From assembly GCA_001600815.1 (NCBI GenBank), contig BCKZ01000006.1, positions 372,001-436,000 on the forward strand: 64,000 bases of DNA, in the 5' to 3' direction. The position numbers and the translations under genes were made by a program. How positions within the stretch are numbered: the stretch's first letter is position 1; each line of letters begins with the position of its first letter. Positions 1-64,000 of the stretch are shown in pieces. This DNA comes from Alloascoidea hylecoeti. Taxonomy: Eukaryota. Below the pieces are notes generated by a model. That model was given only the letters and a program-made list of their open reading frames with translations, had not been told where the DNA came from and searched no databases.

Positions 1-1248
1 ATCTCATTTATATATTAATATATTCGGTAATAAGTATCACATATATGGTATATATCGTTAAAACACATCCACAGTCATACACGGTCCTTTCAAGAATATC
101 ACCACATTTTTTATCTGTTTATGAAGTTTGTGGCTAATTTATTTTTTCTCATTAATATGCAGATATAACATCAATAGTATTGAAACTTTCTCACGTCTAT
201 TGTGTCATATTATTTATTTAATTTGATCCCCGATTGCAAATGCTAACTCCGGACCTACATCACAAGTTATAGTAATACGTATAGCTATATGATGAAGTTC
301 ATACTAGAATGATAGACCAATTTTGAATATATAATAGCTATTGATCAAACTAGCGGAAGCCAATATTTACATCAAATTCACGGAATAGTTTATTATAATT
401 ATTATCTAGAGGTTTACATGCGTGCACTTTATTCACCCTCTGTGGAAAGTTCAAGTCTCCAACTATATAAAATTGCAAATACCTGTGAAAATATCTACAA
501 GAACTTGAATTAATAGCTAATTAATGTTAATATAACGTACGTATTATAATAAATGCATCCGGTGTATCTGAATCTGATATCAAATATCTTAATTGTAAAA
601 TATCGATATCAGGTAATGGGGAATGTACCTGTAGACCATAATTATAGAGCTATAATTGATTATAAGTATAATATAAACTTAACTCAGCTAACGGATATAT
701 GTTTTATACAGCGTTAGCTATCTTAACAACAAAAAAAATCTAGAGAATAGAGATATATTTAGATCTCTACTTGGTCATGAAATTATAAGCTTAAAAATTT
801 AGTCTGGGGCAAACATATTGCTATTATATTACGAAACAAGGGTATGTGTAACATCAGTTTATCGGTTAAATTGAAAGCCCAGCGCTAGCGTTAGCTAAGT
901 GAATATCTTATATTATAAGGTTGAGCGATGCATATGGATGAACGGAGGATCATCATACCAGTCTTATATATATATAAGTATAGCTCTGGTAATTGTATAA
1001 TTTGTATATATCCATTATCTATAATTATAATTATTTCAGAGGCCAATATATGAATTAGAATGTTCTTCACAGTAATTGTGAACATTGTGCAACTTCGGAA
1101 ACTCCATCTGCAAGAAAAAATAAAGTCCACGGGTTCAGAGTCTTCAGACCAATGAAAGGAAAGAGATAACACATTCATTGTGATCGTAAGCTAGGGCAAG
1201 TTAATGGTATATATAAGAGATTGTGGAGAGCTGGGAATAAGCCGGCAA

Positions 1249-1398
1249 GTGGGGGTGGGGAGCATGAGAACTTCAATCTCCAATCCGAGGCATTTTGTAT
1301 TTTTCAGACGGACTCGGACTCCGAACCCCACGGGGCTGACTCATGGACCAGGCCAAATCTGGAAATATGCGGACTTTACTAACAGAAGATTCCTGGGG
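1249..1398. promoter_or_regulatory. Cluster of Mig1/CreA GC boxes (SYGGGG) upstream of MIG1
   Basis: GTGGGG at 1249 and 1255, CCCCAC at 1326 and CTGGGG at 1393 (with AT-rich 5' flank), within 150 bp of an otherwise AT-rich promoter. Confidence 0.5.
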
Positions 1399-1776
1399 TG
1401 TGCGCCGGATAATTTATTATGCACATATGCATGCATATAAGTGGACCCAACGCACTCACGGAAAAACCTCATGATGATAAATAAGAATATGCGGTTATGC
1501 GGGATGTCGGGTAATCGGACGCTCTTTTAAGAAACTCATGCGGGACAATTTTGACTATCTTATATACTCAATTAGCTGATTAAAACATTTATTTCTGAAG
1601 GATATCATTCGAATTCTTTTTTCTTCTTTCTTCGTCTCCCTTCAAGACTTAAAGTTAAAATTATTTCCCATCAAGATTTCATCTTACTACCACCTTGCTA
1701 GTCATCTGTGCTTCATAGACGTCTATAATTCAGATCTAAATCACACATACTTCTTTTTAGCATTTGACAACGGAAA

Positions 1777-3387
1777 ATGGAGGACTCAAAACGTCCTCAA
1801 AACGGGCAGGACTCTGAGCCGACTGAAAAAAAGGAGCAGCCAAGACCTTATAAGTGCACTACATGCTCAAAAGCTTTTCATAGGTTGGAGCATCTACATC
1901 GTCATATTAGAACTCATACTGGCGAGAAGCCCCATCATTGTCAATTTCCTGGTTGTGGGAAAAAATTCTCTAGATCGGATGAATTAACAAGGCACATGCG
2001 AATTCACACAAACCCTTCTTCCAGGAGAAACAAAAACGCAACCAATAATATGAATATAAGCGCTTTGAACCTTCAACATATTCAACCTATGGCCCTTTCC
2101 TACAATATTTCTATGCAACCTAATCTAAATCTAGACTATTTGAACTGGCAATTATACCAACAGCAGCTACAACAATCTCAGGGTCAAGTTCCCTCTCAAG
2201 TATCCCCTCGGGTAGCCATTCCGGGTACTATTCCACAAGGACAACCCATGCAGCAGGCATTTGGTTACCCTCAACCTATGATGTTAAATGGCCACCCAGT
2301 TTATTTAATGACACCAATTGTTAGTCAGCCACAAAGCACTTTTGTAACTGAACCCACACAAGTCCCTTCTGCCCCTCAACCTCAACCCCAGACTCAATTA
2401 TATGAGTCAAAGAGCAGTAGTGGTTCTGTTACTCCTATTCGTCTACCAATGATATCCTCAATGTCTCGGCAGTTGCCTGCTTTACAAGTATCGGATTTAA
2501 CTTCTCAAGATTCTAATAACAGCAACAACAACAATAATATTAATAATAACGGAAGTGGAAATGCTGTAACTTTCTCGATGTCACCAATACAGGAACCATC
2601 AAAAAAGGTTCATTCTTCAGCTTCTCAAGTATCTCTGACATCCCTAAATTCTACGTCATCGCCATCATTGACAAGTTATTTCTCAGGAAATTCTACTTCA
2701 AAATCAAATTCAAGCTCTACTGCAAGCTCGGCTATACAATCCAACGTCTCTTCTGCCCTTACTACTCCTTCTTCGTCTGTTAATACTAGTGGTTTATGGA
2801 TGAAGGAATTTTTAAACAATTATAATTTTCCTTCAGCGAACTCAAATAATTCTACCAATGGTAATATAAATGAATCCAGATCTGGGACAACATCTCCAAG
2901 TACTTATAGAACTCCCTCATCATCATCGTTATCTTCATATTCCCTTCATTCCCACAATCACAGCCATTGCCATTCACACACAGTTCTGTCTGGCTTACGT
3001 TTAACACCTTTGAAATCATCATCCCAAGCATCCTCAGTTACTCAAACATCAACTGCGCCACCAAGCTCGTCCAATTTTAATCCTTCTCTTTCTAAACCCG
3101 AACCATTGCTTCCATCTCTTCATAACCCCATAGATCCATACACATACATAAGAAATAAGAAGTCACGCCCTAATTCCCCCACATCAACAGTTCCCAATTC
3201 TCCTGATTTATTTGCTTCTGATTTTCATACAACTACACATCATAAATCAAGTATCAACAGTGTTAACGTGAGCCCTTTAGGAAGTCCTGATCAATCACCT
3301 AAATTAGGACCGAGAGAATTAACTAGAAATGTTGCAGATAAGGAGCATAGGGTTGCAATATCGGTATCTGATTTGATTAACAAATGA
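1777..3387 (+). CDS. MIG1: Mig1/CreA C2H2 zinc-finger glucose repressor, 536 aa
   Basis: Two C2H2 fingers ([27 protein letters not shown]....[17 protein letters not shown]) and the conserved [11 protein letters not shown] segment; Ser/Asn/Gln-rich linker. Confidence 0.93.
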
Positions 3388-6056
3388 AAAAAGAAAAAAA
3401 ATTAGAAATAATTTTGCAAAGACAAGAACAAACAGATGCGTTTGAATCTAGACTTAATTAGTTTCTATCTACGTATGCTGGAACAGTACGTACGAGTGGC
3501 GTGGCTATGGATATCCATCTTGTGATGGTTTTTCTAATAATAATATTGTGCTTGTTGGGAAAAATATCTCAAACGGTTGACCGTTCCATATTTTACCTAT
3601 ATATTCACAAATTCTTGGATATTATTATATTATGATCATCTCTCATATTCATATTCTAGATTCTTTTGTTAATTGATTAATTGATGGATTTTATTTCGAC
3701 GTTTTTTACTAATCTTTTTTATCTAATCGATGATTGAAAAAAGAAAATCCGCACATCTCTCATGCAATCTCACCTGATACAAAAAACAAGAGAGAGAAAG
3801 CACTTATTTTATTTTTAAAAATCATTCTTTAAATTATACAACCTTCCATCGATTACATATCTGCATCTATGATGTATAATTGATATTATATTGTATATAT
3901 TATTGATGTTGATGTTTTTCCTATTGTTGCTCTTTTTATCTATTTATTATTATTTTTATATAATTCATATCTGGGGATTCTAAAATAGACTTCTTTTTTT
4001 TCTCTTCAATATTGATTTGATTTTGGTTACATTATGCTTATGCTTTTTTGGATACAGTTTAGATAGATTAATGTTATAAATGTTTTACAATTTGACACAT
4101 CTACCGATTTTGAACTTAGATACTAAAGATATATGTAAATATAGATTGATGTTAAAGGATTGTAATTTTAACCACCAGACAAGTATTGGTTTGTTAACGA
4201 ACTCAATCAATGTAGCCATAACGACGGTTATCGTACGTAAGTGACTTCAAATGATGACTCGTTATCTTTTTATTTCAGGTATCAATGTACACTTTGTGTT
4301 TAATTATTCATAATTATAAATTTAACATCTAATATTTTGACTCATAAAAGCGGTCTAAAAAAACTGTTGAACCTATAAGGCAATCGATTTCTATATGTAG
4401 TACTATGTATGTACCCTACCTGCTAGATCCGTACTGTAGCTTTAATACATAAATAAATCGAACTTAATTAATTACAAATTTTTGAAAACTTTACCATTTT
4501 TATATATTGGAATCATGCCAATCTTAGTACTAGTTTATTATTCGTTCCCTGTTCTTGAAATCATAATAGACTACCAATACCTAATACCTAGGCGTCCTAC
4601 TAAAATTATAAATCTGAAATATATAGGTCTGGGGTTTTCTATTATAGCTGAGAAAGACTTATAAGGAATATAATAATAAGTTATAGCTAGAACAAATATT
4701 TATCTATGAATATGCAAATATATCTTTGTGTGACTAATAGAGTTTTCTATATATTTAAACTTTAATGAATGCCAAATCCAAAAATCCCAAAACACCTTTG
4801 GTATGACTAAATATTTTGTGTATTCCTGTTAATTAATCACTTAATACTTTAATATAAATTTATATGATATAAGGCCTTATATAAAATAGTTGAATCAAGT
4901 AACCCAAATAGAGCAACAGCTAATAGTCTTCTTCCCTAATTTGAGGAATTAAAATCAGAATTTGAGGATTTCAAAACTGAGATCAATATTTAATAAACTC
5001 TCGAATAAAATTAGCATGTTGTAGGAAGTGTAGTCAACATCATGTAAAGCTGACAAGGATCCAGTATTGGATAAGCCAAATTTCAAACCTATTAATTCTA
5101 ACTTTGATTACTTTATTATCTGTTATTGTTGCTAAAATATTAATGTTAAATATGCTTGATGATAATGAATTAATGATATATTTCGTCTTGCAATTGAATG
5201 AGCGCTCAAAAGAAAATTTAATGGCGGCAATCTTTCGGATTGCGAAAATATGCTGCAATCTTTAATATAGGTCTCAGAAGAGTCGGTATTACTTTCAGAT
5301 TTGTCAATATAAAAACATATCTATGGCATATAAGGCTCCCCGCGGCATTTCTCCATGGGGAATCGGGGGTATGTAATGTTATGTATTAAACCCATGATCA
5401 AGTATTATGAGCGATATTTATAATTAATTACTGATTTCCAATTCACATCCCCCCAATGCCCTATATTATATAATTAATATATATGACAGCTTGAATCTTT
5501 TTTTTTTTATTGTTTTATTTTTTCAATTGTGTTTCTAATTTTTTAATTTCTAAACTTCCTTTAGATATTAAAATTCCCCCGATGGTCCAGTCCATTATTA
5601 TTTCATTTAAATTTTGTGGTGTCCCTGCATATCTGTAAGTAAGCTTATATGCATAGCTATAGGCTATACATATACGCACTTCTCCATAATTCTAATGCCT
5701 TTTCTATTAATTAGCCCTTCTTTTCAATCTTTTTTTCTTTGATATATTTAACATCAATTTTTTGAGTTCTTCTCTGTCAGTTCCTGGCTTTTTTCTTTTT
5801 AGTATGTTGTAAATCATTTTTTCCTTTTCTCTTTTAACTTTGCAATTGGTTTTTAACTTTACGTACCCATATTGTTACACATATCTAATTTGTACCAGCA
5901 CCTTTTTGCTTGTTTATTTAAGTGAATCATGTGGGCTGCTGATACTAGGCTGAACAGATGAATACATTGTGTTTCCTCTAAGTTCTTCTTGTAAGCGTTT
6001 TTTGATGTTGCAGGATCATTAGTCAACAATAAGGTCTGTACGGAAAGAAGGACATT

Positions 6057-6128
6057 TCGGCAATAGTTTAGTGGCTAGAATTTCCGCCTGTCACGCGGGG
6101 GACCGGGGTTCAATTCCCCGTTGCCGAG
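6057..6128 (+). tRNA. tRNA-Asp(GTC), 72 nt, no intron
   Basis: Acceptor stem TCGGCAA/TTGCCGA plus discriminator G; anticodon loop CT-GTC-AC in stem TCCGC/GCGGG; T-arm GGGGTTCAATTCCCC; T-run just downstream. Confidence 0.95.
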
Positions 6129-7120
6129 AAGATTTTTGTTAAAAAAATAATGTATGGAAAAATCAAATCTCTGGGACCTCCGTGGCTCAGTGGGAACAAA
6201 AAGAAGAAAAAACTGTGGTTGTTAGATCGAATGTTTTGCATCAATCTACTAGCTATGCATAGGTAAAAAAATTCGAAACCTATTCATTATATTTTTTTCA
6301 ATTTCTATACACTAAGAATTTATTTGTCCGCATAGGAAGGATTTTAGTAGATATGGCTTAAAGTTGAGTCCCATACGTGGGAATTGCGCACCCTTAAACT
6401 CCCCCATGGAATCCATGGTTTTCCTTAGCTTTTCCTGGGATCATAGCGTAAAGTGGTCGACCATCCAGTGTCCACGTTCCTCGAATGAGTATAGGAACAG
6501 TACAACAACTACTCAGAGATCGGCACTTATAATTAATGCTGTATTTTATTTTTTTATACACTCCGGGAACATGAACTCCATACTTTGTAAGATGCAATAG
6601 TATTTACGTGGGTGATGGATATTTTAGACTGTTATAGTATAATAGCGCTGTTTCCAGCACATCTGGTTCTAGATATCTAGCAAGGTAATAAAAATTGCTT
6701 ACTAACTTATAATACACCCCTGAGCAAATGCACGTTCTTCCATAAACGTATTCCGACACCAATAACCCGATGGGGTATAAAAGAAAAACTTTATAACCTA
6801 ATAGATCTGACAGTTGTCACTTTTCATCTCAGTACCACCAGCAAGATCCCAGGCTCTCTGATTCCAAATGGTCAAAGATTAAGCTATGGAACTAGTGTTC
6901 GACTAGTGTTCGAAAGTTTTTAGGAAAAAGTTTTGTTGCGTCCTGAATGCATGTGTGTGCGGCGCTGTGCATGTAGCACTAAACATACTCCGATATTTTT
7001 TTTTGGAGGTGCGCGTCGGTTAACGCCCGTAAAAAGAGTAAAATAAATAGTTTAATTCAGAGCTATGGCCACTTATAAAAAAAAACCGTTTTTCTCAACA
7101 CTCTTAACGATTAAAATAGA

Positions 7121-8053
7121 ATGTCTGAATCAACGAATGAATATGAAAAGGAAGTATACCCACACGCTTGGGCCAGAATAAGAGCTGAATACATTGATTA
7201 CTTAGCTGAATTTTGGGGTACATTTGTCATGATCTCATTCGGTGATGCCGTTGTCGCTCAAACTAAAATGAACACAGGAGCTGGTGACTATCTATCAGTT
7301 GATTTGATGTGGGGAATTGCCGTAATGCTCGGTTTCTTTGCCAGTGGTGGCAACTCTGGTGGTCATTTGAATCCAGCCGTTACTGTTGCATCTGCCACAT
7401 TTAGAGGATTTCCTTGGAAAAAAGTTCCTGGATATATGTTTGCCCAGTTCTTTGGTGCTTTTCTTGCCGCTTTTCTTGTATTTGGAACCTATAAATCAAA
7501 CATTGACAACTTTGAAGGCCATGGAATAAGAACAGTCACCGGTGATACCGCAACTGCTGGTATCTTCTGTACTTTTTCTAAACCATACTTGACAAGAGGG
7601 GCCCAATTTGTTTCCGAATTAGTTGCTAGTGCTTTCCTGCAATTTGGTATTTTTAGTATAACTGATAACTACAATGCTGGTGCAACCGCTGCCACATTTC
7701 CTTTTGCTTTAATGCTTTTGATTACTGCTATTGGTGGCTCATTTGGTGTCCAGACGGGTTTCGCTCTGAATATGGCAAGAGATTTAGCTCCAAGAGTTGC
7801 TGCTACCATCCTTGGATATGGTGGAGAAATGTGGTCACAGGGTGGATACTACTTCTGGGTTCCAATTGTCGCTCCCTTCCTTGGAACATTTATTGGAGGT
7901 GGTCTATACGATATTTTCTGTTTTAAAGGCAAAGAATCGCCAATAAATCAGCCAGGATTGGGATTCAAAAGGGAACCTGTATTGCCTATAAATTCACCTA
8001 ATGACTACAGCTTGGAAACAAAAATCTCAAAACCACAGCAATCAAGCCTATAA
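7121..8053 (+). CDS. Aquaglyceroporin (MIP family, GlpF/Fps1-like), 310 aa
   Basis: AEFWGT helix 1, SGGHLNPAVT loop B, TAGIFCT, and loop E GFALNMARDLAPR carrying the aquaglyceroporin Asp after Arg; six hydrophobic segments. Confidence 0.93.
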   Translation: MSESTNEYEKEVYPHAWARIRAEYIDYLAEFWGTFVMISFGDAVVAQTKMNTGAGDYLSVDLMWGIAVMLGFFASGGNSGGHLNPAVTVASATFRGFPWKKVPGYMFAQFFGAFLAAFLVFGTYKSNIDNFEGHGIRTVTGDTATAGIFCTFSKPYLTRGAQFVSELVASAFLQFGIFSITDNYNAGATAATFPFALMLLITAIGGSFGVQTGFALNMARDLAPRVAATILGYGGEMWSQGGYYFWVPIVAPFLGTFIGGGLYDIFCFKGKESPINQPGLGFKREPVLPINSPNDYSLETKISKPQQSSL

Positions 8054-9232
8054 CTATGATTACAAATTTAATTAATATCATTGTACTTTGAAATTATCAT
8101 CCTTAATATTTATTTAATAGAATGCAATAGAGGGAATCTTTATTATTAGCACTTATATCTATAATTTATCAAAACACTGTTATATATTGAACAACCTCTA
8201 AAAGATTAGATATTTCTAATGAGACTTTTTATGAACAAATATAGACATTGATTTTAACTTCCTAAATGGGACTCCAAAAAAAGTTTTTGTTGTCTTAATG
8301 TATATAATTATTTGTTTGTTACGTTTTTATCATTTATACTTCTTATATACTGTTCAATTTCAATAAAACTAATTATAAATCCTTTAACTTTAAAAAAAAA
8401 TCTGCCTCCCCGTGCAGTGGTTGAATGAATTTCTTGTCGACGGATTCAAAATATTTAATACGCGTACCAAAATAAGGAATGACGAAAGCTTCTCCTCAGA
8501 TTCAAATAAATAATATTCTATACTCTGTAAGTTTGTATCCATTATGTATATTGTAAAACAAAGTAATCATTAAAGCAATCTTTGTCTTCAATTATTATCC
8601 TTTTCTAGTTTAATATAATTTAATCACATTTATAAAGTTATCCGTGATATACAATCTACGTGTAGTGTTCTTTTAATAAATAAGAATCTATATATAAATT
8701 TTTGAGCTCATTAAGAATTTTTTGAATATCAATATGCATACAAACTTTTATTACCAAGATTAGTAAAGCATGCTGATTCACAATTCCACCAATGAGTTTC
8801 TTTTTCTCAGAAAAGGTAGTTTGATTTTATTTATAGTATATCAATTTCACTTTTAAGTTAATGCAGTTTATTTATCAATCTGTGATGTGGCAGGTTGATA
8901 ATATTTTTATTGTCTGACCAATTCAAGGTTAATATAAAACTTTAAATATGGAACTCTCCACAGATTCTCCACAGTCTCCACCCGCTCTTGAGGGTGAGTT
9001 GAGTTTACATAGCTACTTATAAGTTAGTTACAATCAATCATGAATGATAGATACATAAACGTATAGTAGAAGAATTAAACCTAGTTAAGCAATAATTACG
9101 AGTTTTGAAAAATAACCCTTTTTTATATATTTTGTTAAAGTTCATAGTGCCTGTTCTCCCAGTTGCGCCAAAAAGCCAATCGACTCTTTAGTGAACTGTT
9201 CCAAGAGTGTAATATATCCAACATATTTTTTA

Positions 9233-10794
9233 TTATAACTTTGTAAAACGTAACTTCAAGTTTAATGGACATAATGGTCCCCCAGATGTCATTTTATCGT
9301 GCCATTCACTATCCAATTCCCATTTAAAATGTTTGACTAATTCAATAATTAACAGTTTTGATTCCAGTAAAGCAAATTTTTCACCCATACAAGACCTTGA
9401 ACCACCATGAAATGCTATTAATTCGGCATTTCTTTTTGAATTTTTATATCTTTCATTAATTTCACTAATAGTTTTACCCCATCTTAAAGGATTGAATTTC
9501 TCTGCGTCAATACCCCAATATTCTTTATTTCTACCTGTTGAAATACATAAATATCCAACAAATGTGTTACCAGGTATAATATGATGATTCAAATTCGTTA
9601 TTTTGGATGTTTTTCTATTTATGATTTGTGATAACGGTGGTAAATATCTTAATGTTTCGTAAATAACTGAGTTCAAAATAGGTATATTTGTCATTTTTAT
9701 CTCATTATTATTATCTCTCTCAAATTTTTTAACTTCAGTTCTAACTTGCAATTGATATTCTGGATATTTACCTAGAATATACAGTAATGAAGTTAACAAT
9801 AGTTGAGGATTTTCATGTCCCGCGACAAAAATAATTAATGCGTTATCTTCATATTGTTTCTTTGTGATTTTACCGGTTTCATACGCATCAGTTAATAAAT
9901 CACCGACCGATTTTTCGCTTAATTTAATACTACTTTTCTCTTCATGTTGATCGCTTATATCTTTCTCTTTTAGTAATTGAATAAGGTCATTCTTTAATTG
10001 ATGAACCGCTTTACGAGTTTTATTTCGATGTGGTAAAATATCGAGTATTGGAAAGTTTAAATATAGTGGTTTAAAAACTTCTTTTTTGACTGAAAGTTGT
10101 TGAACATGAAGGGGAGCATTTGGAATTTCTAATGTCTGTGTTAAAATAAGAGTTTATGTTAGTGATACACCTTTAAACTTGAATTACTTATAATATGACA
10201 AACCCTAAAATTAACTCCTAATAGAAATTCACCCACATTGGCTAAACAATACCTTTGTAAAAGTGGAGAGATCAAAAAGCCTCTATTCTTATTTTGTTCA
10301 TGATCATCACTTCCTTCGTTTTCGATAAGTTCAATTAATCGATTAACATTTTTAAGTATTAACTTCTCTTCAATACCTTTTACTAAGCCAGATTTTATAA
10401 TATTTCGATAAATTTTCCAATCATTTCCATGGGCGCTTATAACATTATCACCAGTATAATCAGCTAAAATACTGTATGGGATTTTTTTTTGATTACCACA
10501 TTTTTCAAATATCTGTATCTTTTTAAAAATTTCTTGTAAAAATTTTGGATCACTTATAATGATATTCCAACGTGAACCAAAATAAATTTTGGCTGCTCCA
10601 TGTTTTTCTAATGGTACTTTCAAATATTTTAAATAAATATCAACTTGATCAATATTTAGAAAAAAAGGTAAAAATGTTACATAGAATGGTATTGTTGGTA
10701 AATCTGATGGAAAATCATTTGGCGGCAAGATTAATTTATATAGTCCATAAAAAATTATAGAAACAGCGATTAGTAAAATCATTTGAAGGATCAT
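9233..10794 (-). CDS. DIT2: Cytochrome P450 CYP56 (N-formyltyrosine oxidase, dityrosine synthesis), 2 exons, 497 aa
   Basis: Exons 10794-10204 and 10135-9233 join in frame across a 68-nt intron (GTTTGT...CACTAAC...CAG, 10203-10136). Motifs: LPTIPFYV, I-helix AGHENPQLL, ETLR, FNPLRW, heme ligand FHGGSRSCMG and C-terminal MTSGGPLCPLNLKL. Confidence 0.9.
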
Positions 10795-11437
10795 TTTTAA
10801 TATAATTTTAGTGATTCCAATAATTGTTGTGGCTTGAAATGATTTTAATGAATGAAGAAGCTTTGTAATTTCGATGAGGTAAAGAATAATTAGAATTTAT
10901 CATGGAAGTTTTACATAACAACAATAAAACAAAACAAAAAAATAACGTTTGTTATTAATTATAAGTTATACCGGTATATTTAAAATTTTAAGTGTGGAAA
11001 ACTCTCAAGTAGAGTTTATGGCAACAGCAAATAAACTTAGACACGAATTAGTATCATATAGCTATATTAATGAAGTATACATTTTTTGGGGTTGGAATAA
11101 CTATAGTATAAAGATTATAAGCCTATAAAATAGGGAGTTGACCTTTTAAGATAAGAATGGTTAATTGCAACAAGGAAGCTAAAAAAAAGAAACGATTCAA
11201 CTTTATCGGTATTATGGAGATAGTACAGAAAGGAATATAATTGAAATTCAATTTAAAAGCTTGATCTTTCTAATAATATTCTTTGGGTCTAATATGAATT
11301 GACGCAATGAAAAATAAATTAAATCAAGTTCAGTTTTATATGATATGATCTCACCCATATCTCCACAAAATTTACTATTCCATACTTAGAAGGATATTTA
11401 GGATTGACAACATTGTAATGAACAAGCTAGATTATTT

Positions 11438-11818
11438 TTAAGCCAAAGCAATGGCTTCAATCTCGATTTCAAAACCTGCCGGTAAACTTTTAACAGCAAC
11501 ACATGATCTTGCTGGTTTATGGGTGTTGAAAAACTTTCCATATACTTCATTGACCTGACCAAATTGATCTATATCAACGAGAAAAATATTGATTTTGACA
11601 ATTTTATCGAGTGAGGAACCTGCGCCTTCAAGTACGTTCTTTAAATTAGTCAGTGTGATATCTGTGGCAGTTTTTATATCACCTTTTACAATAGAGCCAT
11701 CCAGTTTCAAAGGGCCTTGACCAGAAACATAAACAGTACCATTGGCCTTGATTGCTTGACTATATGGAGCGAGAGGAATTGGAGCCTTATCAGTGGAAAT
11801 GTATTCAATTTTTGACAT
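11438..11818 (-). CDS. RidA/YjgF/UK114 2-iminobutanoate/2-iminopropanoate deaminase (Hmf1/Mmf1-like), 126 aa
   Basis: ATG at 11818. APYSQA, VYVSGQ, PARSCVAVKSLP and EIEIEAIA motifs. No mitochondrial presequence, so probably the cytosolic type. Confidence 0.93.
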   Translation of the reverse strand: MSKIEYISTDKAPIPLAPYSQAIKANGTVYVSGQGPLKLDGSIVKGDIKTATDITLTNLKNVLEGAGSSLDKIVKINIFLVDIDQFGQVNEVYGKFFNTHKPARSCVAVKSLPAGFEIEIEAIALA

Positions 11819-11883
11819 TGTAGATATGTGAAATAGCAAAAAGAAAGTTAGATTGTAAATATCTCTTATATAGTTTAAAAATA

Positions 11884-11891
11884 GTCACGTG
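11884..11891. promoter_or_regulatory. Cbf1-type E-box (GTCACGTG) in the divergent RidA / ankyrin-BTB promoter
   Basis: Perfect RTCACGTG 66 bp upstream of the RidA ATG. Confidence 0.45.
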
Positions 11892-12358
11892 TATGTACAC
11901 TTTTTCGGGATTTATTTGCTATCATCAACAGATCCTCTGTCGGAAAATACAGTATTGCCCTTAACAGGAGAACTAGATAAGTAGATCAACTTTGCCATAT
12001 CGCAATTTCTAAGCGGTGTGTGTGTGATTGATCATCATACGAAAACGAATCTCACAGTGGAAGCTATTCCTCGTGCGGGGAGGAGAACCCGATCACGAGG
12101 ATTTGTATGATCCGATCCTAAGTTGTGTTTAGAGAAAAAACAAGCTGGAATTTCTCAGATGAGTGTCCCAGAATTCCTCCAAAAACCAAAAAATACCAAG
12201 TGTGGAAATTTTTCTTACACAATGAGATAGCTTTAGCTGTGCAGAGGGTTCTTTCTAGTAGAAAAGTTAATTTAATTGCGGTTCACGTAATTATGAGAGT
12301 GTTTGGAGGTATATGTAATTGTATACAATGGCGAATATTTTAAACGGAAAGTATCATA

Positions 12359-14008
12359 ATGAACAACGAAGAAAGAGACAGAGAGTTTTTGAACGCCTGT
12401 AGACGAGGAGATATAGAAGATGTTGATTTATTTGTAACTATGGGTGCGGATGTATGAATGATATATAACTCTTCACAGGTGCGAAAACTGACCTTATTGT
12501 AGGTGAATTTGATTGATGAGTGGGATTATTCGCCATTAATGCTCGCAAGTTTGTGTGGCCACGAAAATATTGTTCGATATCTTTTGAATAACGGGGCTGT
12601 TTGCGACAGAGATACTTTCCAAGGAGCAAGATGTATGTACGCATCATTGACTGATAAAATTAGGGGTATTCTGCTGGAATTTGATATATCAAAAGCCATA
12701 GACACTACTCGACCGTTTGCTGCTCATATTTCCTCATTGTTGACTAGAGATCCTCCCTCAACTAGTGATATATCCCTGCGGATTGTTAACTCCATATCTA
12801 TTAATGACTCTGACACAAAGATCTTAAATCTGCATAAATTCATTTTAAGTGCTCGATGTCGGAAATTTTGTCAAAAGTTTGAGAACGATCAGCAATGGAG
12901 AACACAAAAGACAATTGATTTCCCGTACGACTTTGACCACCGTTTGATAGAGTTTGTTATAGAATACCTTTATTTAAATCCAATTCCTACTTATTACCGG
13001 AATATCTCGATCTCTTCTCTGGAAACCCTTTTAGAGAAACTAGAATTACCTAGTCTTCAAACAATAAATGGTGGAATAATACCTAGCCAAATACAACTTG
13101 ATCCAATTGAACGAGTTCGTTATAAACGAATTTCACAAGAGAATCAATTAGAAGTTGCAAAAAATGAAATTGGTACTTTCCTCAATGAAAAGGTGTTTGG
13201 GCACAAACTAGTTATTCCAATATCCCAAACTCAAGCGAATGACACTAAAGAAGAAGAATATGATGATTATGGTTATGATGATGAAAACCCTCTCGAACCC
13301 CTGACAATATCAGAAAGAGAGTTTCTAGAGGAGGGGAATGGATTTCCAGATGTTATTGTATATATAAAACAGAAGGATTCTGTGGTATATTATCCTGTTC
13401 ATAGAGCCATGCTTATAAAATCCGAGTACTTTAATGCTATGCTTTCCTTCCAGGAAGCATCATCCTATGGTGATGAGAATGAGACAAATCAAAGGAAAAC
13501 TTTACCAGTAATAAGCCTTCAAGTCTCTACTACAGATGTAGGAGAGCTTCTATTGAACTATTTATACGTTGATAAAGTGGATATTCCGGGTCCGTTGGCT
13601 TTGGACGTTTTATATGCAGCTGATCTCTTACTAATTGATAGACTAAAGTCAGTAGCTGCTATTGCTATCACTACACTTGGGTATGAAAAAGTAGCGTCTT
13701 TATACGAAATATTACGTGCTGGTTGGCATACCAGAGTTAATCGATTAGAAAATTATGTGGCAGAACAATTTGCCAACAATTTAAAATTTTTTATTTATGA
13801 TGAGGAATTTTCAGCCATAATTTTGGAAAGTGCAAATAGAATTGCAGTTAGAGAAGAAACAGATACCATTGAATTGATTGATGATATACGTTTCTTTCTA
13901 GAGAAAAAATATGGACCGTATGAAGAGTTACAGTTGATCCATAAATTATTGAAGAAATTGGGACTAAAATCATATACATTGGAGAAAAGGAACGATTCTG
14001 AGACCTAA
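12359..14008 (+). CDS. Ankyrin repeat plus double BTB/POZ Cul3 adaptor (ABTB1/YIL001W-like), 2 exons, 532 aa
   Basis: Exon 1 12359-12451 (MNNEERDREFLNACRRGDIEDVDLFVTMGAD), a 51-nt intron GTATGA...ACTGAC...TAG (12452-12502), then exon 2 VNLIDEWDYSPLMLASLCGH; BTB motifs LHKFILSAR and VHRAMLIKSEYF. Confidence 0.88.
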
Positions 14009-14139
14009 CGGAAGACTCCATCAAGTAGTTAATATATAAGGTAGTAGAGAGTTCGAACTTGGAATTGAGGCTAATTTATGCGGAATAGTTTTATATAGTA
14101 TAGAATTCATATTTCTTATATATTTAGTATGCTTGCGTT

Positions 14140-14537
14140 TATGAAGAGCTTTTCCGAACCCTTTTTTTGAACCAGCACAACCAACCAGTACAACCAACCA
14201 CCAACAACATTAAGTGACAGTTTTAAAGATATATACGGATATTTTAATAAAAAATAGAATTTATTATGTTCTTATTTTTATTTTATCAGATTGCGTGGAG
14301 ACGGTGTGTTAAATGAAATATGGATTCCGTCCCACATAGACTATGCAGACAACACAACCGGTGCCCACACACAATCGAAGGCCTAAATCTTTGAAACCAT
14401 GATGAAGTTTACTCGACACCCCTTTTTGAAACTAACTCAACCAACCTTCAACAAAAATAAAAAAAATTCTGAAGATGTATGGATATAAATAAATGAAAAA
14501 CAGAAACAATTCAGTTTTTTTTCTATTTTATTCAGAG
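14140..14537 (+). repeat. Diverged direct repeat, two units of about 140 bp at about 260 bp spacing
   Basis: 14140-14290 and 14400-14537 share ordered blocks ATGAAG, CCCTTTTT(T)GAA, CAACCAACC..CAACAA, AAGAT..A(C/T)GGATAT and TTTT(C)TATTTTAT(T)CAGA. Confidence 0.55.
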
Positions 14538-14689
14538 CATTCCTATATATATACAGTAATTCTGAAAAATGTATATGCATAATGTCATATTTGGAAGTTA
14601 CCCGTCTAGCGCGAGATTGTCAGGTTCATTTTGGATTATAATCACGTGCATTTTACGAAACTGTACTAAATAATCGGCCACATGATAAA

Positions 14690-14865
14690 CTTAAGTTCGT
14701 CCATGCTGACTACTAATTATTTGCCTTCCATTAACTAAATTTTGGCCGAGCTTGTCCATATTCTTCCATATTAACGGGTCATACCAGAAATAAAGCTGTC
14801 GAAAGTTGGTTATGGGAATTGCCATTAATTAATGATCTACACGGCCTAAATTAAGTGGAATGACT
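14690..14865 (+). mobile_element. MITE family A, copy 1 (degraded, about 175 bp)
   Basis: Imperfect terminal inverted repeats CTTAAGTTCGTCCATGCTGACTACTAATTAT... and ...CACGGCCTAAATTAAGTGGAATGACT. Core TATTAACGGGTCATACC is identical to the 35.5 kb copy. Confidence 0.7.
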
Positions 14866-17806
14866 AATTATAGTATTCGAAGCACGGCAGAGTTACATTT
14901 GTAACATGCACTGCAAAATGCCCCACTACAACACCAAAATCACGCATAAGATAAACAAATGGTAAATGTAAATTTAGTTTTTCAAGTTAATTTTTGCATG
15001 TTTCTTTTTCAAACCCATATTTTGTAACTATTTGTATGGCCTGCGACATCTGGGGGCCAAAGTTAAGAACTAGGGTTACATGTGCATATGATTATGTCAC
15101 ATAGAGTTATAAACAAGCTGTTGACGTGCAGAAGACAATATGATCTACCTTGTCCAGACTCATGCATACATCTGCATGCAACAATATTTCCCCATGAGGT
15201 TATGGGAAGTTGGTTGGAAACCAAAATTTCGTGAGAAAAGTACTGGGACATTTTCAGTGATGGGCACCAAGTTGAAGAGAAATGAAAATGCGATTTTGCA
15301 AGGATTGAAACGTTTTAGACTATTTATATAGTTTTGTGCCGGATCTGAATTAAAATGCTTCCTTGATTATCGGTGAAATCATTAATAAAACTCTTGATTC
15401 AAAACTGTATCCAAAGTTTATGTCATGTGTCTTTTTCGCTACTAATTTTCCCTGAGACGCATGGGAGGTGGTTCTCATTTCAAGGTTTTTGTGCTCCTGG
15501 AGCTAACACTTAGAAGTTATTGTGAGCACTTAGCAGGTGTTTAGGATGATCCAATTCATATCTAAGGGTTGTAATGATTTTAGTTTCCTTTTCTAATTGG
15601 TTTTCTAGTGTCTGACATAAAGAGGTTTGGGTGACTTCGTTTTTGACGGAGTTGATAGTGGAGATATTTCGTCCTCAACTGCTTTCGTGGACTTGGGTGA
15701 AGAGTAATTTGTAAGATTTTGTTCGTTCTTTACCCATAGATACACTTGCATATTATATGGGTAGCTATAGCATTAGGTACATAATCATTGTTTAATCACC
15801 AAGTATGTAATCCACATAAGGTTGGATGTATGTAGCCAAAATGTTGGGCCCCTAGCAATTCCTTAAGCCAAATAACCTTTTATTGTCTTATGAACGGGGA
15901 TTCAAATTCATTAACTCAAATGAAACTACATTTATATCACGAATTAATTTATATTGGCTAGGACTCTTGTTTTTTTATATTAAACCCAACATTAACAGCT
16001 ATGTATAAATTATAGCTATGTATAAATTATAGCTATAACGCTAGCATCAATATGTGAGTAGTGCTTGGAATTGCAATTGTGGTGAATCGATCCGAAGTTC
16101 CGCTATAAGGTCTAGTTAAAAGTCAAATTTTAAGTCAAAGCTGAAAATGAAAGACAGGTTTGTTTTTTTGAAACATTTTTAATGATATAAATCATGAGTA
16201 AAACTTTATAATAAATTACATGGCTAGGTATTCCCGATCATAATCGAAAAACTAGCTAGTGTATACTCTTAATACAGTCGATCACGACATTAATATATTC
16301 ATGATTTTTCTTATAATTAATAAGCATATATATCTTTATTTTATCATAATACTTCTTCAGTTTGTAGCTCTATAATACCATTATAGCTACCTTGCAATTA
16401 TACATAGAGTTTTTTTGCACAGCTGCTAAGATAATTGATACCTATAAGGCTTATATTGATATAGCGTGATCATGATCATGAACCTATTGGAAGGCAAGTT
16501 GAAGCTCAGTCATATTTATAAGAAGATGAGAATAACCGCTAGCCCATAGCTTAAAAAAATAATAATACGTGCTTCACTCGTTGCTGTGTTTAGAGCGATA
16601 TACTTATAATTAGGTATAATTGTGCTATACCATATGGTAAAATATATATACATGATGATGGTCGATTTTAAACTTAAAAGTAAGCTTCGATCTTGATGAT
16701 AATTAACTTTTTTTCGCCATTATTAAGACATAGGCAGTGTGCAAAACAAGCAATAAATTTTTATTCTGTTATCTATGCCGTCTTCTGAAGTTCACGTAAC
16801 TTATAGCTATCTATAGTATTTTTTTTAAATTTTGTATGTATGGGTCGTATTAATTTGAAAACTTGAAAACTCTGTAACTTAATTCTATTCCTAATTATAA
16901 GCTACGAATAATTTGATTGCCATACAAGCCTGCCACATAACTAATGCAGTAGCTAATGTAAAGGGAAATTAGAATATACAGTACTCTTTTTCAGCTTACC
17001 GGGAGTAAATTTAGAAATAGTATGTGATCGTCAAGAGCCGTCTAGCTGCAGGCCTCTGGATGCTGGAACTACCTGCAAAGGGTAGAAGTGGTTGATCATG
17101 GAAGCTGGAATTTTCTGAAACCATACGAGGACTAATTATAAATCACAGAAAATTAAAAATAAAAATAAATCCATGCTTCAAAATTATTTTTATTCCTTCT
17201 TGCTCCTGCACAAAAAATGACTAAAACTCCCAAACCCAAAATCCAAATTTTAAAACCTTTAAAATTTTACCAAGCTATAAGATGAAATTGTCTAGGGGCT
17301 TTAAATTACTTACTCTTATATTACTAATAAATTATACACTTGAAATAAATGAAAATATATAAGTTTGTAAATTAAAAGGGAATGAGGATGCAAATTAACA
17401 GCTACAAATAGTATGACATGAATAAAACCAAAGAATAATGGGACTTGTTTGATGGATTCTAAATACAAAGGATGAATATAACAAAGTTTATGTTATAACG
17501 TTTATAAACTTTTAAACTTTGTTTACAGTTGGAAGACAAATTTTGATTAATGAACAAAAGTAGTAATAATATATTAATGATTTAATAAATCATTAATGAA
17601 ATGAAATGAAAAATAGTAGTAATAATAATAAAATCAATGCTTATAACAATTGAAGCAACAAAGAAAATCATATATTCCAAACCAAATATAAATGAATAGC
17701 GATGAACTGAGGCAAGATACAAAAAGCAAAAATAACGAAAATAGAGATTTGGTATATTGATGATAGTTCATATAGATCATATACCTATGCGATATGAGAA
17801 ATTAAT

Positions 17807-19162
17807 TTAATAAACAGTACCAATAGCTTGGCCTTGTGTGTAATCAACTTGGTTAGCTATGAATGAATCATACGAACAGGAGTCACATGAACATGAGTAT
17901 GAATGACCATTTAAGCGTATTGGAACTTGTTGCAGTGGCAGTGGTAATGGCAATGGGAGTTGATAAATTGGAGCATAATTGAATTGGTTCAACTTCCCCA
18001 TTAGATCATTAGAATAGCTTTGTTGAATGCATGGGACGAATTTGTCACCAGTTATATTTAAAGTTGGTAGGACAATGGGCTGAGCCGGGAAAAGAGGAGC
18101 TTGAACAGGAGTTGGGCGGATAGGGCTTGACATCAGTTGCTGTTGCTTTTGTTGTACCTGTTCTAACTGAGACTTCAACTGGGGCATTGTTGGAAGATGA
18201 ACCGGTCGTTGTTGAATTTGTTGAGGCTCTTCAGACCATTTGCAATTTACATTAAAAGGGTTCCCAGACAAAGTATTGAAAGGTTCTGGAGGAGGTGTAG
18301 GATAATGATTTACCAAATTATTAATATTAGGAGGAAGAGAAACAACTTCGAACCGCGGTGTTATTGGTTCTGAAGAGGTCGGAGAGTCATAATCTTTTCT
18401 GATCCAATTCTCCCAGGAATCTCGCCACTGATACCATAAATTTAAGTCAGCATCATTTAAGTGCACACTCCAATGAATCATTGTCAACCAAGATGATTCC
18501 ATCCTCGTTATTTCAGAGATTGGAATTTGTGTGGCATCAGACCATGCTCTATTTGTGAAAGTATTATCATCATTGAATTTATTAGCTAATACCAATGAAA
18601 TGACAATCATTTTGAATATATTAGACTCAGATATATACAGTTGACAGTTTTCAATTTTCTTTCTCTGGGAAAGATAGACTAAGGATAAAAGTAAAGTTGA
18701 TTTGGGTAGTCTTGTAGCGGTTAAGACTTTACATAACGATCTTTCGAATTTTGGGCCTATAATTTCAGATGGTTGAAGAATCGAATAACCCATAGCTGAA
18801 ATGAAATCAGCCATTTCCTTGAGGTTATAATCTAATGAGTTTTGATTGCCCTGTGACTGCTGTTCCAACGGGTCGTTATTAATATTAGTATCGGCAAAAC
18901 ACTCCTGCTGTGTGCCACCAAGGTGAGGAACCTGATCATGAGCAGGTATAGGAATAGCAGCGGGGATAATTGAAGCATAGGCGATATTAATCATTGGCGG
19001 TAACGTCTGTGAACTTGGCTGGTTTCGCTGTTGTGTGTTACAGGTGTATGCATTAATGTCCACACGGGCTTCGGCTGGATATTCGTAGGAGGATAACATA
19101 TTCCGAGGTTGATAGTCTATATCGAAGCGAGGGACGGTGTTGTATTGTAGAGTCGTAGACAT
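17807..19162 (-). CDS. CLG1: Clg1-like Pho85 cyclin, 451 aa
   Basis: Cyclin box VLTATRLPKSTLLLSLVYLS...SLVLANKFNDDNTFTNRAWSDAT..I.EI..ME..WL; first ATG at 19162. Confidence 0.88.
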   Translation of the reverse strand: MSTTLQYNTVPRFDIDYQPRNMLSSYEYPAEARVDINAYTCNTQQRNQPSSQTLPPMINIAYASIIPAAIPIPAHDQVPHLGGTQQECFADTNINNDPLEQQSQGNQNSLDYNLKEMADFISAMGYSILQPSEIIGPKFERSLCKVLTATRLPKSTLLLSLVYLSQRKKIENCQLYISESNIFKMIVISLVLANKFNDDNTFTNRAWSDATQIPISEITRMESSWLTMIHWSVHLNDADLNLWYQWRDSWENWIRKDYDSPTSSEPITPRFEVVSLPPNINNLVNHYPTPPPEPFNTLSGNPFNVNCKWSEEPQQIQQRPVHLPTMPQLKSQLEQVQQKQQQLMSSPIRPTPVQAPLFPAQPIVLPTLNITGDKFVPCIQQSYSNDLMGKLNQFNYAPIYQLPLPLPLPLQQVPIRLNGHSYSCSCDSCSYDSFIANQVDYTQGQAIGTVY

Positions 19163-22100
19163 ATTTAATTTTAGAGAGAATAGCAAAGTCCTAGATGTAG
19201 GCAGAATTTGATATATATAACATATTTAGAGGTGTATGATACATAAATTTCTAACTTACTTTGCTTGCGTCGCTGAGACTCTAAAAGGTAATAAGAAAGG
19301 AAATAAAACTCAAAGAAAAATAATTGGAATTAAATTTAATTAAAATGTATTAAAATGCGATAAATTAAAAGTAGATTTCTGTGGGCACACTAACATAACA
19401 TATCGAGAAACCACACTGCATCACGTCTAGCAACTAAAGAACCAAATTCTAAACCTAATCTTTACTTTCTTCCTCCTCTACTGCATATGCACGGTTGCAG
19501 ACCCCGGCCTTTATTTGTCCACTCCTTGCATGCTTTCCGCCTCTGCTACTTCTACATGTACACTAGCCATGCTTTCTCGAGTGGTCGAGTAGTCACAAAG
19601 CGCCACCCGGCAGTTTTAAACTCTTGAATTTTGTTTCTGATTTATTTGCAAAACCGAAAAATACAGAGTTTATACCTGGAATGATGTGCCAACCATATAG
19701 AGCTAGTTATAACTACTTTTTGATTAATTTTAAGCTTATAAATCATGGAAAATTCCAAATTAATAATATTGTTCCTGCTCCGCGATCATGAGGATGCCCC
19801 ATATCGGTCCTGCTCTTAATTCTTAATCCTAATAAATTAGCATTTTTACTATATATTATTAATTAAGACTGATTGATTATGACAATGGGAATTTCAAACC
19901 TCAAAATATAATTATAATTACGTGTCGCAGCGCTAACTAGCCAAATTGCTGTAAGATAAACGGCCGTTTGCAATCTACTCCGAATGGATCATGAGGCATG
20001 GTTCTTGCACATTAAAAACTATATGTGAAATTAACCCCTTTATGCATATCTGTTTAAATTTATTGCTTCTGACTTCCTTTGGATAGAATCATAAAGAAAT
20101 CAAAAAATAATAGTTCACACAAAACCTGCATAATGCTAAGATGTCTCTTCCCTAGATTTTCACGTGCACATATATATCCACATATATAAAAAAAAATTAG
20201 ATTCAAGACTTAATTTTAAAAATATCGAATAGTTTCTCATTCTGAATATTGCCTTAAGCTTGTCTTTCATGTTAACGTTAGCCGAAGATACCAGCACCAC
20301 ATGTTGCACACTCTTGCACAAGATCAACAAGCTTTGATATTTATAATGTTTCAACCACTGAATAATTTTCTACCATAATTCTCATGTAAGTGTAGCTTCA
20401 GATCATCAAAACCAGCTAATATGCATTATTTAGCTATATATATCACATTAATTATATATTACTTGTGGAAAGCAATCCGATTTCATTCATTCATTCGGTG
20501 CATATTCTCATTTTTTGCTTATTCTTGAAATTGAACCTGGCGTTAGGATATATGGAAGAAAATTCAGAAATTTTAAAATCAACATTGCAACTAAGAATAT
20601 TCAAGAGAAATTTAAAACCTAATTATATGAAGCCCAATTGCCATTTTCATTTCTTCAATTGATATTCCATGCTATATCACGATAATGGCTTATCGAAGTA
20701 ATAATATGTTTAGAATAATTATAATAATAATTACATAAACATCTAATTTCGATTCTATCTAGGCCTATATAGTATTAAAATTTGTTTCGATCAATATCGT
20801 ATAAACTTTTACATATGTAAAAATCATACAAATGATATAATCAATATAATGTAAATTTAAAGATTATGTATAATAGATTTACATAAGCCTATATAGTCTA
20901 TAACTATAGCTTTCTAATATTAGTTACCCTTTTTTTTCCTTGGTTGGTGCTTGTTATTATATTTTCTTTATAAAAGTTTCTATTAAAGCCTGCAGCTGGG
21001 TATGGGCATTGGACTTCTAGAGGCTTCTCCAAATGTAGGCAACACAATTTACATCTAAAAATTTATAAACAAAAAATAAAAGCATACCAGGGTTATCAAG
21101 TAATTATTGAAAATTTGAAATTAAAAATGCCATAACCAGACTCGTGACCCTACTCTTAAACTAGCAAGTTAATTATAAGGTTCTTTGATAAGAACTCAAA
21201 AGGTGAGAATTCCACCTGTATGTGTGTGTAATTGCCTAGGAGGGCGGAAATCTGGAACTGTGTCGGGTTTATTTGTTAACGTTAAGGAGGTACAATGATG
21301 CCCCATAGACAGCCTAGACAGCTACGTATATCAATATTATATTATAGCTAGCCTATGGCCCTGAATGTAGTAGGTAGCAGGTACGTAGAGGGAAACAGAT
21401 TAATGAATCGATTAATTCAGCTTTACAATTTAGATTATTTTATTTCACTTTAAATTTGGTTTTCCCTAATTATCATACACTCTTATTTATTTATTTTTCA
21501 TTTCTATCATATCATTCTTTCAGTCAGTTATGTGTTTACAATTGGAATATTTGACTCCAATTCAAAGTTATTGCAATTGTGTACCATACACACAGTCACT
21601 GCATAATTAAATAGGTGTTTCAGTGACATTAAGTTGTATCTATAAGCTTAAGGTAAGATATATATTATAGCTATGGTAATTTAAATTTAAAAATTATTAT
21701 ATAGTTGGAAACTTTTCAGCTATCGCAATTTCACACAAATGGTTTAATCTGAAAATGAGAATCATATAGTAAATTAATTGAAAGTTGATCTTTTTTGATA
21801 TTTTAATATGCATATCAAAACTGCACTTTTAAACTTTTACTTTTAACACCATTAACACCCAAAATGAGTAATATATGTTTCTTTACAAAAAGGCCCAGGT
21901 CTAGCTAGGCAATGCTATTCCCTCGCGGGCTAGCATCTGCGCATTTTAACATTTTTATAGCTAAATTCGTAGTTCCATTTCTCCCTACATTGGGTAAAAA
22001 AGATTGATAAACATTAAGTGAAATTTGAAAGATTCGCAATTATAGTTTTGCCATATTAGATACATCTATGACATAAATATACCTATATAGCTATAGGATA

Positions 22101-23851
22101 GGCATTCAAATAATTCGTGTGTTCAAATCTAAAATTCTAGGCGTATATTCATATAATTAGACAAATTATAAGTATCAAATCGATTGCAATATTGGGAAAT
22201 AAAGATTATTATACAACTTAGCACATATATAATTATTGCGATCATTATTTTGCTACTGATTGATTGTGTAAATTTGTAATTGTGTGAGACTGTGAGTCTA
22301 AATTTTTTTAAGCTAATTATAACTTAATTACCATTCTTCAAATCGATTATTATTATAATTATAGGCTAGGAGTTACATACATAGTTAAGCCGAGTCATGA
22401 TTTATAATATTTATTATATAACCCGCAATTAATGTTGTAATCAAGTAATATTAGTATATACGACGTGTTTTTCTTCATATTCTTTGTTTCTTCTTCTTAA
22501 TTTTCCTTGACTCACATAAACTTTCTTTTACCTTGCAATTTATGAAAACCTTGCTGCAAAATTTATACCATCTGGGAACGGAACTACGTAGCTGCTGAAC
22601 CAGTAATATAGGATCTGTAATAAAATTAAATCCAAAGCTTAAGAACCAAATATTAATTAAATGATCAGGTTTAGATGACTAGTAGCATATATACTACCGA
22701 AACCCAGCAGATCCTAATGCGATTCATTTTTAATCTGGCAGTTTTCTATTTATTATAGCCAATATTAGCCATACTATGATATATATACATGGATATATTG
22801 CAATTGTAGTTCGGTGTGTTGTATATAGCAAAAGATGTGGTGGCAGCTAATGTTAAAAGAGTGCACGTGTGGAGATCATATTATACAACAATATCAACCA
22901 ACACAAGGCATGGAATGGTTATTGATCAGTCAATAATAAATAGATATCAAAACTTTTCCACCTAGGCCTATATTTGATATGGATAGCTTAGGATCTTTAG
23001 AGGTCAAGAGTTTACTATAAAATTTCATTCTGAATGGGATCTGTCTCCATGAAAATGAATACGAACTTTATGATTGAGTTGGCGAATAAATGAGACTAGT
23101 GTAAAAATAAATTATCGATTGTTGTTTCAATTTAGACATGTAGTTAATTTTACTAAAGCTTAAGTTCTTGCTATTGGACATCACGAATTGTACCAAAAGA
23201 AACTAGCTTCGACACAACGTTAACTAGTACTCTTGTAGTTGATCTAAGATCTTCAAAGAATGGGAAAGTTACAATATCTAATTACATACATGTATGTCTT
23301 TATTTTAAGACAATAATCACTTGAAAATTATTAAAAAATATGTCACATTTCAGGCCCATTGGTCAATCAATTGCAATATATAATATACAGGTCGATCGAT
23401 ATTTCCAGATCCTTCTTTTATAAAGAATAGATGGTTTACAATTGAGTATGATTTATCGCATACAACCCACCTAACCGAGTTGCGGTTGCAGAATTTGTGC
23501 ATTATAATTGCAGCTGTACCTTTAAAATCTTTTCTAAATACTGGAGCCTAGCAACGAAACACAATTACAATAAAGCTAATAAAGTACCCAAACTGCCTTC
23601 CTGTTCCACTTTAGTGCTTCCAATTTGACTGCTTCGCCCACCACCTAAATGGATAGATATGTAATTATGCCGATCAGGCTATCATTATCTAAGGGGAGTT
23701 TGTTATAAAACATAAACCTATATATTAATTAAGTTAAGGATGAACGAAGCATATAATCAATAAATATGGAACATCCGGATCCGCATTATCGTCTAGGCTT
23801 AACCAGCAATATATGGTATATAATGGATCTAGAAGAAATCAATAATATCTA

Positions 23852-24107
23852 CAGACCCCCTCCACTTTGTCAAGGGACCCTGCTAATTCATGCGCTAGCG
23901 TTTGGCCATTCTTTTGGATACTTATTAGACTATATACACCAGATATTCGGCTAACTTAAAACGCGGCCAGGAGAAATGGTAAGTAACTGTTATAAATTTT
24001 GGTGAATATCTAGTCATTATATAGATATAGGTAATATTGTTATGTCAAATAAATCGCCGAATTACGTAATCCAAAATGGCAGGGTCTCTTGACAAAGTGG
24101 AGGTCCG
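23852..24107. mobile_element. MITE family B, about 256 bp, about 33-bp TIR, TA-flanked (Tc1/mariner-type non-autonomous element)
   Basis: Left TA|CAGACCCCCTCCACTTTGTCAAGGGACCCTGC; right GCAGGGTCTCTTGACAAAGTGGAGGTCCG|TA; no coding capacity inside. Confidence 0.75.
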
Positions 24108-27100
24108 TAGATAAACTCATATATAATTATATACATTCTCCGTATCCCCCCGATCTAATCCTTATAATTATGTTATTTCAGCAATTAATTGCAAGAACAA
24201 ACACAAAATATTCTCTTTAATTTTCGATCTACCAAAGTAGAAGGCAATCAACTTAATAATTAATTAGGTTAACGTTATACCGGTATATAAGTTATAACTA
24301 ATGTTTATAGCTGTACAGTATACATATATATACATAGCCACAGTTGTTTGATATCTTCCATCCAACTTTTTCCAACTTTCATTCCTTCACGATTGGGAGG
24401 GTGACATCGATTCTTGTGGCACTCGGTGAAGAGTTCGGACCTTAATTATGGAACCTAATTTAAGACGAGCAGGCTCCTGTGGGCATACACTATTACCAGC
24501 TATCCACTCTCACCAAGCTGAAACCCTGTTTCATTACAATTGTGAATAAACTCTAGTTGCTAATGATTTTTGTCCATTAAGGCACCCACTGCCACCCAGT
24601 GGGTTTTATCATCTCTCCGGGTCCTCCTCCTTAAGCTTGTTACTGCCGAGGAAACAATACACTTCCAATCCCTTATATTTTTTCCTGAGAAACCATGCAA
24701 TTAACCCTCACATAACCACCAGTAAAGCCGTTCTTGGTTGGTTTCTTGATGGTGGTGTTCATCCTCCTCTAAATTCCTTCGGTCTACCAACTAATCGATA
24801 TCGCCCACTCCCATGAAGTTGCCCAGTAGTTACTAGTTAGCCGATTCTTTTCTCCGTTGGTCAATTAAAGGCGGGGGCGCTTATTTAGCTGCTGATCTTG
24901 ATTGTCCACCATTGATATTGGAGAGTTGAACTAATCCGGCATTCCTTGTAATAAGTCTGATCGATCATCGATGTAATCGGCTCATAGAAAGACGATTTTT
25001 TCATTGTTGTTATCTATCAGTATATACATGGCTGCATTATGCATTGAGCGGGTTAATTTGGGCCACGTGAAGAACCTCATCATTTTATACATTATTAAAT
25101 AATGTAAGTAAATGAATTATAAATATGCGGAATTAATACCCAACTGAAATATATTTGCTCTTAGAAAGAGTGAAGTCCCAGTTCACCCTTAAAAGGATGA
25201 TTTTTGTACTTCAGCGCGACGACAGGTTGGACCCTTTAAATTTTTTAAAATTTTTCTCTGTAATATTCTGGGACAATATTGAATTTTTCGTACAATATTA
25301 CAATATTGGTTACGATCACGATAAAAGTTTATGATATGTACTTCATATAATTATAATTTATAAATACCACTGAATCATCTAATAAATATATTAAAATTAG
25401 AATTTTTAACCGAAAAGTCAAAATTTTTTAATTATGAATGCCAAAATATTCAAGTTGCATAGCTAGCTGCACTGTTTCTTTCTGATCATGACCCCTTTTT
25501 GTTTGCTTTCTTTTTTAGGACAAAACATATAAATTTTCATGTATGTGAGAATCTAAGTAAGGGTAACACCTCAAATATGAAATTAGATTATGTAAGAGTA
25601 TACAATAATTTATGTAATATGAGAGCCACTAATCGAGATTTTGTTATCGATTAATTAGAAACATTAATATTAATATTCATTTCTTAATGATATACAATGA
25701 ACAGAAAATTTAGAAACTAAATTAGTTATATCACAGATCGACAAGAATTTGGTTGTAATTAATTAAAACAAAAAAGTGTCAACGATCGATCAGTCAACCA
25801 TGTGTAGGATGTCAAAAAAATCTTAAGCGGTTAATATTTAGGGCATAAATTTACTATAGTTATACAACCAGTGAGAGAAATTTAAAAATTTAAGTCCGAG
25901 TTCATATATGCTTGGAAGTACTATACGTACTACATGTAGCTATTTTATTTCTTTCTTGATCGTTAAAATTGTGGATAGGTTTCCAAATAAAATCTATATC
26001 ATGCTGATCATCATCAACTATATATGAATATATACGTGTATGGTCACTATGGTGCCTATATTGAAATGAGAATCATGATCAAGATCATTATAGCTAGCCT
26101 ATATATCTATATCAGTCCTAGCTTGAATTGCGATTTCTTTTTGTATCATGATGATGTATGCATATATGTGCTCGTAAGTTATGAGTCGTAACTTTAATAT
26201 TTTAATTATAATAAGTGTTACACGAACAATTAATAGTAACAAATATTTGGATAAAAAGGTGATTAGTAAGCACATACTTAGTATCTAACTAGCAATTATA
26301 AGGTCCTTTCAGGTGCCGTAAATCAAATCGAATTAATGCGGATTCTTGGTCATAAGCTAATTAAGGCTTTTTAGTAATTCTAAACCTCGGCTATATCCTT
26401 GCGGCAGATGCCGAATATAGTAATGGAACTATGGAAGCAATACAAAGTAATTTCTGCTTCTTTTTGTAATCGGAAGCTTAATAAATTTATCATATTATGA
26501 TAAAAACGGATGTAAATATTGTGGTTCTACACATATGCATGTTTCCATAGCTTTTATAACTTATAGCTACTGTGGTGTTATACCCGCAACTATATACTGA
26601 CTTATTATGCATAATACTAGTGCCAAAACTAATTATAGAAGCATTATAGATGCAGATTCTACATTTAAATAGCTATATGGTGATCAAAAGAGAGCAGATA
26701 AATTTAAATAAATAACATCTTGCTTCTTACGGGCGCTAATCAACACACACCTCAAAGTGATGCTGACTAATACATACAGACAAAAAGATAGACTAAAAGA
26801 TATAAAGATGACGAGGGTGCTAACCATAATTCATATAGGGCATAAACCTGTGGTTTATTCGGTTGTCTGTATTAATCCCAATTTGGGTGTGATATCGATA
26901 TTGCAATTAATATTGTGCATTAATTTGGAAAACTGGGTTTACCATCAAAAACTATCCAACATTATTAATTTAATAATGATTCAGTGACTTGGACATACAC
27001 AGTTACACACGTATAGCTAATTTAGCTAAAGGTATCAATTTAATTTAGTTATATCTACTCAAATATAGTTGAATGATATATTAATTAATATATAATTAAC

Positions 27101-28414
27101 AGTCCTGCGCATGATGTATAGTTCGATCGCGACTCATGGCATGTTATTACTTATTAGTTAAAGTTTTATGCAATTATAATAACTATCCTAATTATCATGA
27201 ATATTTAGTGAAGCAGGCTATGGGCTATATTGTAATTTCTAAATATGTAATATCATCAATTTGTAATCACAGTTGGATAATATAAGCCTATAACTAAATT
27301 AAAATTAGTATACATTTAAACATACATAGTATCTATATACAGACAATTGCAATTACAAGGGCATTTTGTCCTTCATTTGGAATCTATACCTACAGTGGCT
27401 GTGATTAAAATAAAAGTAGGATATGAAGACCTTAATGTATTTGTGCTATACCCATAATCGAAATTAACGCTTAATGTAACTAAGAAATATTGTATCAATA
27501 CAAGAAACACTACAACATCATTCACGTTGTACCAATATAATATATGTAATACTATGTATGAGTGCATTGATAGCTTAAGATGTATACCATATGCATTCAT
27601 ATAACTTTATAAACTCAAATAGGGCGGATAACAAGTGTCAATTATATGCTAGAGGCTTCAAACGGCAACATAAGCACCTACATACATAGCTTTATTCACC
27701 ATAGGCGCATTAGTGCATAATAATACATGGTCTCTTTTATAATGAGAAGAGAAAAGTAAAAAACTGTTCAAAAGTCAAATTACCCGAATGTTCAAACTTC
27801 AAACGCACTATTATATTAATACATCATCAACTTTAATGGCTAGTACTAGTCGAAATACCCAGTTAGATATTCTATCTACTTAAACGGCGATCCATTAATT
27901 CAACACATTGACATTGCGTCAGATATGAGGCCTTACGGTTGGGTCCCACATTATTGAACAGATATTATTAAATGTGGTGTTATGTTTGCGGTGGTTTACC
28001 ACAATTCCAGGCTTCATTTTTACTAGTTTTTGTAGTACTGCGGCCGGTATAGAGAACTAAATAAATGTATGAAGAAAGCAAATGAATGTAAATTATGAGT
28101 TCTAACTGCACTATTAGGTATGTGGTATGTACGATTTTTTCAAACAAAAATAATTTGCGTAGCTCTAAAATATTAGAATATGTCAATGAATTAAAAACAA
28201 AATAAACAAAAGAAAAGAAGCGAACCAGAACCGGAAGAAAAAAGAAACAATAAACGAGAAACGTATTAGACAATGAAAAAAACAAAGAAACAACCAATAT
28301 TGGAAAAAAGGAATTGTAAAAGGACCAGATACAAATAATAAGAAATAGTAACAAAAAAAAAAGCTTTAAATTTATAAATAATAATAAATATGTGAATGGA
28401 TAATACTTTCATGA

Positions 28415-31400
28415 TCATCTTCTTGAATTAATATTCTGAATGCTATTCTCAATAGTCATCTCTTGGATTGGTAGTCTAGTTTTCAATCTTCTTGAATTAA
28501 TATCATCATTATTCCTAGAATAAGCATGTCTCGTATTTATAGTTGGTGAATGCAATCTTGTTGGTGTTGTACCCAAGCCAGTTCTCATGTTTAAACTACA
28601 TTTCCCGGGTATCATTGAAATAATATTTTCTTTACCAGTATTTCTGTCAGTTATAAGGGTGCTAGGTTGATTAATAGTTTTCTTTTTTGGAGTTGGATTT
28701 GGTGCTGTTTGTGTAAACGGTTTTAATGGTCTCGAGGTCAAGCCTTTAAAATTTATTGAAACCCTTCTTCTTGGTCGTAATGAAGATGGTATTTGTAAGT
28801 GTGATTCTAGTCCATATGATTTATGAATACGTTTTTTAGAACTTGATTTTGGTTTAATTAATTTTGTCGCTTTGATTGGTGTTGTAAGATTACCTATAGT
28901 TCGTAAATGAGTTATTGAATCATTTGATTTAACCTTTGTTGTTGATGATTCTTCGGGTATTGTTTGCCATTCCGAGTCATCATCAGTATCACTTCCATTT
29001 AGAATGATATTTTTATTATATTTTACTGGTGTATTAGTCGTTTGATCAATGCTTTCCATTTGGTTTGTAACCCTTTTAGTCAATATGGAAGGTTTAAATG
29101 CTTCAGAGTTAAGCCTTTGTGGGATAGAAGGTTGTTCATTATCATCTTTATTGTCACCTAAATATGTATCAACAGATGTATCGGATGGTGTATCTGATAG
29201 TGTATCTGAATTTATAGATCCTACTAGAGAAAACAACTCAGCACCAGATAAATTTTGTGTAGAGATAGGCAAAGAATAATAATCATAGTTATTAGACGAA
29301 AGCGGAAATGATATGGGCGACGGTATAACAGAAAAAGTCAATTTCAACGAAGATTCAAGTCCCCGATTTAATTCATCCATTAAAGATTTTAATATGAATG
29401 AAACTTCATTATTATTTTCATCATTATTTTTATACAAATTTTCATTTGTTAATTTGGATTTAAATTCAATAATCGATTCAATTGTTTTAATAAATAAATA
29501 TCCCATAAATTGAGTGAAATTATCATTTTCTTCATTTTTTAAAATATACTCCATGATTATTTCTTTTAGCTTAAACTTTAAATTTTCCTTACTTATATTA
29601 AGAAAATTTATATAAAAACTATAGTTTCCATTATTTTCAATATCATTTAATTCCTTAATATTTTTTACTGTTTGAATTTCCAAAAAATCTAATGATTTAT
29701 TAAATTCAACTAATTTTGAATCAATTAATGATTTAATTTTAGATATATCACTTTTTAAACCTAGAATGAATTTATTACATTTATTAGTAAATTCAGAAAT
29801 TTTAAAGGATATGATTTTTTCCAAATTAATTGTTAAAGTTTCTGATGATGATGAGTTGAAAACTTTTTCAAATGATTCTAACCATTGTTGTAATTCAGTT
29901 TCTTGATTTATTTTTGATTTATATGAAATGATTAATTTACTAATTTCAATCGATTTTTCAGATGTTTTAGAATTGAAATTATAATCATTAAATTTTTCAT
30001 TCATTTCATTAATTGAATTGTTAATTAAATTTTGAATTTTTAATAATTTTGAATTTTGATCTTTAACTGTTAAATTAATAATTTTTTTTTCTCTCAGTTT
30101 TAATTCTTGTATTTCTTGTTTTTGTTCACTAATCATTTTTAAATATGATGTAACATGTCTATCTAAATTTGTTGAATTTCTTATTACTTTCGTTTTGATT
30201 TCTTTTGCTCTATTTGCATACTTCAAAGTATTTAATGTCTCATCATAATGATGTGACGAAGGAGAAACACAAACAATCATAACAGTTTTACAATTTCCAC
30301 CTAGAGAGAACTTTAATAATCTTGTTAATTTTGAATCTCTAAATGGTACATGATTTCTTCTTCTTGGATCACATAGAGCATTTATACAGTTACCAAGCGC
30401 TAATAAAGATTTATTAATGTTAGCACCTTCATTTAATCTTACCCCTCGGTTCTGAGTTGCAGAAGCTCTTTCAGAACCAGCCAAATCTATAATTGATAGG
30501 GTTGAGAATAAATGTTCTTCAGAAATATCAACAGTTTTATCTTTAATTGTTAGATTTATTTGTAGAACCGCATGAGATCTTGAAGAAGTTGCATTTGCAG
30601 CTGTCGACGATACAGTTCGATTTAGATTTCCTTGAATTATCATATCCATAACTTGTTTAACATTAACTGGTCTATGACTTGTTAGATTTGATATTGTGAT
30701 TCTTCTTTCATCTTCTCTAATTTGTAAGGAATTTATACCAGAATTTGTAGAATTTGAGGTAGGATTTAATAAATCTTTAATTGTTTCGTTATAAACCTCT
30801 AAATAACTTAAACTTAAGTCAATTTTTTTAGTATCTTCTAGTTGATCTATTCTCTTAAATAGTTCTTGCATTGTCAATGGTATAATTCCAGGTGCTGCAT
30901 TTGTACCAGTGATTGTGTGAGTTTTACCACATCCGGTTGCACCATAGGCAAATACAGTTGCATTATAACCATCTAAAATCACATCGATCAAAGGTTTTGT
31001 TGTTTTATTAAAAACGTCTCGTTGCGAAGCATCCTGATCAAATAATCTATCGAATATAAACCTGTGCTCTTTTATCCTCACATTATTATTCGCAACAGGT
31101 GCATTTGTGGGAGACGAAGGAAATAAATTTTGAAAAGTTGAATAAGGATTCGTTTCGGGAGGATCAAATATTAGCATTTGATCATCAACTGCATTTATGA
31201 TCTTTCGAAGACCGTGGGGAGAATATTTAGTAAACCCGCTATTCGTAGCCGAATTAGAATCTACGTATACGGGATTTGGAGGTTGAGAATTGCCGGATAA
31301 TGAATTCTCTCCAAGAAAAACAGGGTCATTTTTTGATACAGCAAGATGAGATGTTTCTTTACTTGTGAAAGGCCTGACTCTAACTATTGAAAAAAAAATG

Positions 31401-31482
31401 CCAATTAGAACAATATGTCATAGCCCAATGTATACATAAGTGGCATACCTGCTACTGTTATGGAGGACTGTTGGGAATGCAT
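28415..31482 (-). CDS. KIP3: Kinesin-8 motor Kip3, 2 exons, 1000 aa
   Basis: Exon 1 31482-31449 (MHSQQSSITVA), a 65-nt intron GTATGC...TTCTAAT...TAG (31448-31384), then exon 2 VRVRPFT. P-loop GATGCGKT, SSRSH, DLAGSERA and HVPFRDSKLTRLLKFSLGGNCKT. Confidence 0.93.
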
Positions 31483-32138
31483 TCTTTCTCCTGGTGCGAA
31501 AAAAAAGAGGTTGAAATTGTGTTCTGAAACGTTCTAATTAATTTTTATACGTATGCCTTGTTGACTTTTGCCCCGAAACGGAATGTCCTCTGTATGCAGT
31601 TGACACGGCAACGTACATTATATGCCTACTCTTTTTTCATCTTCACCATATTTATATATTCACTGTGTATATAATCAATAGATGATAATATATAAATTTA
31701 ATGTTTAGTTGGTATTATTAAATGATAATTATATTTGTCTGCAACTGGCAGCTAACGGTAACCGTTAGGCGGAAACGTGTACAATATTATGCTCCTGTAG
31801 CGATACATATCATACATGTAGTTAATTAAAGCCAGCAACAGCAGATATATAAATAACAGGCTAGGGAGGTTGCAATTATACCTATACTATATATTGTAAT
31901 GATCATGGCATTTCCAGGCATAAGAGTTTTTTATGTTACGAAGATTTCCTCAAGTGTTATAAACTGGCACAAAAATTCTAGATTTCTGATCTAAAATAAT
32001 AGATCATCGGTAACGCCTATATTATATGCATTCCTCGTGTTCAAGTTCAGTTGCAAGCTAGAGGCTTACTCGAATTTCTGGTTTCTTATAATTACAAATA
32101 AACCCTACGTAACAACGTATAAGCCAATAACCTCTATA

Positions 32139-33212
32139 ATGCTAGGAATGGATGTGCCAACAACTCTCGGTTCAAATCAAAATATTGGCCCTCTTATTGA
32201 GAAAATAGATAAAGTTCAAGGCTCTCTAGATCTTATCATCAATAGTCTTGGACTTCAGAATAATCTTAACATCGAGAAAAAGACAAATGTTAATCGTGAT
32301 TCGAAATGTATTGATAAGTTAAAAGTAATAATCGATGATTTGGAACAAAAAATAAATCAACTTGGCCACAAAATAGATCATAATACAAACTTGATTAATT
32401 CTCGATTTGAGCAGCAAGAAGAAACACAAAGTTTGAACTTACAATTGCATAGTGATAATGATTCTAATTCATCTTTGATATTCGTTCCATCTCATACTTC
32501 AGATCCATGGTCTGATTCTGAAGTGGAAGAATTAGAAGAAAATGAGTTTGTGAATATTTCAACTCAGAACCAATCGCCTTCACCTACAACTACCACAATA
32601 GTCACTGTAGCCGATATTGCTTGTGTTCAAGAAATCATGCCATTACCTAAACTTCACGACTGTTGGAGTTTCTTTAAGTGGAAATCGAATGTCGATCTTC
32701 TAATTAATACTCTTCAAATCGATAATTTAAAAGATATACCGCTTAAAAATCTTTCAAATGCAATGGATAGAATAAAATTGACTTCATTAATCAACATGAT
32801 AGTTAACTCTATCCATCATAACAATGGTCGTTTTCAACAATTTTTTATACCTAATATTTTAAACACTACCATAAATAATCTTCTTAAAACAATAGAGAAC
32901 ATGTATTCTCCAACAATTATTAATATTAATAGTGAATTAACGAGGCTTAAGCATACATTCTATATAAATTCAGAGCAGTTTGAGAGAAAAAGTATATGGG
33001 CCAATAATCTTTTTAATATAGCTGAAGAATCAAATATAAATATTACAAATTTTGAAAAATTAGGTATATTGAATATTTGGATTAAAAAAAGAAGTGATTT
33101 GATTGATATTTTCAATAAAGAAATAGGTCATAAAGATTATGATGAAATTGTTCTTTTAATGATAAAAGAGATACGAATTAGTGAAGATAGGCGAAAGAAT
33201 GATCAACAGTGA
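32139..33212 (+). CDS. Orphan 357-aa protein: N-terminal coiled coil, acidic linker and C-terminal Ty1/copia Gag capsid-like region (candidate domesticated gag)
   Basis: Intact 1074-nt ORF in very AT-rich DNA. [22 protein letters not shown] and [35 protein letters not shown]...[14 protein letters not shown] follow the copia CA-NTD/CTD (UBN2-like) pattern. No LTR, PBS or pol nearby. Confidence 0.6.
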   Translation: [357 protein letters not shown]

Positions 33213-33458
33213 TTTTTCCTTTTTATTCTATTCTTCTTTTAATTAATCAGATATATAAAATTAACATTAAAATATAAGAGAAATATTTAAACATTAATTA
33301 ATATTGGATTTTAAAAGTTTAATGCTTAATAACAATGTGTTGGATCAAGAAAAGTATGCAAATCCATGAAAAGAAACAATAATAGCAATTATGAATAATT
33401 ATAACAATAATACGTGACAAAATATTTTTCTTCAAATTTTTAGTTTGCCATTGCGTTT

Positions 33459-34658
33459 TCATTTATTGATTGTTTTATCAGCTTCATGATAAACTAAATA
33501 ATTTGGTAAACCAAAAACATCATATCCCAATCGTTTAGCCACTTTTCCGAATCCTTCACTTTCAATTAAATGATAAAATGGAAATGTTGGAAACATGGCA
33601 CCATCTCTATGAACATCAGCGTTAACTAATATACAATTTCTTCCAACACTATCTAATTGCATTTCAACATTGATATCACCATCCTTATCATAATAAAATA
33701 CCATTAGGGCACGATATGTTGCTAAATCGTCTTGTCCGGTTGTTGACTCTTCAGTTAGTATATCTTCATCATCTAAGAGTGCTGCTATTTTTAAACCTTG
33801 TGAACTTTCAACCCAATTCATCATATCATAAGGTGATATATCCATTTTACCTTGATCATTTATTATTCTTTGATAAGTATTTGGACTAATAACAGATTTA
33901 TTGTGCATTGCTAAATCTTGAATTAGTGTTGGTGGTGTTTCGATTATTCCACCATCAAGCCATAAAATCCAAGAAATGTCGGGGGCTATTGTAGATAATA
34001 ATAGATTATTCTTTTTTAATGCCATTTCACTTAATTTTGATTTCAATGCTAATTTTGGATCAACATTTTTTAGTTTGTTTAATTGTCTTGGAGTTATATC
34101 TTCATTTTCTAATCTTATAATCGAAATATGTCGAAATTTTTTATTCTCATTTGTTGCCTTTTTTTCATATGTACGAATTGCCGTTTCTAGCTGTTTCAAT
34201 ATTTTATCTCCTTTTCTAGATCTTGGGACAACAATACCTAAATCAATTAGATTTTTGGGAAATTGTAAAGCTAACAAATTCTCCCAATATTTAGGATTAA
34301 AATTTTCCATATCTGTTAGGATTAGAATATGTTCTTCGTTGAAGAGTGGGTTTGGAGTATGAGTAAGAGCATTTAAATCATAATGAACAATATGATCACC
34401 TTGTAGTGCTAGTGGTCTCACTGTCTCTCCACGAGACCACCAATGGGATAGATCTCGTTCATATTTGAGAGCATTCTGTTTAATTCTCGCATCTGAGTTA
34501 AGATTTGGATTCGCTGCAGTTGAAGAACTGACATTTGAAGAATACAAGACTCGTGAGAATATTGGACCATCGCCTAAGATTAGGTATAATAGGAGCCCAA
34601 AAATAACTAGTGGAGCTATAAGAGTCACACGGCGCTGTGTCTTCCAAGAAATGTGCAT
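33459..34658 (-). CDS. Mnn9-like GT62 (Anp1 family) Golgi mannan polymerase subunit with degenerate DxD, 399 aa
   Basis: Type II membrane anchor; HIVHYDLN, YWENLLALQFPKNLIDLG, IETPPTLIQDL, VHRDGAMFPTFPFYHLIE and GLPNYLVYH motifs, closest to Mnn9. ATG 34658 is preferred over 34796. Confidence 0.88.
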   Translation of the reverse strand: MHISWKTQRRVTLIAPLVIFGLLLYLILGDGPIFSRVLYSSNVSSSTAANPNLNSDARIKQNALKYERDLSHWWSRGETVRPLALQGDHIVHYDLNALTHTPNPLFNEEHILILTDMENFNPKYWENLLALQFPKNLIDLGIVVPRSRKGDKILKQLETAIRTYEKKATNENKKFRHISIIRLENEDITPRQLNKLKNVDPKLALKSKLSEMALKKNNLLLSTIAPDISWILWLDGGIIETPPTLIQDLAMHNKSVISPNTYQRIINDQGKMDISPYDMMNWVESSQGLKIAALLDDEDILTEESTTGQDDLATYRALMVFYYDKDGDINVEMQLDSVGRNCILVNADVHRDGAMFPTFPFYHLIESEGFGKVAKRLGYDVFGLPNYLVYHEADKTINK

Positions 34659-35432
34659 TTGATAAATATTTGTATGGTAGTAAAAAAAAGTGGTGACAGA
34701 AAAATGGAAGTAAAACGACACGTCAAATTTCAACGCAATGCCAATTTCAAAGACAACGGAAAACAACAGGGATGAAAAGAAACGATGTTTAACCATTATT
34801 TATAACTCACCATCATATAAATAATATCGGTGAATTTGGGGTTTGCGTTGATCGGCAGAGTTTTTTTGCATCAATTTTAATTTGTTAGGCTATTTGTGAT
34901 GAAATCTCCTTCACCACTAAAATTCTGCTATTTGGAGGTTTAAACCACTACGTTAAGAAGGATGGTGGTTATGTTCATTGTTAGATAAATAAAACATTGT
35001 AGGCTTTTACTTATAGTTTACAACTAGTGCTACTACTTGTTTAAGTTTGATATCTTGTTTGAGTTTAGTTATAATTGTACAGCACCGATTATCGCCGAAA
35101 CAATTATCAGTATGATTAGTTGTTGTCAGGATCAAATAGAAAAATCAAATATACAAGGGTGGTGAAACCGACAAGAAAAGGCCCTTCATTTAAACTTCAT
35201 GATCATGATATCGGAGGAACTTACACCCATTCGTTCGACTTCCTACACAGTAAGATTTTGAAAGTGCATGTGAACAAGTTGAATACATAAATTTATTATG
35301 ATAGGTACTTAATATTTTTTCTTTATTTAATCATATAACAAGTCAGTATTTATAGTTGATAACTTTTAATGTATAATAGTTGTATATTGTATATATCGTT
35401 TTGAGATTCGTTTGATCCCAGTTTCCAAATAG

Positions 35433-35618
35433 AAATTGCTTTACTTAATTTCGGCCATCCCATAACTAATCTTCAGCCGGGGTTGGTACCCGAAGTTGTT
35501 CCATAGTATCCATAGTCCTGCGTATTAACGGGTCATACCGGTATCAACGCGGTCGAAAATAGTTGTGAGGTGACCGATAACCAGTAGTTAGCATGGCCTA
35601 AATTAAGAGAAATAGCTT
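35433..35618 (+). mobile_element. MITE family A, copy 2
   Basis: TIR ACTTAATTTCGGCCA ... TGGCCTAAATTAAGAGAAATAGCT; internal CCCGAAGTTG and TATTAACGGGTCATACCGGTA shared with the other copies. Confidence 0.75.
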
Positions 35619-36237
35619 TATAAGTTCAATTTAAAAATCTGTAGGTTGCAATTTTGAGATTGAAGAGACTTCAACCGCTGCGCACATATAAGTTTTTTAT
35701 ACCTTTTCGTTTTATTATATAGTATACCAAATGTTATTAATCCATAAGAAGAAAAATGTAATTGGAGAGAAGATTTAGAGGATTATATTTTTCAAATCTT
35801 ATCCGGTTATGATCTAGCACGTGTGCACGTAGATCCTGAGACTTTAAGCCATACGTATTCCCCTCTAAAACCACCCTTTGCGCTGTCAAGTTAAGCTGAC
35901 ACTACATGGAAACTGAAGAAAATATCATCCACAGACAAGAATCAAACCTGCATTGTGTGTTAAATACAAATCATTGACTCACGGAAAGGTGAACTGTCCT
36001 CGACAAAGCCCTTTTAATCGGTCTATTGATTACTTGCTTCAGGATTTCGCTCTCGTTAAGTTGAAACTGCCACCGTTGCGATCTCCGGGTACCCACCATC
36101 TGTGATGAGAAAGAATGCGAATAGCGACGATGCGTTTAACGTCCGACAGAAAACAGCACTTTTTTTTTCAGATGGTCATTAGCTAAGTGGCATGGTCTAC
36201 TCAAAGCCGTCGCCATTTGCAGCTGAAGCAAAAATAA

Positions 36238-36322
36238 AGCCCTACGGGGGGCTCGAACCCCCAACCTTGTGATAACCATATAAAGTAAGAGTCACACGCT
36301 CTACCGATTGAGCTAGCAAGGC
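36238..36322 (-). tRNA. tRNA-Lys(CTT) with a 12-nt intron (36285-36274)
   Basis: GCCTTGCTAGCTCAATCGGTAGAGCGTGTGACTCTTA-[CTTTATATGGTT]-ATCACAAGGTTGGGGGTTCGAGCCCCCCGTAGGGCT; 73 nt after splicing at the canonical 37/38 site. Confidence 0.95.
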
Positions 36323-37849
36323 CTGTTTTTTCTCTACCGTAAATGGGATCTAAACTAGAGGATGATGTTCTATTATAGTACTCAGGGAAGAAAGAAGAGT
36401 GTCAAGAATACACAAAAATAAGAAGCATAGAAAAAGAGGTTTTTATTTCACTATATATAGTATATATTTCCTCAGAATTTACATAGTTTCTAGTTATATA
36501 ATTTAATTGGAAAATATATGAAAAGTTAAAAAATGACATAGTAGAAGAAAATATATATGCAGATCAATATACGTTACATTCTTTTCCCAATAGTTCGTTA
36601 ATTTAGTAATAACATACTTTCACTGTGCTGGTATTTTTGATAAATGATAAGGGGTTTCTCATTAAGTCTGGTTTGTTCGTTTCTAGTTATAATATTATTT
36701 GGAAATCTAAGAAAGGTTTTCTTCTTCTATATCTGCAAACAACGACGTTTGAGTAAGAGAAATATATGAAGGTTCTTCTAGAACCAGGTTTAAAAGGGAT
36801 TAAAAATGTAACGATTTTACACCGAATAGCATTGTAAAAGTAAATCTAATTTTGAATTAAAGTTTTGTGAATAGAATCGGGAAGTAAATGTTAAAGGACT
36901 CTCTAATCTAAAGTAGCAAGAACTTGAGGAATTTATATGATGCAATGATATCGCTAAAAGCAATAATATGGACATGCATATGCATAAGAATCATTTACGA
37001 CGGATATAGTACATCGATATATATCCTTAATCATTATTATTTTAGAATGAAGTTGGGGCTTGAAAATGGAATTAAGCATCTCTCTTGTGGTTGCAATTAG
37101 ACAGACGATTTAGTTATAAAAAGTTGATCATGATTTTAAATCCTACGAACTCATTAATTATAAGACCACCATTCTTTGAATATCTGACAATAGTTAATTA
37201 TAACACATAACGGTGCTTTTATAACTAATTCAATTAAATTTTAATGATATGCACAGAGCGCTTTAGTGAGACAATTGGAGTTTTGAAAATTTAAAGAAAA
37301 GCTATTAATTTCAATATAGATTAAACATAAAATTCAATTTGTTATAACTGAAATATCGAATAACCTTCAAAATAACTTACATTTTAAGTCTAGCCTTTTG
37401 GAACAATAATATATAATACCCCATCTTTATATAATATATAGCCAGTTCATCGTTTAAATAGGTTTCTCTCTTTAAATTGGTTTCTCTCTTATCATTAAGT
37501 TTCAATAAAGTTCATAAGTATTAATTGAAAATTTAAGAATTTGAATGATTAAAATTGCAATATTATTTGTGATCATGGAAATCTAGTTGGCAATATATTA
37601 ATTCATTTGTCGTGATATCTTATCTATCTATATATTCTCTTTTCTCTCGATCCTTTATTTCATTTCAAATATTCCATAGAATGACTTCTAGAATACTCTT
37701 AGGCGAGATTTCAAGTAATTGCAGTCTTAAAAAGCAATTGCAATCAACTAGCTAGGGTTACTGAAATATGTAATCTAAGTGAACATGCCTTCCCAATTTC
37801 AAAAATAAACAAGGGATTTAATATTAACTGTCCTAAAGTAGATAAAAGA

Positions 37850-38180
37850 TCTGGGTGGTTCACAGTAAAGAAATATGCCAACGACTCTTTTGGTGTAACA
37901 CCTTCTTGAACGCGAAAGCCTTAAAACCTTACAAAAAGAGCGGTAAATTAAAAATTTGGGGTCGAAAAAGCTCTTCCCCTTGAATCCGTCCGATAAGCTT
38001 GGTTAAAAGTTTAACAACAATATATCAAAGACGATCCTTAGAATCCTTTTGAACAAAACCTGGATATGTGTGTAACATTTTCGGTACATGAAATGCCTGG
38101 ATGAGAAGAACTGGTGCCAAAGGAACAGACAGATGGAACCTAAAGATAGATTAGACTGGAATAAATGTTATTTATAAATA
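37850..38180 (+). pseudogene. Tc1-family transposase relic (N-terminal HTH region to just before the first catalytic Asp)
   Basis: Broken frames give ALKPYKKSGKL..GRK, QQYIKDDP and LDEKN...KDRLDW. It shares CTGGATGAGAAGAAC and CTAAAGATAGATT with the clearer relic at 55.4 kb (minus). Confidence 0.55.
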
Positions 38181-38518
38181 ATATTGCAATTAACCAATAG
38201 ATTTAAGAGCATCAACCAACTGATTCAATCATATAAAAAAACAAAGCTGCCTAACGTTAACAAACATAAACACATGCAACACACACTTAAAGAGATAGTA
38301 TGGAAGAAGTTTTACTTGCCCTTGGTCATGCCTGAGAGCGAAGCTTGAGATATCGCAGAGTAACCATTCAAACGCTAGCATATCTCACAAGAGTGCAATT
38401 ACATTAGAATCACAGGATAAAGCTTAAAGATAATATGCATAATCATGAACTACATAAATGTAAATCTAAATTAACTCATTAAACATAAAATTATTTAATC
38501 ATCAACATTTATATATTT

Positions 38519-40047
38519 TTATTTGAAAACTTTACCATCAGCAACTTCTCTAGATTCACCATTAATGATTAAAGGTTTATCCCAAGCCCATAAATCATTG
38601 ATCAATTCTTTACTTTCTGGTTTAGTAGCATCTAATTTAGTGAAATCGTAAGATTCCCAATCTGGTGCAACATCAAAAGCAGGTTTGAAATCTTGTCCTC
38701 TAACCAAGAAAGCACCAGTAATACCATTATTATTATTTTCACCATAAACAACCATACAACCAAATAAATATTTTGTTGAAGCAGATAATCTATTGAAAAA
38801 ACCACCAACTAAATTATTTGACATAAAAGTTAAAGTTAATTCATCATTATATTTATAATCGACTTTCCATAATGACCATTCAGCTGGGTCATAATTTTCC
38901 CAAAACCATGGTAAAGCGGTTGGACGTGTATCTTCATTTGAATAAACACGTTTCCATTCATCTAATGGGATTTTTGATTTACCTAATAATTCCAAAGGAT
39001 GTTTTGGTTTTTTTTCTTCAGCAGCCGGAGCCGGAGCAGCATCACTAGCAGGGGCGGCTTCAACTTTCTTAGCTTTTGGTTTCTCTTGTTGTGGTTGTTT
39101 TGCTTTCTTCTCCTTCTTTGGTGGAGTATATTTAATCATCTCTTCAGCAAATTCAAAATCTTTAAACGATGGACTTAAAATTGGATGAGCAATTAAAGTT
39201 TTAAACCATCTAACTATATTGACATGATTTGATCTCCATTCTTTTGATAAAATTAATTTAAAAGACAAAGAAATAAGAGTAGCAGCAAATAAATCAGCTA
39301 AAGTGACTCTTTCAGAAACAAGATAAGTATAATTTGAAAGACGAGTTTCAGCAACTGATAAAAACTTTTCTAATTTCTCTAAACTTGTATCAATACCTTT
39401 TTTATTATACTGCGTATAACCAAGAATTGGAGCAATGACACCAAAACTTGCACTGAAAATATCAGAATTGGTGAATGACAACCATTTTAAGATTTCAGCA
39501 TTTTCTTCCTCAGTTTTACCAAGGAACTTGTGTTCTCCAACAAATTTAAGGACTGGAAATATAAATGAATAATAGTTAGTAATTTATAGTTATATGCAAG
39601 TTTTTTTTTTTTTTTTTTAATAAAATAACTTTAAAATATGAACATGTTTTTTTTTTTCAGATCTACATTCTCAACACGGAGGATTAAGACAGGGATAACT
39701 GTATAGAATAAAAATGTCTCATCATTTAAAAAACAATCATGATATCATATTGATAAATAAAGAAGGAAAAGAAAAAAGAAAACATACGGTAAGTGTTAAT
39801 GGCAATACACTCAGTTAATTTGAAACCCTTTTGACCTCTAAAAGCAGGACGTGATTTTAAAGGAAAGTCTTTTTCAAATTGATCATCAGAACCTTCTTGG
39901 ATGGTGATATCCAAGTCGTAGTATTTGACCAAATCCCTGGCGAGGATAGAACGAGGAGACTATTATATATTAGATGATGAAAACATCAATTAATACTGCA
40001 AAGAATAAACAACATACGGCGTTAACGTAGAGAGTTCCGAGAGACAT
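38519..40047 (-). CDS. TEF4: Translation elongation factor eEF1B-gamma (Tef4/Cam1), 3 exons
   Basis: Exons 40047-40018, 39959-39788 and 39552-38519. Introns 40017-39960 (GTATGT...TAG) and 39787-39553 (GTATGT...TACTAAC...CAG). GST-like N-domain and C-domain LDEWKRVYSNEDTR...APDWESY...DGKVFK. Confidence 0.95.
39655..39728 (-). ncRNA. snR38: Intronic box C/D snoRNA snR38 (guide for 25S rRNA Gm2815-equivalent)
   Basis: In TEF4 intron 2: C box ATGATGA (39725-39719), guide AGTTATCCCTGT complementary to LSU ACAGGGATAACT, D'-like CTTA, D box CTGA (39660-39657). S. cerevisiae snR38 is hosted in the TEF4 intron. Confidence 0.85.
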
Positions 40048-40108
40048 TTCGGTTCAATTGTTTTTGTTTGTAAGAAGAAACTTGAAGAAATTGGAAGAAA
40101 CAAACGAG

Positions 40109-40139
40109 AAAAGTTTTTCAGATCTGGTTGAGTCACGTG
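40109..40139 (-). promoter_or_regulatory. RRPE-like element plus Cbf1 E-box in the eEF1B-gamma promoter
   Basis: TGAAAAACTTTT (minus, 40120-40109) and GTCACGTG (40132-40139), 60-90 bp upstream of the ATG. Confidence 0.45.
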
Positions 40140-41211
40140 TCACGAGGGAAAACGCTAGCCATGTTGAAATATACGCGTGTGCCTGAAAATACTGCGTCTG
40201 TCGTCGTATAAGGTGGTGGATATTATGACATTACCAGAAAATGTGGCTTTTTTGTTTGGAAATATGGAAGGGAGAGAGGAGTTGGGAAATAAGAAAAGAA
40301 AGCAGTTGCAAAAACATAAAATATAATAAAACATTAAATGTGATCACGACATTGGACGTGATTGCTTTCTGTCTAGTTCTGGGCTCACCACCCAAACAAC
40401 ATCTTCTACGAAAAGCAATTAATCAAAAAGAAAAATATTATTAATCTATTTCCAAAAACTCCAAATTTCTTTGGATGAAATCACAAGTAACGCAGTAATT
40501 AAATATCCTTGAAAATTGTATAAAAATTAGATATAAAACTTGTATGATGGAATTAATTAATCGTCTGATCCAATAGACCAGCTATGAAAACGCCATTAAA
40601 ACTCATTAAAGCTCATTATGGTTTGTTAACAATTGCAATAGGTTGAATTATTATGACATCATCATAATTAAAAGATGATAATCAAGAAATACCATCATCA
40701 GATCCATAAGAATAGTCTTGGACAAAAACTTGAATATGTTGCTCCGTTCATTTAGTTCTTTGATCGATATCATTTATCGAGATTGCCTAAGCTTAATTAG
40801 TTTATTGGCGTATACTATCTGCAATCCTAAACCTTTCAGAACATGTTATTATAGATGAGATGAATATTAAGGATTTGCAAGCGAATTGCAACTGCATAAC
40901 CGTGATATATTACTATCCATCAAAACCGCATATAATAACAGCTCACCCCCAGTTTTCATATCAATGAGGTATTATATGGTTATAACTTATATTATAAGGC
41001 CTTGTAAGATTATGGTGGACGCGCCAATTGAGATCCTTGACAATTATGATTGTTTTCATGTCCAATTTCGTTGGTATACATTGTAGTAATGATAGTACCA
41101 TGGCCACCAATTGTCTGGTATTTAGTTCTGACCATAATTAGTGCATTACTTCACCAAAATTAATCTCAAAATATCCTTAAAATCCTTATAATTACTATTG
41201 ATGCTTTTATA

Positions 41212-41420
41212 CAGCAATTCCACTTAAGTAAGGCCATTATTGTTACTTATTGGTCATCCTCATTACTGATTTTTCGCATCATTATTACCGGTATGGCCCG
41301 TCAATATGCACTGTTATGCAAGGATATAGAGCAACTTCGGGCGCCAAACTTATCCGAAAAGCGGTTATGGAGATGGCGATAATTAACGGCCAGAATGGCC
41401 GTATTTAAGTGTAATCACTA
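41212..41420 (-). mobile_element. MITE family A, copy 3 (inverted relative to copies 1 and 2)
   Basis: TA|CAGCAATTCCACTTAAGTAAGGCCATT ... AATGGCCGTATTTAAGTG. The reverse complement contains CCCGAAGTTG and CATATTGACGGGCCATACCGGTA. Confidence 0.75.
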
Positions 41421-41934
41421 CCCCTGCTTATAATTAGTGTTTATATTTGCTTTTCCCCCACAATGAATACAATTCCTGATGGACTTTACAACAATGTTAG
41501 TGAGAGCTTATAGCGAGTTTCTAGCTATTTTAAGTATCCGGTGGGTCTTAATGTTATTTGTTACGGTAATACATCATTACTTAGAGATCTGGAAGAGAAC
41601 ATTCATCTGCAGCCCTTCTAGTAAGCTTAAGCCGCTCATTTCAACTTGTAATTGCCAATTTCAAACATTTAATTGTGCGATTTGAAGGTGCCTTTATTGT
41701 AGGAATAAACCCTTTTTTGGAGGACACTTCGTTTATAAAGTTCTTGTAATTATTTGAGGATATCTTCTTAAACGTTCAATTACAACGTTAACATCAATCG
41801 TATTTTTACGAACATTATATTTTCATTAAAATAAACAAATTTGTATATTCAGCTATCGAAAAACTGTTCATCTGCAAAATTTCTCATTTATCATTAATAT
41901 AACACAAATTAAATCTCCTGGATAAAAAATATCA

Positions 41935-43497
41935 TTACTGATAAGGTGGTGGATTATCATCAAGATCACAATCATAATCATAAATATGATAATGATTTAG
42001 AAGATTGATATCAATATTACGAGATAATAAAAAACTCTGCTTTAAAATATCACTAAAATTAATACTAATTCCAAAATCATTTTTCAGAAATTTAGAAAAT
42101 GGTCGAGTCGTTTTACAAGTCGACTGTGATTGGGTATCATCCTTGAGGTTGTAATTGAATTGATTTGAACTTGAATTCAATTTAAGTGATGTAATATAAT
42201 CCTTATCATGATCTTTATTATAGTTATTTGTTCCCAATTTATGAATTAAAGGTGATTCTGACATTAAACGAGATAATATTGGAATTTCTAGAAATTTCCT
42301 ATGAGAATTATCCTCTTCATAATTATTAGTATTAGTTGTTGAACTATTAAAGGCCACATTTGACATAACATCATTAATATTTTTGACTTCTGAGGTTTCA
42401 GATTGATTGTTTTGACATGTATTATTATTATTATTTAATTGAAATTGTTCTAGATTAAGATGAATGACTCTTCTTTTTGGTTTTGAATTTTTTGAATGTC
42501 TTTTGTTATAAAGTTTAGTTTGATGATTTGCAATCTCTGAACAGTAATCACGGACATCATTTGATTCTTTAGCCATTTTTTCATCTATTAACGAAATATC
42601 TTTTGATGTTGTTAATGATTGTTCTTTTTTTAAAATTGCTTGATCAATTGGGTTGTCATTTTTATTATTTATAAGACACTTATTGGTACAATTGCAATCT
42701 TTCCAATTTCTATTCCAATTGCAATTGGGTGTCACTAGATGTGGCGAGACTGTTGAGAGAAAATATGGTGGTAATAACAATCCATTATTTCGCATCTGTA
42801 GTAGTTGTAAAGGAACATAATGACATGTTTTATTATCCCTATATTTAAACCCATTACCGGTGGTAGTATTATCAGGAGTTGTATATTCTTTGCATAAGTT
42901 CTGTATAACAATAGGAACTTGTGTTTTAATTATCACCCTAATATATCTTTCAATTTGTTCCTTTAAACCATCTATTAATTCAGGATAAGTATCATCTATA
43001 TTTGTAGAAATGATTATATTTTTTAAAGGATCATTTAAAAATTCTATTTGTGGACCGATTTTAGAATTAAAAGTTATAAAAAATTTTGACTTAATGGATA
43101 TCGATGAAAGTTTAATAAGTAGTGGAATTGAAAGACTTTTATCTGTTAATATAAATTGTGGTGAAACCTCTGTGAGACATGATTTATCTTTTTTTGATAA
43201 GATTGAAGAGAAAGGATTTGTTTCGATATTAGTTGATAAATAGATTTCTAAATCTCCATCTTGATAAATGAAACTTAAAGTTGCTTTAAATTCATCATTA
43301 TCATTAATTTCAAATTCCTCAACTTCGAATATTGGTTGTATTGTGCCTAACTTTAAATCATGTAAAAGTAATGGGGGCGATATTTTAGGAATATTATTGA
43401 GATGATCGGAAAGTTTGAGGACATCCTTCATAAGCTTCGTTATCCATTCTTGAAAAGAAATTTGGTCGATAGTCGACCAGTTGAAATAAAAAGACAT
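41935..43497 (-). CDS. MDM34: Mdm34, ERMES SMP-domain subunit (divergent), 520 aa
   Basis: N-terminal MSFYFNW, SMP-like LKLGTIQP...ETNPF...FLNDPLKNI.ISTN.D, basic KPKRRVI and C-terminal PY motif PPPYQ. Confidence 0.8.
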   Translation of the reverse strand: MSFYFNWSTIDQISFQEWITKLMKDVLKLSDHLNNIPKISPPLLLHDLKLGTIQPIFEVEEFEINDNDEFKATLSFIYQDGDLEIYLSTNIETNPFSSILSKKDKSCLTEVSPQFILTDKSLSIPLLIKLSSISIKSKFFITFNSKIGPQIEFLNDPLKNIIISTNIDDTYPELIDGLKEQIERYIRVIIKTQVPIVIQNLCKEYTTPDNTTTGNGFKYRDNKTCHYVPLQLLQMRNNGLLLPPYFLSTVSPHLVTPNCNWNRNWKDCNCTNKCLINNKNDNPIDQAILKKEQSLTTSKDISLIDEKMAKESNDVRDYCSEIANHQTKLYNKRHSKNSKPKRRVIHLNLEQFQLNNNNNTCQNNQSETSEVKNINDVMSNVAFNSSTTNTNNYEEDNSHRKFLEIPILSRLMSESPLIHKLGTNNYNKDHDKDYITSLKLNSSSNQFNYNLKDDTQSQSTCKTTRPFSKFLKNDFGISINFSDILKQSFLLSRNIDINLLNHYHIYDYDCDLDDNPPPYQ

Positions 43498-43884
43498 TGA
43501 TTTAAGAAAGAAGGTGATGATTCCAGTTGCTTAAGTAGTGATTAATGTGACCCTACTAACTAACTTATGATAATTATAATATCAATATAAAAAGTATATG
43601 AAGAGTAGTTCAAAACACTAAAGTGAAAATGAGAAAAGGAGAAGAAAATATATTTATAGAAATGGGTATGATTTTGTGTAAGTTATCAATATTACTATTT
43701 TATCCGTTCCGGTTCATATAAAATGGAGTTTAAAAAAAGTTGCCTGACTTTACCAGTATTAAACTTAATTAACAGAGACATTTATTTTCCCCCAATAAAA
43801 GAACTCATGATAAAATCAATCTATTAATTAAAGCCTTAAAACCTGTGGATTTTGATTGATTGATTGTTTAATATTAATGGTTAA

Positions 43885-44300
43885 CTAATTTGGGTTTGAT
43901 ATTTGAGCACGGCTTAACATGGCATCAATTTTCTCAATTGCATTTTTTTCAGAAATTGTTGTATCTTTTAACTCGTTGAAGAATTGAATAGATGAAATAG
44001 AATCATTCATTATAACCGTGAATTGGATCTTAGAATTGGATTCTTCATTTTGTGAAATATATTCAGAATCTTCTTCTACTTTCTGTAAATAAAAAAAACA
44101 TGAAAATGTTAAAACTATTATAATTAGAAAATATTCAAAGAGTGTCTTACTTCGAATAGAATGACAGTTCCACTAGAAGGGTCAATGTTAAATAAAAACC
44201 CTTCAAGGGGTTCCTTTTTGGCATCTGGTTTAAACAACACCAAAACTTTTTGCCCTCTCTTCTGTTCCACCTGTGATGGAGGAATATTGTAAAATGTCAT
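43885..44300 (-). CDS. Small Sm-fold protein, Gemin6-like, 2 exons, 115 aa (absent from the ORF track)
   Basis: Exon 1 44300-44151 is exactly 50 codons; 68-nt intron GTAAGA...TTCTAAT...TTTACAG (44150-44083); exon 2 44082-43885 is 65 codons plus TAG. Protein: MTFYNIPPSQVEQKRGQKVLVLFKPDAKKEPLEGFLFNIDPSSGTVILFE/KVEEDSEYISQNEESNSKIQFTVIMNDSISSIQFFNELKDTTISEKNAIEKIDAMLSRAQISNPN. Confidence 0.75.
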
Positions 44301-44411
44301 GATATATTAAATACACAAAAAGGAGTAGCTGAGAATCTGAGGGTGTGTGGGAGTTTTTATGTTTTCTGATAACCTTTTTCGAAGCTTTTCTTTCCACCGA
44401 CACACCGAAAA

Positions 44412-45473
44412 ATGGAGTCCAACCCAAGACCACCGCCTATTAGACGCAAGAGCACCTTAATTCTCACCGACGATATCGAGTTCGATAAGTTGAACCTATC
44501 GAAGCAAGAGGAACATGAACCTAAATTGTTGGGACGAGCTGGTTCCGGTGAACAGATCCAGCTCCATGAAATGCACATTGATGAACCATCCCAAACTTCA
44601 ACCTCTCAAGACCAAACTTCCGTTGATAATGCTTTAAATTCTCAGCAGACCTCAAATGCCTCTAATGATTCTTCAAAACCACCCGCAAATCCAAATATGT
44701 TACCGGTAGAAATTAAATGGGTTCAAGGAGGAAATAATGTCTACGTCACTGGTTCGTTTACATCATGGCGTAAAATGATTAGATTACCCAAGGTTGGTGA
44801 TGGGAATTTCCTTATTTGTTTAAATTTGCCTATTGGTACCCATCGCTTTAGATTTGTCGTTGATGACGAGTTGAGATTCTCGGACTTCTTGCCGACTGCT
44901 ACAGATCAGCTGGGAAACTTTGTAAATTATATCGAGGTGTTACCATTAAATTCTCCTTATTCGAGACCATCTTCACAGACTAATTTACAAATGAGTACAC
45001 CTGTTGAAGCCGTGTCTTCTTCCCAAACTCCAACAGATACAGTCCCAGCTGTTCCAGGTACTGCGGAATACAATTATCAAGGAGATGATGATGAGATGGG
45101 CAATGGTTATACAAGATTTCATGAAGAAACGGCACCAAAGCCCACATATGAATACACTTCTGAAATACCTGCTGTTTTCACAGACCCTTCTATTATGGAA
45201 CAGTACTATTTGACCTTAGATAATAGTAACTCATCATCAAATAGTTGGCTGACTCCACCTCAATTACCACCTCATTTGGAAAGTGTTATATTAAATAATT
45301 ATAATACTGATAAGAATGCTAATAACGTCAGTGGTGCTTTACCAATTCCCAATCATGTTGTGTTGAATCATTTAGCAACAACTAGTATTAAACATAATAC
45401 TTTAGCTGTTGCCAGTATATTACGATATTCGAGGAAATATGTTACTCAGATTTTATATGCTCCTTTACAGTAA
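44412..45473 (+). CDS. GAL83: Snf1/AMPK beta subunit (Gal83/Sip2 type), 353 aa
   Basis: CBM48 PVEIKWVQGGNNVYVTGSFTSWRKMI...GTHRFRFVVD; ASC domain WLTPPQLPPHLESVILN...LPIPNHVVLNHLATTSIK...KYVTQILYAPLQ. No Gly2. Confidence 0.9.
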   Translation: MESNPRPPPIRRKSTLILTDDIEFDKLNLSKQEEHEPKLLGRAGSGEQIQLHEMHIDEPSQTSTSQDQTSVDNALNSQQTSNASNDSSKPPANPNMLPVEIKWVQGGNNVYVTGSFTSWRKMIRLPKVGDGNFLICLNLPIGTHRFRFVVDDELRFSDFLPTATDQLGNFVNYIEVLPLNSPYSRPSSQTNLQMSTPVEAVSSSQTPTDTVPAVPGTAEYNYQGDDDEMGNGYTRFHEETAPKPTYEYTSEIPAVFTDPSIMEQYYLTLDNSNSSSNSWLTPPQLPPHLESVILNNYNTDKNANNVSGALPIPNHVVLNHLATTSIKHNTLAVASILRYSRKYVTQILYAPLQ

Positions 45474-45690
45474 AAACCATATTTATAATTAGCTATAGTT
45501 TCTTTTTGTACCCTCTCTTTATAAAACAGATAAAAGAAACTATTATAGAAATAATACAAGTTAAGAATTGAAACTACATAATGAAATGTATTGGAAATAT
45601 AAACTAGCAAATCAATATTCTTCAACTTATAACAATTATATAGTCCTTTTTATCCTCCCATCACCCTCTCTTTTTAAGCTTCTAATGAAA

Positions 45691-46914
45691 TCATGTTTGC
45701 TTGCATTCACTTGGCTCTTGCTTCTTTCCATCAGCTGCTCCTTCCTCTTCATCTTCCTCATCATCATCGTCGTCGTCGTCATCGTCATCTTCGTCTTCAT
45801 CTTCTTCACTTCCGTCCTCGTAAAGCTCATCAAAGTCATCGTATTCCAGAGCGGATCCTGTAAACCAGTCAATTGCCCTTGGGATCAGTTTATCTTTGAT
45901 CTCTTCACCTAATTGATAATCCAATTCTAATCTTTCTTCTAAGTCGTCTTCTTCTTCATTTTCTTCCTCCTCTTCATCTTGCTCAGGCGATGGTGGCGTT
46001 GGTGGGCTGAAGAAGTTAAAGAAAGATTCAATAGGTGTGATCTTTTCGACGACTCTGGTTTGCTTAGTATGCTTATTTCTCTGTTTCCTCTTCTCCACTG
46101 TGATTGTTAAATTCTTTTCGGATGATTTCCAATTAATCTTATCACCAGTAGCGTGATCATAAACAAACTCTCCCGTGTATCCGAGCTCTTCCTGATAATA
46201 ATAACTTTTTGTAAGAACTTCATTTGAGAAATATGGATTTGATTTGAAATGGAAATTAAGAGAAAAACCTGGTGTATCAAGATATTTCAACTGTATATCA
46301 GAGAGATATACCAAAGCTTCAGTATCACGTTCTGAAATGATATCAGATAGTGGGCGTAGGTTTTCCATTGTTGTGAGCCAAAAGTTTGCAATGCCTTTGA
46401 TATCAACATCCTCCTTATCTTCAGAAGTCTCTTCTTCTTTGGTTGAATCTTCTTCTGTGTCTTCCTTTTCTTCATCTTCACCTTCTTCAGCTTCTTCAAT
46501 GTGGAGCGCTTTACCCTTTTCAATTTCTTCTTCTGTAGGTTCTACATCACCATTAACAATATCTCTTCTCCTGTTATATAATGGCTCATATTTTTTAAAG
46601 TATTTCTTTTCTAGTTCTAATAATTCTTTCTGGAATTCTTCCTCTAACTTTAAATGATCCTTTTGAATTGCTTCAAGAGCAGCCACCCTGTTCTTAACAG
46701 ATTTGGGTAAAGAATCAATATAACCTGAATCTTTTCCAACCAAAGTTCCTAATTTTCCCTGGATCAATGAGAGTAATTGCGAAGAAGGTTCTTCAGCAAT
46801 TGTAGGTTGTGTTTGTGGATGTTGCTTTAAGTAAGATCCTGTAATAGAAGCAGGTGTGTTTTGAGGTGTAGGAGCCTGTGCAATCTCACCTAATTTCTTG
46901 CGAATATCACTCAT
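45691..46914 (-). CDS. NAP1: Nucleosome assembly protein Nap1, 407 aa
   Basis: APTPQNTPAS, KGIANFWLT, NPYFSNEVLTK and ESFFNFFSPP motifs, acidic tail, C-terminal CKQT. Confidence 0.95.
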   Translation of the reverse strand: MSDIRKKLGEIAQAPTPQNTPASITGSYLKQHPQTQPTIAEEPSSQLLSLIQGKLGTLVGKDSGYIDSLPKSVKNRVAALEAIQKDHLKLEEEFQKELLELEKKYFKKYEPLYNRRRDIVNGDVEPTEEEIEKGKALHIEEAEEGEDEEKEDTEEDSTKEEETSEDKEDVDIKGIANFWLTTMENLRPLSDIISERDTEALVYLSDIQLKYLDTPGFSLNFHFKSNPYFSNEVLTKSYYYQEELGYTGEFVYDHATGDKINWKSSEKNLTITVEKRKQRNKHTKQTRVVEKITPIESFFNFFSPPTPPSPEQDEEEEENEEEDDLEERLELDYQLGEEIKDKLIPRAIDWFTGSALEYDDFDELYEDGSEEDEDEDDDDDDDDDDEEDEEEGAADGKKQEPSECKQT

Positions 46915-47278
46915 AGTTCTCTGTATAAATCTATATATTCGCCGCCAAAAGTAGATATTATGTGCCTTAAGATTAGAAAAAAAAACTTCCTTTTTTTCTT
47001 CTTCTGACTAATTCGGGAATGACTTGAAAGAAACAGGAAAGGAGGAGTGAGAAATTTTTGTAATCATGTGACGACCGGGTAAGTTCCCCCAAATATAGGT
47101 ATCGATGCTTATTAACCAACACCATAAATAATAAGTAATATATTAGTTGATATTCTTGTTTTATAATTAATTTGCTATCGAAATATTCGATTTGCGACCC
47201 GTTGTACCGATTGCCGTATAATTATTTATATATCATTTAAATTAACCCCTTTTTTTATAAAAAATCGGAATTGCAAGT

Positions 47279-48316
47279 ATGGATATCGTTATTTTGGGTG
47301 GAGGTGTAATCGGATGCACCATTGCAAGAACATTTTTACAATTGGGCTATAAAGTAACCATTATAGCTAAACATTTACCTGGAGATGAAGACATTTGGTA
47401 TGCTTCAAACTGGGCCGGTGCTATGTTCCACGGATCGGGTGAAAACGAAAGAGAAAGATACATGCAGACAGTTTCTTATCGAAGGTTCATGGATGATGCT
47501 TTGAAGAATCCAAAATCTGGTGTATGCATCGTGACAATGAGAGAACATTTTGAAAAAGATCCAAATAAAGGAGATAATAATACTATGTGGTTTTCAAATC
47601 TTGTTGGTAAATTTAAAAGTTTAAAAAAAGGAAATTTTAATACAGATTCTAATGATTTTGAATATACCTGTGAATATGAAAACTTGGTTATTGATCCTAC
47701 TATTTATTTGCCGTTCATTAAAAAAGAAATTGATAAATTAGGTGGTAAGTTTATCAGGAAAGAAATCACCTCTGTTGAAGGTTTATTTTCCAATTTTCCG
47801 ACTTGTGAAATATTTATCAATGCTACGGGACTAGGATCCATGTTTATCGAAGGTATAATGGATGATAAATGTTATCCAGATAGAGGACAAACAGTGAAAG
47901 TTAGAACTAAAACGGATACTATATTTTATAGAAATGGAAAAGAGTATACCTACCTCATACCAAGACCATTGCAAGGCATACTTATATGTGGCGGGGTTAA
48001 TCAACCAGGTAATACTTCTCCAGAGCCTGATATGGAAATAGTTAAAGATGAATTGAAGAGAGCTCATAAACTCGCTCCTCATGTTATATCTGACAATCCC
48101 GATATTGCCGGATATGTTGTGGGAATTCGACCCGGCCGAAAAGATGGATTCCGATTGGAGAGAGAAAACTTTGGTGACAAAAAGATGATTCATGCTTATG
48201 GATTTGGGGGAGAAGGTTATATTTATTCATGGGGTGCTTCTTACGAAGTTTTAAAGATTGTAGAGAAAATAGAAAAAGAAAAGGTTCTCAAGTTTGCAAC
48301 CAAATCTAAGTTTTAA
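47279..48316 (+). CDS. D-amino-acid / D-aspartate oxidase (FAD), probably peroxisomal, 345 aa
   Basis: GGGVIG Rossmann motif, YASNWAGA, INATGLGS, RGQTV, VGIRPGR and HAYGFGGEGY..SWG; C-terminal PTS1-like SKF. Confidence 0.9.
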   Translation: MDIVILGGGVIGCTIARTFLQLGYKVTIIAKHLPGDEDIWYASNWAGAMFHGSGENERERYMQTVSYRRFMDDALKNPKSGVCIVTMREHFEKDPNKGDNNTMWFSNLVGKFKSLKKGNFNTDSNDFEYTCEYENLVIDPTIYLPFIKKEIDKLGGKFIRKEITSVEGLFSNFPTCEIFINATGLGSMFIEGIMDDKCYPDRGQTVKVRTKTDTIFYRNGKEYTYLIPRPLQGILICGGVNQPGNTSPEPDMEIVKDELKRAHKLAPHVISDNPDIAGYVVGIRPGRKDGFRLERENFGDKKMIHAYGFGGEGYIYSWGASYEVLKIVEKIEKEKVLKFATKSKF

Positions 48317-48809
48317 AATGACATCGACTAAAACTTAAAGTGACTAAGTTATGCTCATATAAATAATATTGTCTCATGTTGAAGCATTAAGAAGCAAGGC
48401 AGGAGGCGATATTCTCCAATATTTGCTTTTAGTCCATTCCATATCCATATTTAAATTCCAGAAGACTGAATATTAATTCTTCATATATCATATTTTATGT
48501 AGTTGTTGTTGAAATGTCGCTTTAAGTTGTAGAAACCTGCAGGATCCTTTATCTCTGGGATTATGAGCAAACTTGCAATTCAATTGCCCATATGTTGGAA
48601 TTGACATAACCATAGCTGTCTCCAATTGGTCGCCTCTATAAGATTGTCAATTTACTGTAGATCACCAAAGCTTGTTATGTTGTATTCTTAATATGTTTGT
48701 CAATTACGATATTTCCTTACCCGGTCACATTATCTTGGGCATATTATCTAAGTTTAAATTTTATGTCTATAAACTTTCTCCTCCTAATCTAATCGCTCAT
48801 CGACTGAAA

Positions 48810-51080
48810 ATGAAATTGTTATTTCTACTGACAGTGTTGGTGACTATAGTTTATGCCTCACCAGTCCATATAAATAAAGACGATGACAACAACAATTCGG
48901 CTACTTATGCTCCCAAGGAATCTTTTGTCTTAAATTTGATTTTGTCTTGTTGTTTGGTATTGCTGGGTGGGCTATTCGCTGGTCTAACTCTAGGGCTTAT
49001 GGGGCAAGATGAGGTTTACCTAAAAGTACTATCCCAGTCTGGAACGCCTGAAGAACGAAAATCTTCCTCTAAGGTCTTAGGTCTGCTGTCAAAGGGAAAA
49101 CATTGGGTTCTAGTTACTTTGCTATTGGGGAATGTGATAACCAACGAAACTTTACCTATCGTGCTTGATGGATGTCTTGGCGGAGGAATAGTGGCTATTA
49201 TAACCTCGACCGTCTTGATTGTGATATTTGGTGAGATTATTCCCCAGAGTGTTTGCGTCCGATACGGTCTGAAAATTGGAGCCATCCTTGCTCCTTTTGT
49301 AACGGTTGTGATGTACCTAATGTATCCTGTTGCATATCCAACGGCCTTGTTCTTAGATTGGGCGTTAGGCGAACAACATGGAACCATGTACAAAAAAGCA
49401 GGTTTGAAAACTTTAGTCACTTTACATCAGTCAAATCAACTAAACGCGTGTGAACGATTAAATAACGATGAAGTTACTATCATTTCAGCTGTTCTAGATT
49501 TGAAGGAAAAAAAAGTTAGGGAAGTAATGACTCCAGTGGATGATGTTTTTACAATGTCAAGTGATGAAATTTTAGATGAAAAAACAGTTGATGAAATATT
49601 TAATGCTGGTTTTAGTAGAATCCCAATCCATTTACCAGATGAACCAACAAATTTTGTTGGTATGCTACTCGTTAGAGTACTAATTAGATATGATCCTGAT
49701 GATTGTTTGCCTGTTTCATCATTTCCTTTAGCCACTTTACCGGAAACGAACCCCGAAACTTCTTGTTTAAATATTCTAAATTATTTCCAGGAAGGTAAAT
49801 CTCATATGGTAGTGGTTTCAAGTACCCCTGGTGAACCAGTAGGGGCGTTGGGTGTCCTAACATTAGAAGACGTTATTGAAGAATTAATCGGTGAAGAAAT
49901 TATTGATGAAAGTGATGTTTATATTGATGTTCATAAAGCTATTAAAAGAAAAATCCCCGGACCATTATCAGTTAAAAAACATATAAATCAATATTTACAT
50001 GCTGTTGGTGAAAGTCCAAGACATTCGACTGCTGTTGATAGACATATGGATGATTTTTCTGTTACTGGTAACGTTATTCCTTCTAATTTGGCATCTAATC
50101 CAATTCAAACAAATAACTCATTTGTTAAGATTAAAAAAAGTCCTCATATAGCGTTGAACTCATCTCCACGACTTTCTGTACAAAATAGAAATCTAAAAAA
50201 TGATGACTCTGTTCCTGATAATTATGATGATGTTCCTTTGCTACGGGATTTTGAAAATGAACAAAAAAATACTTCTATTAATGCAGAGAACCCTGCTTTA
50301 GATTCTAATAATATTTTAAAGGAAAGCCCTTCATTAGAACACCCTGCTACGATTACACCACAAAATGAAATTTATGAGGAAAATTCAAACTATCATACGA
50401 TACCAAATATAACGAGACTTATAACAGAGCTATCATCAACACAAATGATATATAACGATATAAATAATGATGATAATGATGATAACGATTATGATCAAAG
50501 TATTGGTAAAACTCTTGTTACTACAAATTCCAGATCTAACAGCATGTCCCGTTCTGAATCAAGAAGAAATTCTCGTTCTTATTCTCGTTATAATAACAAA
50601 AATGTTGAAAACGAAGTTTCAGAAGAATCCGGTGACGATGAAAATGGTGATGATGATTCAAATTACGTATCATCGGGCGGGATTATTGAATCGGTTGTAA
50701 ATGTTAAAGGATATAATAAAATCATTATTGAAAATGCTATATCAGATACATCATCAGTATCTTCATATGATTCTAGTGAAGCAGATGATTATACAAGCTC
50801 AATTACAAATAACTCGGAGGATGAGAGAGAGAATGATGGAGAAGCGAAATTTATTTTTCCTTTGAAACCAAAAATTCGGAAAGGAAGTCGTGATCATGGG
50901 CATCGAAGAAGAAAGCATGGATTAAGAAGTTCATTCAAAACATCCACATCTCATGTGGCCTCACGTTCTAATTCATATGACAGTAGAAGAGGATCCGGGA
51001 CAATTTTAAATGGTGTTAGAAATTTTTTAAGAGGGAATAAAGAGGACAATGAAGAGATTGAGTTTACTAGACTAGCATAA
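48810..51080 (+). CDS. MAM3: Mam3 / CNNM family (DUF21 plus CBS pair) metal transport protein, 756 aa
   Basis: Signal peptide from ATG 48810; LLGGLFAGLTLGLMGQD, HWVLVTLLLGNVITNETLP, FGEIIPQS, GFSRIP and TLEDVIEELIGEEIIDESD. Confidence 0.92.
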   Translation: MKLLFLLTVLVTIVYASPVHINKDDDNNNSATYAPKESFVLNLILSCCLVLLGGLFAGLTLGLMGQDEVYLKVLSQSGTPEERKSSSKVLGLLSKGKHWVLVTLLLGNVITNETLPIVLDGCLGGGIVAIITSTVLIVIFGEIIPQSVCVRYGLKIGAILAPFVTVVMYLMYPVAYPTALFLDWALGEQHGTMYKKAGLKTLVTLHQSNQLNACERLNNDEVTIISAVLDLKEKKVREVMTPVDDVFTMSSDEILDEKTVDEIFNAGFSRIPIHLPDEPTNFVGMLLVRVLIRYDPDDCLPVSSFPLATLPETNPETSCLNILNYFQEGKSHMVVVSSTPGEPVGALGVLTLEDVIEELIGEEIIDESDVYIDVHKAIKRKIPGPLSVKKHINQYLHAVGESPRHSTAVDRHMDDFSVTGNVIPSNLASNPIQTNNSFVKIKKSPHIALNSSPRLSVQNRNLKNDDSVPDNYDDVPLLRDFENEQKNTSINAENPALDSNNILKESPSLEHPATITPQNEIYEENSNYHTIPNITRLITELSSTQMIYNDINNDDNDDNDYDQSIGKTLVTTNSRSNSMSRSESRRNSRSYSRYNNKNVENEVSEESGDDENGDDDSNYVSSGGIIESVVNVKGYNKIIIENAISDTSSVSSYDSSEADDYTSSITNNSEDERENDGEAKFIFPLKPKIRKGSRDHGHRRRKHGLRSSFKTSTSHVASRSNSYDSRRGSGTILNGVRNFLRGNKEDNEEIEFTRLA

Positions 51081-52343
51081 TATTCATTGCCATCAATTAA
51101 TGAAAACTTTGTTCATGAAGTTTTGTATAAGGCTACGTTTTATATCATTTTATGTTAAATAAGTGTATATTACTGATTTTCCTTTTTCGTTTATATTTTA
51201 TGCTCTGAAGCTTGCAGCACAAGTGAGAGATTGAAATTGGAGGCTTGAGTTAATAGTGTAATAATAAATTAACTTAATAAAAATATTTTCTGTTAATAAA
51301 TATTGATTGTGCGAGAAACTCATATGCGAAAACCTAAGGGGGAAATTACATCTAAATCCTAACCTTGATGCACTTTCTTTTAAATTTTTACAAACTTTTA
51401 TGCAATGAATAAATACAAATAGATATATTTGCATTTGAAATTGTTGGAGATCATAATTAAGAAGAAAGAAAGAAAGAAAGAGAATCTTGGACAACAAAAA
51501 CAAACTATCTGCAGCTGGTGCTATAGGGTAAGCCTCGTAAGAAGGATCGGTGACACACCATCGGTTAGCACGCTAGTTATATAATGAAAAATATCCTATA
51601 CAAACAAAAATTAAGAATATAACGTTAGTGAAAATAAAACACATTTTCACATAGTTAAGAAGTCAAAAACTGAAACTTTGATTGGACTGTCTAGTTACCC
51701 AATGAAGTATTTATGCACTGATGCGTGAATAATTACCCCATATTATGATGAAGGAAAAGGTCCATATTTAAGCAGCCATCCTAGCTTCAACACAAACCAA
51801 TAAAAATAAAATAAAAATGACATAAATTTTACTTTTAATTTATCTATCAACTTTGGTCATTAGCAAGTCATTTGATCTCATTGGTGAAAAATTCCAAGGA
51901 TTTCAAAAGAGTCTGTGGGAGAGTACTCATATGCATACAAGAATAATCTCGCATATGCATAAAAGCCAACCTAAACAAGAATTAATAGTAAAGTTGATGA
52001 TTTTAATTAATAACTAGCTATTACTATAGCTATAGAGTATAACGGAAATATCCCATGTACACCAAATAAAAAGATAAGTATACCAGCAGTATATTAAATT
52101 AAGTTTAAAATGACTAACCAATGTCAAGCTACTATCATACTAACTAGTTATGGTATACATGCATGCCAGAAATTTATATAAAGAAACGAGAAATTTGAAG
52201 GAATCTTGATTTAGAAGAAAATAAAGAAATTATAATGTTGCATCTAAATATGTATGTATATGAGAGAACTTATATAATTGGGTATAAACAATTATTCAAG
52301 AAATGATTGATGCAATTATAAAAAAAGAAAGTTAAATATAAAT

Positions 52344-54050
52344 TCACAAAAAGCAAAGGAGAAGAGCCATGACCCCAGTAATAGGTACTACCATTTTCCC
52401 TGCACTTCCGGAAGATGAAGTGTGAGTAACAGTTGTTTTGGAAGATTTTGTAGAAGTAACCGCTCTTCTCTTGATAACAGGAGAAGTATGTTCACTAGTA
52501 AAATAAGTTCCATTGCTATAACTAGAATGAAAGTAGCTACTGCTTGATGCTCCAGTAGAGAAAGAACCTGAAGATATATAAGTATAAGTGTATGTATGTT
52601 TGCTTGTCCAAGTAGAGATTGCCCCAATAGAACATGGACAATCAGTAACAGTGATAGTGCCTGGCTTAGTTACAATAATGGTCTTTGTACCTTGGGTTAT
52701 TGTGGTAGGTTCAGGACAATAAGTTGTATATTCAGATACCTCAGTTGTATAAGTAGTGTAATAAGTCTCGGGTACAGTAACTGTGTAGTATGGGATGGTG
52801 TTATTCGCAGTAACGGTCACATAATAAGTAGATGTATGATAAACAGAAGTCTCAATTGTGCACCGCTCCTCTGGACATTCAGTTACAGTTACGGTTCCGG
52901 GCCTAGTTACAATGATTGTTTTAGTACCATGAGTGATAGTTGTTGGTGCTGGACAATAGGTTGTATATGCTGGAACAACTGTAGTATAAGTAGTATAGTA
53001 CGTTCCTGGAACAGTGATTGTATGATATGGGGCCGTAACATGAGCTGTAGTAGTAGTAGAAACACCAACAGTAGTATAATAAGTGGAGACATAATAAGAC
53101 GAAGTCTCGATTGTACATTCATGCCCAGGACATTCAGTTATTGTGACAGTACCAGGTGCAGTTACAGTGATAGTTTTAGTCCCATGTGCAATAGTCGTAG
53201 GTGATGGACAGTAAGTTGTGTATGATTTAACGACTGTAGTGTAAGAAGTATAGTAAGTGCTTGGAACAGTTAGAGTGATTGGCTTTGTATAAGTAGTAGT
53301 AGTAGTAGGCTTAACTGTAGAATAATAAGTAGTCGTGTAATAGGAAGAAGTCTCAATTGTGCATTGTTCTTCTGGGCATTCAGTAACGGTCACAGTTCCA
53401 GGCTTGGTTACGATAATTGTTTTGGTACCATGGGAAATCGTTGTTGGTACCGGACAATAAGTTGTGTAAACTGGAACCACTGTAGTGTAGGTAGTATAGT
53501 AAGTACTTGGAACAGTTAGAGTGGTTGGCTTTGTATAAGTAGTAGTGATAGTAGGCTTAACAGTAGTATAATAAGTGGATACATCGTATGAAGAAGTCTC
53601 AACTGTACATTCATGCCCAGGACATTCAGTTATTGTGACAGTACCAGGTGCAGTTACAGTAATTGTTTTAGTATAATGTTGGAAAGTTGTTGGCTTAGGA
53701 CAATATGTAGTGTAAGTTGCTGGAATAACCGTAGTATAAGTAACAGGAAAGGTGCTATAATAAGTGTAAGTTTTAGTTGCAGTAGACGTTACTGTCTTAT
53801 CAGTTGTAAATACTTTTGTTGTCTCAATAGTACATGGGCAATCTGTGATAGTAACCGTTCCTGGCTCAGTTATGGTATATGTTTTCGTACCTTGAGTAAT
53901 CTCAGTTGGCTTGGGACAGTATGTAGTATATTCAGTTACTGTAGTCTCAAAAGTCGATGTATAAGTATAAGTAGATCCAGAACTAGAAGTGTTATAATAT
54001 TTTGCAAATGCAGACCCTGTAAGAAGAGCGAGAGAGAGTAGAAACTTCAT
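52344..54050 (-). CDS. GPI-anchored Thr-rich cell-wall protein with six Sed1/Ccw12-type YTTYCP repeats, 568 aa
   Basis: Signal peptide MKFLLSLALLTGSAFA; six YTTYCP.PT.....TKT..VT.PGT.T.T(E/D)CP units; hydrophobic C-terminal GPI signal. Confidence 0.9.
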   Translation of the reverse strand: MKFLLSLALLTGSAFAKYYNTSSSGSTYTYTSTFETTVTEYTTYCPKPTEITQGTKTYTITEPGTVTITDCPCTIETTKVFTTDKTVTSTATKTYTYYSTFPVTYTTVIPATYTTYCPKPTTFQHYTKTITVTAPGTVTITECPGHECTVETSSYDVSTYYTTVKPTITTTYTKPTTLTVPSTYYTTYTTVVPVYTTYCPVPTTISHGTKTIIVTKPGTVTVTECPEEQCTIETSSYYTTTYYSTVKPTTTTTYTKPITLTVPSTYYTSYTTVVKSYTTYCPSPTTIAHGTKTITVTAPGTVTITECPGHECTIETSSYYVSTYYTTVGVSTTTTAHVTAPYHTITVPGTYYTTYTTVVPAYTTYCPAPTTITHGTKTIIVTRPGTVTVTECPEERCTIETSVYHTSTYYVTVTANNTIPYYTVTVPETYYTTYTTEVSEYTTYCPEPTTITQGTKTIIVTKPGTITVTDCPCSIGAISTWTSKHTYTYTYISSGSFSTGASSSSYFHSSYSNGTYFTSEHTSPVIKRRAVTSTKSSKTTVTHTSSSGSAGKMVVPITGVMALLLCFL

Positions 54051-55169
54051 CGTATATATATATTCTGAAGTTATCTAGCTTTAAATTTGCTTAGAAGGGA
54101 TAGTAGGATTAATTGAGCGGACATTCACTTCTTATATAGATTTGTTAAAACATTATTATTCAATTAATTTATAATATCAATTATAACTATAATTCAACAT
54201 TTTATCAATTATAATTACTTTTACTTTAATCATTATGACTAGGAAAAATTGATTAATTACAATTAATTCTAAAAATGGAACAGAATGGACTGAGCAGTGA
54301 GCACTGAGTACTGATCAGTAGTTCTTAGTAATCGAGGCTGTCCAACCTTCTAAAGGCTCGAGCTTAACTTCAGCATGATTATGGATCATAATTATCAATT
54401 AAACGCAAAAGGTTATGTTAACGACAAAACTTATACAATAGACATAGCATATAAGTTATAGCCCTTTTAATCAGGCCGTTGTTAAAGCTTTACATACACT
54501 CAATATTAATAATCTAATTTTCCCTCGAAACGTACTGAAATAAGGAAATATTAAAGCTTCAGTAATTAAATACAATCTCTGGAAGATCTCAAAATAACAG
54601 AAAGTAATAATAGATAAAGGGATTCTCGGATAGACTGTTGTAATGAACTCACAAAACCTTGTGATCTATAGTATATAATACTATATAAGCATATAAAGAT
54701 CTTATAATATATGATTATATATTGTATTTAAATTGTTCTGGGTGAGTCTAAACTTTAAACTATCAATAGATATAAATTGACCCAATGATAGGCAATGTCA
54801 ATTCCAAGATCAACTTAATTGATTAATATTATAACAACAATATTAATTATAAATCTATGAATCATGTTAAAATATAGTTATGCAATGTCCATAGGTAATA
54901 GGTATACGCATACGATGTGCACAGCCGGTGAAGAGTAAATTTACGCTTTTCTTTTTCGGGTCACCACTTTAATCAACAATGGAATATTATTGCCAGCGGG
55001 TGCTCTATAATGCCTTACACTGTTCTTAAAATAGTGCATAATGTTCCGTATATTCCAGAATATAAAATGACTTCTTAAGTTTAGTATTTAGTGTTAGCGC
55101 TCTTTACATCATACGGCCACAACTCTACGATGCATGGAGTACTAGGATCCCCAACCACTCTAGCTATAC

Positions 55170-55495
55170 CGAAGATCTCCTTTCCTAAGTTCTGCTTATA
55201 CAACAAGACTCGCAAACCCAGATTTCCTTATATTATAAATATTTTGAGGTTCAAAGGCCCGACTGTCGCCAAGCATATACTTCTCGGGATTTGGAATTTG
55301 TACGTCGACCGAACACTCGTCATTGAATGCAACACCATCCCAAACGTATTGATACCACTCCAATCTATCTTTAGACCATATAGTTCTATTTCTTTGGTTC
55401 TTCTCATCCAGAAAAGGCCTTTTACATCTGAAAATGTTCTATATCCATATTTTTTAGAAAGGTTCTCATGATGGTCTTTGTGGTGGTGCCCGAAA
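55170..55495 (-). pseudogene. Tc1-family transposase relic (second HTH to first catalytic Asp)
   Basis: Minus-strand frame 55429-55196 reads RCKRPFLDEKNQRNRTIWSKDRLEWYQYVWDGVAFNDECSV...AFEPQNI...RKSGFASLVV*, matching Tc1 KKP.L...N...RL.WA..H..W....W..V.FSDE...K.GG.SVMVW. Frameshifted and stopped. Confidence 0.8.
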
Positions 55496-56701
55496 AAAAC
55501 CGAAAGTTTGATCTTGATCTAGTGTAACTTACGATGATCTTAACAATTGTAACTAATAATAATTGACAAATCATACCAGAGTTTTTTAGTAATCTCCAAG
55601 GATGTAGTGGACAGAAAGATTCTATGGGTTAGTATGGGCTATTGTACCGCTGACGTGTAAAATCCGTTCTTAATCTATAGTTAATTATTTCATGATCAAT
55701 CAAAACTAGTACTAGCTGTATATTATAAACCTTTAATTAATTGATGCTTAAATAATTTGTAAACGGCTTTAACTAATATTTAATAAGTTGAATGTTGGTG
55801 TATTGGGGAGAATATATTTACTCATTTTTAAATATTTGTTAACAATACCGTGAAATTGCCAGAATGAAAATTCCAGCAGAGCAGATTTTGATAGTTCACT
55901 ATTATACCGGGTATCCTTATTTGCACTTCACGCCTAATATACTACCTAGTTACCGTTAATCAATAAATAGACCCCGTTTAAATAGTACGGGTATCAGCTT
56001 GGTTTTCCTTTTTTCATTTTGACAGTTATCATTTTGGCAACTTCACGGAGATACGTTTTTAAATTTAGTATCACCACCTCAACCCATAAGTAAGGTAATG
56101 AGTGTAAACGAGACTACTATTTATTACGTAGACTAAATTAAGTTGAGCGAGATAGGAGATAGATTTTCCTCTAGTTAGATCATATTAATATTTTCATTTT
56201 CATTGAAATTTATAATAATAATTGTATGGCCACATGGTCTAGTTTTATATAATAAAATTGATCAACAAATTAATTCAAACATTAATATTTTAAAATTGCT
56301 GATAAGTAATTTCTACTCGACGCGTAGCGCTAATAGCGCTAGCTACAATCTATCAATTATAATTGATTCAATTGAGTAAGAAGATTAATAGAGAATTGGT
56401 AGCATATATTATTCCAATTAATATCAATGGATTTACAATTTAATACATTTAAGCTTGCTTTTTGTGGAAACTACCAATTGCACTAAATTTGTGGGTTTAA
56501 GTTGCATATCCGTTACGATATTGCATGCTAACTTAGTATACGTAGATTAAGAATTTACAGGATAAGATGAAGATTTATGTCAAATACTTAACTCATTGTT
56601 ACATATATTATAATTACTGTAAAATGGATCAAATGCTACCCGGCCATTGGGGCTACAATACATAAATTTGAATTCACAACAAATACAAGCTTGATTATAA
56701 A

Positions 56702-57334
56702 ATGGTGCTTCACAATAACAAATGGGATCGAAAAGCTACAAGAAACTATCGCCAAAAGCATGGGATAGCCAATCCCCATAGGGAAGTCGCAGATACACCA
56801 ATAGAGGTGCCTGATCAAGTAACAGTAGAAGACTTAGGGTTAGATAACGGATCAGTACCTGTGGAGCTGGACGAGGATGATCATGATGGGGTTGATCTGG
56901 CCAAGTTGAGTTTAAACGCCAAAGGTATAAAAGAGGAGGAGTTTCGAGGCAAGATAGCCGGTGGTAAACTGGCACGGAAGAAGGAGAGAGAACAGAAACA
57001 ACAGGAACGATTAGACAACCTGGTGGTGGAGGAAGAGTCCGGTGGTGGGAAGGAAAACGAGGATCACGTGACCCCGGTGTACAAAGTTCCAAGAGATGCG
57101 GAAAAAGAACAGGCGCGGGTGCGGACCCGGCAGCAGCTGGCGAAATACGGCACGCGTGCGGGTGGCGATGTGGGGCGGGGGCCGGAGGACATTGACTCGT
57201 TTCTGGCATCGGTGGACTTGGGTGGTGCACGTGCAGCCCCCAAACGCGAACGCAGACACAGGCAGGCTGGGCAGGCTGGGCGTCCTCAAAATGCTGTTTC
57301 GGGACAAAAGTGGCTGGATGAACTGTTGCAGTAG
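56702..57334 (+). CDS. Hypothetical charged protein, 210 aa
   Basis: ATG in a good context (AAAATGG); coherent composition with basic N-terminus (HNNKWDRKATRNY), acidic centre, DIDSFL and terminal WLDELLQ. Family not recognised. Confidence 0.7.
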   Translation: MVLHNNKWDRKATRNYRQKHGIANPHREVADTPIEVPDQVTVEDLGLDNGSVPVELDEDDHDGVDLAKLSLNAKGIKEEEFRGKIAGGKLARKKEREQKQQERLDNLVVEEESGGGKENEDHVTPVYKVPRDAEKEQARVRTRQQLAKYGTRAGGDVGRGPEDIDSFLASVDLGGARAAPKRERRHRQAGQAGRPQNAVSGQKWLDELLQ

Positions 57335-57371
57335 CAACTCATCCGGGTAACAGCACCTGCACATATGAAAA

Positions 57372-60300
57372 ATGTATAATAACATCTTGAATTTAAAACA
57401 ATACCATCCAGTAGTTATGAAGTGGCTCAATCGCGGTCGCCCAGATTCGGCCTCCATTGGCTTTTCGCCTACCACCACAGAAGACATGCTGGCCACCTTC
57501 GACCCCTCCAAGATCCCGGTATCCCCGAAAAAGTCTGCAGCCCCGTGTGCGAGACTCGACAGGAACAGCTCCCCAGTCAGGATGTCAGAAATCTTGGGAA
57601 GAAGGAGAAGAGAGTCCATGCCCGATCCAGACGGACTCCCGCCCAATACTCCCACTAGTGTTCATGCCAGAAACACGTCCCCTTTAAGGAACGAGGTCGC
57701 TGCAGATTCAGATGAACGCGGTAGAGGAAGACCATCCATGGCCTCAAATAGTACTGCTGCTTCCAGGTACTCATACGTTCCTGTGACTTACAATAGGGAT
57801 GGTTCTCCTCAAAGAGCTGATCTACCTCCAAATTCTGTATATTATCCGGCTCCTATTCCAACAAAATTAAAACTTCCCCCAAGGCTTAGCTCTCCAGAGA
57901 GGAAAAAGGCTAATTATGATAATCATTTTCATATAAGTGCAGACGAGTTAAATCAAAAGAGGCCCCCTAGAAGAGCCCATGGTAAGGATTTTAGAATGGT
58001 TCCAAACGATCATGTACAACAGTCATCATCACGCTCCCCACAAAGATCACCTCAACGGTCACCACAAAGAACAAGTTCACCTCAAAGGATACGGTTACCA
58101 GAGAAAATGGGATCACCAGAAAGGATAGGCTCTCCTCAAAGACTAAACTCACCTATCAAAGAGATCAATAACACCATTATGGCTGGCCACACCTCTCCAA
58201 GGTCTGAACAAACGCAATCACAATCTTCATCCAGTACAGAAACTACTTCATCCTCAGTTAGCTATAATAATCAACTACCACAATCTTCCTTCACAACACC
58301 TGCAGGTTCGCCTGATCGAAATCGTATAATGAAACAGAACGATTATAATCAAAAACAGGATTTATCATCGCAACAAATATCAGATGAATATAGATTATCA
58401 CCATCAAAACATATAAATTCCATAATATCAATAAATTCTAGTAATGGGAGCGAAACAAATTATGATGTTATATTACCTATTATTAGTGATTCTAGGTCTG
58501 ATCGATTTTCTACATCCCCTAAACGATCTATCCCAAATTCATTTAATAATGGGAATGAACGTGAGAATTTAGGGACATCTATTGAACCAATTTCAATATC
58601 TGACTCTGAATCTGATGCTTCATCTTATTCTTTTGAAACTATCGCTTCAGAAATTCAAATAAATCGAGGTGTTAGACGGGTATCTACTGCAATACGAAGA
58701 GGAATTGATGACGATGAGACTAGTTGGGTTACTGAATCTGATTCAGATGAATATTTATCCAGTGAAGAAAATGATAATAACAAAATTACAAAGATTGTAT
58801 CAATCAGCACAGATAATGATAACGATGAAGAAGATTCAAGATATATTCGATACGAAACAGTAACACCCACTGCTTCCGGTTATAATTCACCAGAACACAC
58901 TATATCACCAACAAAACATATTCATTTAGGAAATGATGAAAGAACAAATGTACAACATAATCATTCTACGGATATAACCGTCGGAGCACGAAATGTCAGT
59001 CCTAGTGTTGTCAATATTAATGAGTTACATTATGGCTTAGCAAAATTAAGATTACAGGAACAACATACAAAAGCTGATTCAAACCTAAATTCCCAATCAA
59101 ATACTCCTCAGCCTTCATCGATAAGTCCACAATTGAATGGTAAAAATAATAATAAAAGTAATTCATCACCATTACGATCAGGGATTGTTACAAATGATGA
59201 TAATGATTCTCAAGATAAATTAAAATATTTTAAACCTGAATCTTTTACAAGAAATCCAATGACAAATAAACCAATTTTACCGAATAATTTTAAATCCAGA
59301 CCATTACCTAATCCTAGGCCTACTTCTTCTTATACACCCTCTGCACCAAATTATAGTAATGCCAAAGGTCATACTCATACGCGATCAGAAGTGGTTTCAT
59401 CAAAACAACAACATCATCATGATTATATGGATGATATTTGTACAAATAAGGTAACACCATTATTAGAAAAATTAAACCAAAGAGAAAATGATCATAAAAC
59501 AGAAATGCAAAAATTAAAAGAACGATATTCTAGCGTAATTCAAAATAAAACAACTGCTGAAGTACAAAGAGAAAAAAATAGTGGTAATGCAAAAGATTTA
59601 AAAGAATTAGCTAAACAACGAGAAAGGGAAAGAACTATACAAATAGCAAAAGAATTTGAAAAACAAAAGAAAAGACAACAAGAAATGAGAATCGATAAAA
59701 CTAAGATGGAAGAAGCAAGAAAGGCTTATATTAGACGGCCGCCACCAGCTGATGATTATTATGATCAATTTAATAAACAGGAAAGAGTTAGCATTAGGGA
59801 TAGATCACAATCACGATCAAGGTCAAACTCAGGATATAGAACCAGCATTAAAGATGATAGATCTAGATCACGGTCAACAGGGGCCGGTGTTAACGATAGA
59901 TCACAATCTAGAGCGAGACCTACAACACCTAAGCAGACCAACATTTCATCATCTAGGCGATCAAAGACACCAACTAGTTCAAATAGACTTCCTAATCCCG
60001 AAGATGCTAGAGGTCCGGTACATAGTGGTGGTTATAAACCTCCCAAGAATTTTAGTCCTAATACTTTGGTTGGTATGATTGATAAACAAAAAAACTTTCA
60101 ACCAGATGTTGATACAGGGAAGAAGTATTTACCCACCTCAAAGACTTATTCTTCACCTGAGAGTGAAAATATTGTCAATAGAGTAAAATCACCAGCAAGT
60201 AGAAGGTATAATAATAATTCACCCAAATCTTCAGTTTCACCTCCTAGAAGTCGATATCGTGGATCAGATAATCAAAGTATTTTCTCCTCATCTACAACTA

Positions 60301-60542
60301 CCTCTGGAAATTCTTTCCATCCTAGCTTAGGAGTACCGATGCAATATAGTAATACTTCTGGATATGTTGTGCCGCAACCTTATTATTCTGGTTATACTTA
60401 TAATAATGTTGTACAACAGCAACAACAACAGCAACAACAGCAGCAACAACAACAGTATAATGCTCAATATCAGGCCCAATTACAACACGCACAACAAGCT
60501 CAACAAGCATATTACAACTATTATTATGGGAATAACAATTGA
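57372..60542 (+). CDS. Large low-complexity Ser/Pro/Arg-rich protein of unknown function (about 1040-1056 aa)
   Basis: 3.1-kb ORF with many S/T-P-x-R/K sites, a coiled coil near residues 700-790, an RS-rich tract and a C-terminal poly-Q. The true start may be ATG 57417. Confidence 0.8.
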   Translation: MYNNILNLKQYHPVVMKWLNRGRPDSASIGFSPTTTEDMLATFDPSKIPVSPKKSAAPCARLDRNSSPVRMSEILGRRRRESMPDPDGLPPNTPTSVHARNTSPLRNEVAADSDERGRGRPSMASNSTAASRYSYVPVTYNRDGSPQRADLPPNSVYYPAPIPTKLKLPPRLSSPERKKANYDNHFHISADELNQKRPPRRAHGKDFRMVPNDHVQQSSSRSPQRSPQRSPQRTSSPQRIRLPEKMGSPERIGSPQRLNSPIKEINNTIMAGHTSPRSEQTQSQSSSSTETTSSSVSYNNQLPQSSFTTPAGSPDRNRIMKQNDYNQKQDLSSQQISDEYRLSPSKHINSIISINSSNGSETNYDVILPIISDSRSDRFSTSPKRSIPNSFNNGNERENLGTSIEPISISDSESDASSYSFETIASEIQINRGVRRVSTAIRRGIDDDETSWVTESDSDEYLSSEENDNNKITKIVSISTDNDNDEEDSRYIRYETVTPTASGYNSPEHTISPTKHIHLGNDERTNVQHNHSTDITVGARNVSPSVVNINELHYGLAKLRLQEQHTKADSNLNSQSNTPQPSSISPQLNGKNNNKSNSSPLRSGIVTNDDNDSQDKLKYFKPESFTRNPMTNKPILPNNFKSRPLPNPRPTSSYTPSAPNYSNAKGHTHTRSEVVSSKQQHHHDYMDDICTNKVTPLLEKLNQRENDHKTEMQKLKERYSSVIQNKTTAEVQREKNSGNAKDLKELAKQRERERTIQIAKEFEKQKKRQQEMRIDKTKMEEARKAYIRRPPPADDYYDQFNKQERVSIRDRSQSRSRSNSGYRTSIKDDRSRSRSTGAGVNDRSQSRARPTTPKQTNISSSRRSKTPTSSNRLPNPEDARGPVHSGGYKPPKNFSPNTLVGMIDKQKNFQPDVDTGKKYLPTSKTYSSPESENIVNRVKSPASRRYNNNSPKSSVSPPRSRYRGSDNQSIFSSSTTTSGNSFHPSLGVPMQYSNTSGYVVPQPYYSGYTYNNVVQQQQQQQQQQQQQQYNAQYQAQLQHAQQAQQAYYNYYYGNNN

Positions 60543-61570
60543 CAATAGCGGTAACTAACTACAATTATTAATGTGTTTTAAGCTAAGTTTTTGTAATGTT
60601 TTAGAACTGGTCATTTATATGCTTTATTATATTTTATGTATATCATTCACATTATCACTATTATTTTAAGTTTTCTTCAATTTTTTCTTTTCATATTTTC
60701 ATTGGGTTTAGCACAGTGATAACTAATATACTTTTTTTTTTTTTTTTTTTTTTAAACTTTGATTTTGTTTGTTTGTTTGTTTGTTTGTTCTAGGACTCTC
60801 CTTTATTATAATTTTAAATAATTAAATCATGTATTTATTATGTTCCCTTTGTTTCTTTATTATTCTTTGCTTAGAAAAAATCAATGCTTATATTTGGGTT
60901 TACAATGTTTTTGTATGAAATTTAAAAGATTAACATAAACAACACAGCCGTACGGTGTAATTAAGCCTCATGATAAATCTGTAATGATAATGTGTTCAAA
61001 ATAGAAAAAATTATAAAGATATAAATAGAAATTTTAAATGCATATCATGGGATGTGTCTTTTCTCGGAGAAATGTTGTTGAGCATGATCGCTTTTCTGCA
61101 ATTTAATGTATTGAAAGAGCAATATTGTTAACGTTGATGAATCTAATTGTGGTCCCTTTTGTTTCTCCGATGAACTTAATAGTTAAATATAGGATACATA
61201 TTCGTAATCCCTACGAAACTTTTAAATTTTGTTTTATTTTCATTTTTTTTTTCAGTTGTATATATCGTACGCGTAACATAAAACTAGGCCACGATTAAAT
61301 ATGGTGTTTAGAATACTTTTAAATATCCATCAAAAAATTCTAAGAAATAGCCTCGCAAAAAGTCCTGAAAAAGGGCATAAAAAATCTTAAGATTTTATAT
61401 GTCTTAAGATCCCAATTATAGAAATTTCTTCATGAAAAGACATAAATAAAACATATTTTTGATCCTGGCTGAAATCTGCATCTCCTATTACTTCCCACGT
61501 TTATTGAAGTTATAATTACTTTTCTTCTTAAGGAACACTTTTGCACCCTTGCGACCTCTTTCTTCTCTTC

Positions 61571-64000
61571 ATGCGATCTTTCATAAAGACACACCGCCAT
61601 TCCTCATCTTCATCTTCCCTGAGTGCACAGGGTGGACAGCCAAATGAGAATGGTCAGCAATTACTGCTGCCTAAGTCTCCCAAATTTAGTACAAGCCCAC
61701 GCTCACCAGGCCATAAAAGTATCATCACATCAAAATCGAAGGAACAAGATGAACCACTTTTATCTCCTGCTTCTGCATCCTTAACATTCAACCCTGGAAC
61801 TGGTCTGAAAAAGCTGGTCCCCAAAAATATATTTAAAAGGAATCATTTCAATCATAAGTCCTTGACTCCACCTTTGAAACAGACTGCTAGGTTTCTTTTG
61901 GGATCAGATATGGGGAGTCCTCCAATGAACACGACTGGCTTTGACCAGGATCTAGGACGAACTGCTGGAGTCATTTACGGAAACAGAACACATGAATGGG
62001 GAACAGGGACTGAAAGTGGTAGACGATCAAGTTTGGGAGTTCAACCACGAATGGCCTCAGAAGCCAATATTGGTCACCATGATCATGATCACGATCATTC
62101 ATCATTTATTTCAACAAATCACTTACAACCTCCAATTTCATCAAATTCTAACCCTATATACGGATTTTCGTCTGTTCCTGATCTAAGAGATTTGAACACC
62201 GAGTTTTATAGAAGTTATACCAATGATGATAATACGAAATCACAGATATCAAGCCTCAGTAGCTATAATACATGTTCACCTCCTCAACCATCGAGATTAT
62301 CACAGGAAATTAGTGTGAATTTAACGAAAGTCGACGAAGAAGATACGGATGAAATTTCCATTTCTAATAAAGTGTCTATTGCTGGTGGTATTCTTACGGA
62401 GTCAAAGACAGTAGAAAGTGTTATTTCGAATAATCAACCCGAAGTTAGTACTCAATTGAACATAAGCACTTCTGGAACAGGAGCTAGTTCTATGTCCTTT
62501 GAATATTCATCCTCTGATGAGAGTGAAGATGCTAAAAGTAATAGCAGTGTCTTTTCTTTTGAACAAGACCAAAAAGCTGGTAGGAATTCATCAATCCGAT
62601 ACTACAAAAATCAAAATGAAATGAGTCAATCTAAGTCACGACAGTCAACACAGGTTTCACCCAAGAATAAGCGAAATTATAGAGGTGGAGCACAAAAAGA
62701 ATTACCACGCGGTTATATTGACCCTACAATGTTTCACGATGATGACTTTGATTCGGATGATTTAGAAGATATTATGGATATGTCAGGTGAGTCCTACGAT
62801 GAAGATGACGGAGAAGTTGCGATGAACAGATTCATTGACGATGTTAAACCCCTTCCTTCTAGAGTTCAAGAACAAGTTTACAGTAATTGTGGTAACAGTT
62901 ATGATTCTTTTGATCTTCACGATCCCCCTAATAGTGCTGCCATCAGAAACACCATCCCCTCCAGTGTTGAAGAATTATTTGAAGAAGATGAGTACATCCC
63001 ATTGAACAAATATATTGAGATAGAAGAACAGAATATGAACTACAATACAAGTAATATCTCGTTTGGTGTTGTTCCTGTTGAAGAACAGAAAGTTGGAGAT
63101 TCGAGTTTTAAAGAAGATTCAGAATCATTACGAACATCATCTACTGGATTGTCTGTAATCAATAATGAAAATCTACAGGAGGAAGAAGAGATATTGTCCC
63201 TTCTTTCATCTACTATTAGTCATGCGGATAATGATCATTATCATGAATCTTTTGAAAATGAGGTCGATTCTAATTTTTTATCACCAAAAATGCATAAGCC
63301 AACTTTACTGACTAAAAATATACACAAAAGAAATGTATCTCTTCCTCAACTTATTGTAGAATCACCTTCAGCTTCAACAGATGAAACAGTTTTGTCAAAC
63401 TATACCAATTCTGAGACCAAAATATTAGATGCCTTATCCCCTTATAAGTCGGTCTCTCCTTTGAGGTTTGATAACAGAAGAAGTCTGCCAGTGGGTTTAG
63501 ATGATTCAAAATTGATTAGAGATCTAGATTTTGAAAGGAATCAAATGCTGCCATTAACAATTGTAACAGACTCGAACAATATCAACATTCCGGCCCAGGA
63601 TGCAAAAGCAACCAAAGTAGAAGTATCACAAACCAATTCCCTTTTGGACTCAACAAACAGTGATATTCATGCTGAAAATGTCCAATCACCAACATCCCTT
63701 ATTACGCCAACCTCAACAGGACATTCATTGTTTCACGATCAGAGCCAACCCCAAATATCACCTCATCCTGTAAGCTCTGCATTTTACAGTGTACATGACA
63801 ACGACATGCTTAATTTGGATTTTTCGAAGACGGACAGTTATTTAAGCACTGACTCAGGATCTGAAACATTCCAAAACGAAGGCATAAATACTATTCAATT
63901 AGAAGATACCACACTTTTTACACCACCACAAGCTCCCCAACCACCTTATATGCTGGGCATAGACGATAGTATTGGAAGTTTTGAAAGCTTACTAGATGAA
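61571..64000 (+). CDS. ZRG8: Zrg8-like protein, 3' end beyond the window (absent from the ORF track)
   Basis: Open frame from ATG 61571 to the window edge. Begins MRSFIKTHR (Zrg8 begins MRSFIKAHK) and contains IYGNRTHEWG and SVFSFE...GRNSSIRYY. Confidence 0.8.
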   Translation, partial: MRSFIKTHRHSSSSSSLSAQGGQPNENGQQLLLPKSPKFSTSPRSPGHKSIITSKSKEQDEPLLSPASASLTFNPGTGLKKLVPKNIFKRNHFNHKSLTPPLKQTARFLLGSDMGSPPMNTTGFDQDLGRTAGVIYGNRTHEWGTGTESGRRSSLGVQPRMASEANIGHHDHDHDHSSFISTNHLQPPISSNSNPIYGFSSVPDLRDLNTEFYRSYTNDDNTKSQISSLSSYNTCSPPQPSRLSQEISVNLTKVDEEDTDEISISNKVSIAGGILTESKTVESVISNNQPEVSTQLNISTSGTGASSMSFEYSSSDESEDAKSNSSVFSFEQDQKAGRNSSIRYYKNQNEMSQSKSRQSTQVSPKNKRNYRGGAQKELPRGYIDPTMFHDDDFDSDDLEDIMDMSGESYDEDDGEVAMNRFIDDVKPLPSRVQEQVYSNCGNSYDSFDLHDPPNSAAIRNTIPSSVEELFEEDEYIPLNKYIEIEEQNMNYNTSNISFGVVPVEEQKVGDSSFKEDSESLRTSSTGLSVINNENLQEEEEILSLLSSTISHADNDHYHESFENEVDSNFLSPKMHKPTLLTKNIHKRNVSLPQLIVESPSASTDETVLSNYTNSETKILDALSPYKSVSPLRFDNRRSLPVGLDDSKLIRDLDFERNQMLPLTIVTDSNNINIPAQDAKATKVEVSQTNSLLDSTNSDIHAENVQSPTSLITPTSTGHSLFHDQSQPQISPHPVSSAFYSVHDNDMLNLDFSKTDSYLSTDSGSETFQNEGINTIQLEDTTLFTPPQAPQPPYMLGIDDSIGSFESLLDE

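What the first reader, a model, noticed from the sequence alone, without database searches (positions are those of the whole stretch)
43885..44300. Hidden spliced Gemin6-like gene: possible SMN-Gemin snRNP assembly complex in a budding yeast
Seen: an apparently empty interval between MDM34 and GAL83 holds a clean two-exon gene (50 codons, 68-nt GT-AG intron, 65 codons), missed by the ORF track. The product has Sm1-like KVLVLF...EGFLFNIDPSSGTVILF and Sm2-like FTVIMNDSISSIQF. From memory, human Gemin6 has EVRVT...KGWVLTTDPVSANIVLV...VTGIMGHAVQTVE, and the DP.S..(I/V).L and IM...(I/V)..(I/V) signatures fit Gemin6 better than Lsm12 or core Sm/Lsm proteins. Known: S. cerevisiae keeps only the Gemin2 homolog Brr1, while fission yeast has SMN-Gemin2/6/7/8. 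Inference: this intron-richer yeast may retain an unannotated SMN/Gemin6/7/8 module.
Basis: partly seen in the sequence, partly recalled or inferred. Interest (0 to 1): 0.85.

Follow-up and report, generated by a model that had tools for sequence, protein, structure and literature searches.

The report
Hidden spliced Gemin6-like gene in yeast
A small two-exon gene that plain ORF finding misses encodes a Gemin6-type Sm-like protein in a budding yeast, hinting that parts of the SMN snRNP-assembly machine lost from baker's yeast survive in other yeast lineages.

Summary
On the minus strand, exon 1 (44300-44151, 50 codons), a 68-nt GT..AG intron (44150-44083) and exon 2 (44082-43885, 65 codons plus stop) give a 115-aa product.

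A search with exon 1 alone found 11 small fungal proteins, from Pneumocystis, Nadsonia, Blastobotrys and unnamed yeasts. A profile of their C-terminal halves alone picks out exon 2 among 1833 six-frame ORFs of the window (E 8.6e-8). One Pneumocystis-like ORF breaks off at the same codon as the window's intron.

AlphaFold models of two homologues have an Sm fold plus a C-terminal helix. Human Gemin6 is the top Foldseek match for both. For the Pneumocystis model it also leads by VIA (Z 11.1 against 8.5 for the next chain).

The sequence evidence is weaker. The only Pfam family hit by more than one member is Gemin6, all below threshold, in 5 of 18 members. A PDB profile search ties Gemin6 with LSm14. 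ESM neighbours mix LSM12, AD and Gemin6 families.

No genome or RNA data were available. So splicing is inferred from homology, and SMN, Gemin7 and Gemin8 could not be sought.

Verdict: a real, unannotated, probably Gemin6-type gene, and a new member of a known kind.

The parts
44151..44300 (-). Exon 1: ATG plus 49 codons (N-terminal helix and Sm1-like strands 1-3; ends ...GTVILFE)
   Evidence: phmmer with this piece finds 11 small fungal proteins. It carries all 8 invariant family residues: R15 G16 G34 L36 N38 D40 P41 G44.
44154..44249 (-). Sm1-like block (residues 18-49, KVLVLF...NIDPSSGTVILF)
   Evidence: Alignments A1-A4. It aligns to strands 2-3 of human Gemin6 in the PDB profile search.
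44083..44150 (-). 68-nt intron, phase 0. 5' site GTAAGA (44150-44145). Branch-point candidates TTCTAAT (44129-44123) and TTTTAAC (44114-44108). T-run at 44098-44091. 3' site CAG (44085-44083).
   Evidence: Read. It is the only frame-keeping GT..AG pair that retains both conserved blocks. A Pneumocystis-like ORF (P0031) diverges from its spliced relatives right after the same Glu codon. Two verified introns of the EF1-gamma gene in the window use GTATGT with ATCTAAT or TACTAAC.
43885..44082 (-). Exon 2: 65 codons plus TAG (acidic/Ser-rich loop, Sm2-like strands 4-5, C-terminal helix region)
   Evidence: A profile of the C-terminal halves of the homologues alone hits this frame with E 8.6e-8, the only hit below 0.88 among 1833 ORFs.
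43981..44028 (-). Sm2-like block (IQFTVIMNDSISSIQF)
   Evidence: Aligned with F.V....DSI.SI of all homologues. No Arg-Gly pair stands in this block in the window product or in the family consensus.
43888..43980 (-). C-terminal tail, predicted helical by homology (FNELKD...AMLSRAQISNPN)
   Evidence: BLASTP of the joined product reaches residue 106 against P. canis P0030 and 111 against P0027. The homologue models have a helix after strand 5, which aligns to the end of the Gemin6 chain.
44412..45473 (+). Divergent neighbour: AMPK beta subunit (GAL83/SIP-type). Its ATG is 111 bp from the ATG of the new gene.
   Evidence: Pfam AMPK1_CBM 1.3e-29 and AMPKBI 1e-25.
41935..43497 (-).
   Evidence: 520-aa ORF. 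No Pfam family and no PDB sequence match.

Best explanation
This is a real, spliced, protein-coding gene for a 115-aa stand-alone Sm-fold protein. It belongs to a small, mostly unannotated ascomycete family (Pneumocystis, Dipodascales yeasts, several unnamed yeasts) that is most likely the short fungal form of Gemin6.

Shown here: the exon-intron structure by homology, the family, and the Sm fold with a C-terminal helix whose closest solved structure is human Gemin6.

Inferred: like Gemin6 in fission yeast and human, the protein would pair edge-to-edge (its strand 4 with strand 5 of a Gemin7-like partner). Through Gemin8 it would be tethered to the YG-box oligomer of SMN. The SMN/Gemin6-8 module helps release pICln (Lot5 in budding yeast) from the Sm pentamer, so that the Sm ring can close on snRNA.

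The family has no Arg-Gly pair in its Sm2-like block, so a protein-scaffold role is more likely than direct RNA binding.
For: Gene model:
- Exon 1 alone retrieves 11 small proteins (E 1.4e-8 to 6.6e-4, 42-60% identity).
- Their contiguous sequences run colinearly through exon 1 and exon 2.
- A profile of their C-terminal halves alone finds only the exon-2 frame in the window (E 8.6e-8).
- The joined product scores 96.5 bits as a single domain.
- All 8 invariant residues are kept.
- P0031 breaks off at the same codon as the window's intron.

Identity:
- AF2 models of P0020 (pLDDT 83.7) and P0028 (pLDDT 84.9) show a helix, five strands and a C-terminal helix.
- In Foldseek against PDB, the only two matches with E <= 0.001 are human Gemin6 chains: 1y96_A and 7bbl_A at 4.3e-4 and 5.5e-4, and at 1.7e-4 and 3.3e-4.
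- VIA second look on the P0028 model: 7bbl_A Z 11.1 (83 aligned, rmsd 2.4), 1y96_A Z 10.7, next chain Z 8.5.
- VIA wide on the P0020 model: 7bbl_A Z 9.3 with the longest alignment among the Sm-fold rows (75 residues).
- Pfam: Gemin6 (PF06372) is the only family hit by more than one member, in a consistent register: 5 of 11 and 5 of 18.
- PDB profile search: gapless 51-55-residue alignments to Gemin6, E 1.5e-3 to 7.4e-3.

Mechanism of Gemin6/7/8: passages read in PMC8287938, PMC10470402 and PMC13249430.
Against: - No RNA evidence for the junction was obtained.
- The 5' site GTAAGA differs from the GTATGT of the two verified introns in the window.
- All Pfam Gemin6 hits are below the gathering score (best 17.2 bits against 23.9). 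13 of 18 members have none, and none of the six Pneumocystis-type sequences (P0018, P0019, P0027-P0030) has any.
- The PDB profile search ranks the LSm14 domain of Tral (2vxe_A, E 8e-4 and 1.5e-3) level with or above Gemin6.
- ESM Atlas neighbours are LSM12_LSM for exon 1 (0.86) and mixed AD/LSM12_LSM/Gemin6 clusters for P0020 (0.92).
- For the P0020 model, VIA ties Gemin6 with generic archaeal Sm chains (Z 9.9, 9.6, 9.3).
- The fold evidence is by proxy. The window's own joined product could not be handed to Pfam, AF2 or Foldseek. It is 32% identical to P0020 and 38% to P0028.
- No link to S. pombe Gemin6 (SPAC4D7.15) was obtained.
- No SMN, Gemin7 or Gemin8 could be sought in this genome.
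Confidence: 0.62

Rival explanations
1. The gene is real and spliced, but it encodes a separate, fungus-specific stand-alone member of the extended LSm group (the LSM12/Gemin6/LSm14 neighbourhood). It would have another role, for example in mRNA decay or translation control, and would not belong to an SMN complex.
For: The sequence-level assignment is ambiguous. Tral LSm14 scores E 8e-4 against 1.5e-3 for Gemin6, and 1.5e-3 against 6.5e-3. ESM neighbours are dominated by LSM12_LSM and AD clusters. All Pfam Gemin6 hits are below threshold. No partner proteins have been shown.
Against: Two models rank Gemin6 first by Foldseek. One does so by VIA with a gap of more than 2 Z units and 83 of 85 Gemin6 residues aligned, including the terminal helices. 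Decapping-type LSm domains score lower: EDC3 Z 7.1-7.5 and the Edc3/Scd6 entry 4a54 Z 7.3. No Pfam hit to LSM14, LSM12_LSM or LSM in 18 members. The family also occurs in Pneumocystis, whose relative S. pombe has a Gemin6 (PMC8287938).
Confidence: 0.27
2. It is a truncated LSM12 paralogue: an LSM12-type LSm domain that has lost its AD domain.
For: The best ESM Atlas neighbours of exon 1 are LSM12_LSM clusters (0.86 and 0.83). The top clusters for P0020 carry AD and LSM12_LSM on 12-23% of members.
Against: None of 18 members hits PF21166 (LSM12_LSM) or PF09793 (AD) even at E <= 10. Only about 30 residues follow strand 5, so there is no room for an AD domain. Atlas scores at or below 0.92 with recognition below 2300 are leads only, by the tool's own notes.
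Confidence: 0.07
3. It is not a functional spliced gene. It is either a chance ORF pair or a decaying relic in which only the 58-aa exon-1 ORF, or nothing, is expressed.
For: No transcript data. The 5' site is non-consensus (GTAAGA). An in-frame AG at 44115 lies close behind a good TTCTAAT branch site. If used, it would give a 36-nt intron and a 51-aa product ending at a stop.
Against: Both exons match the family independently. All invariant residues are intact. The frame is open to a stop where homologues also end. A 36-nt intron would leave only about 26 nt between the 5' site and the branch point, against about 46 nt in the window's verified 58-nt intron.
Confidence: 0.04

Closest known systems
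Gemin6 (SMN-complex subunit; human structures 1Y96 and 7BBL; S. pombe SPAC4D7.15; Pfam PF06372)
   Same: Sm-like fold with an N-terminal helix, five strands and a helix after strand 5. It is the best structural match for two family models. Gapless sequence-profile alignment over strands 2-5, with shared G..(hydrophobic)..DP.S...(I/V).L and (I/V).(hydrophobic)....(I/V)..(I/V) patterns. Gemin6 is the only Pfam family hit by more than one member. In S. pombe, full-length SpG6 was used as the counterpart of human Gemin6 residues 1-92 (PMC8287938, passages), which fits a short fungal form.
   Different: No Pfam hit reaches the gathering score. Identity to human Gemin6 is 11-18% in the structural alignments. 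It has no equivalent of the human C-terminal domain (Gemin6_C). Partners (Gemin7, Gemin8, SMN) are not shown. No direct link to the S. pombe protein was obtained.
LSM12 (LSM12_LSM PF21166 plus AD PF09793; S. cerevisiae Lsm12, name recalled)
   Same: ESM Atlas places exon 1 and a full-length homologue near LSM12_LSM/AD clusters. Both have a non-canonical LSm domain.
   Different: No AD domain and no room for one. No Pfam hit to either LSM12 model in 18 members. About 100-125 aa for the seven full-length family members, against about 190 aa for LSM12 (the LSM12 length is recalled).
LSm14/Scd6/Tral N-terminal LSm domain (PDB 2VXE; Pfam PF12701)
   Same: The Sm1 block is very similar (family consensus LEGRLFNIDP against YEGRLYTVDP in Tral). 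The PDB profile E-value is 8e-4 to 1.5e-3.
   Different: The alignment needs gaps. There is no long C-terminal region and no FDF-type motif in a 115-aa protein. No Pfam LSM14 hit. The related entry 4a54 (Edc3/Scd6 with Dcp1:Dcp2) scores lower than Gemin6 in the VIA search (Z 7.3 against 9.3).
Canonical Sm/Lsm proteins and Naa38/Mak31 (Pfam LSM PF01423)
   Same: Same small beta-barrel fold (Z 8-10).
   Different: No Pfam LSM hit. No Arg-Gly in the Sm2 block. Structural alignments are shorter (57-69 residues, against 75-84 for Gemin6). NatC Naa38 chains score Z 7.2-7.6.

Membership tests
Gemin6 (PF06372; SMN complex subunit) | Sm-like fold of the Gemin6 type (N-terminal helix, five strands, helix after strand 5), closest to solved Gemin6 rather than to other Sm-fold proteins | tested here: met
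   Tested by proxy on homologues P0020 and P0028. Gemin6 is the Foldseek top 2, and these are the only matches with E <= 0.001. VIA Z 11.1 and 10.7 against 8.5 for the next chain on P0028. On P0020 the Z values are tied (9.3 against 9.9), but Gemin6 gives the longest alignment.
Gemin6 (PF06372; SMN complex subunit) | Sequence match to the curated family profile at or above its gathering score | tested here: not met
   Best hit 17.2 bits against a cut-off of 23.9. 5 of 18 members have sub-threshold hits (E 0.0052-0.25) and 13 of 18 have none. The window's two exon pieces give none when scanned alone. The joined product could not be scanned.
Gemin6 (PF06372; SMN complex subunit) | Heterodimer with Gemin7, linked through Gemin8 to the SMN YG box | not testable with these tools
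   No genome is held for the window, and no Gemin7 candidate was available.
Gemin6 (PF06372; SMN complex subunit) | Co-occurrence with SMN, Gemin2, Gemin7 and Gemin8 in the same genome | not testable with these tools
   No eukaryotic genome collection could be searched, and there is no G000.
Gemin6 (PF06372; SMN complex subunit) | Orthology to the experimentally defined fungal Gemin6 (S. pombe SPAC4D7.15) | tested here: inconclusive
   The family includes Pneumocystis (Taphrinomycotina). No S. pombe protein appeared. The published Gemin6 alignment (Supplementary Fig. S1 of PMC8287938) is an image and could not be read.
LSM12 | LSM12-type LSm domain (PF21166) | tested here: inconclusive
   No Pfam hit in 18 members at E <= 10. 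But the ESM Atlas neighbours are LSM12_LSM clusters.
LSM12 | C-terminal AD domain (PF09793) | tested here: not met
   No AD hit in 18 members. Only about 30 residues follow strand 5 in the window product.
LSm14/Scd6 | N-terminal LSm14 domain (PF12701) | tested here: inconclusive
   The PDB profile hits Tral 2vxe_A at E 8e-4 and 1.5e-3. No Pfam LSM14 hit.
LSm14/Scd6 | Long C-terminal region with FDF/TFG-type motifs | tested here: not met
   The product is 115 aa and ends 31 residues after the Sm2 block.
Canonical Sm/Lsm (PF01423) | Match to the LSM profile and the Sm2 Arg-Gly RNA-binding signature | tested here: not met
   No PF01423 hit in 18 members. The Sm2 block reads F.V....DSI.SI with no Arg-Gly. 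That Arg-Gly defines Sm2 is recalled, not from a call.

The most novel reading that the evidence does not exclude
A complete but unannotated SMN-Gemin6/7/8 module, built from tiny intron-containing genes, persists in several budding-yeast lineages: this AT-rich yeast, which reads CTG as Leu, and the Dipodascales yeasts Blastobotrys and Nadsonia. In that case the 'Brr1-only' snRNP assembly of S. cerevisiae would be a late, lineage-specific loss rather than a property of budding yeasts. These species would then offer stepwise natural intermediates for how a cell does without SMN.
Probability: 0.4. Interest if true: 0.72.

Novelty: new member of a known kind. Interest (0 to 1): 0.55.

Why it matters
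The papers read here describe budding yeast as having only Brr1 (Gemin2) and Lot5 (pICln), and fission yeast as having SMN, Gemin2 and Gemin6-8 (PMC11965559, PMC13249430, PMC10470402; passages read). PMC10470402 explicitly predicts that Gemin6/7/8 homologues remain undiscovered in many species.

A conserved Gemin6-type gene in Saccharomycotina would show that part of the SMN machinery outlived the split from fission yeast. In Nadsonia, Blastobotrys and Pneumocystis the homologues are annotated only as 'hypothetical' or 'uncharacterized'. Here the gene is hidden by an intron.

It would name tractable yeasts, such as Blastobotrys adeninivorans, for asking what Gemin6-8 do and how they became dispensable.

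It also shows how small split genes escape annotation. Most family members in the protein collection are ORF fragments that end in intron read-through.

Tried and rejected
- **Whole genome.** None is held for the window, so no search for SMN, Gemin7, Gemin8 or Gemin2 was possible.
- **RNA evidence.** No RNA holder was listed. Laying the three offered metatranscriptome runs on 43600-45600 placed nothing.
- **Exon pieces alone.** They gave no relevant Pfam family, no meaningful PDB sequence hit, and no word-index hit among longer proteins.
- **Metagenome DNA scan with the family alignment.** 45 pattern matches, of which 9 passed tblastn. I looked at 2 of the 9. L008 lies inside a 464-aa ORF of a GC-rich contig, which I read as a bacterial lipoprotein, with ...DYLFNIDPGSGTT.... 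L009 has no ORF at the match. L001-L007 have the same identity and matched residues as L008, and I took them to be the same thing without reading them. So no DNA of true relatives was obtained, and synteny and intron positions in relatives could not be checked at DNA level.
- **Long hits.** Seven of the 18 hits are 1072-3784 aa long, six of them with several matched stretches. I dropped them as repeat proteins sharing an F.IDP.SGT-like motif, without further examination.
- **Second and third word-index searches.** They added only Pneumocystis sequences. No S. pombe protein and no protein named Gemin appeared.
- **Literature.** Searches for Gemin6 with Saccharomycotina or yeast genera listed no paper reporting Gemin6 in budding yeasts. 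Kroiss 2008 is not held. Mier and Perez-Pulido 2012 was seen only as a cited title in PMC4666658.
- **Published Gemin6 alignment.** The supplementary alignment of PMC8287938 is a picture.
- **Earlier findings of this scan.** There is nothing on this genome or sequence. One unrelated Gemin6-TGS1 fusion note from another genome turned up.
- **P450 gene as a third intron comparator.** No frame-keeping GT..AG pair with a good 5' site was found.
- **Complex prediction.** Not used, because no partner candidate was available.
Full report
**1. What is in the sequence**

On the minus strand an ATG at 44300 opens 50 codons that end ...GTVILFE at 44151. The next bases are GTAAGA. Read through, the frame stops after eight more codons (the 58-aa ORF).

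Sixty-eight bases further on, after TTTACAG (44083), a different frame runs for 65 codons to TAG at 43885-43887. The intron length is 2 modulo 3, exactly what is needed to join the two frames. The joined product is 115 aa.

Inside the intron are two branch-point-like heptamers, TTCTAAT (44129-44123) and TTTTAAC (44114-44108), and a run of eight T before the CAG acceptor.

The ATG has A at position -3. It lies 111 bp from the divergent ATG of an AMPK-beta (GAL83/SIP-type) gene at 44412-45473 (Pfam 1.3e-29 and 1e-25). A NAP-family gene follows at 45691-46914.

I found no Pfam hit and no PDB hit for it, so that label is unverified.

**2. Is the two-exon model more than chance?**

An exhaustive phmmer search with exon 1 alone (50 aa) against 1.84 billion representatives gave 18 proteins with E <= 0.001.

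- Eleven are small (70-100 aa), match once over query residues 3-50, and are 42-60% identical (E 1.4e-8 to 6.6e-4).
- The other seven are 1072-3784 aa long, six of them with several matched stretches. I set them aside as repeat proteins without further study.

The eleven small proteins continue past the Sm1-like block into a short loop and a block F.V....DSI.SI. That block aligns with exon 2 of the window.

They had been found with exon 1 only, so this is an independent test of exon 2. I built a profile only from the parts of the 16 homologues downstream of Sm1 and searched all 1833 stop-to-stop ORFs of at least 20 aa in the six frames of the window.

- The exon-2 frame (43888-44172, minus) scored E 8.6e-8.
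- The next best ORF scored 0.88.

Of 39 GT..AG pairs between 44300 and 43885 that give one open frame, only 44150/44083 keeps both conserved blocks.

The joined product matches the family profile (built without window sequences) as a single domain of 96.5 bits. The exon-1 ORF alone scores 71.8 bits. BLASTP alignments reach residue 106-111 of 115 against Pneumocystis proteins. All eight invariant columns of the family (R15, G16, G34, L36, N38, D40, P41, G44) are kept in the window.

**3. Intron positions in relatives**

These are inferred from protein tails, not from DNA.

P0031 is an ORF-level prediction 69% identical to the Pneumocystis-type P0018. It reads ...GTVFVFE and then diverges (VVFLY, stop), whereas the annotated Pneumocystis proteins go on into the loop and Sm2. 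That is what read-through of an intron after the same Glu codon would give, so the window's intron position appears to be shared with Pneumocystis.

Several other members end just after the S-(I/V)-x of Sm2 with tails such as G-M-Y, G-K-H, G-E-stop and C-K-F. These tails are what read-through of a 5' site of the GTATG, GTAAG or GTGAG type, split after the first base of the next codon, would encode. I read this as a second, phase-1 intron that the window's gene lacks.

So the family seems to have had two old introns. This yeast kept the first. Several other yeasts kept the second. The Blastobotrys-type sequences are contiguous.

**4. Splice signals compared with the window's own introns**

The EF1-gamma gene (GST_N in 39729-39959; GST_C and EF1G in 38522-39583) has two clear introns:

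- 40017-39960, 58 nt: GTATGT ... ATCTAAT ... TAG.
- 39787-39553, 235 nt: GTATGT ... TACTAAC ... CAG. This one holds a snoR38 box C/D snoRNA at 39650-39733 (Rfam 62.3 bits).

So this yeast uses short introns and tolerates CTAAT branch sites. The 5' site GTAAGA of the new gene, however, is not the GTATGT seen in those two.

An AG at 44115 lies nine bases behind the branch A of the TTCTAAT branch site. If used, it would remove 36 nt in frame and give Phe and then a stop. I consider this unlikely, because the 5'-site-to-branch distance would be about 26 nt, against about 46 nt in the 58-nt intron. With TTTTAAC as branch site the distance is about 41 nt.

**5. No transcript data**

No RNA run holding the stretch was listed. 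Nothing from the three offered metatranscriptomes could be laid on 43600-45600. Splicing therefore rests on homology and signals only.

**6. Who has the family**

Names come from the sources, as follows.

| Protein | Species | Group |
|---|---|---|
| P0017 | Nadsonia fulvescens, hypothetical protein ODQ67369.1 | Saccharomycotina, Dipodascales |
| P0025 | Blastobotrys adeninivorans ARAD1B01166p | Saccharomycotina, Dipodascales |
| P0019, P0027-P0030 | Pneumocystis oryctolagi, P. sp. 'macacae', P. carinii, P. murina, P. canis | Taphrinomycotina |

All are named 'hypothetical' or 'uncharacterized'. The rest come from unnamed assemblies.

No precomputed Pfam domain is listed for any hit. No S. cerevisiae or S. 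pombe protein appeared. That could mean absence or divergence.

In this window, CTG codons sit at conserved hydrophobic or Leu positions of the GAL83, NAP1 and MIP genes. By eye, then, this yeast reads CTG as Leu. The new gene contains no CTG codon.

**7. What the protein is**

*Fold.* AlphaFold2 models were made for two homologues, with the 18-row family alignment and no templates.

| Model | pLDDT | Secondary structure |
|---|---|---|
| P0020 (Blastobotrys type) | 83.7 | short helix, five strands, long C-terminal helix |
| P0028 (P. carinii) | 84.9 | helix, five strands, short C-terminal helix |

*Foldseek against PDB.* For both models the only matches with E <= 0.001 are the two human Gemin6 chains.

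| Model | 1y96_A | 7bbl_A | Next best |
|---|---|---|---|
| P0020 | 4.3e-4 | 5.5e-4 | 3.4e-3 (RimP) |
| P0028 | 1.7e-4 | 3.3e-4 | 1.9e-3 (archaeal Sm) |

*VIA-align.*

- On the P0028 model, a second look at 956 Foldseek candidates puts 7bbl_A at Z 11.1 (83 aligned, rmsd 2.4) and 1y96_A at Z 10.7. The next chain is at Z 8.5 with 62 aligned.
- On the P0020 model, the wide search of 48,161 representatives gives a tie: 1m5q_A Z 9.9 (62 aligned), 6tfl_A Z 9.6 (57 aligned), 7bbl_A Z 9.3. Gemin6 has the longest alignment among the Sm-fold rows (75 residues), reaching into the C-terminal helix.
- EDC3 (Z 7.1-7.5), the Edc3/Scd6 entry 4a54 (Z 7.3) and NatC Naa38 chains (Z 7.2-7.6) score lower.

*Sequence.*

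- Pfam scans of the members give sub-threshold hits to PF06372 (Gemin6 Sm-like domain) in 5 of 11 and 5 of 18. E-values are 0.0052-0.25 and scores 11.9-17.2 bits, against a gathering score of 23.9. The register is consistent: protein residues about 26-76 on profile positions about 25-75.
- No other family is hit by more than one member. None hits LSM, LSM12_LSM, LSM14, AD or Gemin7.
- Profiles of the family against PDB sequences give the Tral LSm14 domain 2vxe_A at E 8e-4 and 1.5e-3, and Gemin6 at 1.5e-3 to 7.4e-3. The Gemin6 alignments are gapless over 51-55 residues; the Tral alignment needs gaps.
- ESM Atlas neighbours are LSM12_LSM clusters for exon 1 (0.86, 0.83; recognition 1928). For P0020 they are mixed clusters carrying AD, LSM12_LSM and Gemin6 on minorities of members (0.92, 0.92), with a 'gem-associated protein 6-like' cluster at 0.88.

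*Reading.* The Sm fold is certain. The structural evidence points to Gemin6. The sequence evidence favours Gemin6 but cannot by itself exclude the related LSM12 and LSm14 groups.

Architecture argues against those two. The protein ends 31 residues after the Sm2 block, with no AD domain and no FDF-type tail.

**8. A limit of the method**

So the window's own joined product could be analysed only in scripts against data already fetched. Pfam, AlphaFold, Foldseek and the Atlas were run on homologues that are 32-51% identical to it.

**9. How it most likely works**

The mechanism comes from passages of three papers.

- PMC8287938: S. pombe has SMN, Gemin2 and Gemin6-8. SpG6 (SPAC4D7.15) is essential, shares 21% identity with human Gemin6, and dimerises with SpG7. 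Gemin8 bridges Gemin7 to the SMN YG box. In the human structure, Gemin6 strand 4 pairs with Gemin7 strand 5.
- PMC10470402 and PMC13249430: SMN/Gemin6-8 are needed to release ICln from the Sm pentamer.

By inference, the window's protein would be the Gemin6 half of such an Sm-like heterodimer. None of its partners has been shown here.

**10. What is known, and novelty**

PMC11965559 and PMC13249430 describe S. cerevisiae as having only Brr1 (plus Lot5). PMC10470402 predicts undiscovered Gemin6/7/8 homologues in species that have SMN. PMC4666658 cites Mier and Perez-Pulido 2012 for SMN in 'filamentous and dimorphic fungi'; I did not see that paper itself.

My literature searches listed no report of Gemin6 in Saccharomycotina. 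I therefore rate this as a new member of a known kind. It is of moderate interest as it stands. It would be of higher interest if SMN, Gemin7 and Gemin8 are found in the same genomes.

Noticed in passing
window 19230-28410: About 9 kb has no ORF of 110 aa or more in any frame and no Pfam hit for its longest ORFs. There are no direct or inverted repeats of 40 nt or more. GC is about 0.30-0.32. This is unusual for a compact yeast genome. It could be a centromere-type or other gene-free region.
   Followed up: partly
window 38519-40053 (minus): An EF1-gamma (TEF4-type) gene has two introns, at 40017-39960 and 39787-39553. The second holds a snoR38 box C/D snoRNA at 39650-39733 (Rfam 62.3 bits). 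From recall, snR38 also sits in the TEF4 intron of S. cerevisiae, so the host-gene arrangement looks conserved.
   Followed up: partly
window 9236-10896 (minus): A cytochrome P450 gene is split into two adjacent ORFs (Pfam p450 positions 6-165 and 184-445). No frame-keeping GT..AG pair with a good 5' site joins them. It may be a pseudogene, an assembly error or an unusual intron.
   Followed up: partly
window 36237-36323 (minus): A tRNA gene (Rfam 54.1 bits) that ARAGORN reports with a four-base anticodon 'ctta'. It is probably an intron-containing tRNA.
   Followed up: no
window 44412-45473, 45691-46914, 7121-8053: CTG codons are rare (4.3 per 1000 in 16 ORFs). They fall at conserved hydrophobic or Leu positions of the GAL83, NAP1 and MIP genes. 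By eye this suggests standard CTG=Leu decoding, so the yeast is not in a CUG-Ser clade.
   Followed up: partly
window 44115-44150 (minus): Inside the new gene's intron, TCTAATTATAATAG closely resembles the branch-site-to-acceptor stretch of EF1-gamma intron 1 (TCTAATATATAATAG). Using that AG would remove 36 nt in frame and end the protein after one more codon.
   Followed up: no
proteins P0006-P0009, P0015, P0016, P0019, P0023, P0031: Most family members in the public protein collections are ORF fragments ending in what looks like intron read-through. The P. oryctolagi record (P0019) ends in C-K-F where its relatives continue FLNDKEP, so it may be a mis-annotated 3' end.
   Followed up: partly
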